64,000 nt of DNA, from the NCBI GenBank assembly GCA_021828195.1, contig JAKASQ010000002.1:91920-155919 (forward strand). The letters are read 5' to 3'. This stretch comes from Thermoplasmata archaeon (GTDB lineage Archaea; Thermoplasmatota; Thermoplasmata; Lutacidiplasmatales; UBA184). A program made the position numbers and the translations under genes. The notes under the pieces were generated by a model. That model worked only from the letters and a program-made list of their open reading frames with translations, was not told where the DNA came from and did no database searches. Positions within the stretch are counted from its first letter, which is position 1. Each line of letters starts with the position of its first letter. Shown one piece after another: positions 1 through 64,000 of this stretch.

Positions 1-126
1 GTAGATCCCCTCCTCCTCGAGGGCTTTGAGGCACTGGCTGCCGGAGTAGTCGAACTCTCCGGCCTCGCCGATCTTCAACGCTCCCGAGCCGAGGAGCACC
101 ACCTTGGAGGGCAATGATCGGGTCAC
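1..126 (-). CDS. carB: Carbamoyl-phosphate synthase large subunit, N-terminal fragment (runs off the window)
   Basis: Hand translation of the minus strand gives [42 protein letters not shown], the CarB N-terminal signature. The GTG start overlaps the carA stop (GTGA). Confidence 0.92.
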
Positions 127-1271
127 GCGCGTCGCTTCACCTTTCCTAGGAAGTGGTCGAAGACGAACCCGGCCTCTTGGGGCCCGGGGTGGCCCTCGGG
201 GTGGCCCTGGAGCGCGAAGGCATTTCCGCGGGGATCCCGCAGCCCTTCGAGGGTCCCATCGTCCGGGTTCATCCCCCACGCCCGCAGTCCGCTCGGCTTG
301 AACGACTTCGGATCGACGGCGTAGCCGTGATTCTCACTGACGATGAGCGCGCGTCCATCGGGGAAGACGATCGTCTTGTTCTGGCCCCGATGGCCGAACT
401 TCATCTTGTAGGTGCTCGCGCCCCGGGCGAGCGCGATCAGTTGTAGGCCGAGGCAGATGCCCAAGGTCGGCAGCGCACGCGTGGACGGCCGACGCAGCTC
501 CTCCACCGTTCGGGCGAGCTGTTCCGGGTCCCCCGGACCATTTCCGACGAGTAGCCCGGAGACGCGACGACCCTCGAAGCGCGCCGGCACTTCGTGATCG
601 TACGGCAGCCTCAGCACCGAGGTCCCACGCTCGACGAGGGCACGAAGGATGCTGGTCTTGATGCCACAATCGAGCACCGCGACGAGCGGGCCGCGGCCTC
701 CCCCGAGGATCTCCGGGGCTCGCGGGCTCACGGCGCCCATGTACTTCTCATCGGCATAGGAAGGAGCCTGCCCGATTTCACGGAGGAGCTCCTCCGAGCT
801 CGGACGGTCTTCCGGCGGGCCGACGTCGATGATCCCGCGCACGACGCCCTCCGTACGCAGATGCTCGGTGAGGCGGCGGGTATCGATGCCGCAGACCCCG
901 GGCACCCCTTCCTCCTCCAGCCACGATGGCAGCGTCCCGACGCTGTCCCAGTGGTGCGGGGCCGTGAGGCCCCGCGCGATCATCCCGCGCACTTGGATCG
1001 AGGAGGACTCGAAACCGACCGGGAGGCCGTTCGAATCCACCACCCCTCGTCGCGGGACGCCGTAGTTCCCGAGGAGCGGATAGGTGAAGGTGAGGATCTG
1101 CCCACGGAAGGACGGATCCGTGAGCGTCTCGGGGTATCCGACCATGCCGGTCGTGAATACCACCTCACCGACGCGGCGCGCTCGCGCACCGAAGCCGACG
1201 CCGTCGAAACGGCTTCCGTCCTCGAGAAATAGAGTCCCCCCCAGAGCGCTCTCCGGCTCCGCCGGCGGCAC
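123..1271 (-). CDS. carA: Carbamoyl-phosphate synthase small subunit
   Basis: C-terminal half of ORF 123..2525: [56 protein letters not shown] start at 1271 is inferred. The upstream part of the ORF is a shadow of the opposite-strand gene. Confidence 0.93.
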
Positions 1272-1310
1272 GGACGTGTGGAACCCGAGCCCGACCAGGT
1301 GGTCGTCTGG

Positions 1311-1318
1311 GTTTAAGA
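1311..1318 (-). promoter_or_regulatory. Candidate TATA box for carA-carB
   Basis: TCTTAAAC on the minus strand, about 40 nt upstream of the proposed carA start, in otherwise GC-rich DNA. Confidence 0.45.
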
Positions 1319-1391
1319 TTTGCGCGGACCGGAGCGGCCCGAGCCAGCTCTCCCGCGACGGGCTAATGACCCGGGGTTCGTAGGGCCGGCG

Positions 1392-2534
1392 ATGCTTGTT
1401 GACACCATCCCGGACTCCCCCATCCTCACATTGATGGAGCGCATCTTCCGGATGCGAGCCGCGGGGGAGACCGTAATCGGCTTGCATATCGGCGAGCCGG
1501 ACTTCGATACCCCACCGGGGATCCGCGCGGCGGCGACGCGCGCGCTCGAAGAGGGGCAGACCCATTACGGATCCTCGCAGGGGACTCCCGAGCTCCGCAG
1601 CGCGATTGCCGAGCGACTCGCGCGCCGACACCACATCCCCGCTCGAGCGGAGGACGTGGTGATCATGCCGTCGAAGTTCGCGATCTACGCGACGATCCTC
1701 GCGACCACCTCCCCCGGGGACGAGGTCCTCATCCCGAACCCGACCTACCTGTTCGAGCAGGCCGTGCGCCTCGCCGGCGCCACGCCGGTGTTCGTTCCCC
1801 TGCGAGAGAACTACGGCCTCGATCCCGCGATCCTCGAGGCGGCGGTGACCCCTCGGACCCGGCTCATCATCTACGCCACCCCGGGGAATCCCACGGGACA
1901 TCTCATGGACCGGCACGATCTCCAGGCGACGATCGAGATCGCGCGAAAGCACCAGCTCATCCTCGCGAGCGACGAGACGTACGAGTCGCTGGTCTACGAC
2001 GGAACGCACTTCGCGAGCGCCGCGCTCGCCTACGGGGCCGAGCGGGTCGTCACGCTGGGAAGCTTCTCGAAGACGTTCGCCATGACCGGCTGGCGCGCCG
2101 GGTACGCGATCGCACCGCCCTCGATCCGCGCGAGGCTGGTGAAGGTCGTGGAACACACCCTGACCTGCATCCCCCCGTTCGTCCAGGAGGGTTGCCGATG
2201 GGCGCTGGAGCACGCCGAACCGGAGGCCGAGCGCTTCCGCGAGGAGTTCCGGGCCCGACGCGATGCCCTCGTCCCGGCGCTCGCATCGATCCCCGGGTTC
2301 CATCTCGCCCGTCCCGACGGAGCCTTCTACGCCTTCCCTTCCTACGACCTTCCGCTCTCCTCCGTCGAGTTTGCCGAACGCCTGCTCATCGAGGAGCATG
2401 TCGCCGTCGTCCCGGGGCTCTCGTTCGGGCCGGCGGGTGAACGGCACATCCGCATCTCCTACGCCCGGCCCCGGGCCGAGCTCGCCGAAGGCGTGGGGCG
2501 GATCCGTCACTTCGTCGAGCGGCACCGCGCGTGA
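1392..2534 (+). CDS. Class I/II PLP-dependent aminotransferase (aspartate aminotransferase-like)
   Basis: IGEPDF, PGNPTG, SDETYE, GSFSKTFAMTGWRAGY, PDGAFY. ATG at 1392 chosen as start. Confidence 0.9.
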   Translation: MLVDTIPDSPILTLMERIFRMRAAGETVIGLHIGEPDFDTPPGIRAAATRALEEGQTHYGSSQGTPELRSAIAERLARRHHIPARAEDVVIMPSKFAIYATILATTSPGDEVLIPNPTYLFEQAVRLAGATPVFVPLRENYGLDPAILEAAVTPRTRLIIYATPGNPTGHLMDRHDLQATIEIARKHQLILASDETYESLVYDGTHFASAALAYGAERVVTLGSFSKTFAMTGWRAGYAIAPPSIRARLVKVVEHTLTCIPPFVQEGCRWALEHAEPEAERFREEFRARRDALVPALASIPGFHLARPDGAFYAFPSYDLPLSSVEFAERLLIEEHVAVVPGLSFGPAGERHIRISYARPRAELAEGVGRIRHFVERHRA

Positions 2535-2586
2535 GCGCTCGGCCCTCGCCGGACCGCTTTAGTAGCCGAGACCGATCGACCGCTCG

Positions 2587-3246
2587 ATGCCCTTCCCCTC
2601 CCGCGTGCACGATCTTACGGCGACCCTCCAGACCCACATGGCCACCTGGCCGACGTCGCCGCTCCCGGTGTTCGAGCCGACCGCCTTCAACGCTCGGGAC
2701 GGCGTCGCGGGGGAGCGAATCGTCTGTTCATCCCACACGGGGACCCACGTCGATGCGCCGTACCACTTCGTCGAGGACGGCCGGACCGTCGATGCCATCC
2801 CACCGGAGGATCTCGTGGGCCCGGCCGTCGTCTTCGATCTGCGGTCGGAGATCGATGGCCCCCTCCTCCGCCGGGCCAGCCTCGAACGGCATTGGCCGAA
2901 GGGCCCGGCTCCGGCCTTCGTCCTGCTGCGCACCGACTGGAGCCAGCAGCGCGCCCCGACCCAGCGCTACCTGTACGACTTCCCGGGCCTCGAGGTGCCC
3001 GCCGCGAAGTTCCTGGTCGAGCGGGGGATCCGGGCCGTGGGCACCGACACGCTGTCCATCGACCCGTATGCGAACTCGGAGTTCGGGGCCCACAAGACCC
3101 TGCTCGCGCGCGGGATCTGGATCCTCGAAGCGTTGGACCACTTGGACCAGTTGCGCGAAGGGGTGGTGTACACGCTCGTTGTCGGACCCCTGAAGATCGG
3201 TGGAGGGAGCGGGGCCATGAGCCGGGTCCTCGCGCTCGAGTTGTAG
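2587..3246 (+). CDS. Cyclase family / kynurenine formamidase-like metal hydrolase
   Basis: SHTGTHVDAPYH motif, GTDTLSID, ILEAL. An AT-rich CTTTAGTA lies about 28 nt upstream. Confidence 0.88.
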   Translation: MPFPSRVHDLTATLQTHMATWPTSPLPVFEPTAFNARDGVAGERIVCSSHTGTHVDAPYHFVEDGRTVDAIPPEDLVGPAVVFDLRSEIDGPLLRRASLERHWPKGPAPAFVLLRTDWSQQRAPTQRYLYDFPGLEVPAAKFLVERGIRAVGTDTLSIDPYANSEFGAHKTLLARGIWILEALDHLDQLREGVVYTLVVGPLKIGGGSGAMSRVLALEL

Positions 3247-3256
3247 GAGGCCGGCG

Positions 3257-4051
3257 ATGGGCATCGATCTGGAACTCGCGGGGCAACGGGTCCTCGTTAC
3301 GGGAGCGAGCCAGGGGATCGGATATGCGGCCGCTCGCGCGCTCCTCGAGGAGGGAGCCCGTGTCGTGATCAACTCCTCCCAGCCGGAGCGCCTCGCGCGA
3401 GCGGTCCAGGCACTCTCCGCGTTGGGCCCCGTCCACGGGATCGTCGCCGACCTGCGCCATCCCTCGGATCTGGAGCGACTGATCGGTGAGTCCACGGAGC
3501 ACCTCGGCGGGCTGGACGTGCTCGTCTACGTGACGGGCGGACCTGCGCCTGGACGCGCCATGGAGCTCGATTACGCGGCCTGGCAGCGGGCCGCAGAACA
3601 GCTCGCGGTGAGCCCGGCCTACTTGAGCCGCCTCGCCGCCGAACGGATGATCTCCAACCCAAGCGGGGGCCGCATCGTGCTCCTGGGATCGCTCACGATG
3701 CGCGAGCCGATCCCGATCCTCGCGCTATCGAATGTGATGCGGATCTCCTTGCTGGGCCTCGTCCGCACGCTCGCGCGCGAGCTCGGACCCAAGCGGGTTC
3801 GCGTGAACGGGATCCTCCCGGGATACATCGACACGGAGCGGGTCCGGGAGATCTTCGAGGACACCGCTCGTCGCGAAGCGATCTCACTCGCGGAGGCCCG
3901 GGCGCGCCTGGAGCGGGAGATCCCACTCGGTCGGCTCGGCGACCCCGCCGAGCTCGCTCGGGTGATCGCGTTCCTGGCGAGCGACGCATCGTCGTACGTC
4001 ACGGGCGCCGTTCTCCCTGTGGACGGCGGGATCCTTCGATCCGTCGGTTAG
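3257..4051 (+). CDS. Short-chain dehydrogenase/reductase
   Basis: TGASQGIG, VNGILPGYIDT, SYVTGAVLPVDGG. The usual YxxxK appears as SNVMR, so it is atypical. Confidence 0.88.
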   Translation: MGIDLELAGQRVLVTGASQGIGYAAARALLEEGARVVINSSQPERLARAVQALSALGPVHGIVADLRHPSDLERLIGESTEHLGGLDVLVYVTGGPAPGRAMELDYAAWQRAAEQLAVSPAYLSRLAAERMISNPSGGRIVLLGSLTMREPIPILALSNVMRISLLGLVRTLARELGPKRVRVNGILPGYIDTERVREIFEDTARREAISLAEARARLEREIPLGRLGDPAELARVIAFLASDASSYVTGAVLPVDGGILRSVG

Positions 4052-4401
4052 GCGTCGGGAGGGAGCGCCTCACCCCGAAACTCCGCTCGTTCCGGTGCGA
4101 AGACGTCGAGGACGACGGTCGCACGGTCGGGGTCGGAGTGCAACTCGTGGGGCACGTCGGGAGGAACGTAGTACGCGTCGCCGCGGACCATCTTCCAGGT
4201 TGCGTCGCCGACCGTGAAGAGCCCGCCGCCCTCGAGCACGGTACCGTACTGCGCGTGCGGGTGGGTATGCTTTGGGAACATGCTGCCGGGAGCGATGCGG
4301 TAGAGGACGAGCATCGCGCTCGGTCCGTGCGCTAGGATGCGGCGCTGAACACCGGGAAGCATCTCGTGCCAAGCCCCGGCCTTCTCGTGCCACAACGGCA
4401 T
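4048..4401 (-). CDS. Cupin domain protein
   Basis: HTHPHAQ ... VPPDVPHEL cupin metal-binding motifs. Confidence 0.85.
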   Translation of the reverse strand: MPLWHEKAGAWHEMLPGVQRRILAHGPSAMLVLYRIAPGSMFPKHTHPHAQYGTVLEGGGLFTVGDATWKMVRGDAYYVPPDVPHELHSDPDRATVVLDVFAPERAEFRGEALPPDA

Positions 4402-4507
4402 CCCCCGAGCGATGCGCCCCCGCTATTTGGAGGGTGAGGGGCGCATCTCCCGGAGGATTTCGGCTCGGCGAGGCATCAAATCCACGACGGGGTTCGTCCG
4501 GTACGAT

Positions 4508-5506
4508 ATGCCCGGGTTCCCGCGACTCCAAGAGTCCTACGACATCGTCATCGTGGGCGGGGGCCACGCGGGGCTCCAAGCGGGATTGAAGGCGGCGCTC
4601 TTGGGTCACTCCGCCGCTCTGCTCGATCGGGGACCGAGGTACAGCCGGTCGTACTATGCGCCGACCATGGACAACATTCCCGGGTTTCCCGACGGGATCT
4701 CCGGCCACAAGCTCCTCGATGCTCAGATCGCGGCGGTGCGCAAGGTCGACCGCGAGGTCGGCTACTTCACCCCGGCCGAGGTGACGCGCGTCGAGCGCGC
4801 CGAGGCCGGTCAGTACGCGGTGGCGTTCGACTGGCTCAAGCAACGCCGGGTCACCCGGGGCCGGGCCGTCATCCTCGCGATGGGGGTCGTCGACCGGATG
4901 CCGGTGATCGGAGGCAAGATCGACCCGATCTTCCCCTGGGCCAATCAGGCGATCGTCGAATTTTGCATCCTGTGTGACGGGCACACGCTCCCGAGCCGGT
5001 CGGTCGCGGTGCTGGGTCACGATGCGTTCGCCGTGCGATCCGCGATCGACCTCTTCCACTTCCAGCCGGCTTCGGTGGCGCTCCTTACGAACGGCCGCCC
5101 CCTCCTCGAAGGAAGCGACGGGGCCGAGCGTGCCGATCTTGAGCGCCAGATGGCCGAGCGCCACATCTCTCTCCACGACTCGGAGATCGTAGGGTTTGAC
5201 GGGATCCGGGAGCAGCGCTTCCACGTCCGGTTCGCCGACGGCTCCGTCCGGCAGTACGACAAGGGGTTCAGCGCCCTCGGCTGGTACAACATGAACTCCC
5301 AGATCCCGCGCTCCCTCGGGGCCCGGTTCGACCACGATGGGTTTGTCGTGACCGACGAGGATTGCCGGGTGCTATCCGATGCATCGGGCGAGGTCATCCC
5401 GGGCCTGTACTGCGTAGGGGACCTGCGGAACGGATGGAATCAGATTCCCGAAGCGTGGGCCACCGCGGAGCGGGCCGTGATCCATGCGTACTCGTGGTAC
5501 CTGTAG
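4508..5506 (+). CDS. Thioredoxin-reductase-like FAD-dependent oxidoreductase
   Basis: IVIVGGGHAG FAD motif, NIPGFPDGISG, CILCDG redox CxxC, GLYCVGD. ATG at 4508 chosen. Confidence 0.82.
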   Translation: MPGFPRLQESYDIVIVGGGHAGLQAGLKAALLGHSAALLDRGPRYSRSYYAPTMDNIPGFPDGISGHKLLDAQIAAVRKVDREVGYFTPAEVTRVERAEAGQYAVAFDWLKQRRVTRGRAVILAMGVVDRMPVIGGKIDPIFPWANQAIVEFCILCDGHTLPSRSVAVLGHDAFAVRSAIDLFHFQPASVALLTNGRPLLEGSDGAERADLERQMAERHISLHDSEIVGFDGIREQRFHVRFADGSVRQYDKGFSALGWYNMNSQIPRSLGARFDHDGFVVTDEDCRVLSDASGEVIPGLYCVGDLRNGWNQIPEAWATAERAVIHAYSWYL

Positions 5507-5527
5507 TTCCTCCCGGGCGCCGAGGCC

Positions 5528-6295
5528 CTACCCGGGAGTGGCCGACGCGACGCGGGGTCGGGGCTCGGAGGGCGGGCTCGCGATTTGGAGCTGTCGCGAG
5601 AGCTCGGTGAGGTCGGTGGCGATCGCGGAGGCGCCGGCGGCTAGGAAGCGGTCGGTCGACATGGTCGACGACTCGGACGGATCGGGAAGAACGGCGTAGA
5701 AGCGCACGCCCGCGCGCGTCGCGCACTCCGCATCGATCAGATGGTCTCCGACGTAGAGCGCGCGCTCGACCGGGACCCCCATCTCCGAGAGGAGGTAGAG
5801 GAGGGCCTCAGGGGAGGGTTTCGCGGGACCCGGCGCGTTGCGCGTCCGCATGAAGGAGAAGTACCGGTCGAGGTGGGTTCGGCCGAGGGCTTCGCGGGTG
5901 AACGGCTCCGAGCTGCGGGTCAACAGGCCCAGCCGGAATCCGCGTCCGTGGAGTCCCCGAAGGAGTGCCGGGGCCCCCGCACGGACCGTCGTCCGGTCGA
6001 GCGCCTGCATCTCGATCCCGTCGATCAGTTTGTGAAACTCGGCCTCGAACCGGAGGATGACGGTAGTCGGGGTCTCGGAAGAACGCAGTTCGTCGCGGGC
6101 GCTCTCCAAGATGCGATGGAGCGGCTCCTCCGGGCTCAATCGGCCGGGGGTGACCCCGTAGCGCTCGGCGAGCCGGATCACCTCGTGGCGCATCCGTCCG
6201 AAATCGTGACGCGACACCACGAGGGTGCCATCGAGGTCGAAGACGACCCCGAGAACGGGTTCGATGAACCGGGGCTCCGGGACGCGCGTGGGCAT
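5528..6295 (-). CDS. HAD-superfamily hydrolase (phosphoglycolate phosphatase-like)
   Basis: VFDLDGTLV, AKPSPEAL, YVGDHLID. Confidence 0.88.
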   Translation of the reverse strand: MPTRVPEPRFIEPVLGVVFDLDGTLVVSRHDFGRMRHEVIRLAERYGVTPGRLSPEEPLHRILESARDELRSSETPTTVILRFEAEFHKLIDGIEMQALDRTTVRAGAPALLRGLHGRGFRLGLLTRSSEPFTREALGRTHLDRYFSFMRTRNAPGPAKPSPEALLYLLSEMGVPVERALYVGDHLIDAECATRAGVRFYAVLPDPSESSTMSTDRFLAAGASAIATDLTELSRQLQIASPPSEPRPRVASATPG

Positions 6296-6374
6296 GGGTA
6301 CCTCTCGGAGAGAAAATACACGAGCGATGGTACGTATAGTCTTCCCTCCACCGGCAGGCCCGCCGGGGGGGCCG

Positions 6375-7901
6375 CTAGGTGCCGTTCGGCCGCTCGAGCG
6401 TCACGATCGATTCGCGCAGGCGGAAGGAGCGCCGCTGGCCGGAGCGTCGTTCGCGTGCGATGTCGACCGATCGGATCCGAAAGCCAACGGAAGCGCCGAG
6501 GCGGGCGGTGATCAGATCCCCGGGGACGTACGTGCCGGCGAGCAGCGAATCTCCGATGACAAGGACGAATCGTCCGCCGGGCCGGAGCGAGCGGTAGACT
6601 CCCGATAGGATCTGAAGCAGGTCCCGGAAGTAGCGGTGGACGATCCCGTGCATGTCATCGCGCCGGTAACATCCCTTGCGCCCCGTCCGATCCCGGATCT
6701 GCTCGAGGATCTCGGGCAGCCAGGGGTCCGGGGCGTCGTGCGTGGTTCGATACGCTCGCGTTTCCGCACGAGGCAGGTTGTCGCAGGCGACCTCCTCCCG
6801 ACGCAATCTCGCGAGATCGGCGTACGAAGAGACGTACCCGAGCCACGCGAGGTCGATCTTGTAGTTCATGACGTAGTCCATCCCGTTCACGTAGGGCGGG
6901 CTCGTGAGCGCGAGATCCACCGATCCCGCGGGCAACTCCATCGTTCGCGCGTCCCGCTGCTCGACCACGATCGGGGGGCCCCAGCCCGCGCGCTCGGGGG
7001 CCAGGACCTCGAGATCGGACCCCATCTCGGCGATCGCGGCACGGAACCGATCGAACGGGGGCGGGCCGGCGGGTGCCGCCGGTCCGTACCCCAGGCACGG
7101 GGAGCGTCGCAGGTGGCTGGACGGGATGAGGATCCGACCGAAGGCGAGGCGGGCCGCCTCGTCCTCGGGCCGAGCCGACTCGGGAAGGGCATCGCGCAGC
7201 TGGGTGAGTTCGTCCAAGACATCGGGGTCGAACTGTCGCCGGGTCTCGCGGAGGAACGGGAGGGCTCCGGGGGCTGATCGACGCGCGCGCGCGAGCACGC
7301 GTCGCCCGGCGCGGTCAAGCGCGGAGCGATCGAGTTCGAACCGGCCCTTCACGCGCGCCGCGAGCGCCGCCGGCGCGAGCAGTTCGAAGCCGATGGCTCG
7401 GGCTCCGGCGCGGCGAGCCTCGATGAGGGTCGTCCCGCTTCCCGAGAACGGGTCGAGCACGGTCGCCGGGGCGGAAAGCCCGGCATGGTCGATCACCGTG
7501 CGCACGAATTCCGCCGAGTAGCCCTGAACGTACGGCCACCAGCGATGGACCGGCAACTGATCGTTGGGTCGGAAGGTGATCGGACCGTCGTACGTGCCGA
7601 GAGCGACACCGTCCTCGTGCTCGAAGCGCTCCCGGAAGGCGGCCGCGTCCTCGAAATCCGGTCGACGCTCCAGGGTCTCGTAGTCGCTCAGCATCCACAG
7701 GCCACGGCCCATTCGCACGACTTCGCCGCGCGCTGCGAGACGGCCGAGCTCCACCTCCACCACCGGGGAGTCGACCTCCAGTCTCCGGGCCAGTTGGCGG
7801 ACGGTGGCCCCAATCGCCCCCGTCTCCTCCAGGGCGGTGCGCAGCTCCGCCGAGGAACCCATCATCGCGGGAGCCGGGAGTGCGACCACCAGGGCGCGCA
7901 T
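6375..7901 (-). CDS. DNA methyltransferase (amino-MTase, N4-cytosine type, alpha motif order) with N-terminal winged-helix-like segment
   Basis: HRWWPYVQGYS, motif I VLDPFSGSGTT, motif IV TSPPY. N-terminus ATVRQLARRLEVDSPVVEVELGRL...GEVVRMGRGLW. Start is 7901 or 7865. Confidence 0.82.
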   Translation of the reverse strand: MRALVVALPAPAMMGSSAELRTALEETGAIGATVRQLARRLEVDSPVVEVELGRLAARGEVVRMGRGLWMLSDYETLERRPDFEDAAAFRERFEHEDGVALGTYDGPITFRPNDQLPVHRWWPYVQGYSAEFVRTVIDHAGLSAPATVLDPFSGSGTTLIEARRAGARAIGFELLAPAALAARVKGRFELDRSALDRAGRRVLARARRSAPGALPFLRETRRQFDPDVLDELTQLRDALPESARPEDEAARLAFGRILIPSSHLRRSPCLGYGPAAPAGPPPFDRFRAAIAEMGSDLEVLAPERAGWGPPIVVEQRDARTMELPAGSVDLALTSPPYVNGMDYVMNYKIDLAWLGYVSSYADLARLRREEVACDNLPRAETRAYRTTHDAPDPWLPEILEQIRDRTGRKGCYRRDDMHGIVHRYFRDLLQILSGVYRSLRPGGRFVLVIGDSLLAGTYVPGDLITARLGASVGFRIRSVDIARERRSGQRRSFRLRESIVTLERPNGT

Positions 7902-7920
7902 CTGCGCGGCCGCTATCTCC

Positions 7921-8889
7921 CTATCGGTGTCGAGCGCTCGTCGGTCGAGTCGCTCGGCGGGGGCGAGCCGGGCGCGGGGGGCGCGTGGTGGTGGGACGGT
8001 CGGGGACCCCACGGGCGGTTCGATGATGGCGGAGGTGGAGCCGTTTGAGCTCTCGAATGAGGTCGTGCCGCATCCGACGATGCTCTACGTGAAACGCACG
8101 GGCCCACGGCTCGCGCCGGTGATCCGGGTCGAGCTCATCGAGCCGCAGGGCGAGCACGTCCCGATCGTGGAGCTCTCCGAGGCGGCGCTGGACCGACGCC
8201 AGGCGGCGGGGGAAGGTGGAGGACAGCGTTCCCTGGAGCGCGTCTTGGAGATCGGACAGGTAGCGCCACCGTCGCACGCGCACTCGGACCTCGTGGAGCC
8301 GCTCCGGACTGGGCCGGCGCATCGATCGCTTCCGTGCCCGACGTGCCGATCGCTCGAGGAGCTGTCGCTCTTCTTCGAGGCCACGGGCGATCGCCTCCGT
8401 GGTCGGAGCGGTGATCGAGCCTCCCAGAGCCACGGCCACCTCCTCGAAGAGCCCCGCCTGGCGTTCCGCTCGCAGGGTGGCTCGCAGGAGCTCGCGGCCC
8501 GTTCGAGTATCGTCCCGAAGGCGGCGACGCAGCGTCCACAGAGCGGAATCCGTGCTCATCCCGGAGGGCGACGATCCGTCCAAGAACCGGTCCACCAGCG
8601 TCAGCGCAACATCGAGGTCCCGCACCTCCCCGACAAGCCGGGTCGCTCGGCGCAGCCGCGCATCCAGCGCGGGCCAGGCCCCTCGGCCCGCGCGCCGACC
8701 GACCCGCGCCGCGACGCCCGCGAGCGTGCGCAGGCGGCGTAGATCGCGGTGAAGATCGTGCAGGTCCTCCGCCGTTGGGTGCGCCCGCAGGATCACCCGG
8801 TCGGTCGACGCGGTCGTCGTCGTGAGACACTCGCGGACGTAGCGCGCGAGCGTGGCCGGCGAGAGCGATGACGTTGGGGACTTCGCCAT
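7921..8889 (-). CDS. CHAD domain protein (polyphosphate-binding)
   Basis: EDLHDLHRDLRRLRT, LVGEVRDLDV, ERLHEVRVRVRRWRY, LGELHDRDV: the twofold CHAD H/R/D motifs. Start MAKSP at 8889. Confidence 0.88.
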   Translation of the reverse strand: MAKSPTSSLSPATLARYVRECLTTTTASTDRVILRAHPTAEDLHDLHRDLRRLRTLAGVAARVGRRAGRGAWPALDARLRRATRLVGEVRDLDVALTLVDRFLDGSSPSGMSTDSALWTLRRRLRDDTRTGRELLRATLRAERQAGLFEEVAVALGGSITAPTTEAIARGLEEERQLLERSARRARKRSMRRPSPERLHEVRVRVRRWRYLSDLQDALQGTLSSTFPRRLASVQRRLGELHDRDVLALRLDELDPDHRREPWARAFHVEHRRMRHDLIRELKRLHLRHHRTARGVPDRPTTTRPPRPARPRRATRPTSARHR

Positions 8890-9026
8890 GATGATGAACC
8901 GCTCCGGGGCCGAGGAAGACGGGCCCGTCGCCCGACCGGAACGCACCGTGCGGGGGAGTAAGGCGTACACGGGGTGCGGACCCCGGGCGCGATGATTCTT
9001 ATCGGGGGGATGCGTAAGGGGCGGGC

Positions 9027-10589
9027 GTGGGCCGAACGCCGAGCGCCTCGCTCCACCGCAGCGATATCGGGCCGGGGAAGCGCTTCTCCCAATCGATCGC
9101 AGTAATCGACGTCGGGTCGAACACCGCACGGCTTGTCGTCTTCGATGCCGCCCCCGCCGGGGCGGTCGGTCCGGTCTACGAGGCGAAGGAGGTGCCTCGC
9201 CTCGGCGCCGGTCTCGCGGCCGACGGCCGGCTCGCCTCCGAGGCGATCGAGCGTGGGGTCGCCGCGATGGAGCGGTTCGCCGGCACCCTCGAGTATCTCG
9301 GCGTGCCGAAGACCCTCGCCGTCACCACGAGCGCCGTGCGAGACGCGCCGAACGCGGGCGAGTTCATCTCCGCGGTCCAGCGGACGACCGGGATCCTGCT
9401 GCGCATCCTCAGTGGCAGCGAGGAGGCACGCTACGACTACCTCGGTGTGGCGAGCGCGTGGGGGCTCTCGGACGATCTCATCTGCGACCTCGGGGGCGGC
9501 TCGCTGCAGCTGGTCCAGACGCGTGCGGCCCAGATCGCGAACTCGGTCAGCCTACCGCTCGGGGTCCTCCGGGTGACGCAGCGGCATATCGATCACGATC
9601 CTCCCAAGGACCGCGAGCTCGAGGAGTTGCGCGCCTACGTCCGGGACACCCTTCGGACCACGGTCGACGCGTTCGGCGGGACGGGCCGTCGCCTGTTCGC
9701 CATCGGGGGCACTATTCGCTCGGCTGCGCGGGCCGCGATCGCGCTCCGGGACTATCCCGTCCGCCGCGTCCACGGCTTTCCGATCCGGGCGCACGACCTG
9801 GACGCGCTCCTCGAACTGATGGTGGAGATGCCGAGCGCGAAGCGCCGCGCGATCCCCGGGATTGGCAGCGATCGCTCGGATGTGATAGTCGCCGGCCTGA
9901 TCATTATGGAGGAGGTGTTGCGTGCTTCCGGGGCTCCGGAGATCGTGGTCACGGGCACCGGGATCCGGGACGGCCTCGCTCTCGAGATGATCGGGGCCGT
10001 TCTTCCCGCCGACGCGACCGAGCTCGCATCCCGCTCGGTGACCGCCGCCTCCGAACGATTCTCCTTCGCGCTCGACCGGGGGCGGGCTGTGGCAACCCTC
10101 GCCGGCCAACTATTCGATCTCTTTGCCGAGGAGCAGCACTGGGGAGCCAGTGAGCGGCTCGCCCTGACCGTGGCCGCGTGGATGCACGACTCGGGAACCT
10201 CGATCGATCTCTGGCGGCACGCTTACCACTCCGCGTATCTTATCCAGAACTACCCCATCTACGGACTCGATCAGGACGAAACGCTGCTCGCGGCGAGCAT
10301 CGTCGCGCAGCACGCGGGCGACGACCTCCCCTCGGGCTGGCGCAAGGGGCTCGCTCCGGTGCTCCGCCCGAGCGACGCGTCGACCGCGCGGCGCTTGGGC
10401 GCGGTCCTTCAGATCTGCGGGCTCCTCGTGGTCGCGGGACCGAGGTTCACGAGGGCCCCCGGGGGCCGCACGCTCGGAGTCACCTTTTCTACTCCCACGG
10501 GTAGCTCCTTTCCACCTCGAGCGGTCGAGAAGGCTCGCAAGCCCATCGAGCGTGAGTTCGACGTCGAGGTCCGGATCAAGGATGGCTGA
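9027..10589 (+). CDS. ppx: Exopolyphosphatase Ppx/GppA family with C-terminal HD domain
   Basis: IDVGSNTARL, TTSAVRDAPN, ILSGSEEA, DLGGGSLQL, GIRDG, MHDSG. A CTTATC element about 27 nt upstream supports the GTG start. Confidence 0.93.
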   Translation: MGRTPSASLHRSDIGPGKRFSQSIAVIDVGSNTARLVVFDAAPAGAVGPVYEAKEVPRLGAGLAADGRLASEAIERGVAAMERFAGTLEYLGVPKTLAVTTSAVRDAPNAGEFISAVQRTTGILLRILSGSEEARYDYLGVASAWGLSDDLICDLGGGSLQLVQTRAAQIANSVSLPLGVLRVTQRHIDHDPPKDRELEELRAYVRDTLRTTVDAFGGTGRRLFAIGGTIRSAARAAIALRDYPVRRVHGFPIRAHDLDALLELMVEMPSAKRRAIPGIGSDRSDVIVAGLIIMEEVLRASGAPEIVVTGTGIRDGLALEMIGAVLPADATELASRSVTAASERFSFALDRGRAVATLAGQLFDLFAEEQHWGASERLALTVAAWMHDSGTSIDLWRHAYHSAYLIQNYPIYGLDQDETLLAASIVAQHAGDDLPSGWRKGLAPVLRPSDASTARRLGAVLQICGLLVVAGPRFTRAPGGRTLGVTFSTPTGSSFPPRAVEKARKPIEREFDVEVRIKDG

Positions 10590-11280
10590 CCCTTCGAGCC
10601 ACGTGCACGGCTACCCGGGGCGATTGTTCGTCTTCGAAGGGCTCGACGGCAGCGGCAAGTCGACCCAGGCGCGTCTCCTGGGAAAGTGGCTCTCCTCCCA
10701 AGGGTACCGGGTGTTCCACACGGAGTGGAACTCCTCCGAGCTCGTCTCCAACATCATCCGGCGGGGCAAGAAGAAGGGGCTCCTCACCCCGACCACCTTC
10801 TCGCTGCTCCACGCGACCGATTTTGCCGACCGGTTCGAGCGTCAAATCCTGCCTCCGTTGCGCGCGGGGTATCTCGTCGTCTGCGACCGGTACTCCTACA
10901 CGGCGTTCGTTCGGGATTCGGCGCGGGGGTGCGACTCGGCGTGGGTCCGGAACATCTACGACTTCGCCCCGAGCCCCGACCGTACGTACTACTTCCGGGT
11001 GCCCGTCGCGGTCACGCTGCGACGCAAGCTCGCATCCCGGCTGAAGATTTCCTATCACGAGGCCGGGATGGATCTCGGGCTCTCCGACGACATCACCGAG
11101 AGCTACCTGAAGTTCCAAGGGCGGCTCAAACGCGAGTACGACCGCATGGTCGGCCCGGATGCGTTCACGGTGATCGACGCGGAACGATCCGTGGAACGGA
11201 TCCAGATGGACCTGCGCGTCGACCTCCGCCCACTGCTCGAGGACTTTCCGACGGGGGAGACGTTGCAGCATGAAGGATAG
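10582..11280 (+). CDS. Thymidylate-kinase-like P-loop protein, subunit 1 of a putative PPK3-type polyphosphate kinase
   Basis: Intact P-loop FEGLDGSGKSTQ, CDRY. The start overlaps the ppx stop region, and the gene is in tandem with a paralogue. Confidence 0.78.
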   Translation: MADPSSHVHGYPGRLFVFEGLDGSGKSTQARLLGKWLSSQGYRVFHTEWNSSELVSNIIRRGKKKGLLTPTTFSLLHATDFADRFERQILPPLRAGYLVVCDRYSYTAFVRDSARGCDSAWVRNIYDFAPSPDRTYYFRVPVAVTLRRKLASRLKISYHEAGMDLGLSDDITESYLKFQGRLKREYDRMVGPDAFTVIDAERSVERIQMDLRVDLRPLLEDFPTGETLQHEG

Positions 11281-12022
11281 GACCTACGGCACCCCCCTGC
11301 CCGGCGTGTCCGAGGAGCCGCTCACCGGCCGCCTCATCGTCGTCGAGGGAGCGGACGCCTCCGGCCGCACGACCGAGGTCGAAATTCTCCGCGAGTGGCT
11401 GGAGATCGAGGGTCACCCCGTGGTCGACACCGGTCTGCGCCGATCGACGCTGGTGAGCGAGCAGATCGATCGCGCGAAGGAGGGCCACACGCTCGGCGGG
11501 GCTACCCTCGCGCTCCTCTACGCCACGGACTTTGCCGACCAGCTCGAGAACAAGATCCTCCCCTCCCTCGCCGCCGGCAGCACGGTCCTCGCCGACCGGT
11601 ACATCTACACGCTCATGGCCCGGGCCGTGGTCCGCGGCGCGTCACGCGAGTGGGCCCAGCGTCTCTACGGGTTCGCCCTGCGCCCCGATCTCACGGTCTT
11701 CCTGGATGCCCGTCCCGAGATCCTCATGCATCGGGCGATCTCCAAGTACGGCAGCCTCGACTACTGGGAGTCGGGGATGGATCTGTCGATCTCCTCCGAC
11801 CGGTTCGAGAGCTTCCTCGAGTACCAGACGCGCCTGAGGCACGAGTTCGGGTGGATGGAGGAGCCGTACGGGTTCCGACTCATCGATGCGAACCGCCGCC
11901 CGGACCAGGTGCACCGGGACGTCGCCGAGATCGTGCGCCCGCTCTTCGAGACGCCGTCGGAGAAGAAGCGGCGAACGCGCGTCCCGCCTACTTCCCGATT
12001 GCGGAGAGCTGGCTCCGAGTGA
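11270..12022 (+). CDS. Thymidylate-kinase-like protein with degenerate P-loop, subunit 2 of a putative PPK3-type polyphosphate kinase
   Basis: VEGADASGRTT (Lys replaced by Arg), ADRY. Shares ATDFAD and GMDL motifs with the upstream paralogue. Confidence 0.78.
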   Translation: MKDRTYGTPLPGVSEEPLTGRLIVVEGADASGRTTEVEILREWLEIEGHPVVDTGLRRSTLVSEQIDRAKEGHTLGGATLALLYATDFADQLENKILPSLAAGSTVLADRYIYTLMARAVVRGASREWAQRLYGFALRPDLTVFLDARPEILMHRAISKYGSLDYWESGMDLSISSDRFESFLEYQTRLRHEFGWMEEPYGFRLIDANRRPDQVHRDVAEIVRPLFETPSEKKRRTRVPPTSRLRRAGSE

Positions 12023-12497
12023 CCAGCCACTCCAATCGAGCGGCTCCGGGCCGGATCGCACGCGAGAACTCGAGGGCCGCGGCGCCGGCCTTGGAGAACC
12101 GGCTGAGGGGCACGCTATCGCCGGTCAACGCGAGACCGATCAGCTGCTCGAGCCCTGGCTGGTGGCCGACCAGCAGGACCTCGGCATGGGGGGCCCGGAC
12201 GGTGCGTCGAAGGTGCTCGAGGATCGGTCCGGACGGTGCGCCCGGGCCGAGATCCGCCCAGAGCTCGATCTGTGGGGGAGCGTCGAACGCCGCAGCGAAC
12301 AGCTTTGCGGTCTGATGCGTGCGGCGGGCGGGGCTCGAGACGATCCGATCGAGGTGGGGGACCTCGTGGGCGAACCCGAGCCCGGCCCGTCGGGTCTTTC
12401 GCAGCCCCGGCGGCGTCAACGGGCGCGCCGCATCGTCCGGCCACCGGCGCGGGTCCTTCGGGACCGCGGGTCCGTGGCGAATGAGATAGAGATGCAC
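11988..12497 (-). CDS. sixA: SixA-like phosphohistidine phosphatase
   Basis: LIRHG, RPLTPPG, SSPARRTHQTA, LVGHQP. Confidence 0.88.
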   Translation of the reverse strand: MHLYLIRHGPAVPKDPRRWPDDAARPLTPPGLRKTRRAGLGFAHEVPHLDRIVSSPARRTHQTAKLFAAAFDAPPQIELWADLGPGAPSGPILEHLRRTVRAPHAEVLLVGHQPGLEQLIGLALTGDSVPLSRFSKAGAAALEFSRAIRPGAARLEWLVTRSQLSAIGK

Positions 12498-12548
12498 CGG
12501 AGGGAGCTACCCTTCCCGACCGATTTCATCCTTTGCCCGAGCCCGCGC

Positions 12549-13268
12549 TCAGGCCCCGGCGGTCCCACGGGCTCGAGCGCCATCCGCGCGCAGGAAGAGC
12601 TCGAGGGTCACGCGTGCGAGCACGAGCGCGGCCAAGAACAGCGGGATCAGCATGGCGTCGCCCCACGGCCACGGGACCTTCGCCGCTTCTCCCAGCCAGA
12701 ACGTGGCGAACGCAAAGAGGAGCGAGGTCGCCCCCAGCTTGAGCCAAGGAACCTTGATCCGGCGGATCCGTTCGTGGAGGACGAATGCGAGGCCGATCAA
12801 GAGGATGCCGGCCAGCGCCGCGCCGAGGACCGCGGACCATCCCTGACCGGTGGCGGCGATCGGGAGCAGCACGATCGCGGCCTCGGTGGTCTCCACGGCG
12901 CCGACCGTGAACCCGCCGCTGAACTGCACGGTACGGGCGTTGCGGTGCGAGATCGCGGCCGCACCCACCGGGGTCGGTGCGCGCGCCCTCCGGTAGGAGC
13001 GGAGCGTGCTCCGGAACAGGAAGATCCCGAAGGCGACGAGCACGATTCCCGACCCGACCAGGAGGTACTGGGAAGGTACCGCGAGAATGAGCGCACCCGC
13101 CACCACCGTGATCGTTCCGATCGCCGTCACGCCGGCGACCGCACCGGCGGCGCCGTGGCGCAGGGTTCCTGTTTCGCCTTGGAGGGCAAAGATCAGCGCG
13201 ACTACTTCCGTCATCTCAACGATGACGATCAGGAAGGCAAGGACCACCGTCGCCAGGCTCAGGTACAC
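12549..13268 (-). CDS. Integral membrane protein with internal repeat (COG4280 / GDT1-like superfamily), possible cation transporter
   Basis: About 6-7 hydrophobic segments and two repeated motifs, VEMTEVVAL and VETTEAAIV. Confidence 0.6.
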   Translation of the reverse strand: MYLSLATVVLAFLIVIVEMTEVVALIFALQGETGTLRHGAAGAVAGVTAIGTITVVAGALILAVPSQYLLVGSGIVLVAFGIFLFRSTLRSYRRARAPTPVGAAAISHRNARTVQFSGGFTVGAVETTEAAIVLLPIAATGQGWSAVLGAALAGILLIGLAFVLHERIRRIKVPWLKLGATSLLFAFATFWLGEAAKVPWPWGDAMLIPLFLAALVLARVTLELFLRADGARARGTAGA

Positions 13269-13356
13269 CTCGCGCCGAACGAGTGCGACCGCATAGCGTT
13301 CGCGCAGGTACCGGACGGTCCGGCGCTATATCCCGAAGCGCGCCTCGTGCGGAGCC

Positions 13357-13650
13357 ATGACCGAACCGACCGACCGTGACGTCGCGGGCATCCCTCCGGG
13401 AATGGTGGGCCCCGTGATCGAGATCTTGGACGCTTCCCCCTCCCCGCTCCGACGGCGAAAGCTCCTGGAAGAACTGGAGCGTCGCGGGCATCGGATCTCG
13501 CTCGCGGGGCTCAATCGCATCCTCCAGCGCCTCGCCGAATCCGGACGGAGCGTCGAGACCCCGGACGGCGTCCGAATGAAACCGCGGGGCGGTTCCCCGC
13601 CCCGCGAAGTGTCGTCTAGCGGTCCTTCTTCTCGTCGTCGGTGCCCTTGA
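13357..13650 (+). CDS. Small winged-helix-like hypothetical protein
   Basis: GGAG upstream of ATG; LRRRKLLEEL...ISLAGLNRILQRLAESG resembles a wHTH. Divergent from the membrane protein gene. Confidence 0.55.
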   Translation: MTEPTDRDVAGIPPGMVGPVIEILDASPSPLRRRKLLEELERRGHRISLAGLNRILQRLAESGRSVETPDGVRMKPRGGSPPREVSSSGPSSRRRCP

Positions 13651-13849
13651 AGCCCTTCTTGGCTCCAGCGCCGACGGCCTTGGCCCCGCTCCAGATTCCC
13701 TTGCCGACCTTACCGGCGACCTCTCCGGTCTTCTCGGCTACGTGCAAGGAACCCTCGGTCGCCCGCTGACCCAGGCCCACTTCGTGGCCGCAGGCCGTGC
13801 AGTTCTTCGCGCCCTCGGTAAGCTCGGCTCCGCATCCTGAACACTTCAT
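13616..13849 (-). CDS. Small zinc-ribbon domain protein
   Basis: MKCSGCGAELTEGAKNCTACGH (CxxC...CxxC). Confidence 0.75.
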   Translation of the reverse strand: MKCSGCGAELTEGAKNCTACGHEVGLGQRATEGSLHVAEKTGEVAGKVGKGIWSGAKAVGAGAKKGFKGTDDEKKDR

Positions 13850-13933
13850 GATCGTCGGTCCCCCCGATGCCCCAGCAAAATGCACTTCCTTCCGTTTAAA
13901 CCTACCGGGTTTCCGAAGGAGAGCAGGCGGGGA

Positions 13934-14006
13934 TGGGCCGGGACGGATTTGAACCGTCGATCTCCGCGTTGTAAGCGCGACGTCCTAACCGCTAGACCAC
14001 CGGCCC
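13934..14006 (-). tRNA. tRNA-Val (TAC)
   Basis: Cloverleaf GGGCCGG-TG-GTCTAGCGGTTAGGAC-G-TCGCG CTTACAA CGCGG-AGATC-GACGG TTCAAAT CCGTC-CCGGCCC-A. CCA is not encoded. Confidence 0.96.
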
Positions 14007-15821
14007 GTGGTGGAGGGATGACCGCTCTCCCGTCATGGGAGTATCGGTGCTGGAGTGCTCGCGATGACGCACCCGCACGGCGCTCCCCTTCGTCAGTCCC
14101 GTCATCAGCCGCCCGGGTAGGAGCGCTTCGCCGACCCCGAGCAGCGTCCCATCGCGCATCAGCACCACCGCATCTCCTACGCGGATGGCCGGATCCGCAC
14201 GTCGAACGCCCGGGACGAACAGATCTCCGGCGAGGGTGAGCCCCTCCGAGACCTCGACCGCGAGCGGGGGATCGGGAAGGAGCCGCTGGCCGCCGGCGAC
14301 CGTGAGGTGGAACAACCCCCGCTCCTCCCTCCATGTCGCGAGGTCGACGTGAGCCGGGTCCACGAGACGCTGGAACCACGGCCGACCGGCCAAGCGGATC
14401 TTCCCCGCGAAGAGTCGGTCCGCGGCGGTCCGGCCAAACTGGAACGCGGCAATCTCCGCGAGCTCCTCCCGGACCACGGAGAGGGGTCCCCCGGAGGTGG
14501 GCCGGGACTCGACGAGCGCGCCGGCGACCGCGTCCCGCAGCGATGCGAGGGCCGCGGTCGTCGTGGTCCGATCGTCGCCGATCGTCCACGCGGTGGGAAG
14601 GCGATCTCCGATCGCTTCGCGCACGAAGCCATACTCGGCCGGATCGAGGTGGGCCACGATCGCGCGATACCGTCCCTGCCCGAGGATGTGATGGAGGCCC
14701 TCCCGGATGGGCTGCCGCTCCGCCTCGGACCACTCGCCGGTCACCGGGATGTCGTACTGCCGAGCCGGGTACACGTCCTCGAGCTCGCGCGGAACGAGCC
14801 CGACCGGAGAACTGAGCGAGACGACGTGCACGCGCTCGAGGGAACGGAGGCCCTCGAGAGCGCTCCAGAACCGTCGGTGCGAGCGGGAATTGCGGTACGG
14901 TTTGGTCCGGCTGCACGGAACCAGCAGCAGCACCTCCTTCGAGGCCGGTGGGCGGTACCGTTCGAGCAGGCGGGCGCGGAACCTCCGCATCTGTGGGCGA
15001 CGCAAGGATTCGGCCAGGACGTACCGGCCCGTCCCATGACCGACGACGGGAGTGTATTCCTCCAGGAGATCCCCAAGGTCCCGGTCCGCGTACCGCAGCA
15101 TCTCCGCCAAGGTCGGCTCGGCGGCGAGTCGCGCCTCCACCAGTTCCCTCAGCCGACCCACACGCGACGCGTGGTTAGCCCGGGCGAAGGCGTCCCGATA
15201 GATCGCTCCGAGATCGCTCGCCACGGAAGTCGTCAACGATGTTTCGGGGACCGAAGCTCCCAGCGACTCGTCCAACTCCGTCCCCGCCGACGAAAGGATC
15301 TCCCCTTCGGTCGTATCCATGAGGTCGATGCCGAGGTATTGCAGCATGGGGATTCGGTGGGGCAGTGCCACTCGGGGCGCCCACAATAGCGGCGCCGGTC
15401 CGAGCTCCTTGCGAATCGCGCCGATCGCTTGGATGAACGATTCTCCGTCCGACCAAAGCGCCCGCGCGTTCCCGAGGACCAACAGCCCCGGGCGGGCCGC
15501 GCGTAGGCGCTGAAGCGCATCGGCGGGCGGCGGCCAGTGGACCACCCAACTCCCGAACCCGGCTTCGGAAGCGCTTCCGCCCGCTCCGGTGATCTCGGGG
15601 GCGGGGACCGGGAAGGTGAGGTCCACGGAGTGACTGCCATCGCTGATCACTAGATGGCGATGCCCAGGGAGAGCCCCCGCGACCGTGGAGATGCACAGCC
15701 CGCCCGGTGGGGCAAGGTCGTTGGGCCGTTCGAGCAGCGCCGGTACAACGAACGATAGGTTCCCGACCGCCCCCCGACCGACCAGCCCGAGCCCTTCGAT
15801 GCGATCCACCGTGCGGGCCAT
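13992..15821 (-). CDS. arcS: Archaeosine synthase subunit (ArcS/TgtA2) with C-terminal PUA domain
   Basis: LLLVPCSRTKPY, SSPVGLVPRELEDVYPARQYDIPVTGEW, QFG, PUA LFVPGVRRADPAIRVGDAV. Confidence 0.88.
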   Translation of the reverse strand: MARTVDRIEGLGLVGRGAVGNLSFVVPALLERPNDLAPPGGLCISTVAGALPGHRHLVISDGSHSVDLTFPVPAPEITGAGGSASEAGFGSWVVHWPPPADALQRLRAARPGLLVLGNARALWSDGESFIQAIGAIRKELGPAPLLWAPRVALPHRIPMLQYLGIDLMDTTEGEILSSAGTELDESLGASVPETSLTTSVASDLGAIYRDAFARANHASRVGRLRELVEARLAAEPTLAEMLRYADRDLGDLLEEYTPVVGHGTGRYVLAESLRRPQMRRFRARLLERYRPPASKEVLLLVPCSRTKPYRNSRSHRRFWSALEGLRSLERVHVVSLSSPVGLVPRELEDVYPARQYDIPVTGEWSEAERQPIREGLHHILGQGRYRAIVAHLDPAEYGFVREAIGDRLPTAWTIGDDRTTTTAALASLRDAVAGALVESRPTSGGPLSVVREELAEIAAFQFGRTAADRLFAGKIRLAGRPWFQRLVDPAHVDLATWREERGLFHLTVAGGQRLLPDPPLAVEVSEGLTLAGDLFVPGVRRADPAIRVGDAVVLMRDGTLLGVGEALLPGRLMTGLTKGSAVRVRHREHSSTDTPMTGERSSLHHGPVV

Positions 15822-15869
15822 GGGACTCCTCCTGGGCCGGAGGTCACGGAGGGGAAACGGGTTTCGGCG

Positions 15870-16223
15870 CTACGGGGGGCCGCCCGTCTTCGCGGGGTCG
15901 CGCCGGCGGCGCCCTCCGGCGGGCTTGGGGAAGTACGCTTCCCACTGCGCGAGGAGCGCCTCTCGGCGGTCGGCACCCGCCTCGCTTCTTCCGCGCTTTC
16001 CGAACATGGGGTCGTGCGTGTCGCGGACCGCCCGCAGGAACGCCTCCGGGTTCGCGCTGGCCTGTTCGAAGCCGTACAGGATCAACTGTCGCAGGAAGCT
16101 CGACCGGCCCCGCCAGCCGATCCGGCGGCGCACCGCGGGATTGAGGTGGCGCTTCGCCATTCGCCAGACGTCGTTGGTCGTCTTGTAGTCGCGCACGGAC
16201 AGGCTGATCATCACCTGCGGCAT
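15870..16223 (-). CDS. Small basic hypothetical protein (possible ribbon-helix-helix-like)
   Basis: ATG with a TATA-like TTATATAC about 27 nt upstream; a beta-like VMISLSV followed by predicted helices (RSSFLRQLI). Confidence 0.6.
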   Translation of the reverse strand: MPQVMISLSVRDYKTTNDVWRMAKRHLNPAVRRRIGWRGRSSFLRQLILYGFEQASANPEAFLRAVRDTHDPMFGKRGRSEAGADRREALLAQWEAYFPKPAGGRRRRDPAKTGGPP

Positions 16224-16331
16224 ACTTCGGGGTCCCTCTCTCCTTCCCGTATATAACGAGAGGCGTCGCGTGCTTGCTCCCTCTCAGAACCATCGCACCC
16301 GCAAGCGCCGTCCCCGATGGATCCGCGCGCC

Positions 16332-17201
16332 CTACGCGACGAATATGGCCGCGGCGGCCCCGACGAGGTAGATCGCGCTCATCAGGAAGTGGCGCCGGAA
16401 CGCGACCCGCGTATCTGCGGTGTGCCGCAAGAGCTGGTAGTCGGTGATGACGACTACCACCGCGATCGCGGCGAGTCCAATCGGGTAGGCGATCCCGAGA
16501 CCGAACGCGAAGCCGAACGCGGCGAGCAGGATCAGCGCTCCGGCGTGCAGCACGGGTACGAAGTAGGTCGACCGACGTAGGCCGAGGAGCAGGGGGAGCG
16601 AGTGTAGCTCGAGCATGCGGTCGCTCGCGAGGTCGCCGAGGCTGTGGATCGTCTCGAACGCGGTCCCCCACAGCAGGAGACCCCCGACCGCGAAGAGAAC
16701 GAGGGGTGGGAGCGTGCCCTGGACCGCAATGAAGACCGCGGCAGGCACGATCGCCTCGACCAGTCCGAGGAACGGGGTGGTCCAGGCGGTGATGCGCTTC
16801 GTGTACGTGTACCCGTACACCATCGCGAGCGCCACCGGGGACAGATAGAACGCAAGCGGGTTCAGGAAATAGGAGACCAGGATCAGCAGGGCCGCGCTCG
16901 CGAGCGAGAAGGCGAGAGCGAACTCCGGGCGCGCGCGGCCGGTGACGAGCACCCGGTTCTGCGTTCGGGGGTTGACCGCGTCCTGGGCGCGATCGGCCCA
17001 GCGGTTGAAGCTGTGGCCCGCGTTACGAGCCGCCAGGAACGCGATGACGATGAGGAGGAACGTCGCCAGCGAGGGAAGGCCCTTCGAAGCGATGAAGATG
17101 AAGGCGAGGGCGAACGGGAGGTTCAGTCCGAGGGTCTGGATCTCGAGCAGCCTACCGAAATCCCCCCACCGGGCGGCGGCGCCGGTCGGTGGATCGGTCA
17201 C
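16332..17201 (-). CDS. UbiA-family prenyltransferase (MqnP / 4-hydroxybenzoate polyprenyltransferase-like)
   Basis: ARNAGHSFNRWADRAQDAVNPRTQNR, YTYTKR, multiple TM segments. The GTG at 17201 overlaps the UbiD stop. Confidence 0.85.
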   Translation of the reverse strand: MTDPPTGAAARWGDFGRLLEIQTLGLNLPFALAFIFIASKGLPSLATFLLIVIAFLAARNAGHSFNRWADRAQDAVNPRTQNRVLVTGRARPEFALAFSLASAALLILVSYFLNPLAFYLSPVALAMVYGYTYTKRITAWTTPFLGLVEAIVPAAVFIAVQGTLPPLVLFAVGGLLLWGTAFETIHSLGDLASDRMLELHSLPLLLGLRRSTYFVPVLHAGALILLAAFGFAFGLGIAYPIGLAAIAVVVVITDYQLLRHTADTRVAFRRHFLMSAIYLVGAAAAIFVA

Positions 17202-18679
17202 GGCTGCGGCGGGCGGAAGAGGCGAGCGAGTGACGGATCGCTCGCGATCAAGCGTTCGGCGGCCTGGCGCGTCGCGTCGTCCATCCGGATCTCCTCGGGC
17301 CACGGACGGGGGAATCCGTCCTCGAGTCCTTTCTTGGTCGCGTCGATGCCGATCTTCGCCCCAAAGTTGGGAACGGGGTTGGAGATCGACAGCTGGTCGA
17401 CCGGTCCGCGGGAGAGCTCGAAGTCCCGCTCCGGATCCGCCTGCAGGCCGACCCGGTAGAGGACCTCGGAGAGATCATGGACGTTGACGTCGGCGTCCAC
17501 GACGACCAGGTAGCGCGTGAACATCATCTGGCCCAAGCCCCAGAGGGCGTGCATCACCTTGCGAGGCTGGCCGGGGTAGGACTTTCGGATCGAGACGACG
17601 CCCACATTGATGAACAGGCCCTCGAGAGGCAGGTTCATGTCCACGAGCTCGGGGAGGATCAACCGGAGGACCGGTAGGAAGATGCGCTCCACCGCTTTTC
17701 CGAGGATCCCGTCCTCGGTGGGGGGCCGGCCCGTTACGGTCCCGAGGTACACCGCCCGCTCCCGGTGCGTCACGTGCGTGACGTGGAAGACGGGGAACGG
17801 CTCCGGGAGCGAGTAGTATCCGGTGTGATCTCCGAACGGTCCTTCGATCTTGCGCTCGGTGGGATCGACGTACCCTTCGAGCACGATCTCGGCCTGCGCC
17901 GGGACCTCCAGATCCACCGTGCGCGCCGGCACGAGCTCGACCGGCTCGGAGCGCAGGAAGCTCGCGAAGGCGAAGTTGGAGATCCCCTCCGGGACCGGAG
18001 CGAGCCCGGAGAACACGGTCGCCGGGTCGGCGCCGATGACCGCCGCGACGGGCATGCGCTCGTCCCGTGCGGCCCACTTGCGAAAGTTGCTCGCCCCGAT
18101 GCGCTGCAGCTGGGCGTGGAATCCGAGCGTATCGGGGCCGTACTGCTGGAGGCGGTAGATCCCCGTGTGCGGCTCGTTCGTGTCGGGGTCCTTCGTGATG
18201 ACGACCGGGAACGTTACGGTCCGTCCGCCGTCCTTCGGCCAGCACTTCAGGATCGGCAGCCGGTCGAGATCCACCATCGGTTCCTCGACCTCCTGGCATG
18301 GGCCCGCTCGCACCCGTTTCGGCGCGAGGGACCGGAGGGTGGAGAGCGCCGCGATCGTTCCTCCGAGGTCCCGGATCGCTCCCACAAACCCGGCCGGCGG
18401 GCGCAGATGAACGAGCTCTCCGATGCGTTTCGAGGTCGCATCGACGCTCGGATCCCCGAGCGCGAGCGCGATCCGACGGGTCGAGCCCAGCACGTTCGTC
18501 GCGACGGGCATCGCGCATCCCTCCACGTTCTCGAAGAGGAGCGCGGGGCCGTCCCGGGCAAGGACCCGTTGGGTGATCTCCGTGATCTGGAGATCGCGAC
18601 TTACGGGCGATCGCACCCGAACGAGATCGCCCTGAGCATCGAGAGCCTCGAGAAATTCCCCGAGCGAGCGGTGCGCCAT
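17198..18679 (-). CDS. ubiD: UbiD-family decarboxylase (menaquinone-pathway MqnL-like)
   Basis: GPALLFENV, CWPKDGG, EIVLEG, EGPFGDHTGYYS, VVVDADVNV, KIGIDATKK. Confidence 0.9.
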   Translation of the reverse strand: MAHRSLGEFLEALDAQGDLVRVRSPVSRDLQITEITQRVLARDGPALLFENVEGCAMPVATNVLGSTRRIALALGDPSVDATSKRIGELVHLRPPAGFVGAIRDLGGTIAALSTLRSLAPKRVRAGPCQEVEEPMVDLDRLPILKCWPKDGGRTVTFPVVITKDPDTNEPHTGIYRLQQYGPDTLGFHAQLQRIGASNFRKWAARDERMPVAAVIGADPATVFSGLAPVPEGISNFAFASFLRSEPVELVPARTVDLEVPAQAEIVLEGYVDPTERKIEGPFGDHTGYYSLPEPFPVFHVTHVTHRERAVYLGTVTGRPPTEDGILGKAVERIFLPVLRLILPELVDMNLPLEGLFINVGVVSIRKSYPGQPRKVMHALWGLGQMMFTRYLVVVDADVNVHDLSEVLYRVGLQADPERDFELSRGPVDQLSISNPVPNFGAKIGIDATKKGLEDGFPRPWPEEIRMDDATRQAAERLIASDPSLARLFRPPQP

Positions 18680-18763
18680 CGGGTGGGGCGACGCCGCCCC
18701 CGCTCATGAGCCCGGCGACACCTGGGCAGGTTCATATGGGAACCCTCGGTCGGGCGATCCGCG

Positions 18764-19495
18764 ATGCAGACGGTGACCCTCGAGTTCTCGACCGAGCACC
18801 TGGTCGCCCTCGGTCTCATTCCCGAAGGGTTCTTCGAGCGGTACGAGGAGGTCGAGCTGCTTGAGACTCTCCGGCTCGAGCAAGGGTGGCGGCTCCAGCT
18901 CGTCCGGGTCCGCCGACGAGGGCCCTTGAAGAGCGCCGCGGAACTCCTTCGAGAGTCCCGCCGCATCCGGCAGATCTACGGGCTCGAGAGCTTCGAGCTG
19001 CTCGAGCGGCGTCCGCGCAGCCGCGACTACATCCTCCTCATCCGCCAACGAAACTCCGAACGGCTGCGGTACCTGCTCGCCATGGCCCGCGGCCGGATCT
19101 CTCCCACGGTGCCGTTCCGCATGACGAGCGAGAAGGTCGTGGCGAGCTTCCACGGCGAAGAGGCGGCGCTACGCCGGGTTCTGCGCTGGCTCGCCAAGGA
19201 GGAGTTCCCGTTCCGCATGCTCCGCGCCTCGCACCGCCCGTTCACGGAGGATTCCTCGTCATCGCTCACCCCGCTCCAATCGACGCTGGCCGCACGGGCC
19301 TGGGCCCTCGGCTACTACGCGGTGCCCCGTCGGATCACCCTCACGCGGTTGGCCCGCCTCACGGGCCGAAGCCCTCCGGCCCTCGGCAAGACCTTGCGCC
19401 GGGCCGAGGGCCGGTTGGTGGCACGGTTCCTCTCGGCCGAGTCGGCGGTCGCGGGCCCCGAAGCCGACCCGGCCGACCACGGGAAGTCGTCTTGA
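18764..19495 (+). CDS. Transcriptional regulator with C-terminal Bat-type HTH (HTH_10)
   Basis: LTPLQ...AWALGYYAVPRRITLTRLARLTGRSPPALGKTLRRAE. Confidence 0.8.
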   Translation: MQTVTLEFSTEHLVALGLIPEGFFERYEEVELLETLRLEQGWRLQLVRVRRRGPLKSAAELLRESRRIRQIYGLESFELLERRPRSRDYILLIRQRNSERLRYLLAMARGRISPTVPFRMTSEKVVASFHGEEAALRRVLRWLAKEEFPFRMLRASHRPFTEDSSSSLTPLQSTLAARAWALGYYAVPRRITLTRLARLTGRSPPALGKTLRRAEGRLVARFLSAESAVAGPEADPADHGKSS

Positions 19496-19519
19496 AGTTC
19501 GCTCGTATCGAGGAGTTCG

Positions 19520-19963
19520 ATGGCGCCCCGCGTGCGTACGGTGATCCTGGAGAGGATCGCCGGCATGACCCACGCCCGGGCGCCCGCGCGCGCGACCGCG
19601 GGTTCAGCCTGCTTTGACCTCGCGGCCGCGGAAGCGGCCGACCTCATCCACGGTACGGTCACGCTCGTGCGCACCGGCTGGAAGATGCGCGCGCCGAGGG
19701 GAACATTTCTCGAGGTCCGGCCGCGGAGCGGTCTTGCCTCCCGCGGTGTGCTCATGGTCAACGCTCCGGGGACTATCGATCGCGACTACTCCGGGGAGAT
19801 CCGGATCCCGATGTCCTACCTCTTCGATGGGACGTACCACATCGAGGCCGGGGACCGGATCGGGCAGATCCGCGTGGTCGAGGATCTTCCCGCTCGATTC
19901 CGCAAGGGAACGGTTGCCCCCGTCGCCTCGCGGCGCGGCGGATTCGGCAGCACCGGCCGATAG
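19520..19963 (+). CDS. dut: Trimeric dUTPase
   Basis: ACFDL, PRSGLAS, GTIDRDYSGEI, DRIGQ, RRGGFGSTG (motifs 1-5). Confidence 0.93.
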   Translation: MAPRVRTVILERIAGMTHARAPARATAGSACFDLAAAEAADLIHGTVTLVRTGWKMRAPRGTFLEVRPRSGLASRGVLMVNAPGTIDRDYSGEIRIPMSYLFDGTYHIEAGDRIGQIRVVEDLPARFRKGTVAPVASRRGGFGSTGR

Positions 19964-19967
19964 TCTC

Positions 19968-21575
19968 CTACGGCTCGAACTCGGTCATCAGACGTTGCAC
20001 GGTGTGGACCGGCGGCGGAGGGAGGATTCCGCCGGCCCGGGCCTTCGCCTCGATCTCCTCGAGCATCGAGTGCATGCGGCGCTCGCGGGAGGCCGCTCCC
20101 CGATTCATGCCTTCGTCGCGAGTCCCTTCGGCCACGAGGACGACCGCGCGGCCCGCCCGCGCGCGGCCGGTCCGGCCCCGACGCTGGATGGTCCGAATCA
20201 CGTCCGGCAGGGGCTCGTAGAAGACGACGAGGTCGGTGGCGGGGATGTCGAGGCCCTCCTCCGCGACCGACGTGGCGACGAGGACGTTGATCTCCCCCGC
20301 CCGGAACCGATCGAGGAGCGCCACCTGGTCCTTCTGGGAGAGACCGGGGTCGTCGGTCCGGGTCGCCTGTCCCACGAAGCGTCCCGCCCGAACCCCGGGG
20401 CTTCCGAGGCGCTCGAACTCTAGGAGGAGCCGATCGACCGTGTCCCGGTATTGCGTGAAGATGATGGCTCGCCCGTTCGGGCGCTGACGTAACTCCTCAG
20501 CCACGATCGAGACCGCGGCAGCGATCTTCGGGTGTTCCAGGGTCGTCCGTTCGATCCGTCGGCGCACCTCGAGCACGTCCGGGTCTTGCAGGAAGGCACG
20601 CTGGGCCGGCGTGATCCGACCTCGCTCGGGCCGGTCCTGCCGTTCGAAGAAAGCGCGGAGCGCATCCACTCCCTGGCTCTCGGCGAGTTCGACCGCGTGC
20701 TGGCCCTTCATCGCGGCGGCCTGGGCCGTAACCGTGGCCCAGAGCCCCGGGGCGGCTGCGGTCCCGCGACTCCGGTCCACCGAGAGCTGTCGATGTAACC
20801 GTTCGCCCACGGTCAGCAGGGTCCGTCGCGAGGTCTCCCCGGGAGGGAGCAGATCGTAATGCCGTAGGACTTCCATCTGCCGAGCGACCGCGGCCTTCAA
20901 CAGGATCGCGAGGTGGCGCATCTCGACCGGGATGGGGACCGTCACGGTCTCGACGCCGATGTCGTGGATGTACGGTCGAACGTCCGGCGAATCCTCGGTG
21001 CGGTACTCGAAGTGTTCGATATCGAGATTGTACCAGACCGCCTCGATCCGTTCCTTCCGGGAGCCCGGTGAAGCGGTCAACGCGAGGACGCGAGCGCGGG
21101 GACCCTCACGGTTGGCGAGACCGACCGCGACGTACGGGTAGTCACCGACCGCGCGGTGCGCCTCATCGAATACGATCGTCGAGAAGCCCTCGAGCGTGAA
21201 TTCCCGACCGAGCAGATCGTTGGCAATCACCTGGGGGGTCGCCACGACGATCTGGGGAGGGTGGACGAGTGCGGCGCGTCGTTCGGGGGTGATCGCCCCG
21301 GTGAGCGTGAGCGGTGGCGGGCCGAGAATCGAAGCGGCCACCGATCGCGCGTGCTGCACGACGAGGGGGCGAGTGGGAGCCATGAACAGGATCGAGCGAT
21401 CGGGATACCGCCTCAGCTGTTCGGCGATCACCCGCAGGGCGATCGCGGTCTTTCCAAGGCCCGTGGGGAGGATCGCGAGGGTGTTGCGGTCGATCGCGAC
21501 CTTCGCGATGTTCGCCTGATACTCCCGGTCGTCGAGCGCATTCGGCTTCAGACGCGGGTGCACGACGGCCGTCAT
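19968..21575 (-). CDS. hef: Hef/FANCM-like DEAD/DEAH helicase (no ERCC4 nuclease domain)
   Basis: REYQ, LPTGLGKT, DEAHRAVGDY, LTASPG, IFTQYRDT, VATSVAEEGLDIP, IQRRGRTGR. Confidence 0.88.
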   Translation of the reverse strand: MTAVVHPRLKPNALDDREYQANIAKVAIDRNTLAILPTGLGKTAIALRVIAEQLRRYPDRSILFMAPTRPLVVQHARSVAASILGPPPLTLTGAITPERRAALVHPPQIVVATPQVIANDLLGREFTLEGFSTIVFDEAHRAVGDYPYVAVGLANREGPRARVLALTASPGSRKERIEAVWYNLDIEHFEYRTEDSPDVRPYIHDIGVETVTVPIPVEMRHLAILLKAAVARQMEVLRHYDLLPPGETSRRTLLTVGERLHRQLSVDRSRGTAAAPGLWATVTAQAAAMKGQHAVELAESQGVDALRAFFERQDRPERGRITPAQRAFLQDPDVLEVRRRIERTTLEHPKIAAAVSIVAEELRQRPNGRAIIFTQYRDTVDRLLLEFERLGSPGVRAGRFVGQATRTDDPGLSQKDQVALLDRFRAGEINVLVATSVAEEGLDIPATDLVVFYEPLPDVIRTIQRRGRTGRARAGRAVVLVAEGTRDEGMNRGAASRERRMHSMLEEIEAKARAGGILPPPPVHTVQRLMTEFEP

Positions 21576-21636
21576 CGCCCTCGACCGTCGGACGCCACCG
21601 AGCGCAGATTAACTAGTCTCGGCGTGCGGGAGGTTG

Positions 21637-22782
21637 ATGGTGGCGCTCTGGACCGCCGTGTTCCTCCTCGTTCTGGCCGTCGCGGTCCTCGTGTACCAGG
21701 GACTGGCCATCCTGTTCGCTTACGAGATGCCCCGCCTCGATCCGATGGCGTCCCGCGAGGGGCCACCCCCGTCGTTCCCCGAGCTCAGCGTCGTGATCGC
21801 GGCCCGGAACGAGGTCGTCGACCTGCCGCAGACCCTCGACGATCTTCTGGCTCAGGATTGCGTGCCGGGGGAGATCGTGGTGGTCGACGGAGGATCGACC
21901 GACGGAACGACGGCCGTGGTCGACGCGCGGTCTCCCCGGGTGCGCCGCATCGACGAACCGCCGTTGCCGAAAGGCTGGGTGGGAAAGAGCTGGGGGTGTT
22001 GGACGGGAGCACGCGCCACCCGGGGGAAGTGGATCCTGTTCATGGACGCGGACGTGCGGACGCACCGCGCGGCGGTGCGGACGGTGCTCGAGTGGGCACA
22101 GCGGGAGGAAGCCGATCTCACATCGATCGGATCCCGGATCGAGATGCGCTCGTTCTGGGAACGGGCGATCCTCCCGTTCTACGTCCAGATGGTGCTCGTC
22201 CATCTGCGATCCTCGCGCGTCAACCGACCCCGGTCGAGGGTTGCCATGGCGAACGGCCAGTTCCTCCTCGTCCGCCGGGAGGCCTATGAGCGGCTGGGGG
22301 GACACGAGTCGGTCCGCGCGGCGGTCCTGGAGGATGTCGCGCTCGCAGAGCGGTTCCGGAACGGCGGCCGGTCCCTGCGGTTCGCGTGGGCGCCGGATCT
22401 GGCCTCGACGAGGATGTACCGCGGCCGAGAGGAGATGTTCGACGGACTGCTCAAGACGGTCCACGGCACGAAGTACTCCTCTACCGTGCAGATCGGACGC
22501 CTTGCGGGCCTGATCGGCCTCTTCCTCCTCCCGCTCGGGCTCCTCCCGCTCGGGTGGGCGGTTGGCAGCACGGCCCTGATGGCCATGGGGATCGTCCTGT
22601 GGGTCGCGCTCTTCGGGAAGCACGTCGCCTTCGCCCGGGCGGTCGGGGCACCCGCCGCGTACGGTCTCCTGTACCCAGTCTCCGTCGCCTACTACATCGC
22701 GGTTCTCGCCGCGTCGATCGGTCGCGGGGGTTCCCGTCGCCCGGTCTACTGGAAGGGTCGGGCGTACGACATCGTCCCGTGA
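21637..22782 (+). CDS. GT2 family glycosyltransferase (HpnB/CrtQ-like), membrane-anchored
   Basis: VVIAARNE, VVDGGSTDGT, GWVGK, FMDADV, EDVALA, YWKGRAY. Confidence 0.85.
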   Translation: MVALWTAVFLLVLAVAVLVYQGLAILFAYEMPRLDPMASREGPPPSFPELSVVIAARNEVVDLPQTLDDLLAQDCVPGEIVVVDGGSTDGTTAVVDARSPRVRRIDEPPLPKGWVGKSWGCWTGARATRGKWILFMDADVRTHRAAVRTVLEWAQREEADLTSIGSRIEMRSFWERAILPFYVQMVLVHLRSSRVNRPRSRVAMANGQFLLVRREAYERLGGHESVRAAVLEDVALAERFRNGGRSLRFAWAPDLASTRMYRGREEMFDGLLKTVHGTKYSSTVQIGRLAGLIGLFLLPLGLLPLGWAVGSTALMAMGIVLWVALFGKHVAFARAVGAPAAYGLLYPVSVAYYIAVLAASIGRGGSRRPVYWKGRAYDIVP

Positions 22783-22858
22783 CGTCGAGAACCTGCCCCC
22801 GGAGCCCACGGCTCCGCCCTCAACGCATATGTGGGCGGCCTCCATCGAACCGAGCACC

Positions 22859-24343
22859 ATGGCGGAAGCGAACGGATCGACGTACCAACTCTTCATCGAC
22901 GGTGCCGAGATCCCGGCGAGCCGCGGCGGGCGAGCCACCCTCACGGATCCCGCGACGGGGGAGCCGATCGCCGACCTCGCTATCGGCGGTCCGGAGGACG
23001 CACGCTACGCGATGGAAGCGGCCGAGCGAGCGTTCCGCGAATCCGGCTGGGCTGCCGATGACGGAAGCGCACGCGCACGGGCGCTCCGCCGGCTGGCCGA
23101 TCTGCTCGAAGCGGAGGCCGAGTCGATCGCGCGCCTGGAGACCCGCAACATGGGTAAACCGCTCCGCGAGTCGCGCGGGGATCTCCAGTACGTGGTCCGG
23201 ACGCTCGAGTACGTCAGCGGGCTCGCCGACAAGCTCCAGGGAGAAACGATCCCGGTCCCCGGACCGCGGCTCGCGTACACGTTGCGCGAGCCGCTCGGGG
23301 TCACGGTCCACATCGCCCCCTGGAACTATCCGCTATTGCTCGCCCTCCGGTCCGTGGCCCCGGCCCTCGCCGCGGGGAACGCGGTCGTCCTCAAGCCGGC
23401 AACTCTGACCCCCCTGACCGCCATCGCATTCGCCCGTCTCGCCCACCGGGCCGGTATCCCCCAAGGGATTCTCAATGTCGTGGTCGGCCCCGGGGGGTCG
23501 GTCGGCGAAGCGCTCGCGCTCGATCCGCGCTGCCGCGCCATCTCCTTCACCGGAAGCGGAGAGATCGGCCGGCGGATCGCCGCGATCGCCGCTCAGCGTG
23601 TGATCCCGGTCACGCTCGAACTCGGCGGCAAGAGCCCCGTGATCGTGTTCCCGGATGCCGACCTCGATCGGGCCGCAAAGGGGATCGGCTACGGGATCTT
23701 TGGGAACGCGGGCCAGATGTGCTGGGCCGCCTCCCGGCTCATCGTGCACGAGAGCGTGCACGTCCCGCTGCTCGAGAAGGTGCGCGCGATCGCCGACGCC
23801 ATCAAGCTCGGCCCCGGGCTCGAGGACGGGATCGAGATGGGCCCCCTCGTCTCCGCCGATCAAGCCGTGCGGGTCCTCGAGTACGTGCGGAGCGCGGTCT
23901 CCGATGGCGGAGTCCTGGTGGCCGGCGGGGATCGTCCCACCGAACCCCGGCTGGCCCGCGGCCACTTCGTCCGCCCGACCGTGCTCGACCAGGTCCCTGG
24001 AGAGTCGCGGGCCGTTCGGGAGGAGATCTTCGGGCCTGTGCTCTCGGTGTCCTCGTTCAAGGATGCCGAGGACGCGATCCGTATCGCCAACGACACGCGC
24101 TACGGGTTGTTCGCCGCGATGTGGACGAAGGACCTCGCCACCGCTCACACGGTCGCTCGACGCCTCGAGGCGGGGATGGTGAGCATCAACGAAGCGCCGA
24201 ACACCTTCCCCCAGACCCCGTTCGGCGGGTTCAAGGAAAGCGGGATCGGCTTCGAACAGGGGACGAAGGTTCTCGAATCGTACACCCGCCGAAAGAACGT
24301 GATCGTGAACGTGGCCATCCCCCGGAAGAAGGCGGGTGCCTAG
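22859..24343 (+). CDS. NAD(P)-dependent aldehyde dehydrogenase
   Basis: PWNYP, FTGS, LELGGKSP, NAGQMCWA, EEIFGPV, PFGGFKESGIG. Confidence 0.93.
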   Translation: MAEANGSTYQLFIDGAEIPASRGGRATLTDPATGEPIADLAIGGPEDARYAMEAAERAFRESGWAADDGSARARALRRLADLLEAEAESIARLETRNMGKPLRESRGDLQYVVRTLEYVSGLADKLQGETIPVPGPRLAYTLREPLGVTVHIAPWNYPLLLALRSVAPALAAGNAVVLKPATLTPLTAIAFARLAHRAGIPQGILNVVVGPGGSVGEALALDPRCRAISFTGSGEIGRRIAAIAAQRVIPVTLELGGKSPVIVFPDADLDRAAKGIGYGIFGNAGQMCWAASRLIVHESVHVPLLEKVRAIADAIKLGPGLEDGIEMGPLVSADQAVRVLEYVRSAVSDGGVLVAGGDRPTEPRLARGHFVRPTVLDQVPGESRAVREEIFGPVLSVSSFKDAEDAIRIANDTRYGLFAAMWTKDLATAHTVARRLEAGMVSINEAPNTFPQTPFGGFKESGIGFEQGTKVLESYTRRKNVIVNVAIPRKKAGA

Positions 24344-24419
24344 GCGAGGACGAGGCGTTCCACCTGTAGGTTCGTACGAAACCCCCTAAGACTCCCCCGA
24401 GGCTCGGAGGGCGTCCACG

Positions 24420-25037
24420 ATGCCGGAGTCGGTCCCTCTTTCGACAACATGGGGGGAGTGTGCATTTTGCGGGAACGCCGTGCCCCCGACGTCCGCCGTC
24501 TGCCCGATCTGCGGGGCGGGCGAGCCCGTCCGCGCCGGGACGATCGCGAGAGCTCCCCGCCGGGTCCAGCGACGCCTCAAGCTGCTCGGAGCCCTCCGGA
24601 TCCTCATCGTGGTCGGCGTGGTGGCGGTGCTCGCCTTCCTCGTCATCCAGCCGGTCTTCTCCGGACCCCCGGTCCTCACCGACCCCCTGACCACTTCGGG
24701 GACGTACACGATCGGCGCGGGGAACTCCACCGTGCTGGCGGGCGAGGTCAGCGGCGAGGACTTCATCACCGGCAACTTCTCGGTGATCGCTCCGGTGGGC
24801 ACGGCGATCGGGCTGACCGTGTACAACACGACCGAGTACTCGCAGTTCCTCAGGGGGGACAATCCCCAGAACCAGACCGGGTACAGCCCGGGAAACTCGG
24901 GCCCAATCACCTTTGCGGCCGACTACACGGACACGTACTACTTCGTGTTCTGGAACCCGTACCCGACCACGAGCGGCATCACCGTCACCGTGTACATCGC
25001 GACCCAGTACCAGACGAACGTGAACTCGTTCGCCTAG
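24420..25037 (+). CDS. Zinc-ribbon + single-TM + extracytoplasmic beta-rich domain hypothetical protein
   Basis: CAFC...CPIC, one hydrophobic helix, then a T/G/N/Y-rich domain. Confidence 0.7.
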   Translation: MPESVPLSTTWGECAFCGNAVPPTSAVCPICGAGEPVRAGTIARAPRRVQRRLKLLGALRILIVVGVVAVLAFLVIQPVFSGPPVLTDPLTTSGTYTIGAGNSTVLAGEVSGEDFITGNFSVIAPVGTAIGLTVYNTTEYSQFLRGDNPQNQTGYSPGNSGPITFAADYTDTYYFVFWNPYPTTSGITVTVYIATQYQTNVNSFA

Positions 25038-25054
25038 CCGGGTCGACGCCGCCT

Positions 25055-25711
25055 CTACTCGGCGGGGTCGCCCGGAGGGGTGGGCACCCGGGTGAGATAT
25101 TCCGAGGGGACCTGATCGGCGAGAAAGACCGTCTTGCCCGCCCGCATGATCACGAGGCCGTCCCCGCGGGCGCGCTTCGCATCGATCTCGAGGATCACCG
25201 GGTTCGGGCGCCGGACCGAGCCGGCGTTCCGGGCGTCCTGGGCGGTCTTGGAGAGATGCACCTTGCGCCGGTCCGATGGTTTGAGGCCGACCTCGAGGAC
25301 GATGGCCGCCTCCTCCTCCGTCACGGGGTAGTAGAGCTGGTCGGGCACGTTCTCGGTCGGCAGATCGAGGGCGACCTCGAGCGTGTGGCCGTAGGTCGCC
25401 CGGATCCGGTCGTCCCGGACCTCGTACCGTCCCTTCGCATCGGTCTCCGCGATCGCCACCAAGTGGTGGACGCGCAGCCAGTGGTAGGCGCGGTGCTGCT
25501 GGGAGATCGCGCGGACGATCTGGGGCAGCGAGACCCAGCCGTGCTCGTCCATTGTGAGGTGGTAGCGGTCGGGGAAGTGGCGCAGGATGCCCGTCAGGAT
25601 CCGACCGAGGTGGTCGAACTCCCGGTCGTCCATGAGGAACTTCGAGGGTTGTCCGCAGACCGGGCAGTTGTCGCCCCGAAAGTAGCCGTGCTGGTCGCAC
25701 TCCTTCAACAT
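25055..25711 (-). CDS. kptA: RNA 2'-phosphotransferase Tpt1/KptA with N-terminal zinc ribbon
   Basis: CDQHG...CPVCG, ILRHFP, RIRATYGHT, RRKVHLS, VFLADQVP. Confidence 0.9.
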   Translation of the reverse strand: MLKECDQHGYFRGDNCPVCGQPSKFLMDDREFDHLGRILTGILRHFPDRYHLTMDEHGWVSLPQIVRAISQQHRAYHWLRVHHLVAIAETDAKGRYEVRDDRIRATYGHTLEVALDLPTENVPDQLYYPVTEEEAAIVLEVGLKPSDRRKVHLSKTAQDARNAGSVRRPNPVILEIDAKRARGDGLVIMRAGKTVFLADQVPSEYLTRVPTPPGDPAE

Positions 25712-25724
25712 CGGGCGCGGTCCC

Positions 25725-26012
25725 CTACGTGCGGATCTTGTCGGCCTTCTTGTCGAAGTCCGTGACTAGGTCGCCGTACATGTCCGCGAGATCCTTGAGG
25801 ACCCGCTTGAGCACTTGCTGGGGCTTCTCGCCCTTGGTCTTCAGGTAGAGCGTCGGCCGGTCGAGGTACGGGTGTCCGAGATAGTACCGCGCCTCCACGA
25901 CCTTCTCCTCGCGCTGTAAGGCCTCCACCAAGGGGATGAGGAGGGTCTCCTCACCCTGCGGAAGCTCCAAGCGGAGCGTATCCGATTCTCGTTCTGCGAC
26001 TCGAACGTCCAT
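25725..26012 (-). CDS. rpoL: DNA-directed RNA polymerase subunit Rpo11 (RpoL)
   Basis: EETLLIPLVEAL...ARYYLGHPYLDRP...GEKPQQVL. Confidence 0.85.
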   Translation of the reverse strand: MDVRVAERESDTLRLELPQGEETLLIPLVEALQREEKVVEARYYLGHPYLDRPTLYLKTKGEKPQQVLKRVLKDLADMYGDLVTDFDKKADKIRT

Positions 26013-26170
26013 CGGCGGCCTGTGGGAAACGGGCCACAAGGGCCCCGTTCTTAAGGGTGGCGGGGCCGAATGCGCCGCGGCGCGCGCTCCCGTACGCGGC
26101 GGCGCATGCGCGTACCGCGGGATCTCCGCCCCGACGTGCCTATAACTCCTCCAGCTTCCTCCCCGGCCGA

Positions 26171-27574
26171 ATGCGCGTCCTGGTGGTCGGGGGCGGAGCC
26201 CGGGAGCACGCGATCGCCCGCACCCTATCCATTGCCGGGGCCGAGCTCGTCAACATCGCTCCCCACACGAACCCGGGGATCGCCCGACTCGCCCGCGTTA
26301 CCGCCCGCTCGGAGATCACGGATGCCGATACGGTAGTGGCATGCGCCGAGCGCCAGGAGATCGATTACGCGGTGATCGGCCCCGAGGCCGCGCTCGCCGC
26401 CGGGGTCGCGGACGCGTTGCGCGCCGCGGAGATTTCCGTCGTGGGGCCCTCCGCCTCGGGGGCCCGGATCGAGTCGTCGAAGTTGTTCTGCCGCGAGCTC
26501 CTCGCCCGCAACGGGGTCGGAGGCCAGCCGCGGTTCGAAGCCCCTCAGAGCCTCGACGAGATCGACGCCCTGGCGCAGCACTTCGGGGCCCCGTTCGTGA
26601 TCAAACCGAGCGGACTCACCGCCGGCAAGGGGGTCTGGGTCCAAGGGTCGGACTTCGTGCAGGTCAAGGAGGGCGCGGCCTACGCGAAGAGCCTCCTCGT
26701 GCAGGGCCAGCGGGTCCTCTTCGAGGAGAAGCTCGTCGGCGAGGAGTTCAGCCTCATGGCGTTCGTTACCGACTCCGGCATCTATCCGATGCCCGCCGTG
26801 CAGGACTTCAAGCGCGCCCTGGAAGGAGACAAGGGTGGCAACACCGGAGGGATGGGAGCCTACTCCCAACGCGACCACCTCCTACCGTTCCTCCCGGCCG
26901 CCGACCGCGACGCCGCCGTCGAGATCATCCGGCAGAGCGTTGCGGCGCTTCGCACGGAAGGGATCGAGTACCGAGGGATCCTCTACGGTGGGTTCATGCT
27001 CACGGCGCAGGGCCCGAAGCTGGTGGAGTTCAACGCTCGCTTCGGCGACCCGGAATCGATCAACGTCCTCTCGCTGTACGAGGAGGGGAACTTCGACGAG
27101 CTCATGTTCGGGGTCGCGAGCGGCCGCGTCGACCCCAACCTGGTGCGATTCCGCTTGCGGTCGACCGTCCTGAAGTACATCGTGCCCCCCGGGTACGGGG
27201 ACAAACCCCGAGCCGGTGGGATCGTGCGACTGGACGAGCCCGCGATCGAGGCGGAGGGAGTCCACGTGTACTTCGGGAGCGTGGAGGAGGTCGGCCCTTC
27301 GACCGTTCAGCTCGGTTCGGGACGGGGCATCGCGCTGGTCGGGGAGGCGAGCGCGATCCACGAAGCCGGAGCCCGGGTCGAGACCGCCCTCGCGCACGTC
27401 CAGGGCGAGTTCTACGTGCGCCACGACATCGGGACCAACGAGGACCTCGCGCGCCGACGCGAGCACATGCGCCAGATCCTCGCCCCGGGCGCGAAGCCGT
27501 CGCCCCTTCCCTTGAGCGTAGCTCCGGCCGCGGCTCCCGCTTCGAGCGCGGCGTCGCCGGACCGGTTCCCGTAG
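26171..27574 (+). CDS. purD: Phosphoribosylamine--glycine ligase
   Basis: VLVVGGGAREHA, IGPEAAL, LTAGKGV, QDFKRA, NTGGMGAYS, EFNARFGDPE. A TATAAC lies about 30 nt upstream. Confidence 0.95.
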   Translation: MRVLVVGGGAREHAIARTLSIAGAELVNIAPHTNPGIARLARVTARSEITDADTVVACAERQEIDYAVIGPEAALAAGVADALRAAEISVVGPSASGARIESSKLFCRELLARNGVGGQPRFEAPQSLDEIDALAQHFGAPFVIKPSGLTAGKGVWVQGSDFVQVKEGAAYAKSLLVQGQRVLFEEKLVGEEFSLMAFVTDSGIYPMPAVQDFKRALEGDKGGNTGGMGAYSQRDHLLPFLPAADRDAAVEIIRQSVAALRTEGIEYRGILYGGFMLTAQGPKLVEFNARFGDPESINVLSLYEEGNFDELMFGVASGRVDPNLVRFRLRSTVLKYIVPPGYGDKPRAGGIVRLDEPAIEAEGVHVYFGSVEEVGPSTVQLGSGRGIALVGEASAIHEAGARVETALAHVQGEFYVRHDIGTNEDLARRREHMRQILAPGAKPSPLPLSVAPAAAPASSAASPDRFP

Positions 27575-27627
27575 TTTCCCCGCGCGCGAAGGGTCAAATA
27601 CGGCCGGCTCCCTCGAATCGTCTCCCT

Positions 27628-27936
27628 ATGTTTTGTCCCAAGTGCAAGCGCTTGATGCGCCCGGACACCGCGGCCCACCGCTGGGTCTGCCCGGCGTGCG
27701 GAGCCACCGTCCCCCTTGGCTCGGGCAAAGAGGTGGGCCGCTCGACCCCGAAGGAGCGCGAGGTCTCGGTCGTGGAGACGAAGTCGGTGACGCTGCCGAC
27801 GACGAACGAGGTCTGCCCCAAGTGCGGCAACGACACCGCCTACTGGGTGCTCCGCCAAACCCGGGGAGCGGACGAGCCGGAGACCCGGATCTTCGAGTGC
27901 ACCGCGTGCGGCCACAAGTGGCGGGAGTATCAATGA
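27628..27936 (+). CDS. tfs: Transcription elongation/cleavage factor TFS (RpoM family)
   Basis: MFCPKCKRLM; C-terminal ribbon CPKCG...QTRGADEPETRIFECTACGHKWRE with the acidic DE hairpin. Confidence 0.93.
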   Translation: MFCPKCKRLMRPDTAAHRWVCPACGATVPLGSGKEVGRSTPKEREVSVVETKSVTLPTTNEVCPKCGNDTAYWVLRQTRGADEPETRIFECTACGHKWREYQ

Positions 27937-29237
27937 GCCCCACCGCGTTCTCCGCGATCGAGCATGCCTTCCGTCCGGAGGCGATCGGCGCCCCGATCGC
28001 CGTGCGAGGTTGGGTGCTCCGATCGCGATCCTCCGGCGGAATCCTGTTCATCACGCTTCGCGACCGGACCGGCGTCGTGCAGGTCACCGGACGCAAGGAT
28101 GCGCTCGGAGAGGTGCCGTTCACCGCCGCCGAGCATGTCCAGAACGAGGGAGCCATCGCCGTCGAGGGCACCGTCGCGGAGGACCGGCGAGCACTCGGAG
28201 GGCGGGAGATCCGCGCATCGCGGATCGTCGTGCTCGACGCCGGAGAGCCGTACCCAATCTTCCAAGAGCAGACCGAGGAGTTCCGGCTCGACAAGCGGCA
28301 CCTGGTCATCCGCTCGCAGGACCACGTCGCCACGTTCCGCGTGAAAGCCGAGCTCTTGAGAGCGTTCCGCGAGTTCATGGACCGCGAGGCGGTCCTCGAA
28401 GTGACGCCGCCGATCTTGAGCGGCAACGCCGCCGAAGGCGGCGCCGAGGCGTTCGAGATCGATTACTTCGGACGACCCGGATATCTCTCCCAGACCGCCC
28501 AGCTCTACCTCGAGGCGCTCCTCGTGCCCAACGAGCGTGTCTACGCGCTCACCCCGTCGTTCCGGGCCGAGAAGATGCGCACGCCGCGGCACCTGACCGA
28601 GTATCTCCACCTCGAGGGCGAGCTCGCATGGACGGATCTCGACGGACTGCTCTCGTTCATCGAACGGATGATCGAGTACGTCTGTCGCGCGATCGCCGAG
28701 CGACGACCGACCGAGCTTCGGCAGCTCGGACGGGCGCCGGAGGACCTCGCCGCCCTCCGCGCACCGTTCGAGCGGGTCCCGTACGCCGCTGCGATCGAGG
28801 AGCTGCAGAAGCAGGGATTCGCGATCGAGTGGGGCGGGGACTTCGGCACGGCCGAGGAGCGAGCGCTCACGATCGCGAGGACCGCGCCGATCTTCCTGAC
28901 CCGGTTCCCGCGCGAGCTCAAGGCGTTCTACATGCTGCGCACCCCCGGCGACCCGCGCACGGTGGAAGCCGCGGACCTACTCGCTCCCGAGGGTTACGGG
29001 GAGATCGTGGGCGCCTCCTGCCGCGAGACGAGCATCCCGAACCTGCTCGAGCGCCTCGCCCAGCTCGGCATCGATCCGGCCGCCTACGAGTGGTATCTCG
29101 ACCTGCGACGCCATGGAAACATCGAACACGCGGGCTTCGGCCTCGGCGTCGAGCGCGTGCTGCGCTGGCTGCTGCGTCGAGAGCACATCCGCGACACGAC
29201 GCCGTTTCCGCGGACACCCAGCCGGCACACTCCGTAG
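27933..29237 (+). CDS. asnS: Asparagine--tRNA ligase
   Basis: OB-fold RGWV, YLSQTAQLYLE, FRAE, APEGYGEIVG, WYLDLRRHG, GFGLGVER. ATGA overlap with tfs. Confidence 0.85.
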   Translation: MSPTAFSAIEHAFRPEAIGAPIAVRGWVLRSRSSGGILFITLRDRTGVVQVTGRKDALGEVPFTAAEHVQNEGAIAVEGTVAEDRRALGGREIRASRIVVLDAGEPYPIFQEQTEEFRLDKRHLVIRSQDHVATFRVKAELLRAFREFMDREAVLEVTPPILSGNAAEGGAEAFEIDYFGRPGYLSQTAQLYLEALLVPNERVYALTPSFRAEKMRTPRHLTEYLHLEGELAWTDLDGLLSFIERMIEYVCRAIAERRPTELRQLGRAPEDLAALRAPFERVPYAAAIEELQKQGFAIEWGGDFGTAEERALTIARTAPIFLTRFPRELKAFYMLRTPGDPRTVEAADLLAPEGYGEIVGASCRETSIPNLLERLAQLGIDPAAYEWYLDLRRHGNIEHAGFGLGVERVLRWLLRREHIRDTTPFPRTPSRHTP

Positions 29238-29324
29238 CCGGCCGGGCCGCCCGGAGACGGCAAAGGTTCAAGAACGGTCGCAGTAGTGCGTGCGACGTAC
29301 TGGCCGTCTCTCGGGGAGCACAGC

Positions 29325-29855
29325 GTGGCACTTCAACGGCAATCCGATCGTGAGGAATCGAACGCCAAGCCCGCCCCACCGGCGCCCGGGGATCTCCTTG
29401 TCGAGCGGATCACTCACCGCGACGTTCCCGAGGTCGCCGCGCTTCTCAAGAGGGTCTGGGACGCGCAGCGCCCGGAGCTCCCCCCCGAGCTCGTGAAGGA
29501 GTGGGAGCCGACCCCGCTCGAGTTCACGAGCCGGATGGAAGGAGTGACGTTCTTCGCCGCCCGGCGCGACGGACGGCTCATTGGGCTCATCGGCTGCGAG
29601 CTGGACGGCCGCAGCGCCCACTTCCACACGCTCGTTGTCGATCCGACCGCCCGTCGCCAAGGAGTGGGGAGCGCTCTAACGCGGGCCGGCATCGAGTGGG
29701 CCCGGCGCAATGGGTGCGGGTCGATATGGTTCGATCATCTCGCGCAGTTCACCGCGCTCCCCCCACTGCTCAAGCGCCTCGGATTCACCGAGGCCGGCGT
29801 TCTCCACCGTCACCTGTACAACGAGGACGTGCGGTACTTCGAGCAGATCCTCTAA
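29325..29855 (+). CDS. GNAT family N-acetyltransferase
   Basis: LVVDPTARRQGVGSAL, LKRLGF. Start is GTG 29325 or 29286. Confidence 0.85.
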   Translation: MALQRQSDREESNAKPAPPAPGDLLVERITHRDVPEVAALLKRVWDAQRPELPPELVKEWEPTPLEFTSRMEGVTFFAARRDGRLIGLIGCELDGRSAHFHTLVVDPTARRQGVGSALTRAGIEWARRNGCGSIWFDHLAQFTALPPLLKRLGFTEAGVLHRHLYNEDVRYFEQIL

Positions 29856-29926
29856 GCGCTGTCTCGCGGACTCCCGTCTCTCCGCATCGGGACGATCGAT
29901 GTTCCCCGGATCCGAACCCGGGGTCC

Positions 29927-30011
29927 TGCAGGGGGTGAGATTTGAACTCACGGACTCCTACGAGACTAGGACCTCAACCTAGCGCCTTTGACCAAGCTGG
30001 GCCACCCCTGC
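29927..30011 (-). tRNA. tRNA-Leu (GAG)
   Basis: GCAGGGG...CTAGG TTGAGGT CCTAG, long variable arm, GTGAG TTCAAAT CTCAC CCCCTGC A. Confidence 0.96.
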
Positions 30012-30163
30012 AGAGGGCCGGTCGCGCGACCGATGCGCCGAGGATAACGCTTTCGAAGGCGAAGCCCGAACACAAACGCGCCACGGTCGTACGGCGCCGA
30101 ACGATCGTGCGCGCCCCGCCTCCGAAGAGAAACGTCTATAATCGGAAGATCGTGGAGCCGACC

Positions 30164-30520
30164 ATGACTCCTCGCGGGGATGACGACCGCGCCGAGATCG
30201 CCTATCGGGAGACACCCACGGGTCACCCGATCGTCTTCATCGGTCCGAAGCCGACGATGACGTACGTCTTCCAGCTCGTCGCACAACTTCACTCCGGTGC
30301 CGGACCGGTGTTTGTGAAGGCGCGCGGGAACGCGATCGGGAAGGCGGTCGACGTGGTCGAGGTCGTCCGGCGCCGCCTCCTGCAAGGTCAAGTGACGGTG
30401 GGCCCGATCTCGATCGATACCGAACGGCTGACGAACCGCGACGGCCGGGACGCGAACGTCTCCTCGATCACGATCTCGGTGGCACGGACGGCATCGGCGC
30501 CGCCGGTGTCGCCAAAGTAG
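30164..30520 (+). CDS. albA: Chromatin protein Alba
   Basis: VFIGPKPTMTYV, VKARGNAIGKAVDVVE, NVSSITI. TCTATAAT about 28 nt upstream. Confidence 0.93.
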   Translation: MTPRGDDDRAEIAYRETPTGHPIVFIGPKPTMTYVFQLVAQLHSGAGPVFVKARGNAIGKAVDVVEVVRRRLLQGQVTVGPISIDTERLTNRDGRDANVSSITISVARTASAPPVSPK

Positions 30521-32294
30521 GGCGCGCGGCGCGGATCACCCAGGTTCCCGCCCAGCGATCGCCGATCCGCTGCCGCTCGGAGCTCAGCACCATCACCAGG
30601 ATCGCGAACGCGCCGAAGAGGACCGTCGCGGTGAGAGCGATCCCGAGGAAGTACAGGAAGGCGAGGAGATTGGTGAGGTTCCCGAAGACGACCGCGTTCG
30701 CTGCGCCGACGCCCCCGTGGGCGAGGATCGCGATCGCGGCGGAGAGCCCGAGCCCGATCGCGCTGTAGGTGGCGAGGCGCGGGGTGGCGCGCACGAACGC
30801 GGCCAGCCAGCGCGGCCGACGGAAGTTCCGGTCGCGCACCTCGAGCCCGAGCATCCATTTCCCGAGGGTCGTGCCGAACGCGGTTTCCGAGATCGCGACG
30901 TAGAGGAACGCGACGGCGATGTAGCCGTAGGCCGCCGCGACGAACGAGACCGCCGAGAGCACGCCCACGAGCGAGCCGCCGATGCTGGCCGCGAGGAACC
31001 ACCACACGGCCACCGCCGGGGCGGTGACGAGGGCGAGATCGATGGCGTAGGCCGCGATGCGCGCACGGATCGACGCGAGGCGTGGAGTCCACAGTGATCG
31101 CCCGACCCCGACGAGCATCCGTGCTGCCAGCCATGCGCGCATGGCCTCGGGCGGATCGGCCGGAGCCGTGACGGCCAGCGCATCCAAGTTCGCCTGGTCG
31201 GCGACCACCCATCCCGGCGCCCCGAGCCCGCTCCACGGGTGGGCCCGATCGGGAGTCTCGGGAAGTTCGAGGACGCGATGGGCTTGCGCGGCGGCGTCGT
31301 GGGCGGCGACGCTCGCCGCCCGGATCGAATCGGCCGGCCGGCCGTCGTACTGTTCCTGCAGCGAGCGGGCCAAGCGATGGGTGGGAGAGGCGGGCGGGAC
31401 CGAGCCCGCATCGTCCGGGACGGGGATCCCGCTCCGTTCGAGGAGGTGGTGGGCGGCGTAGGCCGCGGCGAGCGCGAGGAGGCCGGACAGGTAGAGGAGA
31501 TCGAGAATGTCGGCGCCTCCGATGACGTAGAGGTTCATCGATCCCGGTCCGTAGAGAGGCGGTTGACGGAGCACGTCGGCCCCCACGAGCACGCCGAACG
31601 TCGTGGCGGAGTAGGCCATGGGCAGCGCGAGCGCTTCGCGTCCTGCGAACAGCGGCCGGGCGATCAGGACCGCGACGAACCCCGCGAGCACGGGGGTGAT
31701 TACGTAGATCGGGAACTGTTCTTCGATGCCGGCACCCGGCACCGTGTACGAGGCGAGAAAGGTGAGCACGGTCACTCCCGAGGTCAACGCCACGAGGCTG
31801 GCCGCCCGCCGTCCTACGTACGACGGGGCATCGCCGAGAAGCCGGGGCGCGAGGGCGAACGCCGCGAGGGAGAAGGCGGCCGCAATCGCAGTGACGGCGA
31901 TATCTTGGGTCGCCGCGTTCGAGAGGTACACGACGGCGGCGAGAGCGAGGGCGCTCTCCACGCTGAACCAGACGCCGAAGAACGCGAGCGAACGACGCAG
32001 CGGGGGAGCGATGCGCGCGAAGAGGGCGCACGAGACCACGAGGGGAAAGAGTCCCCCCCCGAGATTGATCGCCAAGAGGTCCGGGCCGATCCGGGTGAAC
32101 GTCAATTCCGCGACGTAGGCGAGGAGGCTGGCGGGTACCAGCAGCCAGAAGGTCAGCTTCCCAAAGCCCACGCTCTCGGCGAGGGGCCCCCGTTCCCAGG
32201 CGAAGAGCGCCAGGAACAACCACAGGAGCGGGGTAAGGGCGAAGGCGAGGATCGTGCCCGTGACATCGAGCCCCAGTTGCAGTGGATCGAGCAC
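30468..32294 (-). CDS. Membrane protein, DUF1614-like domain fused to an RDD domain
   Basis: AINLGGGLFP, AYSATTFGVLVGAD, YVIGGA (DUF1614-like); RARIAAYAID, GTTLGKWMLGLEV, QRIGDRWAGTWVI (RDD). Confidence 0.75.
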   Translation of the reverse strand: MLDPLQLGLDVTGTILAFALTPLLWLFLALFAWERGPLAESVGFGKLTFWLLVPASLLAYVAELTFTRIGPDLLAINLGGGLFPLVVSCALFARIAPPLRRSLAFFGVWFSVESALALAAVVYLSNAATQDIAVTAIAAAFSLAAFALAPRLLGDAPSYVGRRAASLVALTSGVTVLTFLASYTVPGAGIEEQFPIYVITPVLAGFVAVLIARPLFAGREALALPMAYSATTFGVLVGADVLRQPPLYGPGSMNLYVIGGADILDLLYLSGLLALAAAYAAHHLLERSGIPVPDDAGSVPPASPTHRLARSLQEQYDGRPADSIRAASVAAHDAAAQAHRVLELPETPDRAHPWSGLGAPGWVVADQANLDALAVTAPADPPEAMRAWLAARMLVGVGRSLWTPRLASIRARIAAYAIDLALVTAPAVAVWWFLAASIGGSLVGVLSAVSFVAAAYGYIAVAFLYVAISETAFGTTLGKWMLGLEVRDRNFRRPRWLAAFVRATPRLATYSAIGLGLSAAIAILAHGGVGAANAVVFGNLTNLLAFLYFLGIALTATVLFGAFAILVMVLSSERQRIGDRWAGTWVIRAARPTLATPAAPMPSVPPRS

Positions 32295-32396
32295 GGTGTA
32301 GGTCTCGCCCGCCCTCGGAGCCTCGGCGCCGGGGCGTGTCCCACGAGCGGCGAGGAACGTAAAGGGTTATTCCGCCCGGGGACGTGGATTCGGGCG

Positions 32397-33797
32397 ATGG
32401 TCGCCCAACGCACCGAGAAGGACTCCCTCGGGGAGCGCGAGGTTCCGGCGGACGTGTACTGGGGGATCCAGACCCTGCGAGGTCGGGAGAACTACCCCGT
32501 CAGCGGGTTGCGCGCGAGCCCCCACCTCGTCCGGGCCTACGCGTTGCTCAAGCTCGCCGCCATCCACGCCAACGTCGAATTGAAGGGCCTGGACGAGCGG
32601 CGTGGCAAGGCACTCGCGCAGGCGGCCCAAGAGATGGCGGAAGGGCGATTCGATCACGAGTTCCCGATCGACGTGTTCCAGGCGGGTGCCGGCGTCTCCT
32701 TCCACATGAACGTCAACGAGGTACTGACGAACCGGGCCCTCGAGATCCTGGGCCTGGCTCGCGGAGACTACCGGGACGTCAGCCCGAACGATCACGTCAA
32801 TCGTGGACAGTCGACGAACGATACCTTCCCCTCGGCGGCCCAGGTCGCGGTCCTCCTCGCGTTGCGCGAGCTCCGACCGGCCGTGGTCTCCCTCGCGGTG
32901 AGCCTCGAGCGCAAGGCGCAGGAGTTTCGCACGTTCGCGAAGGCCGGCCGCACCCACTTGAAGGACGCGATGCCCGTGACCCTCGGGGCGGAGTTCCGGG
33001 CCTACGCCATGGCGCTCGAGCGCGTGCTCGAGGCGCTCCCCACGGTGGAGCGGGCGCTCAGCGAGATCCCGCTCGGTGGGAGTGCGGTCGGCACAGGGGT
33101 CAACTCGATCGCCGGGTTCCGCTCCAGGGCCGTGGCGGAATACGCGTCGCTCACGGGGCTCACCCTCGTTCCCGGACGCGACGCGTTCGAGACGATGCAG
33201 AGCCGCTACGCGCTCGGGCTCGCGTCCGCTTGGCTGCGCACGCTCGCCCTCGAACTGATCCGGATCGCGAACGACCTCCGGCTCTTGGCGAGCGGACCGT
33301 ACACGGGGCTCGACGAGATCCGGGTCCCGGAGATCCAGCCCGGGTCGTCGATCATGCCGGGAAAGGTCAACCCTTCGGCCGCCGAGTGCCTGAACATGGT
33401 TGCGTTCCATGTGGTCGGTGCGGACGCCGCGACCGCGCTCGCGGTCCAGGCCGGACAGCTCGAGATCAACGTGATGATGCCGCTGGCGGCGTTCGAGGTC
33501 CTCTTCTCCGCCGAGATCCTCACGAACTACCTGCCCGTCTTCGCGCGTACGTGCATCGACGGGCTGATCGCGAACGGACCCCAGCTCGAGGCCTACCTGC
33601 TCGAGTCCGGTGCGATCGCGACCGTCCTCACGCCGAAGCTCGGCTACCTGAAGGTCGCCGAGCTCGTGCACGAGTCCCAATCCACGGGGAAGTCCGTCAA
33701 GGAGCTCCTGCTCGAGCGCCGACTCCTCACCGCGGCCGAGATCGAGGAGCTCCTGGGCGCGGCCGCGCTCCTGAAGCTCACCGAACCGGTGCCGTAG
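32397..33797 (+). CDS. Class II fumarase / aspartate ammonia-lyase family lyase
   Basis: EKDSLGE, YWGIQT, STNDTFP, GRTHLKDA, GSSIMPGKVNP. Fumarase and aspartase cannot be told apart by eye. Confidence 0.9.
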   Translation: MVAQRTEKDSLGEREVPADVYWGIQTLRGRENYPVSGLRASPHLVRAYALLKLAAIHANVELKGLDERRGKALAQAAQEMAEGRFDHEFPIDVFQAGAGVSFHMNVNEVLTNRALEILGLARGDYRDVSPNDHVNRGQSTNDTFPSAAQVAVLLALRELRPAVVSLAVSLERKAQEFRTFAKAGRTHLKDAMPVTLGAEFRAYAMALERVLEALPTVERALSEIPLGGSAVGTGVNSIAGFRSRAVAEYASLTGLTLVPGRDAFETMQSRYALGLASAWLRTLALELIRIANDLRLLASGPYTGLDEIRVPEIQPGSSIMPGKVNPSAAECLNMVAFHVVGADAATALAVQAGQLEINVMMPLAAFEVLFSAEILTNYLPVFARTCIDGLIANGPQLEAYLLESGAIATVLTPKLGYLKVAELVHESQSTGKSVKELLLERRLLTAAEIEELLGAAALLKLTEPVP

Positions 33798-33848
33798 GCC
33801 CCGAACGCGCATCGTTAAGTGGCGTCGGTCTCCTCGGCATCGGGGATC

Positions 33849-34607
33849 ATGACGACGCTCGAACGGGTCCCGGTCTCGCTCGGGAACCCTGCATCCGAGG
33901 AGTTCCGACACGCGGTCGAGATCCTCGGAAAGGTCGGGCTAACCCAGTACGAGGCCCGCGCGTACGTGGCGCTCGTGGCGAGGGGCCTCGGAGACGCGGC
34001 GACCATCGCGCAAGCCTCGGGGATCCCCCGCACTTCGGCCTACAAGGTCCTCGAATCGCTCACCGAGAAGAGCTACGCCAAACCCACGGGAGGCAAGCCG
34101 ATCCTCTTTCGACCCACGCCGCCCCAGGACGTGGCCGAGACGCTGAAGGGCGCGATCCAGGAAGTCTTCGAGCAGCTCGCGGAGCTGCACCGTGCGGTCG
34201 CCGAGCACGGCGAGCCCCAGCTCGTCTATCTGCTCAGCGGCCGCGATAAGGTCCTCGGCAAGATTGCCGAGCTCCTGGACCAATCCTCCGCGACGTTCAT
34301 CCTCACGACCCCGCAGATCTCCGACCTGCGCGATGAGCTCGGGAAGAAGATCCTCCACGCGGTCAAGCGAGGCGTACAGGTGACGTTCGTCACCGCTCCC
34401 CTGCAGCGCGTCCCGGAGGGGATTCAGTACGTCACGCGGGACAATCTCCTGGCGACCGAGGTCCTCGCGGACGGTCAGCACGCCCTCCTCGCGGCTCCGG
34501 GGCTAGATGCCTGCGGGTTCACGGACAACCCGATCCTCACGGCGCACCTCCAGCAATTCCTCGAGGTCGTGCTCGACCGGGGCCCGGGCGGAGCCCCCGC
34601 GCCGTAG
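33849..34607 (+). CDS. TrmB family transcriptional regulator
   Basis: GLTQYEARAYVAL, SGIPRTSAYKVLESL. GTTAAGT about 30 nt upstream of ATG 33849. Confidence 0.88.
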   Translation: MTTLERVPVSLGNPASEEFRHAVEILGKVGLTQYEARAYVALVARGLGDAATIAQASGIPRTSAYKVLESLTEKSYAKPTGGKPILFRPTPPQDVAETLKGAIQEVFEQLAELHRAVAEHGEPQLVYLLSGRDKVLGKIAELLDQSSATFILTTPQISDLRDELGKKILHAVKRGVQVTFVTAPLQRVPEGIQYVTRDNLLATEVLADGQHALLAAPGLDACGFTDNPILTAHLQQFLEVVLDRGPGGAPAP

Positions 34608-34619
34608 CCGTACGCCCCC

Positions 34620-35513
34620 ATGTCGGACGGCGGTGCCGTGGGTGTTGGAACGAGCCGAGGCCCCACGACGCCGCCGGCCGAACGTGTGCGCCGTCGCGTG
34701 GCCGCTTCGGCCGGGGCCGAGATCGCGGCCCGTCTTCCTCTCGGCTACCACCGGATGGGCCGGGTGCTTCTGCTTCGGCTCTCCAAGGAGTTGCGGCCGG
34801 AATTCCCGCAGATCGGAGAGGCGTGGCGGCAGGAGCTCGGTGTGGCGACCGTCCTGACGCAGGTCGGACCGGTCGAAGGCGAGCTTCGTCATCCACGGAT
34901 CGAGGTCATCGCCGGGACCGAGACGGACACCGAGGTCATCGAGCACGGGATCCGGTACCGCTTCGATGCCGCGCGGATCCTGTTCGCGACCGGGAACCGG
35001 GCCGAGCGCCAGCGCGCCGGTCGGTTGACCCGGCCGGGGGAGACGGTCGTTGATCTGTTCGCCGGGATTGGGTACTTTGCGCTTCCGGCAGCGCTTCGGG
35101 GAGATGCGTCCGTGGTCTATGCAGCGGAGAAGAATCCCGTGGCCCACGGCTACCTCCAGCAGAATGCCGAGCTCAACGGAGTCGCGGAGCGCGTGCGCCC
35201 CCTGCTGGGCGACAACCGCGAACTCACGATCCCTCCCGGGGAGGCGGATCGGATCTTCCTGGGCTACCTTCCGAGCGCGACGGCGTGGATCCCCCGCGCG
35301 CTTGAGCTGGGGCGACGCTCGGGGGTCTGGTTGCATGTCCATCGAGTCGCGGACGTACGGGGCGGAACCGATGCGTCGTCTGAGCTCGTCCGAACGACGA
35401 TCGAATCCTGCGGAGCCTCGATCCTCGCGGCGCCCGAGGCCCGGGTCGTCAAGCCATACGGACCGGGACGGAACCACGTGGTCGTCGACGTGCGCGCGCG
35501 CCCGCGAGACTAG
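34620..35513 (+). CDS. Trm5/Taw2 (TYW2)-family SAM-dependent tRNA wyosine-pathway transferase
   Basis: GELRHP, EHGIRYRFD, GNRAER, VVDLFAGIGYF, EKNP, DRIFLGY. Confidence 0.85.
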   Translation: MSDGGAVGVGTSRGPTTPPAERVRRRVAASAGAEIAARLPLGYHRMGRVLLLRLSKELRPEFPQIGEAWRQELGVATVLTQVGPVEGELRHPRIEVIAGTETDTEVIEHGIRYRFDAARILFATGNRAERQRAGRLTRPGETVVDLFAGIGYFALPAALRGDASVVYAAEKNPVAHGYLQQNAELNGVAERVRPLLGDNRELTIPPGEADRIFLGYLPSATAWIPRALELGRRSGVWLHVHRVADVRGGTDASSELVRTTIESCGASILAAPEARVVKPYGPGRNHVVVDVRARPRD

Positions 35514-36637
35514 CCCGCGGCGCGCGGACCCGCCGGTCGAAGCGCGGTGACGGCCCGAGGGAACGCCTCGACGAACCGGTCGATATCGGACGTGGGGTTG
35601 GAGAAGGAGACGCGCACGAACCGCGCCCCGAACTCGTGCGAGAGATAGTTGCCCGCCCGCACGAAGACACCGTGGCGCACGAGCAGCTCCTTTTGCAGAC
35701 GCTCCGGCGACACCCCCGTCTCGTGGATGTCGATCGCGAACATGTTCGCGAGGCTGGGGAACACGGGTAAAGTCGCCCCGGGGACCTGGAGGACCGCATC
35801 GCGGACCCGTTCTCCGTTCGCGCGGGTCTGGCGACGCACCTGGGCGATCCACTGCGGTCGGGACTTCATCGCGGCCTTCGCCGCGACCTGGGCGAGCACA
35901 TTCAGCCCGAGATCGTTCGTGTTGAACCGGACGATCTGCTTCTCGAGCTCGGGGTTCGCCACGAACCCACCGATGCGCATTCCGGCGAGCCCGCAGTTCT
36001 TCGACACGGACCACACGACGATCGTATCGTGGGGGGCAAACTCGGTCGCCAGCGCGTGATGCTCGGAGAAGTCGCGGTAGGTCACATCGTTGAGCAGGAT
36101 CAAGTGCCGGTCGTGAGCGATCTCGGCGATCGCGCGGACCTCCTCCCGAGGGTATCCGGATCCGAGCGGGTTCAGCGGATCGATCAGCAGGATCATCTTC
36201 GTCTTCGGACCGATCGCCTCTTGGATCCGCTCGCTCGTGAGCCGGTACGGCGGCCGATAGATCGGCAGGTTCCGGACCTTCGCTCCCGTCAGCTCGGCGA
36301 AGCGATGGATGATGAAGTAACTCGGATCGGAGGCGAGCATTTCGTCCCCGGGTCCGAGCAGGGCACGGGTCAGCATGTACAGCGCTTCGGTCCCGCCTCC
36401 CGTGAGGAACGGGGGGAACTCCGTAGGAGTCCCGAGGCCGTGGCGGAGGAGCTCGATGAGTTCCGGGTCGCCCGAAGCGAGGGGATACATCGGGTACCGG
36501 CGGTCCTTCACCGCCTCGATCAGGGCCGGTTCGATGGCCTCACGGGGGACGAGGTGGTTGGTATTCTGGCACATCCACGCGATCTCGTGGTAACGCTCGT
36601 GGGCGTAGCGGAACGCATCGAACGGGACCTCGGGCAT
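35510..36637 (-). CDS. Class I/II PLP-dependent aminotransferase
   Basis: GGTEAL, DPLNPLGS, NDVTY, SVSKNCGLAGMRIG, VRVS. Start MPEVP at 36637. Confidence 0.88.
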   Translation of the reverse strand: MPEVPFDAFRYAHERYHEIAWMCQNTNHLVPREAIEPALIEAVKDRRYPMYPLASGDPELIELLRHGLGTPTEFPPFLTGGGTEALYMLTRALLGPGDEMLASDPSYFIIHRFAELTGAKVRNLPIYRPPYRLTSERIQEAIGPKTKMILLIDPLNPLGSGYPREEVRAIAEIAHDRHLILLNDVTYRDFSEHHALATEFAPHDTIVVWSVSKNCGLAGMRIGGFVANPELEKQIVRFNTNDLGLNVLAQVAAKAAMKSRPQWIAQVRRQTRANGERVRDAVLQVPGATLPVFPSLANMFAIDIHETGVSPERLQKELLVRHGVFVRAGNYLSHEFGARFVRVSFSNPTSDIDRFVEAFPRAVTALRPAGPRAAG

Positions 36638-36666
36638 TGTCGCATCCGCCCGGGGCGGGAGCGGAC

Positions 36667-37470
36667 TTAACGGCTTTGGCTCCCGGCGCTGTTCGACGGT
36701 CCGGCTTCGGCAAGGAACGTCGTGACGATTCCGAGCGACTGGGGGTGGGTCTCGATCCGGAAGAACCCGGCCCGGTGCATCGCCTCGACGAGCTGCGGGC
36801 GGGACGGAAGCGATCGCAACGACTCCGGCAGGTAGCGGTACGGCCCGGCGCTCCCCACGGCGGCCCCGAGCCACGGCACGAACCGATCGAAGTAGGCGTG
36901 GAAGAGCCGCCGGAAGGTCGGCGAGGTTGGCTCGGTGATCTCGAGCGTGAGGAAGACGCCTCCCGGCCGCAGGACCCGACGCGCCTCCCGGAGCGCGAGT
37001 CCTAGGTCCGCGAAATTCCGCATCACGAAGGCGTTCGTCACCAGATCGAACGCCGCGTCCGCGAACGGGAGCTGCAAACCGGTCCCTTGCCCAAATGCGA
37101 CGCGCGGGAGCTCCCGGGCCGCGCCGTGCCGGACGGTCGCCTTCTTCAGCATCGCGCGCGTAAAATCGAGCCCCACGACCGCGGATCGGGGGAAGTGCCG
37201 CGCCACGAGCACGGCGAGATCCCCGGTCCCGCATCCCAGGTCGAGGACCCGGCGGACGGGCCCGGGAGCCCGGAAGCGATCGAGGTCCCAGAGGGCACGG
37301 GGGCGCCAGACGAAGTCGTTGCCCACCGAGGCGATGTGATCGAACCCATCGTACCCTTCGGCGATGTGGGTGAACATCTGCTGGATGTCACGCTGGAACG
37401 ACGGTTGCTTGCGGTCCGGGTACGGCGAGCCGTCCTCGGCCCGGCGCCCGGTCGCTTCGGCCGCCGCCAT
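36667..37470 (-). CDS. menG: MenG/UbiE-family quinone C-methyltransferase
   Basis: MFTHIAEGYD, LDLGCGTGD, LDFTRAML, LPFADAAFD, RRVLRPGG, YRYLPES. Confidence 0.88.
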   Translation of the reverse strand: MAAAEATGRRAEDGSPYPDRKQPSFQRDIQQMFTHIAEGYDGFDHIASVGNDFVWRPRALWDLDRFRAPGPVRRVLDLGCGTGDLAVLVARHFPRSAVVGLDFTRAMLKKATVRHGAARELPRVAFGQGTGLQLPFADAAFDLVTNAFVMRNFADLGLALREARRVLRPGGVFLTLEITEPTSPTFRRLFHAYFDRFVPWLGAAVGSAGPYRYLPESLRSLPSRPQLVEAMHRAGFFRIETHPQSLGIVTTFLAEAGPSNSAGSQSR

Positions 37471-37597
37471 GCCCTCAAAGACCGTCGTATCGGCTTAACG
37501 GTGTCCCGGGGGCCCGTCCTGGAGAGCGCGACGGGCATCTCGAGCGCCTTCTGGGGTGTCGTAAGCGTTAATTAAAGCGGCCCGGCTCGGAGGAGCG

Positions 37598-37867
37598 ATG
37601 GCCGGTCCGATCGCCGACGAGGAGCCGCTGATCCATGGGCGGTCCGTCTCCGAACTCTCGCTCACCCGGCAGCTCGCCTTCTGGGGCTTCGCCGCCTTGC
37701 TCATCCTCGCCGTGGTATTCTTTGTCTGGTGGGGGCTCTCCTTTGGGGTCTGGATTGACAACGGCGTCTATGCCGTAGTCGCGACGCTCGCGGCCTTCGG
37801 CCTCGCCGGGATGTGGCTCGTGATGCCCAACCCGCCGCCTCCGGCGCTGCCTCCCCCATCGAACTAG
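37598..37867 (+). CDS. Small two-TM hypothetical membrane protein
   Basis: Two hydrophobic helices; strong TTAATTAAAG about 28 nt upstream. Confidence 0.7.
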   Translation: MAGPIADEEPLIHGRSVSELSLTRQLAFWGFAALLILAVVFFVWWGLSFGVWIDNGVYAVVATLAAFGLAGMWLVMPNPPPPALPPPSN

Positions 37868-37935
37868 ACGCCCGCCGCTCGAACGCGGGTTCGTCGCTCG
37901 CGCAAGCCATTTCCCCTCACGCGCGTGGGTCCGGC

Positions 37936-38487
37936 ATGGATCCTCCGCGAGCGTTCTGCCGGCTGCGACGCGAGGTCCCGCCCGGTGCGCGGGACGTATC
38001 GGTGGTACCGGCCGAGGGGATGTGCCTCTCCGCCTTCCTCGTGCTCTCGCCTCCGGGCGCGCCCGGCACGATCCTCCTCGGACGGATCGATCCGCGTGCG
38101 AACTGGGAGCGGCTCGGAGCCCTGGATACGGACCGCGCGGTGTCCATCCAAGCCGGATGGATGCTCCCCTCCTCGCACCTCTTGCTCTACGAATCGCCGC
38201 ATGACGCAGCGCGCCGGATCGCGAACGAGCAGCTCGCGTGTCCCGGTCTCCGCCTCGGCGCTCCGATCGTGGTCTCGGACACTTCTCCCCGATCGGACGC
38301 AGCGCCCGGCGAAATGCACTGGGACCTGGGGTTCATCTTCTCCGGCGAGTCGCCGCGGACCTCCGACGCGCCTCCGGCCCCGTGGTCGCGCCTGGAGCTG
38401 GTCGATCTCTCGAGGCTTCGCCGCTCTGATATCGTTCGGGGACAGGCCGATATTCTCGTGCACGCCGGGCGAACGGTCGACGCGTAA
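37936..38487 (+). CDS. NUDIX-like fold hypothetical protein
   Basis: WMLPSSHLLLYESPHDAARRIANEQL resembles a degenerate NUDIX box. Confidence 0.55.
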   Translation: MDPPRAFCRLRREVPPGARDVSVVPAEGMCLSAFLVLSPPGAPGTILLGRIDPRANWERLGALDTDRAVSIQAGWMLPSSHLLLYESPHDAARRIANEQLACPGLRLGAPIVVSDTSPRSDAAPGEMHWDLGFIFSGESPRTSDAPPAPWSRLELVDLSRLRRSDIVRGQADILVHAGRTVDA

Positions 38488-38520
38488 CGGATCGAACGCC
38501 CCCGTTGCCGGCCCATCGAA

Positions 38521-39948
38521 CTACAGGGGCCGAGACGCCAGCGCCCAGACGCCACTCTCGATGGAAGCGCACGCGATGCACGGACCGGGAGCGCGAGGTT
38601 CCAGAGGGAGAGGACCTTCGGGGGTCCCGAGCACCGACCCATCGATCGCCCCTTCAATCTTGCGACCGCAGGGCTCCCCACCGCACCAGCGGACCACCCG
38701 GATCTGGGTGGATCCCGCGAGTTCCGCGAGGGTATCGGCGTACGCGAAGGACGCCCGGAAGCGCTCCGTAGCCTGCTCCGTCAGCGCACGATCGTAGTCG
38801 GCGAGGCGGCGGTCGACCTCCGCCTCGACGTGCTCCAGCGGGAAGGTCGACTTGCGGCCGAGGCGGTCGGTGGCCGATACCGTTCCCTGTTCCGCCTCGC
38901 GGCGGCCGATCTCCAGGCGGAGCGGGGCGCCGCGGAGCTCCCAGAAGTAGTACTTCGCTCCGGGTCGCGCGTCGCTGGTGTCGACATGGACCCGCCGTCC
39001 GCCCTGTCGCAGTCGGGTCGCGATCCCCTGCGCCATCGCGATCGGGTCCGCGGTGCCCACGGCGGCCGGGATCGGGACGATGACGATCTGGTGGGGAGCG
39101 ATCGCGGACGGGAAGACGACCCCCTTGGCATCCCCGTGGACGGCCACGATGGCTCCGAGAAGCCGCTCCGAAAGTCCGAAGGTCGTTTGGTGGGCGAAGT
39201 GGGAGCTCCCGTCGCTCGCCTCGTACTGGATCCCGTACGGCCGGGAGAAGTTCTCCCGGTAGTGGTGGATGCTGCCGATCTGGAGCGTCCGTCCTTCCCC
39301 CACCGGGATGTCGAGGGCGATCGAGTAGAACGCTCCGGCGAACTTGTCCCACTCCGGGCGGCGAACGGGAATGTACGGCAGATCGAAGGCCCCGGCCATC
39401 TTCGCGAAGGCACCGAGATTGGAGGCGACCCGCGCCGTCGCATCGTCCTCGTTCGCCTGGCAGGTGTGCTCCTCGAAGAAGTGGATCTCGCGAACGCGCA
39501 TGAACGGCCGCGTCGTCTTCGTCTCGTAGCGGAAGGTGTTCACGATCTGGTAGACATTGAGCGGAAGGTCCCGATGCGATCGCACCCAGAGCGAGAAGAT
39601 CGGGTACATCGCGGTCTCGCTGGTCGGGCGGAGCACCAGAGGTATGTCCAGCTCGGCGAGTCCCCCCTTGGTCACCCAGTAGACCTGAGCGTTGAACCCC
39701 TGGATGTGTTCGGCTTCCTTGGCGAACTCCGTCGAAGGGATCAGCGCCGGGAACTCGACCGCGTCCGATCCCGTCGCTTCGATCTCACGGATGAGCACCG
39801 CATCGAGGCATCGTCGGGCACGGAACCCGTACGGGGTCCAGACGTTCATCCCCTTGACCGGGTAGCGCTTGTCCGTGAGCTGGGCCGCCTCGATGACCTC
39901 GAGGTACCACTCGATGAACGCGGTGCGCTTGTCCGGAAGCTCGCCCAT
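38521..39948 (-). CDS. proS: Proline--tRNA ligase (archaeal/eukaryotic type)
   Basis: EWY, YPVKG, LRPTSET, NTFRYE, RVREIHFFE, QTTFGLSERL, APHQIVIVPI. Confidence 0.95.
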   Translation of the reverse strand: MGELPDKRTAFIEWYLEVIEAAQLTDKRYPVKGMNVWTPYGFRARRCLDAVLIREIEATGSDAVEFPALIPSTEFAKEAEHIQGFNAQVYWVTKGGLAELDIPLVLRPTSETAMYPIFSLWVRSHRDLPLNVYQIVNTFRYETKTTRPFMRVREIHFFEEHTCQANEDDATARVASNLGAFAKMAGAFDLPYIPVRRPEWDKFAGAFYSIALDIPVGEGRTLQIGSIHHYRENFSRPYGIQYEASDGSSHFAHQTTFGLSERLLGAIVAVHGDAKGVVFPSAIAPHQIVIVPIPAAVGTADPIAMAQGIATRLRQGGRRVHVDTSDARPGAKYYFWELRGAPLRLEIGRREAEQGTVSATDRLGRKSTFPLEHVEAEVDRRLADYDRALTEQATERFRASFAYADTLAELAGSTQIRVVRWCGGEPCGRKIEGAIDGSVLGTPEGPLPLEPRAPGPCIACASIESGVWALASRPL

Positions 39949-40081
39949 GGGCACTTCGATGAGGGGGGCCCCTGGATTATAACCATAACCCGACCCGCGC
40001 TCCTCGCCGCTCCGCGAGGCGTGCCCGGAACCCGTTGGGCTCAAGACCCCCTACCGACTCGGTCGTGCGAGTGGGCCGTCA

Positions 40082-40624
40082 ATGGAGGGAAGCGAGGGAC
40101 GCGAGGAGCCGTGGACGGGGGGCCCCGGAGGACGGGGGCCGCCGATCGACCCGCACGCGACGGTCCTTCCCCGCCTGTTCGTCATGGTGCTGCTCACCGG
40201 GCTGTTCGCCGAGTTCGTCATCGGCGTCGACGTGTCGGTCTGGGGCCCGAACATCCCTTCCGCCGTCTCTACGCTCTTCGGACCGGGCGCGGGCTCGTAC
40301 GGGTGGCTCTCGGTGCACGCCGTTCTCGCGGTCCTGCTCGTGCTCCTCGGGATGGCCCTCGTCGCCACGGTCGGCCGTCTCCACCGTCGCCGCCTCACGT
40401 TCGGGGCGGTCGGTGGATTCTTGTCCGTCCTGCTCTCGGCCCTGTCCGGCTATGGGTACATCGCGAGCTCAGGGAACGCGCTCTACGCCGTGTTCATGGC
40501 GATCTTCTTCCTGATTGGCTGGAGCGCGTACGCGCGGTTGGCGACCCAGCTGCGGCATGCCGCCCACCGGGCGATGCGATTCGAGCGCATGAACGCCGCC
40601 GGGGCTCCTCCCTCTCCCCCCTAG
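40082..40624 (+). CDS. Hypothetical four-TM membrane protein
   Basis: Four hydrophobic segments containing a His (SVHAVL); coding-like codon usage. Confidence 0.7.
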   Translation: MEGSEGREEPWTGGPGGRGPPIDPHATVLPRLFVMVLLTGLFAEFVIGVDVSVWGPNIPSAVSTLFGPGAGSYGWLSVHAVLAVLLVLLGMALVATVGRLHRRRLTFGAVGGFLSVLLSALSGYGYIASSGNALYAVFMAIFFLIGWSAYARLATQLRHAAHRAMRFERMNAAGAPPSPP

Positions 40625-40699
40625 AGCGCCGAGGGGCGCGGAGGGGGCGCCCGGGGGCATCTAGACGGTTAAGCTCCGGGGCACCCTTGTACGAGCGCC

Positions 40700-41785
40700 A
40701 TGCGCTTGGTCGTGTGCATTGATCGCGATGACGACCTCGGCCGCAAGGCTGGCGTCGGCGGACCGATCGTCGGACGCACCGCCGTGATCGACGCCGCGAC
40801 GCGACTTGGGATCGCGGACCCCGAGGACAGCGACACGAACGCGATGTTCGCGGCGGTACGCATCCTCGACGAGATCGCGAAACTGGGGGAAGAGGGAGAG
40901 GTCTGCGTGCTGACCGGATCCCCCAAGGTCGGCCTCCTGTCCGACACCCGGGTCGCCGAACAGTTCGATCAGGTCCTCGAACGTGTGCACGCTACCTCCG
41001 CCCACCTCGTCAGTGACGGAGCCGAGGACGAGCACCTCTTCCCGATCCTGGCCTCGCGCCTGCGCATCGACGGAGTGCACAAGGTCTACATCCGCCAGAA
41101 CGCAAGCATCGAGTCGACGTACTACACAATCGTTCGCGCGATGAAGGACCCGAAGCTGCGCGCGAAGACGATCCTCCCCGTCGCGCTCGTCCTCCTCGTC
41201 CTCGGCATCGCCGCGGCCGGTGGCGTGCTGGTCTGGGGAGTGGTCGGAATCGCGATCCTCCTCGGGGTCTATCTCATCTTCTGGACGTTCGACATCGACG
41301 AGGCGATCATCGACTCCGTGCGCTCGGCGTCTCGGGACGTGCGTACGGGCTCGGTCGCCTTCGGGTTCGGGCTGCTCTCGGTGCTCCTCGTCGGCGTCGG
41401 CTTCCTCGCGGGGTACAATGCCTACACCAACAATCCCCACGGGGCGCTCGATGCCTTGCTCTCCTTCTTCCAAGGCGCGATGATCTGGTGGGTCCTCGGC
41501 GGCCTCGTCTGGGAGTGCGGCCGGGCGCTGCGACGCTACCTCTCCCTCGGACGGTTCCCCCGCTCGTTCGTGGTGGCGACGACCTCGATCATCGGGATCG
41601 GGTTCATGAGCTACGGGGTGATCTATCTCGTACAGTACCTGGAGAACCTGCGCACCCCGGCGGGCCTGCCCCTGACGATCGCCTTCGTCCTCTTGGGCCT
41701 CGGCCTCGTGATCGCCGCGGGGATGCTCCAGCAGCACTTCAAATCGGTCCTGAACCGCGGTTCTTCCGAACCGGCCTCCGGGTGA
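40700..41785 (+). CDS. DUF373 family archaeal membrane protein
   Basis: VCIDRDDDLGRKAG, DPEDSDTNA, VSDGAEDE, RQNASIESTYY. Confidence 0.88.
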   Translation: MRLVVCIDRDDDLGRKAGVGGPIVGRTAVIDAATRLGIADPEDSDTNAMFAAVRILDEIAKLGEEGEVCVLTGSPKVGLLSDTRVAEQFDQVLERVHATSAHLVSDGAEDEHLFPILASRLRIDGVHKVYIRQNASIESTYYTIVRAMKDPKLRAKTILPVALVLLVLGIAAAGGVLVWGVVGIAILLGVYLIFWTFDIDEAIIDSVRSASRDVRTGSVAFGFGLLSVLLVGVGFLAGYNAYTNNPHGALDALLSFFQGAMIWWVLGGLVWECGRALRRYLSLGRFPRSFVVATTSIIGIGFMSYGVIYLVQYLENLRTPAGLPLTIAFVLLGLGLVIAAGMLQQHFKSVLNRGSSEPASG

Positions 41786-41801
41786 GGCTCGGGGCGGGGC
41801 G

Positions 41802-42416
41802 CTATTCCCAGCCCTGCAAGCGGGCGACGTGCTCCAGGTGCTCCGCGGGGATCGAGATCCCGCACCGCTCGCGCAGGACCTTTCCGATCTCCTCGAGGCT
41901 CGGGTTGATTTCCCGCGCCCGGGTCCCGAGCGTGCCGAGGTCCTCCCAGTAGTTCCATGGGAAGACGATCCACACCCAGGACTCTTTCGGGATCTCCTCC
42001 GCGAAGTACGTGGGCTTGTGCCGGGCGTGTGAGATGTGGAGGAACGTCGCCGACTCCGCGCGCTGGGGCCGCTGGGCGTGTACGGCCTCGAGCGCGAGGG
42101 CCAGGCTCTCTCCCGTGTCGGTGATGTCGTCTGCAATCAGCACGTTCCCCCCCGCGACCGAGCCGCTCAGTCCCTCCGTGAGCTCGGCCCTACCCTGGGG
42201 GGTCGCCGTGACGCCCCAGTGTTGCGCGCGGAGCGAGACGAGCCGCTTGACGGAGAGCCGATCGGCGAGCACCCTCGCGGGAACCCAGCCGCCCCGGGTC
42301 AGGCCGACGATCGTGTCGGGGATCCGATCGACGGCCCGGATCTGCGCGGCGACTTCATCCGCCCACCGGTCGACCTCGACCCAGGTCGCGACGCGGCAGC
42401 GGGGGAAGTCCACCAT
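41802..42416 (-). CDS. Purine phosphoribosyltransferase (type I PRTase)
   Basis: GLTRGGWVPAR, PRPP loop LIADDITDTGESL, WIVFPW. Confidence 0.9.
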   Translation of the reverse strand: MVDFPRCRVATWVEVDRWADEVAAQIRAVDRIPDTIVGLTRGGWVPARVLADRLSVKRLVSLRAQHWGVTATPQGRAELTEGLSGSVAGGNVLIADDITDTGESLALALEAVHAQRPQRAESATFLHISHARHKPTYFAEEIPKESWVWIVFPWNYWEDLGTLGTRAREINPSLEEIGKVLRERCGISIPAEHLEHVARLQGWE

Positions 42417-42426
42417 CGATTCCGGC

Positions 42427-43689
42427 CTACGGGTAGAAGCCGCGAATGTTGATGGCGTCCACGACCCGCTGGATCGCGAGCACGTAGGCGGCCGTCCGGT
42501 TGTGGATCGAGTACTGCTGGGCGATCTTGTGGGTGTCCGCGTAGGACTTTACCATCACCCGCTCGAGGCGCTGGTTGACCTCGTCGAGCGTCCAGAAGAA
42601 CCCCTGCAGGTCCTGTGCCCACTCGAAGTAGCTGACCGTGACGCCTCCCGCGTTCGCGAGGATGTCGGGCAGCACGGTGATCTTCTTTTGGAAGAGGATC
42701 TCGTCGGCCTCGGGAAGCGTCGGGCCGTTCGCGGCCTCCGCAACGATCTTCGCCTGGATCTTATCGGCGTTCTTCTTGGTGATCTGGTTCTCCAGCGCCG
42801 CCGGGATCAGGATGTCCACCGGAAGTTCGAGGAGCTCCTCGTTCGAGACCGACTTCGCGCCCGGGAATCCGACCACCGAGCCGGTCTTCGCCTTGTGCGC
42901 CTCGACCGCGTGCGGATTGAAGCCATCGGGCTTGTAGATGCCACCCTTCGTGTCGGAAGCGGCGACGATCTTCGCTCCCTGCTCGTCGTGCAGGAGGTTC
43001 ACCGCGACCGATCCGGCGTTGCCGAATCCTTGGACCGCCACGGAACCGCCCTTCACGCGGACACCGACGGTCTGGGCCGCCTCGCGGATGACGTAGGCGC
43101 AGCCGCGCCCCGTCGCTTCGCCCCGGCCCTCGCTGCCGCCGATGCTGATCGGCTTGCCCGTAACGACGCCCGGGACGGAGTATCCCTTCTGCATCGAGTA
43201 CGTATCCATGATCCAGGCCATCGTTTGGCTGTCGGTGTATACGTCCGGCGCAGGGATGTCGATCTCCGGACCGATGATCGGAGAGATCTCGGTCGTGAAG
43301 CGGCGGGTGAGGCGTTCGAGCTCTCCCTTGCTCATGTGCTTTGGATCGCAGATGATGCCACCCTTCGCTCCGCCGTACGGGATGTTGACGACGGCGCACT
43401 TCCAGGTCATCCACGCGGCGAGCGCGCGGACCTCGTCCAGCGTAACTTGAGGGTGATAGCGAATGCCTCCCTTCGTCGGGCCCCGGGCCATGCTGTACTG
43501 GACGCGATAGCCGGTGAACACGTGATAGTCGCCCTTGTCCAGGCGGACGGGGAAGTTGACCGTGAGCTCGCGTTTGGGGCTCTTGAGCACCTCGCGAACG
43601 CCGCCCTCCAGATGGAGGAGATCGGCCACGATATCGACCTGGCGCTTTGCCGTCTCGAACGGGTTGACCGTGGTGCTGTCGCTCGCCAT
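42427..43689 (-). CDS. gdhA: Glu/Leu/Phe/Val (glutamate) dehydrogenase
   Basis: GPTKGGIRY, MTWK, PYGGAKGG, DIPAPD, VTGKP, ATGRG, QGFGNAG, EAANGP, ANAGGVTVSYFEW. Confidence 0.95.
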   Translation of the reverse strand: MASDSTTVNPFETAKRQVDIVADLLHLEGGVREVLKSPKRELTVNFPVRLDKGDYHVFTGYRVQYSMARGPTKGGIRYHPQVTLDEVRALAAWMTWKCAVVNIPYGGAKGGIICDPKHMSKGELERLTRRFTTEISPIIGPEIDIPAPDVYTDSQTMAWIMDTYSMQKGYSVPGVVTGKPISIGGSEGRGEATGRGCAYVIREAAQTVGVRVKGGSVAVQGFGNAGSVAVNLLHDEQGAKIVAASDTKGGIYKPDGFNPHAVEAHKAKTGSVVGFPGAKSVSNEELLELPVDILIPAALENQITKKNADKIQAKIVAEAANGPTLPEADEILFQKKITVLPDILANAGGVTVSYFEWAQDLQGFFWTLDEVNQRLERVMVKSYADTHKIAQQYSIHNRTAAYVLAIQRVVDAINIRGFYP

Positions 43690-43738
43690 ATTCATTCCCT
43701 CAACGGGTGCGCGGCGAGTCGGGGGGCGGTACTTGAGC

Positions 43739-44767
43739 CTAACGGCCTTGCGAAGGTGCCGCACGGTCTCGGCGTCGCCTCGGCGTGCGTTGGAACGGTC
43801 TCCAACCGGCGGTCGGGAGCGGGCGAAGCCCGGAGGGCGCGGAGAGGTAGGCTCCCGTTCCGCGCTCCGCTCGTCCCACGACACGCAGCCGACCTCCCGT
43901 CGCTCCGACCGCGCGGACCGCCCGGCGCAGGGCCGAGTTCGGCACCGCCGCCAGCAGTTCGTAATCTCCCCCGAAGAACCCCGCCTCCTCGCGCGCCGCC
44001 TGCGGCAACGCGGCGATGGAGCGGTCCCACGGGATGCGGTCCGGGTCGAGGACGAGCCGGACGTTGCTCGCCCGGGCCATGAGGTGGGCCGAGTCCGCGA
44101 TGCCATCGGAGGTGTCGATCATGGCGTGGACCAGCGGGGCGAGCGCGATCCCTTCCCGTACGCGCGGGCGCACGTCGAGGAGCGCGAGCATATCGCCCCG
44201 ACCTCGAGCTCCTCGATGGGTCCTCCACCGGCGCCAGGCCGAGCCCCCTCGGCCGACCGATCCGGTCGTGACGAGGAGGTCGCCCGGCCGGGCCCCACTC
44301 CGGGGGGCCAATGACCCCGCCTTCCCCCATCCCACTACGGTGCTGACTACCGCGCGCACCGGGGAGGGCTTCGTGTCTCCTCCCACCACGTGCGCGCCAA
44401 GGCGCGCTCCGGTAGCTTCGGCGCCGCGAAGCACGGACTCGGCCCAGCGCCGGGGCGTCCCCGGCGGAAGGAGGAGCGCGATGAGGATCCCCGCAGGGCG
44501 GGCTCCCTTCGAAGCCGCATCGGACAGGCTCACCCCAGCGGCAGCGGCACCGATCGCCCGCGGGGGCGATCCCGCCGCAAAGTGGGTCCCCTCGATTAGC
44601 GCGTCGATTGTGAGTACGGCGACCGAGCCCCGCGGCGGTCTCAGCGCCGCGGCATCGTCTCCGACCGGGAGCGCGCCGGTACGCCCCGCGGGAAGATGCG
44701 AGGCGACCCATCGGTGGAACGCGCGTTCATCGATCGGAGCCGCAGAGGCCTTCCCACGGCGATTCAT
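43739..44767 (-). CDS. thiL: Thiamine-monophosphate kinase
   Basis: VGDDAA, IDALIEGTHF, SLSDAASKGA, VGGDT, IDTSDG, GGDYELL. Confidence 0.9.
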   Translation of the reverse strand: MNRRGKASAAPIDERAFHRWVASHLPAGRTGALPVGDDAAALRPPRGSVAVLTIDALIEGTHFAAGSPPRAIGAAAAGVSLSDAASKGARPAGILIALLLPPGTPRRWAESVLRGAEATGARLGAHVVGGDTKPSPVRAVVSTVVGWGKAGSLAPRSGARPGDLLVTTGSVGRGGSAWRRWRTHRGARGRGDMLALLDVRPRVREGIALAPLVHAMIDTSDGIADSAHLMARASNVRLVLDPDRIPWDRSIAALPQAAREEAGFFGGDYELLAAVPNSALRRAVRAVGATGGRLRVVGRAERGTGAYLSAPSGLRPLPTAGWRPFQRTPRRRRDRAAPSQGR

Positions 44768-44774
44768 CGACGGA

Positions 44775-45965
44775 TCACTTGTAAGGAAGGAAGTCGCGGC
44801 CGAGGAGTTCTCGACCGAGGATGATCCGCATGATGTTGAGCCCTCCCTCCGCTCCGACCATATACGACATGATCCCGCGCAGGCCCAGCTCGAGCCCTAC
44901 GTCCTTCGTGTAGCCCGAGGCCCCGTGCCACATCATCACCCGCTTTACGCACTCGAAGGCGACCTGAGGCGCCGTAAGCTTCACGCTCGCCACCGCGCGA
45001 TCGACCTCGGACCGGTGTGAGGAATCCCCCCGGAGCGTGTACCGATCGAGCAACCATGCTGCGCGGCGGCACTGCCACTTGACCGCCTCGACCTGCGTGT
45101 AGAGGTCCACCAGCTCGAACTGGGGACCTTCGAACTTGCCGAGCGGCTGACCGAAGACCTGCCGCTCGCGCAGGTACTTCATTCCCTCCTCGAGAGCTCG
45201 TTCGGCCGCCCCGACGCAGGCCGCGCTCACGAACGTCCTCGCGACCGAGAATCCCTCCATCGCGTAATCGAATCCGCGACCCTCCTGGCCGATCAGGTAC
45301 GCCTCGGGCACCCGGACGTCGCGGTACGTAATCGCGCCGGTGGAGATCCCCATCCGGCCCATGTTCTCGAACTTCTGGGTCGTGGCGCCCTCGGAGCGGG
45401 TGGGCACGTAGATGAAATTGAATCCCTTCCCGGGAGCCTTCGTCAGGGTGAGGTGGCCCCCGCCGAGCCGCCTCGCCTCTTCCACGCCAGAGAGGAATGC
45501 CTTCTCGCCGCGAATCACGAAGGACGTGCCATCCCGTCGTGATTCGGTGCGCATGGCGTGGAGATCGCTTCCCCCCGTCGGCTCGGTTGTGGCGATGCCG
45601 AGGAACGCCTTCCCCGCACACACAGCAGGCAGCACCTCGCGCTTCGCCGCGTCCGCTCCGTGCTGGCCAAGGATGTACCCCCAGCCGGCTTCGAGCAGGA
45701 AGAACACGGCGGTCGCCATGGAGAAGTCGCCGCGGCCGATCTCCTCCGAGGCCAGTTCCGTCAGGATCGCCGACGCGCCCATTCCGCCGTAGTCGGTCGA
45801 CACGGGCATCGCGAGCAGTCCGAGGTGGGCCATCTCGCGCAGGACCTCGTCCGGGATCCGACCCTCCCGGTCGATCCGCTTCTCGTTCGGCCGGAGCACC
45901 CGGTCCCCGAACGTACGGACCGCCGCCTGGAACGCCCGCTCTTCGTCGCTGAGTTCGAAGTCCAT
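44775..45965 (-). CDS. Acyl-CoA dehydrogenase
   Basis: MDFELSDEE, IATTEPTGGSD, GEKAFLS, RQVFGQPL, HGASGY, EGGLNIMR. Confidence 0.92.
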   Translation of the reverse strand: MDFELSDEERAFQAAVRTFGDRVLRPNEKRIDREGRIPDEVLREMAHLGLLAMPVSTDYGGMGASAILTELASEEIGRGDFSMATAVFFLLEAGWGYILGQHGADAAKREVLPAVCAGKAFLGIATTEPTGGSDLHAMRTESRRDGTSFVIRGEKAFLSGVEEARRLGGGHLTLTKAPGKGFNFIYVPTRSEGATTQKFENMGRMGISTGAITYRDVRVPEAYLIGQEGRGFDYAMEGFSVARTFVSAACVGAAERALEEGMKYLRERQVFGQPLGKFEGPQFELVDLYTQVEAVKWQCRRAAWLLDRYTLRGDSSHRSEVDRAVASVKLTAPQVAFECVKRVMMWHGASGYTKDVGLELGLRGIMSYMVGAEGGLNIMRIILGRELLGRDFLPYK

Positions 45966-46076
45966 GTCGGTCAGGACCGGGGACGCGACCCGCGCTAAAA
46001 GCATTCGTGCGGGAGGGTCGGCCTCGGGCAACTCCTTTATCCCGGTGTCCGCTCGCTTGGGCGGGCAAGCTTCTCC

Positions 46077-47099
46077 ATGCGGGTTCGGGTCGGGATCAAC
46101 GGATTCGGAACGATCGGTAAACGGGTCGCCGACGCCGTCGCGAAGCAGCCGGACATGGAGCTCGTCGGGGTCACGAAGACCCACCCGAGCTACGAGGCCC
46201 AACGCGCGGTCACGAAGGGATACCCGTTGTTCATCGCCGGAGACGGGGAGCGCGCCGCGTTCGAGCATGCCGGCATCCCTGTCGCCGGGATGCTTTCGGA
46301 CCTACTGAGCCGCGTCGATGTTATCGTGGACGCGGCGCCGGAGAAGATCGGTCGACAGAATGCGTCGCTCTACCGCGATGCGAAGGTCCGTGCGATCTTC
46401 CAAGGAGGGGAGAAAGCCGATGTCGCGGAGATCTCCTTCAGCGCGCTGGCCAACTTCGAGGCCGCCCGGGGAAAGCGTACGGTCCGGGTCGTCTCGTGCA
46501 ACACGACCGGGCTCGCACGGGCGGCCGCGGTCCTCGAACCTCACTATGGAGTGGAGGACTGGCAGGCCACGCTCGTGCGCCGTGCCGCCGATCCCCCGGA
46601 GTCTGGACGGGGCCCGATCAACGGAATCCTGCCGAACTTCCACCTCCCGTCGCATCACGGACCGGATGTCCGGACCATCTTTCCGAACCTGCCGATCACG
46701 ACGACGGCCGTGATCGTTCCAACCACTCTGATGCACGTGCACGTCAACCGGGTGCGGCTGCGCAGACCCCCCGCGGACGCGGCCGAACTGGTGGAAGCGT
46801 TCCACCGCACCCCCCGGTTCCTCATCTTCAGAGAGTGGGAGCGGATCGACGGCACGCCCCAGGTCATGGAGTTCGGGCGAGATCGGGGGCTCGGGCACAA
46901 CGACGTGATGGAGAACGTCCTCTGGGAGAACGGGATCGCTGTGAACGGTCCGACCGTCGAGTTCTTCCAAGCGATTCACCAAGAATCGATCGTCGTCCCG
47001 GAGAGCATCGACGCCATCCGGGCGATGTTCGATCTCGCCCGGGACGGTCCGACGTCGATCGCCACCACCGACCGGGCGCTCGGACTACCGGCGCCGTGA
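46077..47099 (+). CDS. gap: Archaeal (type II) glyceraldehyde-3-phosphate dehydrogenase, phosphorylating
   Basis: INGFGTIGKRVADAV, QGGEK, VVSCNTTGL, PSHHGPDV, IHQESIVVPE. Confidence 0.95.
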   Translation: MRVRVGINGFGTIGKRVADAVAKQPDMELVGVTKTHPSYEAQRAVTKGYPLFIAGDGERAAFEHAGIPVAGMLSDLLSRVDVIVDAAPEKIGRQNASLYRDAKVRAIFQGGEKADVAEISFSALANFEAARGKRTVRVVSCNTTGLARAAAVLEPHYGVEDWQATLVRRAADPPESGRGPINGILPNFHLPSHHGPDVRTIFPNLPITTTAVIVPTTLMHVHVNRVRLRRPPADAAELVEAFHRTPRFLIFREWERIDGTPQVMEFGRDRGLGHNDVMENVLWENGIAVNGPTVEFFQAIHQESIVVPESIDAIRAMFDLARDGPTSIATTDRALGLPAP

Positions 47100-47156
47100 C
47101 CGCGTTCGGCTGCAGTGAGTAACCATCTTATATCGTCCCCGAGTCAGTTTTCCCGA

Positions 47157-47816
47157 ATGTACTATCTAGACCACCGGTCCGACGTCGTCCGGATCCCTCC
47201 GGAGCGATTGGGGGCCCAACTGGAAGGCGTGCTCACCGAGCTCGCCCAGCAGCAGTTCGAGGGGAAGCTGGTCGACGGCCAAAATCTCACCGTGATCATC
47301 CGGGACGTCAAGCCCATGGGAGAGGGCCACATCATCCACGGGGACGGCGGCGTCTACCAGGAAGTGGAGTACCAGGCACTCCTCTTCCGACCCGAGATCC
47401 AGGAGGTCGTCGAGGGGGCCGTCGTGGAGATCCGCAAGTTCGGCGCGTTCGTACGATTCGGGCCACTCGATGGCCTGCTGCACGTCTCCCAGATCATGGA
47501 CGATCGCGTGAACATCGACGAACACAACCAGCGCCTGGTCGGGGTCGAGACCAAGCGAGACCTCAAGGTCGGCTACAAGGCCCGGGCTCGGGTCGTATCG
47601 CTCTCGCTCTCTGAGATCTCCCCGCGGGACAGCCGCATCGGGCTGACGATGCGCCAGCCGGGGCTTGGCCGGCTCGAGTGGATCCAAGACGCTCACAAGA
47701 AGACCGACGAGAAGAGCGGCAAGAAGCCCGCCAAGAAGGAAGCCACCAAGCCGTCGAGCACGGCGAAGCCGGCACCTGCAGCGGCCCCCGCTCCCCCGGC
47801 GGAGAAGGCGGCATGA
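47157..47816 (+). CDS. rpoE1: RNA polymerase subunit Rpo7 (RpoE')
   Basis: GDGGVY, PEIQEVVEG, FGAFVRFGPLDGLLHVSQIMDD, IGLTMRQPGLG. CTTATATC about 30 nt upstream. Confidence 0.95.
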   Translation: MYYLDHRSDVVRIPPERLGAQLEGVLTELAQQQFEGKLVDGQNLTVIIRDVKPMGEGHIIHGDGGVYQEVEYQALLFRPEIQEVVEGAVVEIRKFGAFVRFGPLDGLLHVSQIMDDRVNIDEHNQRLVGVETKRDLKVGYKARARVVSLSLSEISPRDSRIGLTMRQPGLGRLEWIQDAHKKTDEKSGKKPAKKEATKPSSTAKPAPAAAPAPPAEKAA

Positions 47817-47998
47817 TCAATCTCAAGGCGTGCAAGAGTTGCAGCTCGATCACCGAGCAGAACAAGTGCCCCCGATGCGGTGGCGAGGTCTCGCGGGAGT
47901 GGCAAGGGTATCTCATCGTGATCGATCCGGAGAAGTCGGAGATCGCGCGGAAGATGGGTATCCATGCCGCCGGGAAGTACGCCCTCCGCGTCAAGTGA
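47813..47998 (+). CDS. spt4: Transcription elongation factor Spt4 (RpoE'')
   Basis: KACKSC...CPRCG...WQGYLIVIDPEKSEIA...GKYALRV. Confidence 0.95.
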   Translation: MINLKACKSCSSITEQNKCPRCGGEVSREWQGYLIVIDPEKSEIARKMGIHAAGKYALRVK

Positions 47999-48521
47999 GG
48001 AGACCGCCTGGGCGGTTCCGGAATCGCTGAGACCGGATCTGGCCCGCCGCTATGCCCCGGTCTACTCTGGGGCCGAAGCCGATCGCGAGATGCGCCTACT
48101 GACCGACTTCTCGACGTGCGGAGACGTGGTCACGGCGAACGCGTTGCGGATCGGAAAGGTCCCGTTCATCGGGATCATCGACCACGTGACCCGCCGAGAC
48201 CGGCCGATGGCACCGGGGTTGCTCACTCCCCTCGCGATCCGAGGTCGACGCGTCGTTCGGAACCCCGCGGGAATGCTGACGCAGCGCCTACGCGATGCCG
48301 TCCGGGAGATGGTCGGCACCGGGGGAGGTCTGTTGGAAGTAGAGGGCGAGGAGGATCTCGCATCGCTCGCTCTCGTCGAATCTCTTCCCTCGGGGGCCAC
48401 GGTTATATACGGCATCCCGGGTGAGGGGGCCTCTTTCGTCCGCGTCAACGCGGCCTCGAAAGAGAACGTGCGCAAGCTCATCGACCGGATGGAACTCAGG
48501 AAGGTCCGCCTTGGAGATTAA
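47964..48521 (+). CDS. DUF359 family, GTP-dependent dephospho-CoA kinase
   Basis: PESLR, CGDVVT, IDHVTRR, NPAG, VEGEEDL, IYGIPGEG; conserved position after spt4. Start uncertain. Confidence 0.85.
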   Translation: MPPGSTPSASSEETAWAVPESLRPDLARRYAPVYSGAEADREMRLLTDFSTCGDVVTANALRIGKVPFIGIIDHVTRRDRPMAPGLLTPLAIRGRRVVRNPAGMLTQRLRDAVREMVGTGGGLLEVEGEEDLASLALVESLPSGATVIYGIPGEGASFVRVNAASKENVRKLIDRMELRKVRLGD

Positions 48522-48891
48522 GATCATCGAGCAGCACGCGAACCCGCTCCTCAAGCGGACCGAGTACCGCTTCGAGATCGATCATGCCACTGCCGCCACT
48601 CCCACCCGGGACGCGGTCCGGAGCGAACTCGCCAAGGCGCTCAGGGCCCCGAAGGAACGAGTGGTGATCGAACAGATGCATGCGAAGTTCGGCATTGCTC
48701 GCAGCCTCGGAGAGGCGATGGTCTACGACTCGACCGAGGCCGCGAAGGCGACCGCGCGCACCCACATCCTGGTTCGCAATGGGCTGGTCGAGAAGGCGTT
48801 GAAGACCCCCGCGGGGGCGACCCCCACCGCCTCTGAGCCCACGCCGGCGGAACCCGCCGCGGCCCCGGCCACGGCCCCGAAGGGGGCGTAG
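48511..48891 (+). CDS. rps24e: 30S ribosomal protein S24e
   Basis: NPLLKRTE, ATPTRDAVR, KFG. TTG start inferred. Confidence 0.92.
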   Translation: MEIKIIEQHANPLLKRTEYRFEIDHATAATPTRDAVRSELAKALRAPKERVVIEQMHAKFGIARSLGEAMVYDSTEAAKATARTHILVRNGLVEKALKTPAGATPTASEPTPAEPAAAPATAPKGA

Positions 48892-48896
48892 GCCGA

Positions 48897-49106
48897 ATGG
48901 CGAAGGCGCGGGTCGGGCTCTACCAGACGAAAGGCGAGACGCTTGAGCGCACCCACCAATCGTGCCCGAAATGCGGTCCGGGGATATTCCTCGCGGAGCA
49001 CGGCAACCGGCGCTCGTGCGGAAAGTGCGGCTACTCCGAGGCGAAGGCCGCCGGATCGAGCGCCCCAAAGGCCAAGCCGGTCAAGCCCAGCAAGCCGGGC
49101 GCCTGA
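48897..49106 (+). CDS. rps27ae: 30S ribosomal protein S27ae
   Basis: CPKCGPGIFLAEHGNRRSCGKCGY. Confidence 0.95.
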   Translation: MAKARVGLYQTKGETLERTHQSCPKCGPGIFLAEHGNRRSCGKCGYSEAKAAGSSAPKAKPVKPSKPGA

Positions 49107-49247
49107 ACTCCCACCCGGATCGAAGGGTCATTTGCCCCCGAAAGTCGGTCCGCGCCACGTGGACTGGACGCGACCGTTGGGCTCGAGATCCGGTGGTGCG
49201 AACATCGGGTTCCCCCGCCAGCCGCTCCGACCGGTCGACCGGTCGGC

Positions 49248-50090
49248 TTACTCGACCCGAAGGTACCGGGCGGCCACGAGGGTCCCAATCGCGGCCATAG
49301 CGGCCGCAAAGATCCCGACGTAGCCGAGATAGGTCCAGTCGGCCTGACCGTTGAGGATGATCCCTCGACCGAATTCGGCGGCGTACGTGACGGGATTGTA
49401 CGACGAGATCGTTTGCATCCAACCGGGGAAGTTGGCGGGAGGAAACAGTGCCCCGCTCGCGAACATCAGGGGCATCGTGATGAAGTTCGAGATGACGCCG
49501 GGCGTCTGCCAGTCAGTGCTCGACGCGGTGATCGCGAGGAACATACAGGAGAAGCCGAACCCGAGCAGGACGAGGGAAGCCGCCCAGCCAGCCCACATGA
49601 GCGCGTCCCCTGAGAATCGGACTCCGAAGGCGAGGCCGGCGATGACCATCACCGGTATCCCGACCATGCCTCGGGTGGTCGAGCCCAGGGCCTTGGCGAG
49701 GTAAACGGTGGCCTTCGACGTGGGAGTGATCAGGATGCGCTTCATGAAGCCGAACCGCTTGTCCTGGATGGTACTCATCGATCCGAACATGCCGATCGAG
49801 AGCATCGACGTGGCGAGTACCCCGGGGATGAGGAACTGCAGATAGCTTTGGATCTGGGTGTGCAGGAGCGCGTCCAGCTCCGATAGCGGAACGGTGCTGA
49901 AGCTACTCCCGAAGAAGGCGAGCCACATGAACGGCTGGGCGACCGTAATGGCGAGGACGAGGGGGTTACGGAACGTCTTCAGGATCTCGCGATAGTACAG
50001 CCCCGTGAACTGACGTCCCTGCGGAATCGTCGAGGAGGAGCTCGGCGCGGAGATCACGAACAGCTCGGCGGAGCGATCCTCCGCGTTCAT
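49248..50090 (-). CDS. ABC-2 type transporter permease
   Basis: Six TMs, FLIPGV, DKRFGFMKRILITP, FASGALFP, NPVTYA. Confidence 0.9.
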   Translation of the reverse strand: MNAEDRSAELFVISAPSSSSTIPQGRQFTGLYYREILKTFRNPLVLAITVAQPFMWLAFFGSSFSTVPLSELDALLHTQIQSYLQFLIPGVLATSMLSIGMFGSMSTIQDKRFGFMKRILITPTSKATVYLAKALGSTTRGMVGIPVMVIAGLAFGVRFSGDALMWAGWAASLVLLGFGFSCMFLAITASSTDWQTPGVISNFITMPLMFASGALFPPANFPGWMQTISSYNPVTYAAEFGRGIILNGQADWTYLGYVGIFAAAMAAIGTLVAARYLRVE

Positions 50091-51073
50091 GAGCGCGCCC
50101 GCCGCATCTGCGCATAGAACTTCCGGAAGTCCACGGGTCCTTCACTCTCCGACCCTCCTATCCGTCGCCCGGTCAGGTTCAGGAACACGGTTTCCAGGCT
50201 CGGCTTCTGAACGTTGATGGATCGGACGGTCTCGTCGTGCACCACCGCGAGGAGGGACGGGAGCACCTCCTCCGCGGAGGACACTCGAAGCAACCACGAC
50301 CTCCCCTGGCTACGTGCCGCCAGGACCCCGGGAATCGCCCGGAGCTGAGCCTCGTTCACCTCCTGCTTCGTCTCGATCTCGATGACGTCTGCGTTCTCGC
50401 TCTCCTTGAGCGCATCGGGAGTTCCCGAGGCGACGATCTTCCCCCGATCGATGATCGCGACGTTGTCGCACAAAGCGTCGGCCTCCTCGATGTAATGCGT
50501 GGTGAGGAGCACCGTGATTCCGAACTCTCGATGGACCCCCTGGATGAGTTCCCAGAGCATCTGTCGCGTCGCGGGGTCGAGGCCAATCGTCGGCTCGTCC
50601 ATGAAGATCACTTTCGGTTGGTGCAACAGCGCGAGGGCAATCTCCAGCTTCTTGCGCATGCCGGTCGAGAAGGTTCCGACCTTTTGCCTGCGGTAGGCCG
50701 TCAAATCGAAATAGTGAAGGAGCGTCTCCGCGCGGCCCTTCCAATAGTCGAGGCGTTGCAGTTGGGCCTGGAGCCAGAGATTCTCCGATGCCGACAGATC
50801 GTCGTCCAGGATGACCTCGGCAGCGACCCATCCGACATTCTGTTTGACATGCATCGGGTCCTTGTGGATGTCGAACCCGGCGACCGTAGCTTCCCCCTTG
50901 GTGATATCGCTCAGTCCGGTGAGCAGCTTGATGATCGTGGTCTTCCCCGCCCCGTTCGGCCCGAGCAACCCAAAGACCGTTCCGGCCGGCACGTCGAGAT
51001 CGACGTGGTCGACTGCCAAGAACGTGCCGTACCGCTTGGTTAACCCCCGCGTCCGGATCGCATCGGAGGGCAT
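50087..51073 (-). CDS. ABC transporter ATP-binding protein (DrrA-like exporter)
   Basis: GPNGAGKTT, FSTGMRKK, MDEPTIGLD, TTHYIEEA. Confidence 0.92.
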   Translation of the reverse strand: MPSDAIRTRGLTKRYGTFLAVDHVDLDVPAGTVFGLLGPNGAGKTTIIKLLTGLSDITKGEATVAGFDIHKDPMHVKQNVGWVAAEVILDDDLSASENLWLQAQLQRLDYWKGRAETLLHYFDLTAYRRQKVGTFSTGMRKKLEIALALLHQPKVIFMDEPTIGLDPATRQMLWELIQGVHREFGITVLLTTHYIEEADALCDNVAIIDRGKIVASGTPDALKESENADVIEIETKQEVNEAQLRAIPGVLAARSQGRSWLLRVSSAEEVLPSLLAVVHDETVRSINVQKPSLETVFLNLTGRRIGGSESEGPVDFRKFYAQMRRARS

Positions 51074-51517
51074 GGAGATCCTACGGTCGCCCGATCCGGC
51101 AGCGAATTCGCACGGGGTCGATTGCACCCCGAGAGCCCACCGTCGTGATCGACGAGAAGGTGAAGGATCGTGGACTGGCCGCGGTCATGGCCCATCCACT
51201 GGAAGTGCCTGGATAAGCGGCCCGTCGGGCCGAGTTGACCTACGCCGGTCCCGGCATGTCGGTGGACCCCGCTCGAAAGAGGATCCCCGGAACGCGAGGC
51301 CGCATCGCGCCCACGCGACGTCCGGATCTTCCGTGGAGAGAACCGGAACGGTGGCGATCTACGGGACACGGAGACCGGGCGTGTCGGCACCGACGGCGAG
51401 CAGTCCGACGATGCCCGGAGAATCGCACTTGGGTGGGCGAGCGGGGTGCCGGCGATGCCGACCCGGATCGTCGGGTGCTCCGGTCTATGAGGCGGCTCGA
51501 CCTACGGTAGAGAGAAC

Positions 51518-52036
51518 ATGAGTTCGCAGATTTCCGCGTTCCGGATACGGCGGGTTGGAAGCACCGAGGTCCGGAGCGTAGTTCCACTGTTCGATGCGTA
51601 CCGGCGGTTCTACCACCGAACGTCCGACCCACCTGCGGCCTATCGATACCTGAGAGAGCGCCTCGCTCGGGACCAGGCGATCATACTCTTGGCCCAGGAG
51701 AAGACGGAGGCGCTCGGGTTCGCCCTGATCTACCCAACGTTCTCCTCGCTCGCGTTGCGCCCTCTGTGGATCCTGAACGATCTCTATGTGCGCCCGGAGG
51801 CGCGTCGGGGAGGGATTGCGCGCCAACTGCTCGGTCGAGCGGAAGCCGAGGCCCGGGCCGCTCGCGCGGCCGGCCTGATTCTGGATACCGCTCGAGGGAA
51901 TCGAGCCGCTCAACGACTGTACTCCGCACACGGTTGGGTGCGAGATGAGAAGTTCCTCCACTACGAACTCGCCCTGGGGCCTTCGGAGCGCAGATCGTCA
52001 CCAGTGCAGCGGGCGGATCGGCGGGGTGCCCCTTAA
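51518..52036 (+). CDS. GNAT family N-acetyltransferase
   Basis: LFDAYRRFY, WILNDLYVRPEARRGG, NRAAQRLY. Confidence 0.88.
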   Translation: MSSQISAFRIRRVGSTEVRSVVPLFDAYRRFYHRTSDPPAAYRYLRERLARDQAIILLAQEKTEALGFALIYPTFSSLALRPLWILNDLYVRPEARRGGIARQLLGRAEAEARAARAAGLILDTARGNRAAQRLYSAHGWVRDEKFLHYELALGPSERRSSPVQRADRRGAP

Positions 52037-53295
52037 CCGGAACAGCCACTCACGGCGTAATCGTCGCCGTTGAACTCGGCGTAGCCAAAGTCCTCGTACA
52101 GATCGTATTCGGTCACGGTGACTTGATTGACCGGATCGTAAAAGACCACGAGGCCGGTAGCGCTATTGTAGGAGAGGATGACCGAGGGGCCAAGCATCTT
52201 GTGGAGGGAGGCGAGCGTCGCGGGGGAGATGGACGGGTTATCGACCTGACAGCCGGCAGCGGAAGTGCCGCCACCGCCCGGTGCCTGAAGTCGGACGACG
52301 GGGGCGACGGTGATGTGGCTCGACCCGACCACCGCTCCCACCAGAACCAGGGCGAGGGCACCCGCGGTAATGCGATAGCCGATCGGCCACCGCTCGGGGA
52401 GCGGTGCGGGTGCTCCGCGGTGCTTCGGTGAACGTCGAGCCGAGGCGGCCGGCCGGGCCACCGGGGCGATCACACCCATGGGGGAACGCCGCAGGACCAG
52501 CGCGAGGATGTTACCGATGAGGAGGGCCAGGAAGAGCGCCAAGCTGGGGAGCACCGTGGGCAAGAGAGCGGCGGCGACGCCGACGATGCCGGCGAAGAGG
52601 GGTTGCTCGTACGGCACCGCCGGCGAGCTCCGAGGTTCCACGACCATGTACAGGCCGAAGAACAGCGTCACCGGGTCGATCGTTTCCAAGAGGAGAACGT
52701 TCGGAGAAGTGGAGGCCCCGACGAGCACGTGCTGGACGAGGGTCAGGGCGGCGTACGCTGCGAAGAAGGTGACCGGGAGCCGCCACGCCCTCCAGTTCCG
52801 GGCCAGGAGGAGTGCACCGAGCAGTAGCATCGCGAATTCGCCCGAGGGGCCGATCGCCACCCACCAGGCCGGGGCGAGACCGAGGAGGAGCGCTCCGAGC
52901 AAAGCGCCGAACACCGCCGGGTTGAGCCAGGGCCGGCCACGGAAGCGCAGGACGTGCCGGACCGAAATAGCCGCGAACGCGGCCACCCCGGCGAGGAAGA
53001 GGGGCACGTTCGGCGGGAAGATCAGGGCCAGAAACAGGCCCGTCGCGATCGCCGCATCCGGAAATCTCAGGCGAGGGAATCGGACCCGCTGAAAGAAGAG
53101 GTCGGTAACGACGGCGACGATCGGCAGAACCACGAGGGAGGTGAGGCCGAGCCCGTTCAGATACTGGACTCCCAGGATACCGAGGACGACAAGGGAAATC
53201 CAAACGAGGCGGACCGGAGGGAACCTCGAGAGGAATCGACGGCCCGTCGCGGCTAGGGCCCGGCGTGGGTCGGCCGGTGCCAGCTCCGCGCTCAT
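52033..53295 (-). CDS. Stand-alone RnfD/NqrB-like membrane protein with C-terminal extracytoplasmic domain
   Basis: TGLFLALIFPP, WLNPAVFG and FFGLYMVVEPRSSP match RnfD/NqrB-family segments; about 10 TMs. GCTATATGC about 30 nt upstream. Confidence 0.68.
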   Translation of the reverse strand: MSAELAPADPRRALAATGRRFLSRFPPVRLVWISLVVLGILGVQYLNGLGLTSLVVLPIVAVVTDLFFQRVRFPRLRFPDAAIATGLFLALIFPPNVPLFLAGVAAFAAISVRHVLRFRGRPWLNPAVFGALLGALLLGLAPAWWVAIGPSGEFAMLLLGALLLARNWRAWRLPVTFFAAYAALTLVQHVLVGASTSPNVLLLETIDPVTLFFGLYMVVEPRSSPAVPYEQPLFAGIVGVAAALLPTVLPSLALFLALLIGNILALVLRRSPMGVIAPVARPAASARRSPKHRGAPAPLPERWPIGYRITAGALALVLVGAVVGSSHITVAPVVRLQAPGGGGTSAAGCQVDNPSISPATLASLHKMLGPSVILSYNSATGLVVFYDPVNQVTVTEYDLYEDFGYAEFNGDDYAVSGCSG

Positions 53296-53492
53296 CTGTC
53301 CTTGAGAACGGGGGGCCCGAGCATATAGCTTGACCCCGTCCCGACGGGGCAGGTCCGGCCCGGGGAAGGACCGGTCGACCGAACCCTCAGCCCTCGCGTC
53401 GGCCCTCTACGAATCCGCTGGCACGTCCGGTCCTTTCGTTCATCCGTAGAGTTCGCTTCGGTTCAATTGCCTCGAGTCCTTCACGGCCGAGG

Positions 53493-53510
53493 CGTGGTCC
53501 TTAAACCACG
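53493..53510 (+). promoter_or_regulatory. TATA-like element flanked by a perfect 6-bp inverted repeat
   Basis: CGTGGT-CCTTAA-ACCACG. Confidence 0.45.
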
Positions 53511-53621
53511 AACCGACTTCGGGCAAAGCCAGTAGGGGCTTTCGTGCTGGGCCGCCACGGAGAGGGAGGCTAGGCCGAGAGCAGGCAGCTCGCAACCACG
53601 ATAGTTTGACGATCGCACACT

Positions 53622-53695
53622 GGGCCCGTAGTATAGCTTGGATATCACGGGGGCCTCCGGAGCCTCAAACCCGGGTTCGAATCCCGGCGGGCCCG
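53622..53695 (+). tRNA. tRNA-Arg (CCG)
   Basis: GGGCCCG...GGGGC CTCCGGA GCCTC AAAC CCGGG TTCGAAT CCCGG CGGGCCC G. The D-stem is imperfect. Confidence 0.92.
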
Positions 53696-54132
53696 TCATC
53701 GTCCACCGAGCCGGGACGCCCTCGCGCTCTTGGTTCACTCCCCGGAGCCGTGGGACATCGGGTAGTCAAGCCGGGCTCACGGGCCGTACCGGCCGCCTCC
53801 CCCGGCCTCCGCTGGGCCGAGTACGAAGATGGCCGACGGCCGGCCGAACCTCAAGTGCGAGGTTAGCCTCCTCCAGGGCGATCGGAATCTCCTCCCTCGG
53901 GAATCCGTCCTTCATCTACGACAACTTCCTGGCCCCGCCGAGCTCTTCCATCACGATCCGACCGATGGGAATCATCAACACTCCGTGGGATCTCGTGGTG
54001 CGAAGAGTCGTTGGGGTCGGGATGTTCGCATGGGGCTACCGCAGTAGGATTCATCCTCGCCCGGCCCCGATCGTGGCCACGTCTCCCGCTCCGCGTGCGC
54101 TTCCCGGTACGCCCCGCGCGTAAGGACCGATA

Positions 54133-55434
54133 ATGGCCAACCACGCGCACGCGGAGTGGAACCCCCTGAGAGAGGTTCTGATCCACCGCCCTGGGATCGA
54201 GATGTTCTTCGGACTGATGGAACCGTACTCGTTCCTGTACGAACGCGCCTTCAGCATCGACGAAGCCGTCTACGAGCACAGCACGCTTGAGCATGCGCTC
54301 ACCGAGGCGGGAGTCCGCGTACGGCGACTCAAGCGGTTCGCTATCGAGGTCGGCGCCCGCCACCCGGAACTCGTGGAAGAGTTCCGGGCGCATGCCGAAG
54401 AGATCGTGCGCTACTCCGGCCCGAAAGAGATGGTCGCCCGATCGCGCCGTGCGTTCCGTCGCAATCTCGACTCCTTCGACGCCGAGACCCTGTTCAACAT
54501 TCTCCTCCTGCGGCCGTCGGTCGTCCTCCGTCGGCACCCCGGGACCCGGGTCATCCTGCCGAAGGTTGAACTCGACGGCCCGCTCGCCAACCTGTACTTC
54601 ATGCGCGATCAGCAGGCCCTCTCGGCGAAGGGGTTCATCCTCGGGCGCATGGCCAAACCCCAGCGGCACAACGAACCGCTTCTGACCGGCACGCTGTTGG
54701 GATCGGCCGGGATGACCATCGCTGGAAGGGTCCGCGCCCCCGGGACGTTCGAGGGCGGGGACTTCATGCCACTCGGCAGGTTCGCTCTGCTCGGAACGGG
54801 GGATCGGACGAATGCGAGCGGCGTCCGCCAGATCCTCGCGATGCCGCTCGGCGTCGACGAGATCGGCGTCGTCCACCAGCCGACGCATCCCGCGATCCCC
54901 GGTGACGATCCCGATCGAATGATCGACATGCATCTCGATACGTACTTCAACGTCCCCGGAGCGGGAATCGCAGTGGGCTCCGAAGTCCTGCTGCGCACCG
55001 CGCGGGTCGAGGTGTACTGCCGCAGGAGCCGCGGGCCGCTCGTCCGGGAGCCGAAGACCCGAACGCTGAGCGAGTATCTCGCGGAGAAGCGATTCGAGGT
55101 GCTCGCGCTCTCTACGCTCGAGCAGATGTCCTACGCGTCCAACTTCCTGTGCCTACGCGATCGGAAGATCCTGGCGGTCGAGGTCGAACCGGAGGTCGAC
55201 AGTGTCATGGAGGGCCTGTCGCAGGTGGCCCGGCGCAACCCCTATCGCTACCGGGCACTCTGGGGGCTCGTGCGGCAGGAACGCGAGGAGTTGCGGCACG
55301 GCGGATTCTTCCCGCACACCTCGCGGCTGCGTGACCGAGGGATCGAGATCGTTCCCCTCAACCTTCGCGCGATCACGGGCGGGTATGGGGGCGCTCATTG
55401 CATGACCTGCGTCACCCAGCGGGCCCCCTCGTGA
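54133..55434 (+). CDS. arcA: Arginine deiminase
   Basis: HAEWNPLREVLIHRPG, NLYFMRDQ, FEGGD, MHLDT, catalytic GGAHCMT. Confidence 0.9.
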   Translation: MANHAHAEWNPLREVLIHRPGIEMFFGLMEPYSFLYERAFSIDEAVYEHSTLEHALTEAGVRVRRLKRFAIEVGARHPELVEEFRAHAEEIVRYSGPKEMVARSRRAFRRNLDSFDAETLFNILLLRPSVVLRRHPGTRVILPKVELDGPLANLYFMRDQQALSAKGFILGRMAKPQRHNEPLLTGTLLGSAGMTIAGRVRAPGTFEGGDFMPLGRFALLGTGDRTNASGVRQILAMPLGVDEIGVVHQPTHPAIPGDDPDRMIDMHLDTYFNVPGAGIAVGSEVLLRTARVEVYCRRSRGPLVREPKTRTLSEYLAEKRFEVLALSTLEQMSYASNFLCLRDRKILAVEVEPEVDSVMEGLSQVARRNPYRYRALWGLVRQEREELRHGGFFPHTSRLRDRGIEIVPLNLRAITGGYGGAHCMTCVTQRAPS

Positions 55435-56429
55435 CGAACCCTCGCCCACGGCTAGAGCCCGGTCGCGCACCGGCCCAGTCGACCCGCCTGTTGGTCGCGC
55501 TCGGCGGCAACGCGATCCAACCCGCGCACGATCCGGGAACATGGGCCGAGGCCATGCGCCAGATGCGCCAGACCGCGAACGTGCTCGCGCGCGTCGCACG
55601 GCGGGGCCCCGAACTCATCGTGACCCACGGCAACGGTCCTCAGGTGGGGGACCTGATGCGAGAGGCCGAACTGGGGGCGAGCGAGGTGCCGGCACCGCCG
55701 ATGCATGTGCTCGGGGCCGAGACCCAAGGTCAGATCGGATACCTCATCGCGCAGGAGCTCAGCGCCGCGTTCCAACACGCTCGCGTCCCCCGCTGGGTGA
55801 TCCCGATCATCAGCCGGACCGAAGTGTCGGTGCGCGATCCGGCCTTCCGCTCGCCTACGAAGCCCGTCGGGCGCTTCTACTCCGCCCGCGAGGCCCGAGA
55901 GCTCCGCCGCCAACACGGTTGGACGATGCGCGAGGATCTCGGACGCGGAGGCTGGCGGCGGGTGGTGCCCTCTCCCCGACCGCTACGCTGGCTCGAGGGA
56001 GACGCGGTGCGAGCGATGTTCGCCGCCGATCTCGGTACCCAATGCGTCTTCGTTGTCTCCGGAGGAGGCGGGATCCCGGTTGTGCGCCGTCAGGGACACT
56101 GGGAGGGGGTCGATGCGGTCATCGACAAGGACCGGGCGGCTGCGCTCGTGGCTCACACCCTCGACGTGGACACCCTTGCGATCGTGACGGACGTTCCCGG
56201 CGCCGCCCTCGACTACCAGAGCGACCACCCCCGCTGGCTCGGGCGTGTGGCGCTCGACGAGCTCATCCGATACTGGAAGCGGGGAGAGTTCGCCGAGGGG
56301 AGCATGGGCCCGAAGGTCGAGGCCGGGATCCGGTTCCTGCGGAACGGCGGCCGCACCTTCCTCATCTCCGACATCCGATCGCTTCCCCGGGCGCTCGCCG
56401 GCCGTGCGGGCACGCGCGTCGAGCATTGA
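55431..56429 (+). CDS. arcC: Carbamate kinase
   Basis: VALGGNAI, THGNGPQVG, KPVGRFY, RRVVPSP, GGGGIPV, AVIDKD, GSMGPKV. GTGA overlap with arcA. Confidence 0.95.
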   Translation: MTNPRPRLEPGRAPAQSTRLLVALGGNAIQPAHDPGTWAEAMRQMRQTANVLARVARRGPELIVTHGNGPQVGDLMREAELGASEVPAPPMHVLGAETQGQIGYLIAQELSAAFQHARVPRWVIPIISRTEVSVRDPAFRSPTKPVGRFYSAREARELRRQHGWTMREDLGRGGWRRVVPSPRPLRWLEGDAVRAMFAADLGTQCVFVVSGGGGIPVVRRQGHWEGVDAVIDKDRAAALVAHTLDVDTLAIVTDVPGAALDYQSDHPRWLGRVALDELIRYWKRGEFAEGSMGPKVEAGIRFLRNGGRTFLISDIRSLPRALAGRAGTRVEH

Positions 56430-56477
56430 TGCCAGCCTGACGCAACTGGCATAATCCGCCCGGCGCTCCATCGGGAG

Positions 56478-57779
56478 GTGGACGCGACCATCCCCTCCCT
56501 GCTCGGCGTCCTGTTTCTGACGTTCCTTCTCGCAAAGGGACTCGGGCTGATCGCGCAGCGACTGGGCGCACCGTCGATGGTCGGCGAGATCGTCGCCGGG
56601 ATCGTCATCGCGAACGTCGCCGTCGGGTCGTTCAGCCTGCTCGGCTTCCTGAGCCTCTCCCCAAGCGGGAACGGGAACCTCGAGGTGGTTCAAGCGCTCG
56701 CCGAACTCGGCCTCGTGTTCCTCGTCTTCTATGTGGGGATGAAGATGCGGCCGGCCGACCTCCTCGAGCTCGGCCGGCCGGCGGCGAAGATCGCCATCTT
56801 CGGAGCGATCGTTCCGTTCCTGATCGGCCTCGGGCTGTTCCTCGCCTTCGAGGGAGTGAGCAACTATCTCGCCGGGCTCTTCGTGGGGATCGCGCTCGTC
56901 GCCACCTCGGTCGGGATCGTCGCCCACGTGCTCGAGAGCCACCGCCTTCTAGAGGGCCCGGAGGGGCGGTTGATACTCACCGCGGCCGTGATCGAGGACA
57001 TCATCGCCTTCGTAGCGCTCGCCATCCTGCTCGGCTTTGCCCGGGGCCAGAGCTCGGTCGATCTGAGCTACCAGGTCGGTCTCGTCGTCGTGATGGCCGT
57101 GGGCCTGGTGGCCCTGACGATCTACGTAACGGGGCCGGTCGTGCGGCGCTACCTGTCCAGAGCCACCTCCGAGCCTTCCGGGGAGAAGCCGATCTCGAAC
57201 GGTCCTTTCGTCCTCGCGCTACTGCTGTGCCTGGGCGCGGGCGCGCTCGCCGAGTCCTTCGCTCTCGCGGCGATCGTCGGTGCGTTCCTCGCGGGGATCG
57301 TGATGGGCGATGTGGCGCCGAGGTACGGACTTGCCCGGTCGTTTGGCGCGCTCAACGAGTTCCTCGTTCCCTTCTTCTTCCTGTTCATAGGTCTCCAGAT
57401 CTCCGGCGCGGATCTTCTCGCAGTGTGGCCGCTCGCGCTGACCGTTACCGGGGTCGCGATCGCGGTCAAGATCGGCGCCGGCGCCCTGGACAGCCGAGAG
57501 CACGGGTGGCAGGGAGGGCTCGAGATCGGGACCGCGATGGTGGCCCGCGGGGAAGTAGGGGTCATCATCGCCGTATCGGCGTACCAGGTGGGCGCTCTCG
57601 ACTCTGATTACTACACCGCGATCGTCGTCATGGCGATCCTGACCGCGGTCATCGGTCCGTGGATGTTCGACCGAGTAGCGCGCCGCCGCCGAAATTCAAT
57701 GCGGAACTCCGGCCGGGACCCGGCCGGCGGGGTCGAGGATCCTGCCCCCGCGGGTTCCGAACCCGTTCCCCAAGCTTGA
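56478..57779 (+). CDS. Cation:proton antiporter (CPA2 / Kef-type membrane domain)
   Basis: VGEIVAGI, LAELGLVFLVF, ATSVGIV, AAVIEDI, GAFLAG, PFFFLFIG, MVARGEVG. Confidence 0.92.
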   Translation: MDATIPSLLGVLFLTFLLAKGLGLIAQRLGAPSMVGEIVAGIVIANVAVGSFSLLGFLSLSPSGNGNLEVVQALAELGLVFLVFYVGMKMRPADLLELGRPAAKIAIFGAIVPFLIGLGLFLAFEGVSNYLAGLFVGIALVATSVGIVAHVLESHRLLEGPEGRLILTAAVIEDIIAFVALAILLGFARGQSSVDLSYQVGLVVVMAVGLVALTIYVTGPVVRRYLSRATSEPSGEKPISNGPFVLALLLCLGAGALAESFALAAIVGAFLAGIVMGDVAPRYGLARSFGALNEFLVPFFFLFIGLQISGADLLAVWPLALTVTGVAIAVKIGAGALDSREHGWQGGLEIGTAMVARGEVGVIIAVSAYQVGALDSDYYTAIVVMAILTAVIGPWMFDRVARRRRNSMRNSGRDPAGGVEDPAPAGSEPVPQA

Positions 57780-57812
57780 AGTAACACTCGGCGGATTTGG
57801 TCTGGGAGCCTC

Positions 57813-58208
57813 ATGCCGGCATCCAAGCCGACGCCGCCGTCGGAAGTGCCCGAACCGGCTCCATCCGCGGACGGAGCCTCCCTCGGGGAGCGGATCGCGT
57901 CGGAGCTGGAACTCCTCGCGCGGAACGTCGATGTGCTCCAGCGCCTCTCGGGAAAGTCCCCGATCGGGATCATCCGGCTGAGCGAGGCGCTCAACTTGCC
58001 GATCCACAAGGTCCGGTACTCGCTTCACCTGCTGGAGCGGGAGGGGGTCGTCCAACCGTCGGCCGACGGAGCGGTGGTCACCGACCAAACCGTGCAGTAC
58101 TGGGAGTCGCTCCACACCTCGCTGGACCGGATGACGACGCTCATCCAGCAGTTGAAGGAGCAGACGGACAAGCAGCGGGCACTCGGCTCGAGTCGGAAAG
58201 GCTATTAG
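57813..58208 (+). CDS. Winged-helix transcriptional regulator-like protein
   Basis: PIGIIRLSEALNLPIHKVRYSLHLLEREGVVQPSADGA. Confidence 0.8.
   Translation: MPASKPTPPSEVPEPAPSADGASLGERIASELELLARNVDVLQRLSGKSPIGIIRLSEALNLPIHKVRYSLHLLEREGVVQPSADGAVVTDQTVQYWESLHTSLDRMTTLIQQLKEQTDKQRALGSSRKGY
58196..58208 (+). promoter_or_regulatory. BRE/TATA-like promoter for tRNA-Asn/tRNA-Ile2
   Basis: GAAAGGCTATTAG about 30 nt upstream of tRNA-Asn. Confidence 0.5.
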
Positions 58209-58234
58209 CGCGATTCAAGCTCGTCCGCCTCGGT

Positions 58235-58338
58235 GCCGCCGTAGCTCAGTGGTAGAGCGATCGGCTGTTAACCGAAAGGTCAGCGGTTCGAAAGGTGGGC
58301 CCGACGTTCGAGCCCATCCCAAATCCCGCTCGGCGGCG
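58235..58338 (+). tRNA. tRNA-Asn (GTT) with a 32-nt intron at 59/60 (58293..58324)
   Basis: GCCGCCG...TCGG CTGTTAA CCGA...AGCGG TTCGAA [intron] C CCGCT CGGCGGC G. The intron folds with the T-arm into a relaxed bulge-helix-bulge. Confidence 0.9.
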
Positions 58339-58357
58339 CCTCACCTGCGCGTTCCCT

Positions 58358-58433
58358 GGGCCCGTAGCTTAGCCCGGCCGAGAGCGGCCGGCTCATAACC
58401 GGTTGATCGACGGTTCGAATCCGTCCGGGCCCA
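58358..58433 (+). tRNA. tRNA with CAT anticodon, most likely tRNA-Ile2 (alternatively elongator Met)
   Basis: GGGCCCG...GCCGG CTCATAA CCGGT...GACGG TTCGAAT CCGTC CGGGCCC A. The G1-C72 / GGGCCC acceptor is typical of archaeal Ile2 and excludes initiator Met. Confidence 0.88.
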
Positions 58434-58717
58434 TCCCCATCCGGGCTTGAACACACCGGTGAGCCCCCGAGTCCTGTGAAGCGCGGTAGGCGCGCCACCG
58501 GCCCTCGGTTGCTGCCCGGGTCGGCGGACACGGACCTCCAGCGCGGGTCGCGATCTCGGTTGGCACCGAGTGCCCAAGGGCCGATGGAATGGACGGATCG
58601 GGGCCAGAGTTCCGTGAGGTCCGTGGTCGAACGGGCCCCCACGGTACACCCCCAGGCAGTTGGCCTGCGGAGAGTCCGAGGACCGGGGAATCGGCCGACC
58701 GATCCCCCTCTCCCCTC

Positions 58718-59662
58718 TCACCCTCCATCGGAGATGGGGGCACCCGGGGGCTCTCGCACTTCGTGGTAGGTCTTCCACAAGCTGTAGCCACCGACCACGC
58801 CGACGACTACGACGATGATGACCGTGGAGTAGCCGATGGAGTTGAGGTTCGGGACCGGGTTCCCGGTCGAGATCGCGACCTGGCTGAGCCACGGAGCGGC
58901 GGCAACCACCGCACCAACGGCCATGAAGGCGAGACCTCCCACATACAAGGTCCGGGCCGCGGTCGAACGCCCGATCCGCTTGATCTGGCCCGGGGAGAGC
59001 TTCTTGCTTCGGGCTAGTTGTGCGAAGACGGCTCCCGTGACGATCTGCATCACCATGGTCCCGAGCCCGAAGCAGGTGCCCACCAGTGCCGCCCAACCGA
59101 CGTTGGGCATCTCGGGAGCGAGAACGAAGACGATGATGACCGCGAATCCACCGAAGCCCCACCCGGCAATGAATCCGTGCACGATCGCCATCCGAAGGGG
59201 TATCGGCTCTAGTTCCTCCTTCGGTGGCGGCGACTCCCTCTCGGCGACCGTGGTGTGGTGAGTGTGATCTCGGAAGAACCCTCCGAAGAGCCGCTCCCCC
59301 CAGTGATCGAGCGGGAGGTGGATGTCGGTACCCCGCAACAGATACCATCCGGCAATGAACATCGCGAGACCGACCATGATGTAGATCGGCCCGTCCAGGT
59401 TGTAGACTTGGTAGATCGTGGCCAGCCCGAGGAATCCCAGCGCCGTGAGAATGGTCCTCTGGATGGTGAACCCCGAGGAGAACGTGAGGCCCGCCTTCAT
59501 GCCGCCCCGCGTGCCGTAACTGCCGATGGAGTAGCTGAACGTGATCGGCCAGGTGTGCTCGTCGGGGGTGATGCCGTGCAGGACGCCGAGGATAAAGCCG
59601 ACGGCCAGGATCGTGGGGATCGTCAGGTTCGCGGGCGGGTTCAGGATGAAGTTCAGATCCAT
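58718..59662 (-). CDS. NicO/HoxN/UreH-like His-containing metal transporter
   Basis: TM1 GVLHGITPDEH, His-rich loop DHTHHTT, AIVHGFIAG, FGLGTMVM; 6-7 TMs. Confidence 0.65.
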   Translation of the reverse strand: MDLNFILNPPANLTIPTILAVGFILGVLHGITPDEHTWPITFSYSIGSYGTRGGMKAGLTFSSGFTIQRTILTALGFLGLATIYQVYNLDGPIYIMVGLAMFIAGWYLLRGTDIHLPLDHWGERLFGGFFRDHTHHTTVAERESPPPKEELEPIPLRMAIVHGFIAGWGFGGFAVIIVFVLAPEMPNVGWAALVGTCFGLGTMVMQIVTGAVFAQLARSKKLSPGQIKRIGRSTAARTLYVGGLAFMAVGAVVAAAPWLSQVAISTGNPVPNLNSIGYSTVIIVVVVGVVGGYSLWKTYHEVREPPGAPISDGG

Positions 59663-59670
59663 GACGGGAC

Positions 59671-60102
59671 CTACGGGCGCGAGTTAGCACTCCCACACGG
59701 TGGGATGGGGTCGCCGTGGGGGCAGAGGGCTGGGTGGCCTTCGGCCCGGCAGATGCGCTCGACCGTCCGGTGGTCCAGCGCCAGGTCGATTTGCCGGGCC
59801 GCGCGACACGTCTCTTGGGATGAGAATCCCAACCCCGCGAAGAGCTGCTCCGCGACTCGGTGATGCCGTTGGTAGTCCGCGATGCACGCACGGCCCCGTG
59901 ACGTGAGCCGGGTCTTCCCGCGATGCCGCTCCACCAACCCGAGCCGTTCGAGGGCGGTGAGGTGGCCGAGGGCCGACGGGGGCCGTACCCGCAGGGTGGC
60001 CGAGATGGCCTTCAGCGGGGCGCCGCGGCCCGGACTCTCGCTGAGGACCACGGCTCGAAGGGCATCGATCTGGCGACGGGTGAGGCGCTCGAGGGTCTCC
60101 AT
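59671..60102 (-). CDS. DtxR/MntR-family metal-dependent transcriptional regulator
   Basis: ISATLRVRPPSA, LTSRG, HHRVAEQLF, IDLAL, CPHGDPIP. Confidence 0.88.
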   Translation of the reverse strand: METLERLTRRQIDALRAVVLSESPGRGAPLKAISATLRVRPPSALGHLTALERLGLVERHRGKTRLTSRGRACIADYQRHHRVAEQLFAGLGFSSQETCRAARQIDLALDHRTVERICRAEGHPALCPHGDPIPPCGSANSRP

Positions 60103-60123
60103 CGGAAGACCAAGGGCTGCGGA

Positions 60124-60152
60124 TTATATACGTCCACCCCTAATTATTAGGG
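60124..60152 (-). promoter_or_regulatory. TATA box plus adjacent perfect palindrome (candidate DtxR operator)
   Basis: TATATAA (minus strand, 60130-60124) about 25 nt upstream of the dtxR ATG; CCCTAAT-T-ATTAGGG at 60138-60152. Confidence 0.6.
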
Positions 60153-60416
60153 TATAGAACACTTTGTGCTGGGTCCCGACCTGGTATTGGCGCGCCGTTT
60201 CACCCTCCGACGCGTTCGGTTCGTCTCCCGGCCGGTAGAGCGATCCGATACGGTTTGATGACCGGCCCCGATCGGCGAGTGACGGAAGAGCACGCCTTGC
60301 CGTTCTGCGAAGGAGATCTCTCACCGGTCTCCACTACGAGGGCGCGGAGAGATCCCGCCACGGCGTTGAGCGGATCTCTTCGGAGAGAACATGGGGCGCG
60401 TGTCGAGCCGGGCCCA

Positions 60417-60971
60417 CTACCGCCCGAACGTGACCTGCGCATCGCGCAGCTTGGCGAGCGCCCGAGCTCGCATCCGAAGGAACATCGAATCGAAGATCAG
60501 TTTCTCGATCGAGTCCCACATCAACACCCAGACGAGCACGAGGAGCACGAAGTAGATGGCGAAGGTGTGGAAGCCGAGGCCGACGTCCACGAAGGCGACG
60601 AAAGCCAGCGCGACGAGCGAGGTAGCAACTCCGACATACAGGGACTGCAACCCCTCCCGACGATTGACCGCGCGTTCGAGCTCCGCCCCGTCGAACTTCA
60701 CCCCGAAGAAGGATCGATAGTTCCGTACGAACTGGGCTTGCGCCTCGGCGTCCAACGGCGCGTCCCCCGAGCGGATGGTCAGATCCACCGAGGGAGCCGT
60801 CCGGGCCCGCCGCGCATGGTTCTCGAGATATTCCGCGAGAGGCGCCCTCAGGATGGGCCCTCGAAAGGGGAATCCTCCACCCTCCTCCCAGATCTCCTCG
60901 GCAGGGGCCAGGTCGATCCGAAGGCGAAGGACCGGGTCCGACACGGCGGCTGCAACCCTCTCGTGGCTCAA
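60417..60971 (-). CDS. Hypothetical protein with two C-terminal TM helices
   Basis: Coding-like codon usage; hydrophobic LYVGVATSLVALAFVAFV and FAIYFVLLVLVWVLMW. TTG start. Confidence 0.7.
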   Translation of the reverse strand: MSHERVAAAVSDPVLRLRIDLAPAEEIWEEGGGFPFRGPILRAPLAEYLENHARRARTAPSVDLTIRSGDAPLDAEAQAQFVRNYRSFFGVKFDGAELERAVNRREGLQSLYVGVATSLVALAFVAFVDVGLGFHTFAIYFVLLVLVWVLMWDSIEKLIFDSMFLRMRARALAKLRDAQVTFGR

Positions 60972-61171
60972 GGCGGGTCGCGCGGAGGCTCGAAGGGTCC
61001 CTTAGGAGCCGAACGTGCAGGGGGAACTCCGAGGCCCCGGCGTTGCCCGATCCAATAGATGATCGCGCCCGCTACGACGACCGTCACGGCAGCGACCGCG
61101 ATCCAGACGGACGAGATCATGCGCCTCCGAGGGCTCCGGGGTCGACGGAGAGAAAAGGTTGGTCCGTCGGC

Positions 61172-61618
61172 CTAGCCGCAGCCACCCGAGCCGCAGCCAC
61201 AACCGCCACCGGCTTCCGCAGAGCCCCCCTGCCCAGTGGGCGCGGGGTGCTCCTCGTGGCCTTCGGGGGATTGGAGCTTAGGCGCGTTGATGCGGAAGCC
61301 GGTCTGGTCGAGCGACTGGACAAAGTCGATCTGGGCTCCATCCAGCATCTCGGCGCTGTCATCATCGACCAAGAGAGAGAACCCGTCGACCTTCACGATG
61401 TGGTCGCCGGATTTTTGCTGGTCGAAGGCCATGCCAAACCGAGCGCTCCCGTGACCGCCGCCGCCCCCACCGCACCCGCCGCCACCCGAGCCGCATCCGC
61501 AGCCCCCGCCGCCGAGTTCGAGATAGACGCGGACCGCGGTCCCGGGCTCCTGGTTCTTGATGAGCTCCCGGACCTGATCCTGCGCTTCCTTGGTTACGTC
61601 CACTTTGATACTATTCAT
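61172..61618 (-). CDS. HesB/IscA-family A-type Fe-S carrier with Gly/Cys-rich insertion and tail
   Basis: VTKEA, AVRVYL, FGMAFD, LLVDDDSAEMLDGAQIDF, GFRINAP; two copies of GGGCGCGSGG(G)CG. Confidence 0.82.
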   Translation of the reverse strand: MNSIKVDVTKEAQDQVRELIKNQEPGTAVRVYLELGGGGCGCGSGGGGCGGGGGGHGSARFGMAFDQQKSGDHIVKVDGFSLLVDDDSAEMLDGAQIDFVQSLDQTGFRINAPKLQSPEGHEEHPAPTGQGGSAEAGGGCGCGSGGCG

Positions 61619-61692
61619 GTGTAGGGCCCTCCTCGCAACCCTGCTCGATGATGGGTTCCGGGCCTATTTAGCGTTCCCGGAAGCGGAACGGC

Positions 61693-62022
61693 TCACGCGG
61701 AGAACGATTTGCCGCAGGAGCAGGTCTCTTTCGCGTTGGGGTTGTAGATCTTGAAGCCGGACTCTTCGAGTCCCATCAGGAAGTCGACCTTGAGCCCCTC
61801 GAGGAGCGGAGCGCTCGCGTGATCGACGACGACCGTGAGCCCGTGTTCGCGGTAGGCGACCTCGTCGCCGGTCTCGAGCTTGTCGAAGCTCATCCCGTAG
61901 GAGAGCCCCGAGCATCCCCCGCCCTGGACGTACAGGCGTAGGGCCGAGTCGGGCTTCCCCTGCTTTTCCATGATCTTCAGCACCTGCTCACGGGCCGAAG
62001 GGGTCACCTCTATGGTTACCAT
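61693..62022 (-). CDS. HesB/IscA/SufA-family A-type Fe-S cluster carrier
   Basis: LRLYVQGGGCSGLSYGM, VDHASAPLLEG, GFKIYNPNAKETCSCGKSF. Confidence 0.93.
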   Translation of the reverse strand: MVTIEVTPSAREQVLKIMEKQGKPDSALRLYVQGGGCSGLSYGMSFDKLETGDEVAYREHGLTVVVDHASAPLLEGLKVDFLMGLEESGFKIYNPNAKETCSCGKSFSA

Positions 62023-62136
62023 GAACGCCTCCGACCGTTCTAGTTCGGGTGGGGGGATAAGGGTTGCTTGCCGAGGGAAGTGCGCGTAACGCGTTCGCCC
62101 GACCGGCTTAATGTACGATTCGCCCTTGGTCGAGCC

Positions 62137-63000
62137 ATGTGTCGCCTCTTCGGCCAATTGACCGCCGCGGACCAGCCCGCCCATGCCTGGCTGCTCGATT
62201 CTGAGCGCTCGCTCTTCCGGCAATCGAACGCGAACCCGGAGACCGCGCAGGCCGATGGGTGGGGCATCGCCTGGTATGAACCGGATGGGCGGATCCACAT
62301 CGAGAAAGGGGTCGAGGGGGCGTTCGCATTGACGGAGCGCGCGCACTTCGAGCGAGCTTCGCGAGATGCCCATGGCACGCTCGTTATCGGCCACCTGCGC
62401 CACGCGAGCAACCCGCTCGGCCTTCCGCGGGAGAAGCTGCTGGCGCTGGAGAATAGCCAGCCGTTCCACGGTTCGAAGGAGATTTTCGCGCACAACGGCG
62501 CAATCCCCCTTCCCACCCAGACACGCCCGTACCTGGGCCGATTTGCCGCGGACGTGCGGGGCGTCAATGACAGTGAAGTGCTCTTCTGGCTCCTGGCGCA
62601 CCATGCGGAGGGCTCGGGTAACCCGCTCGCGGCCTACGCTCGAACGATGGAAGATCTCGTTCAGGTGTGGGAAGCGAACGGACGCCCCGGAACCGCGCCG
62701 TACTCCGGGTTGAACGTCCTGTACTCCCCCGGACCGGATGAGCTCTGGGCGTTTTGCCATTGGAAGGGAGACGTCGGCTGCAGCCTCCTCGCCTCCGATC
62801 GTCCGTACTACGAAATGACGTATCGCGAGGAACCGGGGCGGTTGGTCGTCGGGAGCGAACCGTTCGACGGTCGGGCCGGATGGACGAGCCTCGCGAACGG
62901 TCACTATCTCACCGCCCGTCGAGAGGGACGCCGCCTGCGCATCCGCACCGGATCGATTCCCCTCGCGGCCTCCGCGTTCGCCCCGATCTCACCGGCGTAG
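62137..63000 (+). CDS. Class II (Ntn) glutamine amidotransferase, YafJ/EgtC-like
   Basis: N-terminal MCRLFG, DGWGIAWY, GHLRHAS, NSQPF, FAHNG, NDSE, GSEP. Confidence 0.9.
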   Translation: MCRLFGQLTAADQPAHAWLLDSERSLFRQSNANPETAQADGWGIAWYEPDGRIHIEKGVEGAFALTERAHFERASRDAHGTLVIGHLRHASNPLGLPREKLLALENSQPFHGSKEIFAHNGAIPLPTQTRPYLGRFAADVRGVNDSEVLFWLLAHHAEGSGNPLAAYARTMEDLVQVWEANGRPGTAPYSGLNVLYSPGPDELWAFCHWKGDVGCSLLASDRPYYEMTYREEPGRLVVGSEPFDGRAGWTSLANGHYLTARREGRRLRIRTGSIPLAASAFAPISPA

Positions 63001-63022
63001 GTGCGGGGTACCCGGGGGCGCG

Positions 63023-63922
63023 ATGACCTCCAGCGAGATGCTCTCTGGCCCGGACCTCGGCGGAGGCCTCCTCCACCAGCTCACGATCGACCGGGAGGGC
63101 GATCGGACCGGCTACACCTTCCATGCGCAGGACGGCGGGGTCGACGCGGGGGGTCCGGCGAAAGGCACACCGGAGCCGTTCGGATACCGGACCACTCCGA
63201 CCGCCTGTACGTTCGGCGGGCCCCGCTGCTGGCACCGCGGGTTCGTGCTCGGAGAGGCCGAAGCGCCGCGCGTGCGCATGGCCTACAACCGGATGCGGTT
63301 CGTCATGGTGCCGATGCTCGAACAGCGCTACGGTGGCCGGCCCCCCACGATCGACACGGCCCTGGAAGAGATCGCGGGCCGCCTGTCGGATCCGGCGCGC
63401 GGACCGGCGTTTCCCTGGTACGTGGGCGGATCGACGGCCTCGTATCTCTTGGGCGCGGCGATCGCCCCGGAGGACATCGACCTCGGCACGACCCGCGAGG
63501 GGATCGACCGCATCGCATCGGCGATGTCGGAGTATCTCATCGAGCCCACGGCGACGACCGACTGGCCGCGCGTGGGGGAGGTGTACGCCGCGCGCGCCTT
63601 CGTCGGTACCGTCCGAGACGGAGCGCGTGTGGAGTGGGCCCATCGCGGGGGCGTTCCCTCCGCCGCACCGGAAGAGTGGACCGGTGATCTCGCTCGCGTC
63701 CGGACCGAACCGGTGGACTTCCACGGCTTCGCCCTCCGGGCCACACGGCCGGAGTACGCACTCCTCCGGGCCGCGGAGACGGGCCGGCTCGAGCGCATCG
63801 AGCCCCTGGTCGCCACCCTCCGCACGCTCGGCCCTGACCCGTCCCTCCTCCAGGAGCTTCTCGGCGTCTCGACGCTGCCGGCACCTGCCCGCGATGCGCT
63901 CCTCGCACGATGCGTCGCGTGA
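63023..63922 (+). CDS. Nucleotidyltransferase-superfamily protein with unrecognised N-terminal domain
   Basis: WYVGGSTASYLLG...PEDIDL (GS...DxD). N-terminal CTFGGPRCWH. Confidence 0.65.
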   Translation: MTSSEMLSGPDLGGGLLHQLTIDREGDRTGYTFHAQDGGVDAGGPAKGTPEPFGYRTTPTACTFGGPRCWHRGFVLGEAEAPRVRMAYNRMRFVMVPMLEQRYGGRPPTIDTALEEIAGRLSDPARGPAFPWYVGGSTASYLLGAAIAPEDIDLGTTREGIDRIASAMSEYLIEPTATTDWPRVGEVYAARAFVGTVRDGARVEWAHRGGVPSAAPEEWTGDLARVRTEPVDFHGFALRATRPEYALLRAAETGRLERIEPLVATLRTLGPDPSLLQELLGVSTLPAPARDALLARCVA

Positions 63923-64000
63923 GCCCCGTTCCTTTGGAGCCGATAGTTCTTAGACCTCCGCACGAGCCGGCTATCGATGCTGGAGATCCCACGACCCCCC

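Follow-up and report, generated by a model that had tools for sequence, protein, structure and literature searches.

The 64-kb window analysed here, by which we mean the whole stretch of DNA under study, contains a five-gene polyphosphate cluster of an uncultured Thermoplasmata archaeon. Very probably, it is orthologous to the archaeal operon of family-3 polyphosphate kinase (PPK3). The host DNA is GC-rich (68%), and metagenomes of mine drainage, sediment, and soil have yielded the host lineage. The cluster extends from position 7921 to 12497, and profile matches (Pfam and TIGRFAM) recovered all five genes that a sequence-only reading had listed, on the strands it had given. The first gene, located on the minus strand (7921–8889), encodes a CHAD-domain protein of 322 aa (PF05235, E 5.3e-21, 76.1 bits). 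A divergent intergenic region of 137 bp (8890–9026) separates it from the plus-strand gene of the exopolyphosphatase Ppx (9027–10589; 520 aa; PF02541, E 1.9e-55; PF21447, E 7.7e-13). Two genes coding for thymidylate kinase (Tmk)-like proteins follow on the plus strand, namely gene A (10582–11280; 232 aa; PF02223, E 2.3e-25) and gene B (11270–12022; 250 aa; PF02223, E 3e-18). The last gene, again on the minus strand (11988–12497), encodes a SixA-type histidine phosphatase of 169 aa (TIGR00249, 76.1 bits with a cut-off of 74.5; PF00300, E 6e-11), whose RHG motif comprises residues 7–9. There is an 8-nt overlap (ATGGCTGA) between the ppx stop and the A start and an 11-nt overlap between the A stop and the B start, and the convergent genes B and sixA overlap by 35 nt at their 3' ends. 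Only CHAD and A start inside their maximal ORFs (7921–9129 on the minus strand and 10552–11280, respectively). CHAD is likely to start with the ATG at 8889; A probably starts with the ATG at 10582, giving a length that is common to more than 100 homologues. An ORF opposite CHAD (8023–8742), which is called in a public collection, yielded no match in a Pfam scan.

PPK3 was described in Sulfolobus acidocaldarius as the pair of the catalytic subunit Saci_2019 (cPPK3) and the regulatory subunit Saci_2020 (rPPK3) (Höfmann et al., JBC 2026; PMC12995831); this is the publication on a third polyphosphate kinase to which the sequence-only reading had referred. The operon saci_2017–2021 has the order sixA-ppx-cPPK3-rPPK3-CHAD, and the two subunits form an α2β2 complex in which rPPK3 lifts the activity approximately 10-fold (PMC12995831). 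All five gene families of the cluster are shared with this system (SaPPK3), whose cPPK3 has a homologue of solved structure in STK_15430 (ST1543; PDB 2plr, 4nzy, 4rzx, 5h70) from Sulfurisphaera tokodaii, and a Metallosphaera operon (L005) likewise consists of the identical five families. CHAD and SixA can thus not be regarded as the "extra" components for which they had been taken, since the S. acidocaldarius and Metallosphaera operons carry the same five genes and differ in orientation alone: in the Sulfolobales the genes are co-directional, whereas here CHAD is divergent and sixA convergent. Further likenesses to SaPPK3 are that the c gene is situated directly upstream of the r gene with ppx adjoining, that c has kept both Walker A and DRY while r lacks the Walker A lysine, and that both subunits have the dTMP kinase fold with replaced dTMP-pocket residues. 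There are, however, also differences. Ppx contains 520 aa including domain III as compared to 420 aa in Metallosphaera, B carries a basic C-terminal tail of 25 residues that is predicted to be disordered and sets it apart from SaPPK3, and the host is a GC-rich uncultured member of the Thermoplasmata.

Judged by its sequence, A is the catalytic subunit cPPK3. It aligns end to end with STK_15430 (PDB 2plr/5h70; 204.8 bits, E 1.2e-59), with a bit score about 3.5 times greater than those obtained with canonical Tmks (at most 58 bits), and shares 49% identity with the Metallosphaera cPPK3. For A and B together, the scores range from about 50 to 58 bits against canonical Tmks and from 122 to 205 bits against the cPPK3 structure. 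With canonical Tmk (COG0125/TIGR00041; Thermus thermophilus 5x7j, Saci_0893), both proteins share the fold, PF02223, and the arrangement of P-loop, DRY, and lid; A even exceeds the cut-off of 83.25 bits of TIGR00041, the NCBI dTMP-kinase equivalog, with a score of 91.9 bits, whereas B (77.3 bits) stays below it. The Walker A (GLDGSGKST) and DRY (CDRYSYT) motifs of A are intact and the lid arginine is present (trimmed column 155); in the alignment, the ATP-site motifs GSGKST and DRY and the lid arginine are common to A and all 81 non-redundant c subunits. In Thermus Tmk, REPGG, the thymine-stacking Phe, an Arg, and YQG constitute what is taken here to be the dTMP site. Unlike in canonical Tmk, these residues are absent from A and B: at the corresponding positions, A has EWNSS, His, Phe, and RD, and B has GLRRS, Tyr, Phe, and RA. 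Of the basic residues that are conserved in c subunits only and would belong to the polyP cleft, A possesses the arginines of trimmed columns 91, 160, and 219, and the lysine that the family has in column 164 seems to have moved by two positions in this protein.

Judged by its motifs and its place among the r subunits, B is the regulatory subunit rPPK3, a presumed pseudo-kinase. B shares 40% identity with A and 32% with the Metallosphaera rPPK3 (E 1e-32), and scores 121.6 bits against STK_15430 and approximately 52 bits against canonical Tmks; the best PDB match of its AF2 model (pLDDT 76) is ST1543 (E 1e-15 to 1e-16, TM 0.82–0.88). Its Walker A motif reads GADASGRTT, with arginine replacing the lysine whose loss is expected to cause loss of activity in P-loop enzymes. 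The resulting signature GR[ST]T is present in 120 of 120 close Thermoplasmata homologues and in all 77 separate r genes across taxa. In the published system, the inactivity of rPPK3 was ascribed to the replaced DRX arginine (PMC12995831). B, unlike the Metallosphaera rPPK3 (DGY), retains this arginine (LADRYIYT), and its inactive status would thus depend on the Lys-to-Arg exchange in Walker A alone. DRY is conserved in 117 of the 120 Thermoplasmata homologues and replaced by DRF in the remaining three, so that the arginine is kept throughout; in the GTDB scan described below, 76 of 77 r genes have DRY. Because Metallosphaera is the only exception, the loss of the DRX arginine looks like a Sulfolobales-specific trait and not like a family-defining one.

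Instead of being a dead scaffold, rPPK3 might serve as a ligand-binding sensor that binds ATP/ADP or the end of the polyphosphate (polyP) chain and tunes cPPK3 according to the energy charge, a possibility that we regard as real but doubtful. The P-loop of the r subunits, G-x-x-G-x-G-R-[ST]-T, is strongly constrained in the 77 sequences (G, E, G, D, G, R, and T each show a conservation of 97% or more, and the Arg is invariant), and the widespread retention of DRY also favours such a function. Lys-to-Arg mutants of Walker A in P-loop NTPases usually retain nucleotide binding, which counts for a sensor as well. In addition, Saci_2020 produced ADP in traces (PMC12995831). On the other hand, the r-type P-loop of fused c-r proteins is far more degenerate, His, Val, or Thr taking the place of the lysine, which suggests that some lineages can do without a precise ligand site. 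Tentatively, the family-wide r signature might be the loss of the Walker A lysine, in separate r genes as a strict Lys-to-Arg exchange, and rPPK3 of the Thermoplasmata type, which represents most of the family, might be a sensor of ATP/ADP or polyP ends. The preferred assignment of B as a non-catalytic partner of cPPK3 has an analogue in the two-domain class II PPK2 (PA3455 of P. aeruginosa), where an active P-loop module is combined with an inactive paralogous module for oligomerisation (PMC12995831); PPK2 belongs, however, to another P-loop kinase family, and its modules are fused while those of the window are encoded by separate genes.

As the sequence-only reading had proposed, the two proteins were compared phylogenetically with Tmk and the Sulfolobales PPK3. 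In a neighbor-joining tree of c and r subunits, which contained one canonical Tmk (Thermus) as the sole outgroup and has less weight than a tree of the whole superfamily, A was placed in the c clade and B in the r clade. Both clades had moderate bootstrap support (71 and 77%, respectively), and a long branch leads to the Thermus Tmk. With A scoring far higher against STK_15430 than against canonical Tmks and B grouping with the r subunits, the suggestion of a PPK3-type system in the Thermoplasmata was supported. Within the tree, A belongs to a Thermoplasmata subclade with 99% support and B to a corresponding one with 98%. For both subunits, the Thermoplasmata appear in this tree as a well-supported PPK3 clade of their own, separate from SaPPK3; they go unmentioned in the main text of the published PPK3 study (PMC12995831).

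A scan of GTDB species representatives, from which 80 loci were kept, revealed c followed by r in 76 of them, and in most cases ppx and sixA are neighbours of the pair. The full architecture of the window recurs in three loci (L041, L047, and L083), where sixA has the identical position and orientation, and a fourth (L084) stops short of the sixA position; minus-strand CHAD homologues occupy the same position in all four of these Thermoplasmata loci. Of the 80 kept loci, none but those of the Thermoplasmata type has the order CHAD / ppx c r / sixA. In Nitrososphaerales and in bacteria (Acidobacteriota, Verrucomicrobiota, Planctomycetota, and others), predicted PPK3 operons also contain the c-then-r pair with ppx and sixA close by, and have the same signature as the pair studied here: c carries GKST and DRY, and r carries GR[ST]T and DRY. 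Their gene order varies, with c-r-ppx-sixA in many Acidobacteriota and sixA-ppx-c-r in Nitrososphaerales.

The encoded Ppx consists of the Ppx/GppA domains and an HD-like domain III, and scores 274 bits against the exopolyphosphatase model TIGR03706, which is below the cut-off of 307. Direct reading of the sequence revealed an AT-rich, TATA-box-like patch (TTCTTATC, 8996–9003) whose centre is approximately 27 nt upstream of the GTG of ppx, and in four of four other Thermoplasmata loci an AT-rich patch precedes the ppx ORF start by about 15–35 nt, notwithstanding the GC-rich surroundings. The patch in the window is a putative archaeal promoter that could give rise to a leaderless or short-leader ppx-cPPK3-rPPK3 transcript. 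Metatranscriptome contigs with 95–99% identity, which are of low depth and stem from a related strain, cover ppx, c, r, and sixA in part, and one of them spans the ppx/c junction. They provide weak transcript evidence for the cluster, in which DNA carry-over may have a share.

We infer the enzyme activity of the Thermoplasmata pair from its sequence, and propose the following function of the cluster. The genes ppx, cPPK3, and rPPK3 would be translationally coupled and probably transcribed from the TATA-like element. As a P-loop kinase with the dTMP kinase fold, whose thymidylate pocket would have been rebuilt as a basic site, cPPK3 could catalyze the reversible reaction ATP + polyP(n) <-> ADP + polyP(n+1). 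The rPPK3, lacking the Walker A lysine, would be non-catalytic and would assemble with cPPK3 and activate it. By analogy with SaPPK3, polyP would be synthesized at a high ATP/ADP ratio only, and ATP would otherwise be regenerated from polyP. Ppx would hydrolyze polyP to Pi, the CHAD protein would bind polyP, presumably in granules, and SixA might have an accessory or regulatory role. We likewise infer the stoichiometry of the complex, the in vivo direction of the reaction, and how CHAD and SixA contribute. Any phospho-His regulation via SixA is speculative; for PPK3, a P-loop kinase, a phospho-His intermediate is not known.

It seems unlikely that the PPK3-type pair is an essentially one-way polyP:ADP phosphotransferase that regenerates ATP from polyP which a PPK1 or PPK2 from another part of the genome supplies. 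The inspected part of the genome comprises 64 kb plus 10 kb, which leaves room for such genes. However, Pfam scans of the 59 ORFs in the window detected neither PPK1 nor PPK2, both of which are also lacking in most PPK3-bearing genomes, and Saci_2019 produces polyP from ATP in vitro (PMC12995831). A and B themselves had no match to PF03976 or to PPK1 domains at E ≤ 0.01, and phmmer searches of all ORFs with 80 aa or more, using A, B, and the Thermus Tmk as queries, retrieved no third Tmk paralogue from the window. As no PPK1, PPK2, or canonical tmk was found in the window and the 10 kb upstream of it, the view that the cluster is built around such a pair "rather than PPK1/PPK2" holds for this region but not as a statement on the whole genome.

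That A and/or B are ordinary thymidylate kinases, derived from a duplicated tmk that merely adjoins ppx, is highly improbable: although both match PF02223, A exceeds the TIGR00041 cut-off, and public records label close homologues "dTMP kinase" or "thymidylate kinase [Thermoplasmata archaeon]", just as the sequence-only reading had predicted, we rejected a canonical dTMP kinase identity because the dTMP-site residues are replaced in both proteins and B fails the same cut-off, and further because B has no Walker A lysine, because the Sulfolobus orthologues Saci_2019 and Saci_2020 lack dTMP kinase activity, unlike the third paralogue Saci_0893 (PMC12995831), and because the tight linkage of c, r, ppx, and sixA in at least 76 unrelated genomes would be unexpected for a nucleotide-salvage enzyme.

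The locus adds a member to the known PPK3 family and is not a new system. Should rPPK3 indeed function as a sensor, it would set the direction or the activity of cPPK3 by the energy charge and would thus be more than a scaffold for oligomerisation.

The polyphosphate (polyP) island at 7921-12497 comprises the five genes that the sequence-only reading had described. A gene for a CHAD protein on the minus strand (7921-8889; Pfam E-value 5.3e-21) is followed on the plus strand by ppx (9027-10589; Ppx-GppA E-value 1.9e-55, plus domain III) and by two genes of the Thymidylate_kin family, here termed A (10582-11280) and B (11270-12022), and sixA is encoded on the minus strand (11988-12497) with a TIGR00249 score exceeding the cut-off. 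The CHAD gene likely begins at the ATG at 8889, compared with an ORF maximum of 9129, and the ATG at 10582 gives gene A a product of 232 aa, which matches its homologs. Neighboring genes overlap by 8 nt (ppx stop and A start), 11 nt (A stop and B start), and 35 nt (3' ends of B and sixA). The window has a GC content of ~68% and contains archaeal markers, namely ribosomal protein S24e, an RpoE'/Rpb7-like protein, an archaeosine tRNA-guanine transglycosylase-like protein, TrmB and HTH_10 regulators, and Alba; near-identical sequences stem mainly from mine-drainage, sediment, and soil metagenomes.

The CHAD protein is absent from the public annotation because an ORF on the opposite strand (8023-8742, plus) was called instead: the gene call of the public contig and three Logan/ENA copies all place a 239-aa hypothetical protein there. 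We rejected this candidate as a shadow ORF, since Pfam yields nothing for it, in contrast to the CHAD match of the minus frame at 5e-21; the wrong call probably has its cause in the high GC3 of the two frames (0.82 and 0.79). The OFeT_1 permease (12549-13268) was excluded from the island, as it is not conserved beside sixA in the other Thermoplasmata loci. On the other side, the neighbors of CHAD (5528-8012, minus) encode a HAD-family hydrolase and a protein of 508-545 aa that has a winged-helix (MarR-like) region at its N-terminus as well as a DNA-methylase-like motif. The synteny of these HAD and methyltransferase-like genes extends to all four other Thermoplasmata loci (E-values about 1e-96 to 1e-212), but nothing evident connects them with polyP.

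The Sulfolobus polyphosphate kinase that the earlier reading had invoked is indeed described: a 2026 paper introduced PPK3 as the polyphosphate kinase that had been missing from Crenarchaeota (Höfmann et al., J Biol Chem 2026; PMC12995831; preprint 10.1101/2024.08.28.610084). In Sulfolobus acidocaldarius, the catalytic subunit cPPK3 (Saci_2019) and the inactive but activating regulatory subunit rPPK3 (Saci_2020) form an alpha2beta2 reversible polyphosphate kinase, whose preferred direction is ATP synthesis from ADP and polyP; dTMP kinase activity was found for neither protein, and resides in a third paralog, Saci_0893 (PMC12995831). The reference operon has the order sixA-ppx-cPPK3-rPPK3-CHAD (PMC12995831) and thus carries the same five genes as the window, with differences in orientation alone. 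CHAD and SixA had been taken for extra components, a view that this operon contradicts, and a regulatory role of SixA via phospho-histidine is speculative. The paper surveyed 47,545 GenBank genomes, and PPK3 was described as patchy, confined largely to Sulfolobaceae and Nitrososphaeraceae besides a few bacteria (PMC12995831). Published work already covers the family itself, the operon partners, and the horizontal spread, and what is new here is the conservation of the operon in Thermoplasmata, the correction of its annotation, and a slightly sharper signature of the regulatory subunit. The main text of neither the paper nor the preprint mentions Thermoplasmata (PMC12995831; 10.1101/2024.08.28.610084), and our literature search yielded no paper linking them to PPK3. 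Biocatalysis papers seem to use "PPK3" for another enzyme, a member of the PPK2 family from Ruegeria pomeroyi, and several papers on UDP-sugar synthesis presumably follow that usage, judging by their titles.

Several lines of evidence agree that A and B correspond to cPPK3 and rPPK3, as had been proposed, namely bit scores, motifs, synteny, and phylogeny. Gene A matches STK_15430 (2plr/5h70), the structurally solved cPPK3 homolog (ST1543) of Sulfurisphaera tokodaii, with 204.8 bits (E-value 1.2e-59), compared with 58 bits for the best canonical thymidylate kinase (Tmk), and B scores 121.6 bits against the same chain and about 52 against canonical Tmks. A is 49% identical to the cPPK3 of Metallosphaera javensis, and B is 32% identical to its rPPK3 (E-value 1e-32); the mutual identity of A and B is 40%. 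The AlphaFold2 model of B (pLDDT 76, with a disordered tail at residues 230-250) had its eight best PDB matches in ST1543 structures (E-values 3e-16 to 4e-14; target-normalized TM-scores 0.82-0.88), and canonical Tmks ranked below them at about 1e-11. The corresponding model of A had a low confidence (mean pLDDT 39.8) because its alignment was shallow (23 close homologs), and was set aside. We infer that the pair is a PPK3 ortholog, and any activity ascribed to it is taken from the Sulfolobus enzyme.

We aligned 81 c and 77 r sequences with Thermus Tmk, and the GxGKST and DRY motifs are present in every c subunit. The arginines conserved only in c subunits are present in A, where the conserved lysine of the family seems displaced by two positions. 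The REPGG motif, the stacking Phe, the Arg, and the YQG motif of Thermus Tmk, which we take to form the dTMP site, have given way to EWNSS, His, Phe, and RD in A and to GLRRS, Tyr, Phe, and RA in B. The inactivity of rPPK3 has been attributed to replacement of the DRX arginine, and Walker-A lysine loss is not mentioned in the main text of that paper (PMC12995831). Among the separate r genes sampled here, DRY is kept in B and 75 others (of 77), and the arginine is replaced only in Metallosphaera (DGY); it is likewise kept in 120 of 120 close Thermoplasmata homologs (DRY in 117, DRF in three). The Walker-A lysine, however, is exchanged for arginine (G-R-[S/T]-T) in all 77 separate r genes and all 120 Thermoplasmata homologs, with the remaining P-loop positions at least 97% conserved, and in fused c-r proteins His, Val, or Thr occupies its place. 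Since arginine is thus invariant in separate r genes and other residues occur in the fusions, loss of the Walker-A lysine is, as far as can be judged from these motifs, the general hallmark of rPPK3.

The fusions came out of the representative search described below, stem from metagenomes, and comprise a single-chain cPPK3-rPPK3 protein of 460 aa (P0241) and three proteins of 650-696 aa in which the HD domain III of Ppx is added (P0242, P0254, and P0258). The P-loops of their r modules are more degenerate, and one of them has also lost the DRX arginine (DGY instead of DRY). Two further architectures were encountered, a 1237-aa fusion of an MFS transporter, cPPK3, and DUF2252 (P0279), and a 2575-aa "polyvalent" protein that combines cPPK3-like, ART-PolyVal, and inorganic pyrophosphatase domains (P0296), an arrangement typical of mobile elements or phages.

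A scan of GTDB species representatives with a cPPK3 alignment, which is not a census, gave at least 600 pattern matches, of which at least 439 passed confirmation; the best 80 were retained. These 80 include one Sulfolobales genome (Metallosphaera), many Nitrososphaerales, Methanoliparum, three genomes labeled Thermoplasmata plus one "bacterium" bin of the same architecture, and many bacterial phyla, among them Acidobacteriota/Terriglobia, Verrucomicrobiota, Planctomycetota, and Chloroflexota. In 76 of these best 80 loci the cPPK3 gene is directly followed by that of rPPK3, and Ppx and SixA mostly adjoin the pair. The exact layout of the window, with CHAD and sixA on the minus strand flanking ppx, cPPK3, and rPPK3 on the plus strand, recurs in three Thermoplasmata-type loci (L041, L047, and L083); a fourth (L084) follows it up to rPPK3, where the contig ends. 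This last locus derives from "bacterium isolate clean3188" (DAIDCO010000074.1), whose c and r sequences fall inside the Thermoplasmata clades and whose HAD/methyltransferase-like flank is syntenic, and the label of the bin is probably wrong. In a neighbor-joining tree (100 bootstraps) with Thermus Tmk as the single canonical outgroup, A and B fell with the c clade (71%) and the r clade (77%), respectively, within which the Thermoplasmata form subclades (99% in c, 98% in r) apart from Sulfolobales and Nitrososphaerales. More than 120 clusters at the 90% identity level share 75-93% identity with A, and all named ones are Thermoplasmata "dTMP kinases," as had been predicted of automated annotation. 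An exhaustive representative search returned 333 clusters at the 50% identity level (E-value ≤ 1e-30), so that the family is wider than "a few bacteria" implies.

The pair had been proposed to act in place of PPK1 and PPK2. Neither enzyme nor a third Tmk paralog was found among the 59 window ORFs scanned or in a further 10 kb upstream, so that the proposal holds for the window but is not demonstrable for the genome. No canonical tmk was detected in the flanks of all 84 loci searched.

By analogy to Sulfolobus, cPPK3 would catalyze the reversible phosphotransfer between ATP and polyP, activated by rPPK3 as a pseudo-kinase partner, while Ppx would release Pi from polyP and CHAD would bind the polymer. 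The genes ppx, cPPK3, and rPPK3 may be translationally coupled, and their probable promoter is an AT-rich, TATA-like element at 8996-9003, which precedes the GTG of ppx by ~27 nt; the four other Thermoplasmata loci have a similar AT-rich patch, located ~15-35 nt upstream of ppx, and a sigma-70 and terminator scan was uninformative for an archaeon. Six low-depth metatranscriptome contigs of a related strain (95-99% identity) cover parts of ppx, cPPK3, rPPK3, and sixA, one of them crossing the ppx/cPPK3 junction, and a second run contained one near-identical contig over part of the locus; two mine-drainage metatranscriptomes of the same study had no match to it. Together, these contigs weakly indicate expression of the locus.

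Outside the island, the 852-aa ORF at 31239-33797 (plus) has Lyase_1/fumarase C domains only from residue 398, and its first ~350 codons overlap an antisense RDD/DUF1614 membrane-protein gene (30468-32294, minus; GC3 0.87), so its start is over-extended. A second such case is the 559-aa glutamate dehydrogenase ORF at 42427-44106, which overlaps an AIR-synthase-related ORF (43739-44767). A tRNA-Val(TAC) gene (13934-14006, minus) overlaps the final 15 nt of the archaeosine-TGT-like ORF (13992-15821), and a weak partial tRNA-like Rfam match at 58235-58288, not called by ARAGORN, lies just upstream of tRNA-Met (58357-58436). Consecutive genes at 54133-57779 (plus) encode arginine deiminase, an amino-acid (carbamate-type) kinase, and a Na+/H+ exchanger; together they may form an arginine-deiminase module for acid resistance or ATP yield, as would suit a mine-drainage habitat.

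A complete PPK3 operon is now found in a third archaeal lineage, the uncultured Thermoplasmata of mine-drainage, sediment, and soil metagenomes. Their PPK3 genes, uniformly mis-annotated as dTMP kinase, merit renaming, and CHAD was missed by at least one gene call; Thermoplasmata MAGs seemingly devoid of any PPK may carry PPK3. The motif survey sharpens the definition of the regulatory subunit but leaves the concept unchanged, and the mechanism is borrowed from Sulfolobus. PolyP has been linked to copper tolerance in Sulfolobales, and if this link is true, a role in metal or acid stress would be plausible for Thermoplasmata given their mine-drainage habitat.

Follow-up and report, generated by a model that had tools for sequence, protein, structure and literature searches.

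Overlap of a divergent arcS homolog with tRNA-Val(UAC) and a conserved candidate promoter block within its coding tail in Lutacidiplasmatales-like Thermoplasmata

Introduction

In mitochondria, where tRNA punctuation is a general mode of expression, mRNA ends are made by the excision of tRNAs and incomplete stop codons are completed by polyadenylation. A closer precedent for the locus described here, and by analogy the closest, is the bacterial selB-selC overlap of Proteobacteria and Nitrospirae (Mukai 2021, PMC8124441). The selB stop codon of Dyella and Luteibacter is located at a conserved position within the tRNA, and close relatives have new stops ahead of the tRNA; the arrangement has been described as 'highly conserved but not essential', and a nonstop-mRNA hypothesis was raised for it (PMC8124441). 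The enzyme relevant to our locus is ArcS, which needs the partner RaSEA, transfers lysine onto preQ0-tRNA and has essentially all tRNAs as its substrates, the archaeosine site being G15 of the tRNA (PMC11298593).

In this study, we analyzed a 64,000-nucleotide stretch of Thermoplasmata DNA (the window) in which an arcS-like ORF enters an adjacent tRNA-Val gene. As in selB/selC, a gene for a tRNA-binding protein extends its ORF into an adjacent tRNA gene on the same strand, the C-terminal extension includes translated tRNA sequence, a remnant copy is found after an insertion in one relative (locus L059), and the overlap is known from bioinformatics only. The two systems differ in that the arcS case is archaeal, the overlap is only 15 nt with no whole tRNA nested in the ORF, ArcS is not specific for the tRNA it overlaps, and a conserved block at promoter position lies within the arcS coding tail. 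The locus also resembles mitochondrial punctuation, as its coding region abuts or overlaps a tRNA whose 5' processing would set the mRNA 3' end, but the full arcS stop inside the tRNA would be lost rather than completed and the genes neighboring arcS have ordinary promoters.

Results

The arcS-like gene and its neighbors

The ORF occupies positions 13992..15821 on the reverse strand (as do all features below), encodes 609 residues and ends with a TAG at 13994..13992. Its domain order is that of ArcS, namely Pfam DUF5591 (7e-43), TGT_C2 (5e-07) and PUA (8e-10), and its best family match is the NCBIfam ArcS alpha profile NF040592 (338.9 bits, below the equivalog cut-off of 440), which stops at residue 587 and leaves a tail of 22 residues. 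Homologs of the ORF are labelled 'archaeosine synthase alpha-subunit' by JGI. On these profile matches we regard the ORF as a divergent ArcS homolog; with its ArcS domain set and the G15 of the adjacent tRNA-Val, the window resembles the described ArcS/RaSEA pathway (PMC11298593). By sequence reading, the arcS 5' region (15826..15866) has a BRE/TATA-like CGAAACCCGTTTCC at 15866..15853 and an SD-like GGAGGAG at 15832..15826, 4 nt ahead of the ATG at 15821. The upstream gene (15870..16257; ATG 16223, stop 15870), which has no Pfam family, has a canonical TATA, GTTATATA, at 16257..16250 and is a possible operon partner of arcS. A zinc-ribbon gene lies downstream (13616..13902; ATG 13849), and its own canonical TATA, GGTTTAAAC at 13902..13894, is 31 nt past the tRNA-Val 3' end.

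The overlapped gene, tRNA-Val with anticodon TAC (reading GUA/GUG), was identified at 13934..14006 by ARAGORN and matched Rfam RF00005 at 70.8 bits. Numbered from nt 1 at 14006, it has G15 at 13992 and no encoded CCA; its cloverleaf, anticodon and the location of G15 in the D-loop were confirmed, and the cloverleaf was also recovered by alifold from 48 sequences. From the PUA domain to the tRNA there is no in-frame arcS stop. The same-strand overlap spans 15 nt (13992..14006), and the earlier note had read it correctly: the terminal arcS codons GGG CCG GTG GTC TAG (G-P-V-V-stop) are tRNA nt 1-15, the G of TAG (13992) is nt 15, and the protein ends HHGPVV. The predicted RNase P site falls between 14007 and 14006. 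Since a complete arcS mRNA must include at least tRNA nt 1-15, the geometry is such that an RNase P cut at nt 1 would separate it from its stop codon, as that note had proposed. The junction itself is sound, with independent DNA-run contigs, one of them at ~357x, matching positions 13600-14500 without a single difference or gap.

Overlap and stop position among relatives

The overlap was found in ~128 of 152 unique arcS+tRNA-Val loci (~84%) of Lutacidiplasmatales-like Thermoplasmata, an order-level clade of archaea of acid soil and mine drainage, and it can no longer be considered a strain-specific extension. In these loci, which were assigned to classes with the PUA end or tblastn hits as the frame anchor and include two frame artefacts (classes 352 and 589), the arcS stop ends at tRNA position 15 in 99, at position 10 in 15, at position 21 in nine and at position 22 in five, so that, as in selB/selC, a conserved tRNA position can be named. 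Relatives that lost the overlap are also found, as for selB: the stop is at -1..-31 in ~17 loci, and the two genes are 0.18-1.2 kb apart in another five. Among 67 genome loci the corresponding counts are 46 (position 15), six (21), three (10) and two (22), with ten non-overlapping, and the 54-nt spacing to the tRNA is constant in 51. Where U13 is C in relatives the stop shifts to nt 19-21, and a +/-1 change of frame places it at nt 8-10 or 20-22. The overlap and a common register are therefore kept among relatives, but the register is not fixed. In a neighbor-joining tree the large clade has position 15 as its ancestral state, and lineages left it independently at least 10 times; midpoint rooting leaves the direction of change uncertain. 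Because it has repeatedly been lost independently, the overlap is on these comparisons old but dispensable, although its ~84% retention could reflect weak selection in its favor.

The coincidence of the stop codon with the archaeosine site, to which the earlier note had attached significance, does not withstand this comparison, as stops are also used at positions 10, 21 and 22, ~17 lineages stop ahead of the tRNA, and TAG at nt 13-15 is generic. Three of the four tRNAs of the window have TAG at nt 13-15, and therefore one frame in three stops there. The match to G15 is thus no more than chance and follows from the general build of tRNAs, and nothing in our data ties the location of the arcS stop codon to the chemistry of the enzyme.

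The C-terminal tail and a conserved block upstream of tRNA-Val

The ArcS tail, EHSSTDTPMTGERSSLHHGPVV (13995..14060), extends 22 codons past the PUA domain. Its last ~8 codons before GPVV have no conservation as protein, and the distal codons vary at all three positions. The proximal tail probably looks conserved because it overlies a DNA-level element at -42..-26 (from tRNA nt 1) that belongs to the tRNA. A chance C-terminal extension, which the earlier note had allowed for, fits the distal tail best.

The block, which the earlier note had missed, is ACCGATACTCCCATGAC at 14032..14048; it has the consensus ACCGAYA-N3-CCAWGAY across relatives and two parts, a BRE-like CGAYA at -40..-36 and CCCATGAC at -33..-26. 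A second small conserved spot is located at -15..-13 (14019..14021; YCT in relatives, TCA in the window), with the C and T at -14/-13 conserved in >= 90%. Conservation of the block is independent of coding. ACC at -42 is present in 50 of 50 sequences with a third-position entropy of 0, and at -33 the NCC codon varies in its amino acid while both C's are invariant, again with a third-position entropy of 0; by comparison, invariant Gly, Val, Ala and Arg codons of the PUA domain have third-position entropies of 1.1-1.9 bits. In ~10 loci arcS enters the block in a different frame and ends at a TGA within it, and in four loci (L059, L079, L087 and L100) the block stays beside the tRNA in non-coding DNA. 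It is retained at the tRNA even with arcS 0.18-1.2 kb away.

In AT-rich lineages, the BRE/TATA of the orthologous tRNA-Val genes lies at the position of this block. An AT-rich orthologous locus (L134) has CGAAA at -39..-35 and TTATAAAT at -33..-26, the counterparts in the window being CGATA at -40..-36 and CCCATGAC at -33..-26. The two-part layout of the block at the right distances resembles that of archaeal BRE/TATA tRNA promoters, the invariant CGAYA being comparable to the CGAAA of L134 and of the window's tRNA-Leu (CGAAA/GTTATCC). It differs from them in that the 8-mer at the TATA position, CCCATGAC or CCCAAGAC, is not AT-rich, as the genome's other promoters are, and in that the candidate element lies within a coding region. 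The block is GC-rich and dissimilar to AT-rich TATA boxes elsewhere in the genome, and the window has no other copy of it, a match with two mismatches being at chance level. The earlier observation of no TATA-like element ahead of tRNA-Val is borne out, in that a canonical AT-rich TATA is absent there and present at tRNA-Leu and the neighboring genes; the tRNA-Asn cited alongside tRNA-Leu is not among the window's other tRNAs, which ARAGORN identified as Leu, Arg and Met. The conclusion drawn from that observation, that the tRNA has no promoter and hence comes from arcS mRNA, is not supported, given a block that occupies the BRE/TATA positions and travels with the tRNA. Since it lies at the BRE/TATA positions of the AT-rich ortholog, the block is probably a non-canonical, GC-rich tRNA-Val promoter producing a short leader. 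Binding by TBP/TFB is putative, the block being GC-rich and occurring once in the window, and another constraint is conceivable, as a promoter would tolerate a leader of variable length and the 54-nt spacing might thus have a different cause.

Transcripts and RNA structure

In one relative (locus L070) a metatranscriptome contig, X27, spans 4726-4930, so that it begins 126 nt back inside arcS and extends ~6 nt beyond the tRNA; it is the sole bridging RNA contig, has a depth of 2.7 and is an assembled contig rather than reads. About 20 contigs from four metatranscriptomes tile 1-4930 of this locus and none covers 4931-6672; the 3' end of the tRNA appears to be where transcription finishes. The start of X27 126 nt upstream of the tRNA is evidence of read-through and is uninformative on an internal start. 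Read-through co-transcription from arcS into tRNA-Val therefore probably also occurs, in agreement with the proposal that the tRNA is made from arcS mRNA; an exclusive origin from that mRNA is not supported. Transcripts of the window organism were absent from three metatranscriptomes of the same study. One mixed-culture run contained contigs from a strain of ~94% identity; these are broken within the tRNA, at k-mers that also occur in other organisms, and are uninformative. Further runs containing the junction words proved to hold tRNA-Val genes of other organisms.

At the RNA level, a hairpin possible at -26..-6 in the leader has a mean z-score of -0.7 and pairing barely above that of shuffles, which a slid control matches. 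Longer-range structure including the block was sought by alifold in 48 sequences and only the cloverleaf folded, and in Rfam the tRNA was the sole match. Two candidates were rejected: a leader-trailer processing stem (GGAGAGC/GCTCTCC in the window), as trailers are unconserved across loci, and a C/D-box sRNA reading of ATGAY...CTGA, whose boxes, judged by eye, are inconsistently present.

Discussion

We consider the best explanation of these data, and a somewhat probable one, to be that the arcS/tRNA-Val(UAC) overlap is a long-lived, non-essential, same-strand arrangement whose stop codon is held by the tRNA and whose conserved block is a promoter candidate owned by the tRNA. Lacking a stop of its own past the PUA domain, arcS would read ~54 nt of tRNA-upstream DNA until the constrained D-arm supplies the first in-frame stop, U13-A14-G15 being UAG, and selection on the tRNA, not on ArcS, would keep that stop in place. 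The element at -42..-26 would act as the tRNA's own GC-rich promoter and give a short leader, while arcS transcripts would read through the tRNA because no terminator precedes it. RNase P and RNase Z acting on the read-through RNA would then yield extra tRNA and a stop-less arcS message ending at 14007, which would be a tolerated side effect rather than tuned feedback. We infer three elements of this scheme: that the block functions as a promoter, that RNase P cleaves the co-transcript and that the tail is neutral.

Of the alternatives, the one that deserves most attention, although we consider it doubtful, is that the block is an RNA leader element on the arcS-tRNA co-transcript instead of a promoter, potentially a protein site for processing or stabilization, or a protector of the 3' end of the RNase P-cleaved arcS mRNA. 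The block is indeed GC-rich where the genome's TATA boxes are not, its spacing to the tRNA is unusually constant, and in L059, where arcS is separated, a canonical GGTTTAAC at -93..-86 lies upstream of the block and would place it in a ~60-nt leader. The hairpin at -26..-6 can form in many sequences, with 74.5% of cells paired versus 70.4% in shuffles, but RNAalifold gave no consensus structure in the leader, covariation amounts to one pair that a slid control (slide -1) equals, unconserved trailers leave no leader-trailer stem, Rfam has no match for the block, and its position aligns with the BRE/TATA of orthologous tRNA genes. A more far-reaching reading, unlikely in our estimation, is that arcS and tRNA-Val(UAC) form one transcription unit throughout the order: RNase P would generate the 3' end of the mRNA, the amount of archaeosine enzyme made would depend on tRNA processing, and the block, instead of a promoter, would be a leader or 3'-end element of a new kind; were it true, each tRNA-Val matured from the transcript would leave a stop-less arcS message. 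We assign a similarly low likelihood to the circuit suggested by the earlier note, in which a promoterless tRNA-Val is made only from arcS mRNA, RNase P removes the stop and the outcome is a selected, archaeosine-linked feedback. The missing canonical TATA, the co-transcription that a complete ORF requires, the RNA contig joining arcS and tRNA with transcription apparently ending there, the retention of the overlap in ~84% of 152 loci and an equivalent idea for selB/selC (PMC8124441) are all in line with such a circuit. It is left unsupported by the repeated independent loss of the overlap, which has been moved or lost in at least 10 lineages, by stops that are not bound to G15 and a TAG at nt 13-15 that is generic, and by a block that follows the tRNA with arcS up to 1.2 kb off. 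In addition, a single low-demand tRNA would be a poor sensor, since ArcS acts on essentially all tRNAs (PMC11298593).

Less probable still is that the overlap is retained to preserve a functional ArcS peptide with a TD[TS]PMTEE motif. A TDTPMTEE-like peptide is found again in most relatives, but its synonymous sites are frozen even though the amino acid at -33 differs, in ~10 loci arcS uses a different frame for this stretch of DNA and terminates within it, and the distal tail lacks conservation. Furthermore, the tail of one locus (L047) stops after six residues, and of the two copies in L059 the one attached to arcS has decayed, the one at the tRNA being kept. Long spurious ORFs do arise in GC-rich genomes and frameshifts do occur in MAGs, and yet it is highly improbable that this overlap comes from a misassembly, a frameshift error or an ORF called too long, given the identical junction in independent assemblies (one at ~357x), the stop-free frame from PUA to tRNA, and the repetition of frame and stop in about 100 independent species-level genomes.

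The overlap of tRNA-Val(UAC) by arcS represents an archaeal counterpart, in over 100 independent genomes, of the selB/selC overlap, and suggests that such overlaps can last across an order-level clade simply through a stop codon that the tRNA holds fixed. Caution is also called for in annotation, as the apparent 'conserved peptide' at the C-terminus of these ArcS proteins would be imposed by tRNA-flanking DNA. Should RNase P cut the co-transcript efficiently, nonstop mRNA would arise naturally from arcS in an archaeon. The block itself is a candidate for a GC-rich promoter that has no TATA box and lies within coding sequence, here in high-GC uncultured Thermoplasmata.

Results

The minus-strand arcS ORF (13992..15821), the longest ORF on its strand, encodes a 609-aa product ending in ...SSLHHGPVV, with DUF5591, TGT_C2 and PUA domains, whose top NCBIfam match is ArcS alpha (338.9 bits versus an equivalog cut-off of 440). 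ARAGORN, Rfam (70.8 bits) and scripted numbering bear out the earlier note in that this ORF reads into tRNA-Val (anticodon TAC; 13934..14006, minus strand): nucleotides 1–15 of the tRNA are the arcS codons GGG CCG GTG GTC TAG, and the G of the TAG (13992) is nucleotide 15. Since the ArcS alpha profile stops at residue 587, the last 22 residues (13995..14060) represent a tail outside the family. An assembly artefact, an error the same note had wished to see excluded, does not explain the junction: independent DNA runs from mine drainage and sediment gave contigs, one of them at ~357x, that agree with 13600–14500 without a difference or gap. In the DNA runs a 34-nt contig (260–300x) covered the 3' half of tRNA-Val alone (13934..13967); short-read contigs break inside the tRNA because this half is common to other organisms in the samples.

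A scan using one genome per species identified 71 loci, every one in a Thermoplasmata MAG, and nearly all have arcS followed by tRNA-Val(TAC). Three of them (AcS1-45, AcS1-67 and AcS1-36) are named Ca. Lutacidiplasmatales/TMEG; these three have 67–70% GC and were recovered from acidic soils or from acid mine drainage (PMC9287336), in line with the 67.8% GC and mine-drainage origin of the window. The end of the stop relative to the tRNA was recorded for each locus after anchoring on the end of the PUA domain (RHR). A second sample, of metagenome copies of tRNA-Val chosen without regard to arcS, was pooled with the genome loci and dereplicated to 152 unique arcS and tRNA loci, two of which are frame artefacts of the classifier. 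The stop ends at tRNA nucleotide 15 in 46 of 67 genome loci and 99 of 152 pooled loci, at nucleotide 10 in another frame (TAG at 8–10) in 3/67 and 15/152, at nucleotide 21 where U13 is C and reading continues to a TGA at 19–21 (6/67 and 9/152), and at nucleotide 22 in the third frame (2/67 and 5/152). It precedes the tRNA in 10/67 genome loci, including L059 where the two are 569 nt apart, and in ~17/152 pooled loci (at -1 to -31, counting upstream from tRNA-Val nucleotide 1); in a further 5/152 arcS and the tRNA lie 0.18–1.2 kb apart, such genome loci being counted among the ten. Position 15 looks ancestral in a large clade, with at least 10 independent departures, on an NJ tree of the C-terminal 330 aa of ArcS whose midpoint rooting makes polarity tentative and whose deep branches are mixed. 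Together, the counts and the tree indicate that the overlap is old and common (~84% of loci), yet that lineages have repeatedly lost its exact register or the overlap altogether.

The L059 gap (4864..5432) holds a minus-strand 137-aa gene (4876..5289), and ~50 nt of arcS-tail-like sequence is duplicated there, with a decayed copy on arcS and an intact one beside the tRNA; similar gaps occur in L077, L079, L087, L100 and L107. The DNA 3' of tRNA-Val is highly variable among loci. Five (L016, L028, L030, L036 and L039) have a ~45-nt AT-rich block (TACCTATAGTACTTTGTATAGTCTAAATTGAAATTCTATATAT) 46–88 nt past the tRNA, found further downstream in L057 and L071 and strongly conserved amid DNA of 67–70% GC. 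Right after it comes a conserved 351-aa ORF (L030 5010..6065), PhoU-like by eye in its C-terminal half, and the block is probably the promoter/operator region of that gene. Directly 3' of tRNA-Val in L007, L015, L050, L057 and L071 are reverse-complement tRNA T-arm/acceptor-like sequences (GGATTCGAACCGCCGGGCG) that ARAGORN did not call as tRNAs and that could be tRNA remnants of integrative elements or else a divergent tRNA.

Codon variability in the tail was computed on 50 unique ungapped sequences. The final ~8 codons ahead of GPVV vary at all three positions and are without protein-level constraint. The proximal tail holds a conserved block, ACCGAYA-N3-CCAWGAY (14032..14048, or -42..-26), whose synonymous sites are frozen: ACC at -42..-40 is present in all 50 sequences and GAC at -39..-37 in 44, and both C's of NCC at -33..-31 are invariant while the amino acid varies (P/A/S/T). 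Nearer the tRNA, YCT is conserved at -15..-13. By comparison, PUA-domain codons for invariant Gly, Val, Ala and Arg have a third-position entropy of 1.1–1.9 bits. Approximately ten loci read the block in a different arcS frame, and there the TGA that ends arcS is part of the block itself (e.g., L051, L073, L090 and L140), and where arcS is separated the block is kept beside the tRNA in non-coding DNA (L059, L079, L087 and L100), the arcS-attached copy in L059 having decayed. These patterns show that the block belongs to the tRNA rather than to ArcS, and the tail DNA has an unexpected dual use: it codes for the end of ArcS and holds an element upstream of the tRNA. By eye, the consensus has GACCGA twice, 16 nt apart, at -44..-39 and -28..-23 (CCGACCGACA...ATGACCGAGG), a possible tandem protein-binding site that is weak in the window itself.

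Read-through from arcS is structurally required, since no T-rich terminator was found between arcS and tRNA-Val and the full ORF needs tRNA nucleotides 1–15. Upstream, arcS has an SD-like GGAGGAG and a CGAAACCCGTTTCC element, and a gene of unknown function with a strong TATA precedes it by 48 nt. RNA data of the window organism were uninformative for arcS/tRNA transcription. At L070, a related position-15 locus with its tRNA at 4852–4924, one metatranscriptome contig exactly matches 4726–4930, starting 126 nt inside arcS and stopping ~6 nt beyond the tRNA, and ~20 contigs from four metatranscriptomes tile 1–4930 with none covering 4931–6672. The contigs are probably RNA, as uniform DNA carry-over would give this pattern with an estimated chance of ~0.74^20 (~0.002), and transcription seems to extend no further than the tRNA, which at low depth and on contigs is suggestive only. 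Contigs from two of the metatranscriptomes (X26 and X28) both end inside arcS at L070 4583/4584, possibly an RNA end or a strain k-mer branch. On the same strand, upstream of the arcS unit, are genes for a UbiA prenyltransferase and a UbiD-family decarboxylase (16332..18703, minus), a neighborhood also transcribed in L070. GTA, the rare codon served by tRNA-Val(UAC), accounts for two of the 50 Val codons of arcS, which is compatible with weak expression.

Discussion

The two halves of the block sit where orthologous tRNA-Val genes have their promoter elements. The window tRNA-Val has CGATA at the BRE position (-40..-36) and CCCATGAC at the TATA position (-33..-26). Its counterpart in L134 (38% GC, no arcS nearby) has CGAAA (-39..-35) and TTATAAAT (-33..-26), and TATA elements occur in L138 (TTATTTAAA, -33..-25) and L156 (TTATATAG, -37..-30), the BRE not being identified in these two; the window tRNA-Leu has CGAAA (-44..-40) and GTTATCC (-37..-31). 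Based on this match we read the block as a candidate non-canonical, GC-rich tRNA-Val promoter that would give a short leader. The block is not AT-rich, whereas AT-rich TATA boxes stand 25–30 nt ahead of leaderless ATGs elsewhere in the genome. The main rival is that the block acts at the RNA level as a leader element; L059 has a canonical GGTTTAAC (-93..-86) that could drive a ~60-nt leader including it. Against this, no conserved RNA structure involving the block was found with RNAalifold over -30..-1, -48..+7 or -120..+85, where the cloverleaf alone was returned, and a hairpin at -26..-6 scored only marginally above shuffles, a slid control doing as well. The block had no Rfam match and no second copy in the 64-kb window, and conservation of tRNA-Val trailers across loci was not found.

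The earlier note had also linked the arcS stop to G15 as the archaeosine site, which our results do not support. A14 and R15 are near-universal in tRNAs, and therefore tRNAs with U13 stop one frame in three exactly at G15. TAG occupies nucleotides 13–15 in three of four window tRNAs (Val, Arg and Met), and where U13 is replaced by C the arcS stop shifts further along; nothing ties its position to archaeosine chemistry. ARAGORN placed tRNA-Arg(CCG) at 53621..53697 and tRNA-Met(CAT) at 58357..58436, the latter likewise with no strong TATA of AT-rich sequence (CCCAAATCCC around -40..-31), and found in the window no tRNA-Asn, which the note had probably mis-assigned.

While the overlap is confirmed and the reading given in the note is borne out in part, its proposed role in a feedback circuit between tRNA-Val maturation and ArcS synthesis found no positive support, and we consider it improbable. 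In essentially all tRNAs the preQ0 at position 15 is acted on by ArcS together with RaSEA (PMC11298593), making a single tRNA an unlikely sensor. Among known systems the selB/selC overlap comes closest; it resembles arcS/tRNA-Val in its stop at a conserved position within the tRNA, new upstream stops in some relatives, an insertion that leaves a remnant copy, its description as "highly conserved but not essential", and the same nonstop-mRNA hypothesis (PMC8124441). The tRNA punctuation of mitochondria is a more distant parallel. In a limited literature search no ORF-tRNA overlap of this sort was found reported for Archaea, and arcS/tRNA-Val represents a new, well-populated archaeal member of this known type.

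Follow-up and report, generated by a model that had tools for sequence, protein, structure and literature searches.

A conserved bulge-helix-bulge insert in the T-loop of the tRNA-Asn gene of GC-rich Thermoplasmata archaea

In a GC-rich Thermoplasmata archaeon, the tRNA-Asn(GTT) gene carries a 32-nt insert in its T-loop, and the gene is very probably functional, with an intron of single origin that would be removed by bulge-helix-bulge (BHB) splicing and has been inherited vertically. The gene lies in a stretch of 64,000 nucleotides, the whole of which was analysed and is called the window here, and it is one of five tRNA genes in this stretch, four of which are intact. The window has a G+C content of 67.8 %, third codon positions exceed 80 % GC in the genome, and archaeal markers are encoded within the window, namely a homologue of the archaeosine synthase ArcS, a Hef nuclease, and an archaeal GdhA. 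The locus is contained in mine-drainage, sediment, and soil metagenomes. Among the matches listed, the closest genome record is a MAG of an 'uncultured Thermoplasmata archaeon' (CAWISZ010000005.1, locus L115), whose pre-tRNA is identical to that of the window, and the intron-bearing tRNA-Asn is also carried by Ca. Lutacidiplasma silvani AcS3-62 (L076). Lutacidiplasmatales are Thermoplasmatota of acid soils with about 69 % GC (PMC9287336). The host of the window is a GC-rich Thermoplasmata archaeon, and its clade is Lutacidiplasmatales-like and occurs in acid soil, peat, and mine drainage.

The features of the gene and its surroundings are compiled in Table 1. A preliminary description had proposed a tRNA-Asn with a 32-nt BHB intron at 59/60, built from an outer, a central, and an inner helix and two 3-nt bulges, with one C-C mismatch in the central helix; each of these elements was found again at its coordinates, and the anatomy and strong comparative evidence agree with this proposal. 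Excision of 58293..58324 had been said to restore the 7-nt T-loop TTCGAAC, and indeed ARAGORN called a 72-nt tRNA-Asn(gtt) with this loop once the insert had been removed. When the unspliced gene was submitted to ARAGORN, with or without the -i option, nothing was found, and the Rfam tRNA model gave a partial match only (58235..58288, 37.4 bits); as both outcomes are due to a limit of the tools, they are no evidence against the gene. In the window no Rfam intron match was obtained at E ≤ 1. The motif has the handedness that is correct for archaea, each strand consisting from 5' to 3' of helix, four central nucleotides, 3-nt bulge, and helix, and on both strands the predicted cuts are placed after the second bulge nucleotide. 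In terms of the canonical 37/38 register, position 53 of the T-arm would presumably be equivalent to position 31, positions 54-57 to 32-35, positions 58/59 to 36/37, and position 60 to 38. At the 3' end of the tRNA-Asn the CCA is not encoded, the next bases being CCT.

Table 1. Coordinates in the window of the interrupted tRNA-Asn gene, its predicted splicing elements, and associated genes. In the rows on bulges, cleavage sites, and junctions a slash marks a predicted cut or joint; in the rows on stems and helices it separates the two strands.
Feature	Coordinates	Strand	Remarks
Open frame with asparaginyl-tRNA synthetase (AsnRS)	27522..29237	+	homologous part: residues 145-569
Upstream gene, 131 aa, synteny anchor	57813..58208	+	weak winged-helix matches (DeoR/CggR N-terminal-like)
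Promoter-like element CGGAAAGGCTATTAG	58194..58208	+	-41..-27; BRE-like purine run and A/T-rich TATA-like box centred near -30
5' leader GGT	58232..58234	+	-3..-1; 97-100 % conserved in 78 relatives
tRNA-Asn(GTT) gene, interrupted	58235..58338	+	T-loop split between positions 59 and 60
Gene letters	58235..58338	+	GCCGCCG-TA-GCTC-AGTGGTA-GAGC-G-ATCGG-CTGTTAA-CCGAA-AGGTC-AGCGG-TTCGAA[AGGTGGGCCCGACGTTCGAGCCCATCCCAAAT]C-CCGCT-CGGCGGC-G
Exon 1	58235..58292	+	acceptor 5' strand, D-arm, anticodon arm, variable loop, T-stem 5' strand, T-loop 54-59 (TTCGAA)
Acceptor stem GCCGCCG/CGGCGGC (two strands)	58235-58241 and 58331-58337	+	discriminator G at 58338
Anticodon GTT	58267-58269	+	within exon 1
Outer helix, the T-stem AGCGG/CCGCT (two strands)	58282-58286 and 58326-58330	+	flanks the BHB
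Central helix, 5' strand TTCG (T54 T55 C56 G57)	58287..58290	+	opposite CCAA at 58319-58322
5' bulge A58 A59/A	58291..58293	+	predicted 5' cleavage 58292/58293
Intron, 32 nt, AGGTGGGCCCGACGTTCGAGCCCATCCCAAAT	58293..58324	+	removal gives a tRNA called by ARAGORN
Inner hairpin of the intron	58294..58318	+	inner helix, C·A mismatch, then C-G and G-C pairs, apical loop
Inner helix GGUGGGC/GCCCAUC (two strands)	58294-58300 and 58312-58318	+	7 bp including one G·U
Central helix, 3' strand CCAA	58319..58322	+	last paired part of the intron; pairs U-A, U-A, C·C, G-C
3' bulge A U/C60	58323..58325	+	predicted 3' cleavage 58324/58325
Exon 2	58325..58338	+	T-loop nucleotide 60, T-stem 3' strand, acceptor 3' strand, discriminator G
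Predicted spliced junction, window strain	58292->58325	+	...GGTTCGAA/CCCGCT...; longer word GGTCAGCGGTTCGAA/CCCGCTCGGCGGCG
Predicted spliced junction, relative L029			...CGCGGTTCAAA/TCCGCGCGGCGGCG
tRNA-Met(CAT), intron-less	58358..58433	+	19 nt downstream of tRNA-Asn; Rfam 65.2 bits

A genome collection was scanned, with one genome per species, for a pattern in which the anticodon arm of tRNA-Asn is followed by a T-loop whose closure is delayed. At least 83 Thermoplasmata MAG loci were found to have an insert precisely at 59/60, with at least 78 distinct sequences including that of the window (77 further). The insert is 28-38 nt long in these relatives, 32 nt being the length in 46 of the 78 sequences, and in the MAFFT alignment (A1) all of the length variation falls within the apical loop. 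Exon columns of this alignment are nearly all invariant, the median pairwise identity being 97 % for exons and 50 % for inserts. Neither the window nor any other of the 78 sequences departs from the 3-4-3 spacing (3-nt bulge, 4-position central helix, 3-nt bulge); the 5' bulge reads AA/N in 78 of 78 and the 3' bulge A-N/Y in 77 of 78. A 46-nt insert at 59/60 of a tRNA-Met (L063) that a permissive parser returned turned out on inspection to be a false positive, the gene being an ordinary contiguous tRNA-Met, and the long 'introns' of hundreds of nucleotides that ARAGORN -i reported in these loci are artefacts of its assumption of a circular topology.

When the tRNA-plus-BHB structure was imposed on the alignment, 90.9 % of the cells were paired, as compared to 36-44 % when the partners were slid by 1-3 columns. 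Cells changed on both sides numbered 198, against 63.5 ± 5.9 in shuffled alignments, and the observed covariation score was reached in 0 of 500 shuffles. Within the inner helix, compensatory changes occur at 9 of 10 pairs and 85 % of the cells are paired; at one of these pairs, G-C is found in 18 sequences, C-G in 13, A-U in 10, and U-A in 9. The register of this helix is unique, since no shift brings the paired share above 53 % and shuffled hairpins reach 44 %. The T-stem is paired in 100 % of the cells and contains one covarying pair. RNAalifold, which was run independently, predicted the cloverleaf, the T-stem, and the inner helix. These results clearly show that the BHB architecture recurs far beyond chance, and the alignment indicates that the insert is constrained in its shape and not in its sequence.

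Pairing in the central helix is loose; both flanking helices, like the spacing, are strictly kept. Across the relatives the paired share is 99 % at T54, 90 % at T55, 58 % at C56, and 81 % at position 57. T54 and T55 are nearly always opposite A or G, C56 is opposite G in 58 % and opposite C in 29 of the 78 sequences including the window, and at position 57 five sequences display G-C to A-U covariation. As the 5' strand of the helix is formed by the invariant T54 T55 C56 R57, only the intron side is able to adapt. Four of four central pairs are possible in 30 of the 78 sequences, three in 39, and two in 9, so that 48 sequences contain at least one central mismatch, the window with its C56·C among them. 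In relatives with a perfect central helix the full 3-4-3 BHB is the minimum-energy fold (17 of the 78). For the window, formation of the three possible central pairs is predicted to cost +4.3 kcal/mol relative to an open internal loop, and the central helix has a predicted pair probability of less than 1 % in the free RNA. With three of four central positions paired, the window does not qualify as a strict hBHBh′ motif, in which all four are standard or G·U pairs. Nor is it of the relaxed hBH, HBh′, or BHL type, in which one bulge or flanking helix is missing, because here neither bulge and neither flanking helix is lacking, and all four are conserved. The mismatched central helix suggests that the processing enzyme may have some tolerance.

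The surroundings of the gene are in keeping with a working tRNA gene. The promoter-like element CGGAAAGGCTATTAG is the only A/T-rich block of a region with 68 % GC, its columns (-41..-27) are 85-100 % identical across the 78 relatives, and by position and composition it would fit an archaeal BRE/TATA promoter. It overlaps the final codons R-K-G-Y-stop of the upstream open reading frame, and this overlap explains the A/T-ending rare codons AAA and TAT found there. A tRNA-Met follows the tRNA-Asn in 74 of the 78 relatives, with a spacer of 19 nt in 38 of them, and the two tRNAs are probably co-transcribed. Farther upstream in the window, the AsnRS frame was recognized by the NCBIfam asnS models NF003037 (E = 7e-120, 401.0 bits with a cut-off of 414) and TIGR00457 (349.7 bits with a cut-off of 342.6); since an AsnRS is encoded, tRNA-Asn can be expected to be charged directly and hence to be needed. 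The promoter-like element, the conserved upstream gene, the tRNA-Met, and the AsnRS argue for a working gene. Open reading frames on the minus strand over the tRNA (58280..58642 and 58341..59891) gave no family matches and are spurious frames of a kind that is usual in GC-rich genomes. Base pairing of the conserved leader GGT with G73-C-C at the 3' terminus would be possible.

Transcripts of the locus were sought in metatranscriptomes of the same mine-drainage study, in which the window strain is absent and relatives are present. Contigs matching relative L071 were not found among the metatranscriptome contigs. For relative L029, in whose reference sequence the tRNA-Asn runs from 1086 to 981 on the minus strand with exon 1 at 1086..1028, an RNA contig covers 820..1084; starting 2 nt inside the 5' end of the tRNA, it contains the complete unspliced precursor and about 160 nt of downstream sequence, where the tRNA-Met of L029 lies. 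Another RNA contig of L029, with a depth of 26, comes from upstream and breaks off precisely at 1028, the base with which exon 1 ends. Such an end is what is expected of a branch between spliced and unspliced forms or of an endonuclease product, but it is only suggestive. A spliced exon joint was not detected in the assembled metatranscriptome contigs of relatives, which contain the unspliced precursor only. Assemblers normally drop short dead-end branches, which limits the detection of the joint in assembled RNA contigs.

With regard to the age of the intron, the preliminary description had supposed, as the alternative to a broad-specificity EndA, a recent acquisition. This supposition is refuted, as at least 78 distinct sequences share the insert, the flanking protein has diverged, and the only syntenic form found without the insert is an outgroup with 45 % identity in that protein. 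In detail, the upstream gene adjoins the intron-bearing tRNA-Asn in at least 81 loci, and its product is 59-69 % identical to that of the window (91 % for L115), while the proteins of the relatives are 46-99 % identical among themselves. Divergence of the intron is correlated with divergence of the upstream protein (Spearman rho 0.22), a value reached in 0 of 999 permutations, and this tracking of the divergence of a host protein fits vertical inheritance. When 241 million metagenome records were scanned for the joined exons, a single match (L121) was obtained. It is intron-less, but its upstream gene is 45 % identical, its exon sequences differ, and no tRNA-Met adjoins it, which identifies it as an intron-less outgroup and not as an allele. 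Contigs that skip 58293..58324 (joint 58292→58325) were not found in four DNA metagenomes that contain several diverged versions of the locus. From the breadth of sharing, the tracking of host divergence, and the restriction of intron-less forms to the outgroup, the comparison of sequences indicates that the intron is old, fixed, and vertically inherited in this Thermoplasmata clade.

The insertion point is a recognized hot spot of BHB introns, position 59/60 being used in tRNA-Cys and tRNA-Pro of ARMAN-2 and in Thermoproteales, and the EndA of ARMAN-2 cleaves the 59/60 site in vitro (PMC3239211). The insert of the window resembles the ARMAN-2 introns in its position in the T-loop, in the use of the T-stem as outer helix, in its shortness (13 nt in the ARMAN-2 tRNA-Cys), and in that excision yields a 7-nt T-loop. 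While the tRNA-Pro of ARMAN-2 has a strict hBHBh′ motif at 59/60 (PMC3239211), its tRNA-Cys is devoid of one bulge (hBH); in contrast, the window keeps both bulges and has a mismatched central helix. Unlike the 59/60 introns of DPANN and TACK archaea, the present one is hosted by a Thermoplasmata clade, throughout which it is fixed in one tRNA (Asn) instead of being one among many tRNA disruptions. With the canonical euryarchaeal introns at 37/38, such as those in tRNA-Trp and elongator tRNA-Met of Haloferax volcanii, which are cut by an α′2 EndA, it shares the 3-4-3 geometry, the cleavage register, and the probable enzyme class (two-unit α′2), whereas it differs from them in lying in the T-loop instead of the anticodon loop and in that C56 is unpaired in many species. 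Inserts at 59/60 of tRNA-Asn were also seen, among the matches listed, in an Aenigmatarchaeota genome (L089, 15 nt), in a Bathyarchaeia genome (L094, 20 nt), in L035 (57 nt) and L106 (32 nt), and in an Asgard genome (L118). They have the same bulge pattern AA/N ... A-N/T, but unrelated insert sequences and lengths, and their hosts are known or expected to have loop-bearing EndAs of broad specificity; they are likely independent insertions at the hot spot. A group I self-splicing intron, of the kind present in tRNAs of bacteria and organelles, would be longer than 200 nt and located in the anticodon loop, neither of which holds for a 32-nt insert in the T-loop. In a limited literature search no description of a 59/60 tRNA-Asn intron of Thermoplasmata was found, the papers on tRNAscan-SE 2.0 and on EndA surveys are silent on Thermoplasmata introns, and the word 'intron' is absent from the Lutacidiplasmatales genome paper (PMC9287336).

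To which class the splicing endonuclease of the clade belongs was approached by homology. A tblastn search with the verified EndA of M. jannaschii yielded no EndA in the window or in the Thermoplasmata loci (83). A profile search returned mostly α4 enzymes; a two-unit family was reached when the query was taken first from Methanomassiliicoccales and then from a GC-rich source. Its members, named 'tRNA-intron lyase [Thermoplasmata archaeon]' at NCBI, are about 350 aa long, comprise two endonuclease units, have the amino-acid bias of GC-rich genomes, and are encoded by genes that always adjoin a PDDEXK/HTH gene. One of them, P0235, aligns end to end with the α′2 EndA of A. fulgidus and with the fused EndA of M. 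kandleri. When P0235 was read against what we take to be the catalytic residues of the M. jannaschii enzyme, Tyr/His/Lys motifs were recognized in the C-terminal unit only. The catalytic unit of P0235 is as long as the α subunit of M. jannaschii (161 versus 163 residues aligned), whereas over this span the loop-bearing α subunit of A. pernix has 9 residues more. The contigs encoding these EndAs belong to WNEY, JABAOD, JABAOH, JBHIFI, DATEGJ, JBHIDH, JAZGBJ, and Logan runs, and none of the MAGs in which the intron was detected is among them; taxon label, composition, and habitat are thus the only links that suggest that an enzyme of this family serves the genome of the window. Most likely, judging from these homologues, the enzyme of the clade is an ordinary two-unit α′2 EndA. 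A broad-specificity EndA, as had been proposed at the outset, is unproven, the EndAs of GC-rich 'Thermoplasmata archaeon' MAGs being of the ordinary two-unit α′2 type with no lengthened catalytic unit, and on present evidence an ordinary α′2 enzyme with tolerance for imperfections of the central helix is more likely.

According to the interpretation that we favor, transcription of the gene would be driven by the BRE/TATA-like promoter, which lies about 30 nt upstream, and would probably extend through the downstream tRNA-Met. In the precursor, the T-stem as outer helix and the GC-rich hairpin of the insert as inner helix would hold two 7-nt strands face to face, and between these strands a central helix of 4 bp could arise, with a 3-nt bulge at either end in staggered arrangement, the geometry of the canonical anticodon-loop intron being transferred to the T-arm. 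EndA would then cut after A59 (58292/58293) and before C60 (58324/58325), and an RtcB-type ligase would join the exons and restore the 7-nt T-loop UUCGAAC. The intron would have been gained once in the ancestor of the clade and passed on vertically, with its shape alone under constraint.

It could be argued that the insertion broke the T-loop of a gene that is not spliced at all, leaving a disabled pseudogene while an intact tRNA-Asn encoded elsewhere does the work. The failure of ARAGORN, the match of Rfam to the 5' part only, and the lack of spliced RNA in the assembled contigs of relatives might be quoted in its favor. However, instead of decayed exons, a lost promoter, and a patchy distribution, the comparison revealed exons under strong purifying selection (median identity of 97 % over 78 diverged species), a conserved promoter-like element and synteny, and presence in at least 83 loci, and the helix of the insert is kept in a fixed register by compensatory changes. 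Moreover, an intron-less gene with these exons was found neither in the four metagenomes nor in the metagenome collection, and AcS3-62, which is 97 % complete and for which tRNAs for all 20 amino acids were reported (PMC9287336), carries the interrupted gene. We therefore consider a pseudogene very improbable. The idea that a mobile element once integrated with the 3' part of tRNA-Asn as its attachment site, and that the insert is its remnant or a target duplication and not a spliced intron, fares even worse. Although archaeal integrative elements do target the part of tRNA genes from the anticodon to the T-arm (PMC4090602), the insert of just 28-38 nt contains no repeat of tRNA sequence, is found at the identical position in every species, and is under constraint in its structure and not in its sequence, and no integrase or other element genes flank it, a tRNA-Met being located within 19 nt. 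By the anatomy, this idea can be regarded as effectively refuted.

A more serious competitor accepts the intron as genuine but assigns its removal to a broadened endonuclease, which might be a two-unit EndA with a new determinant or a second enzyme of the (αβ)2 or ε2 kind. As described in the literature, α4 and α′2 enzymes require the strict 3-4-3 hBHBh′ motif and broad specificity goes along with the 'specific loop' of (αβ)2 and ε2 enzymes (PMC3239211, PMC5829648), while euryarchaeal tRNA introns occur at the canonical position 37/38 only (PMC4090602). Measured by these rules, a non-canonical site at which 48 of 78 sequences have a central mismatch and only 17 of 78 fold unaided into the 3-4-3 BHB speaks for such an enzyme, and there is the precedent of an ε2 enzyme of broad specificity in other mine-drainage archaea (PMC3239211). 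Against it, all EndA homologues recovered from GC-rich 'Thermoplasmata archaeon' MAGs are two-unit proteins of about 350 aa that can be aligned over their full length with the α′2 EndA of A. fulgidus and have a catalytic unit of M. jannaschii length, and the substrate keeps both bulges and both flanking helices, unlike the hBH/HBh′ type. Furthermore, work on H. volcanii and A. fulgidus is said to have shown that α′2 enzymes do not depend on the mature tRNA domain when they process BHB motifs. On balance a broadened endonuclease appears unlikely, though it carries far more weight than a pseudogene.

It is possible, and is put forward here tentatively, that the clade has fixed a 59/60 intron whose central helix is mismatched in most species, although its sole EndA is an ordinary α′2 enzyme that lacks the 'specific loop'. 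If this were true, the rule of strict α4 and α′2 enzymes, and hence of euryarchaeal introns confined to 37/38 with a perfect 3-4-3 motif, would be incomplete, and either flanking helices and spacing would suffice for an α′2 enzyme in vivo or the enzyme of the clade would have an unrecognized determinant of specificity. The kind of intron is already known; new are the host lineage and the pattern, namely that the intron occurs in a single tRNA and is fixed in the whole of a deep Thermoplasmata clade, and that the quality of its central helix is graded. One orthologous intron in at least 78 versions, from a perfect 3-4-3 motif to one or two central mismatches, constitutes a natural series of substrates with which the need for central-helix pairing in the supposedly 'strict' α′2 class could be tested. 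Here a T-loop intron is old and maintained in a group in which textbooks expect introns only beside the anticodon, and together with the intron-less syntenic outgroup, the old, vertically inherited intron lends itself well to an estimate of when a tRNA intron was gained outside TACK and DPANN. For annotation it presents a pitfall in an acid-soil and mine-drainage clade that has been described as abundant: as generic tRNA finders miss the gene, tRNA-Asn can seem to be lacking in genomes of this clade if they are not annotated in an archaeal mode that allows for introns.

The gene for a small, conserved winged-helix-like protein of 131 amino acids, located just upstream of the intron-bearing tRNA-Asn gene, is syntenic with tRNA-Asn at no fewer than 81 loci and is also found beside it in the intron-less syntenic outgroup L121. 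The C-terminal codons R-K-G-Y-stop of this ORF coincide with the sequence CGGAAAGGCTATTAG, which is conserved at 85-100 % at -41..-27 of tRNA-Asn in the Thermoplasmata loci among the tRNA-Asn scan matches listed (L001-L120) and which imposes rare A/T-ending codons on the end of the ORF despite the genome's GC content of 68 %. From its position and composition, we infer that CGGAAAGGCTATTAG has a second role as a BRE/TATA-like box serving the tRNA-Asn/tRNA-Met pair.

Coordinates of features near tRNA-Asn genes and of the EndA gene beside a tRNA-Asn-like piece
Feature	Location	Position relative to tRNA	Remarks
Small winged-helix-like protein gene	window 57813-58208		Weak DeoR/CggR N-terminal matches only
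BRE/TATA-like box CGGAAAGGCTATTAG	window 58194-58208	-41..-27 of tRNA-Asn	Conserved in relatives
α-type EndA gene	L073 5809-6285	tRNA-Asn-like piece ~360 nt upstream of gene

In the mine-drainage metatranscriptome run X30, a contig of depth 26 spans exon 1 of the tRNA-Asn of the intron-bearing relative L029 (minus strand, 1086..981), along with some 390 nt upstream of it, and ends at L029:1028, exactly the last base of exon 1. In a strain similar to L071, another intron-bearing relative, a contig of depth 88 from run X31 enters the intron from far upstream. As both contigs run in from upstream, read-through transcripts of the upstream gene reach the tRNA. At the other end of the precursor, CCT directly follows the discriminator in 64 of the 78 sequences (window 58338-58341 and the 3' trailers of relatives, among the matches listed), and therefore C74 and C75 are encoded and A76 is not. 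In the precursor, the trailer CCT and the leader GGT could together add three pairs to the acceptor stem.

The surroundings of the two-unit EndA gene in GC-rich Thermoplasmata MAGs are conserved across the EndA loci L122-L133, where a gene for a PDDEXK_19 + HTH_3 protein of about 310 amino acids always adjoins it in divergent orientation and a DUF1028/PG_binding_2 gene often lies downstream. In an uncultured non-Thermoplasmata archaeon (L073:5400-6300), a tRNA-Asn-like piece consists of the anticodon arm and the 5' strand of the T-stem, followed by unrelated sequence; it may represent a split tRNA or a long-intron tRNA adjoining its own processing enzyme.

In Alphaproteobacteria and Chloroflexia MAGs, tRNA-Asn genes have an apparent 8-nt T-loop, TTCGAAGT (L003, L020, L021, L031, L032, L036, L040, L045, L051, and other bacterial matches of the tRNA-Asn scan). 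Nearly all of these MAGs come from long-read assemblies, and the extra length may reflect either genuine variation or systematic homopolymer error.
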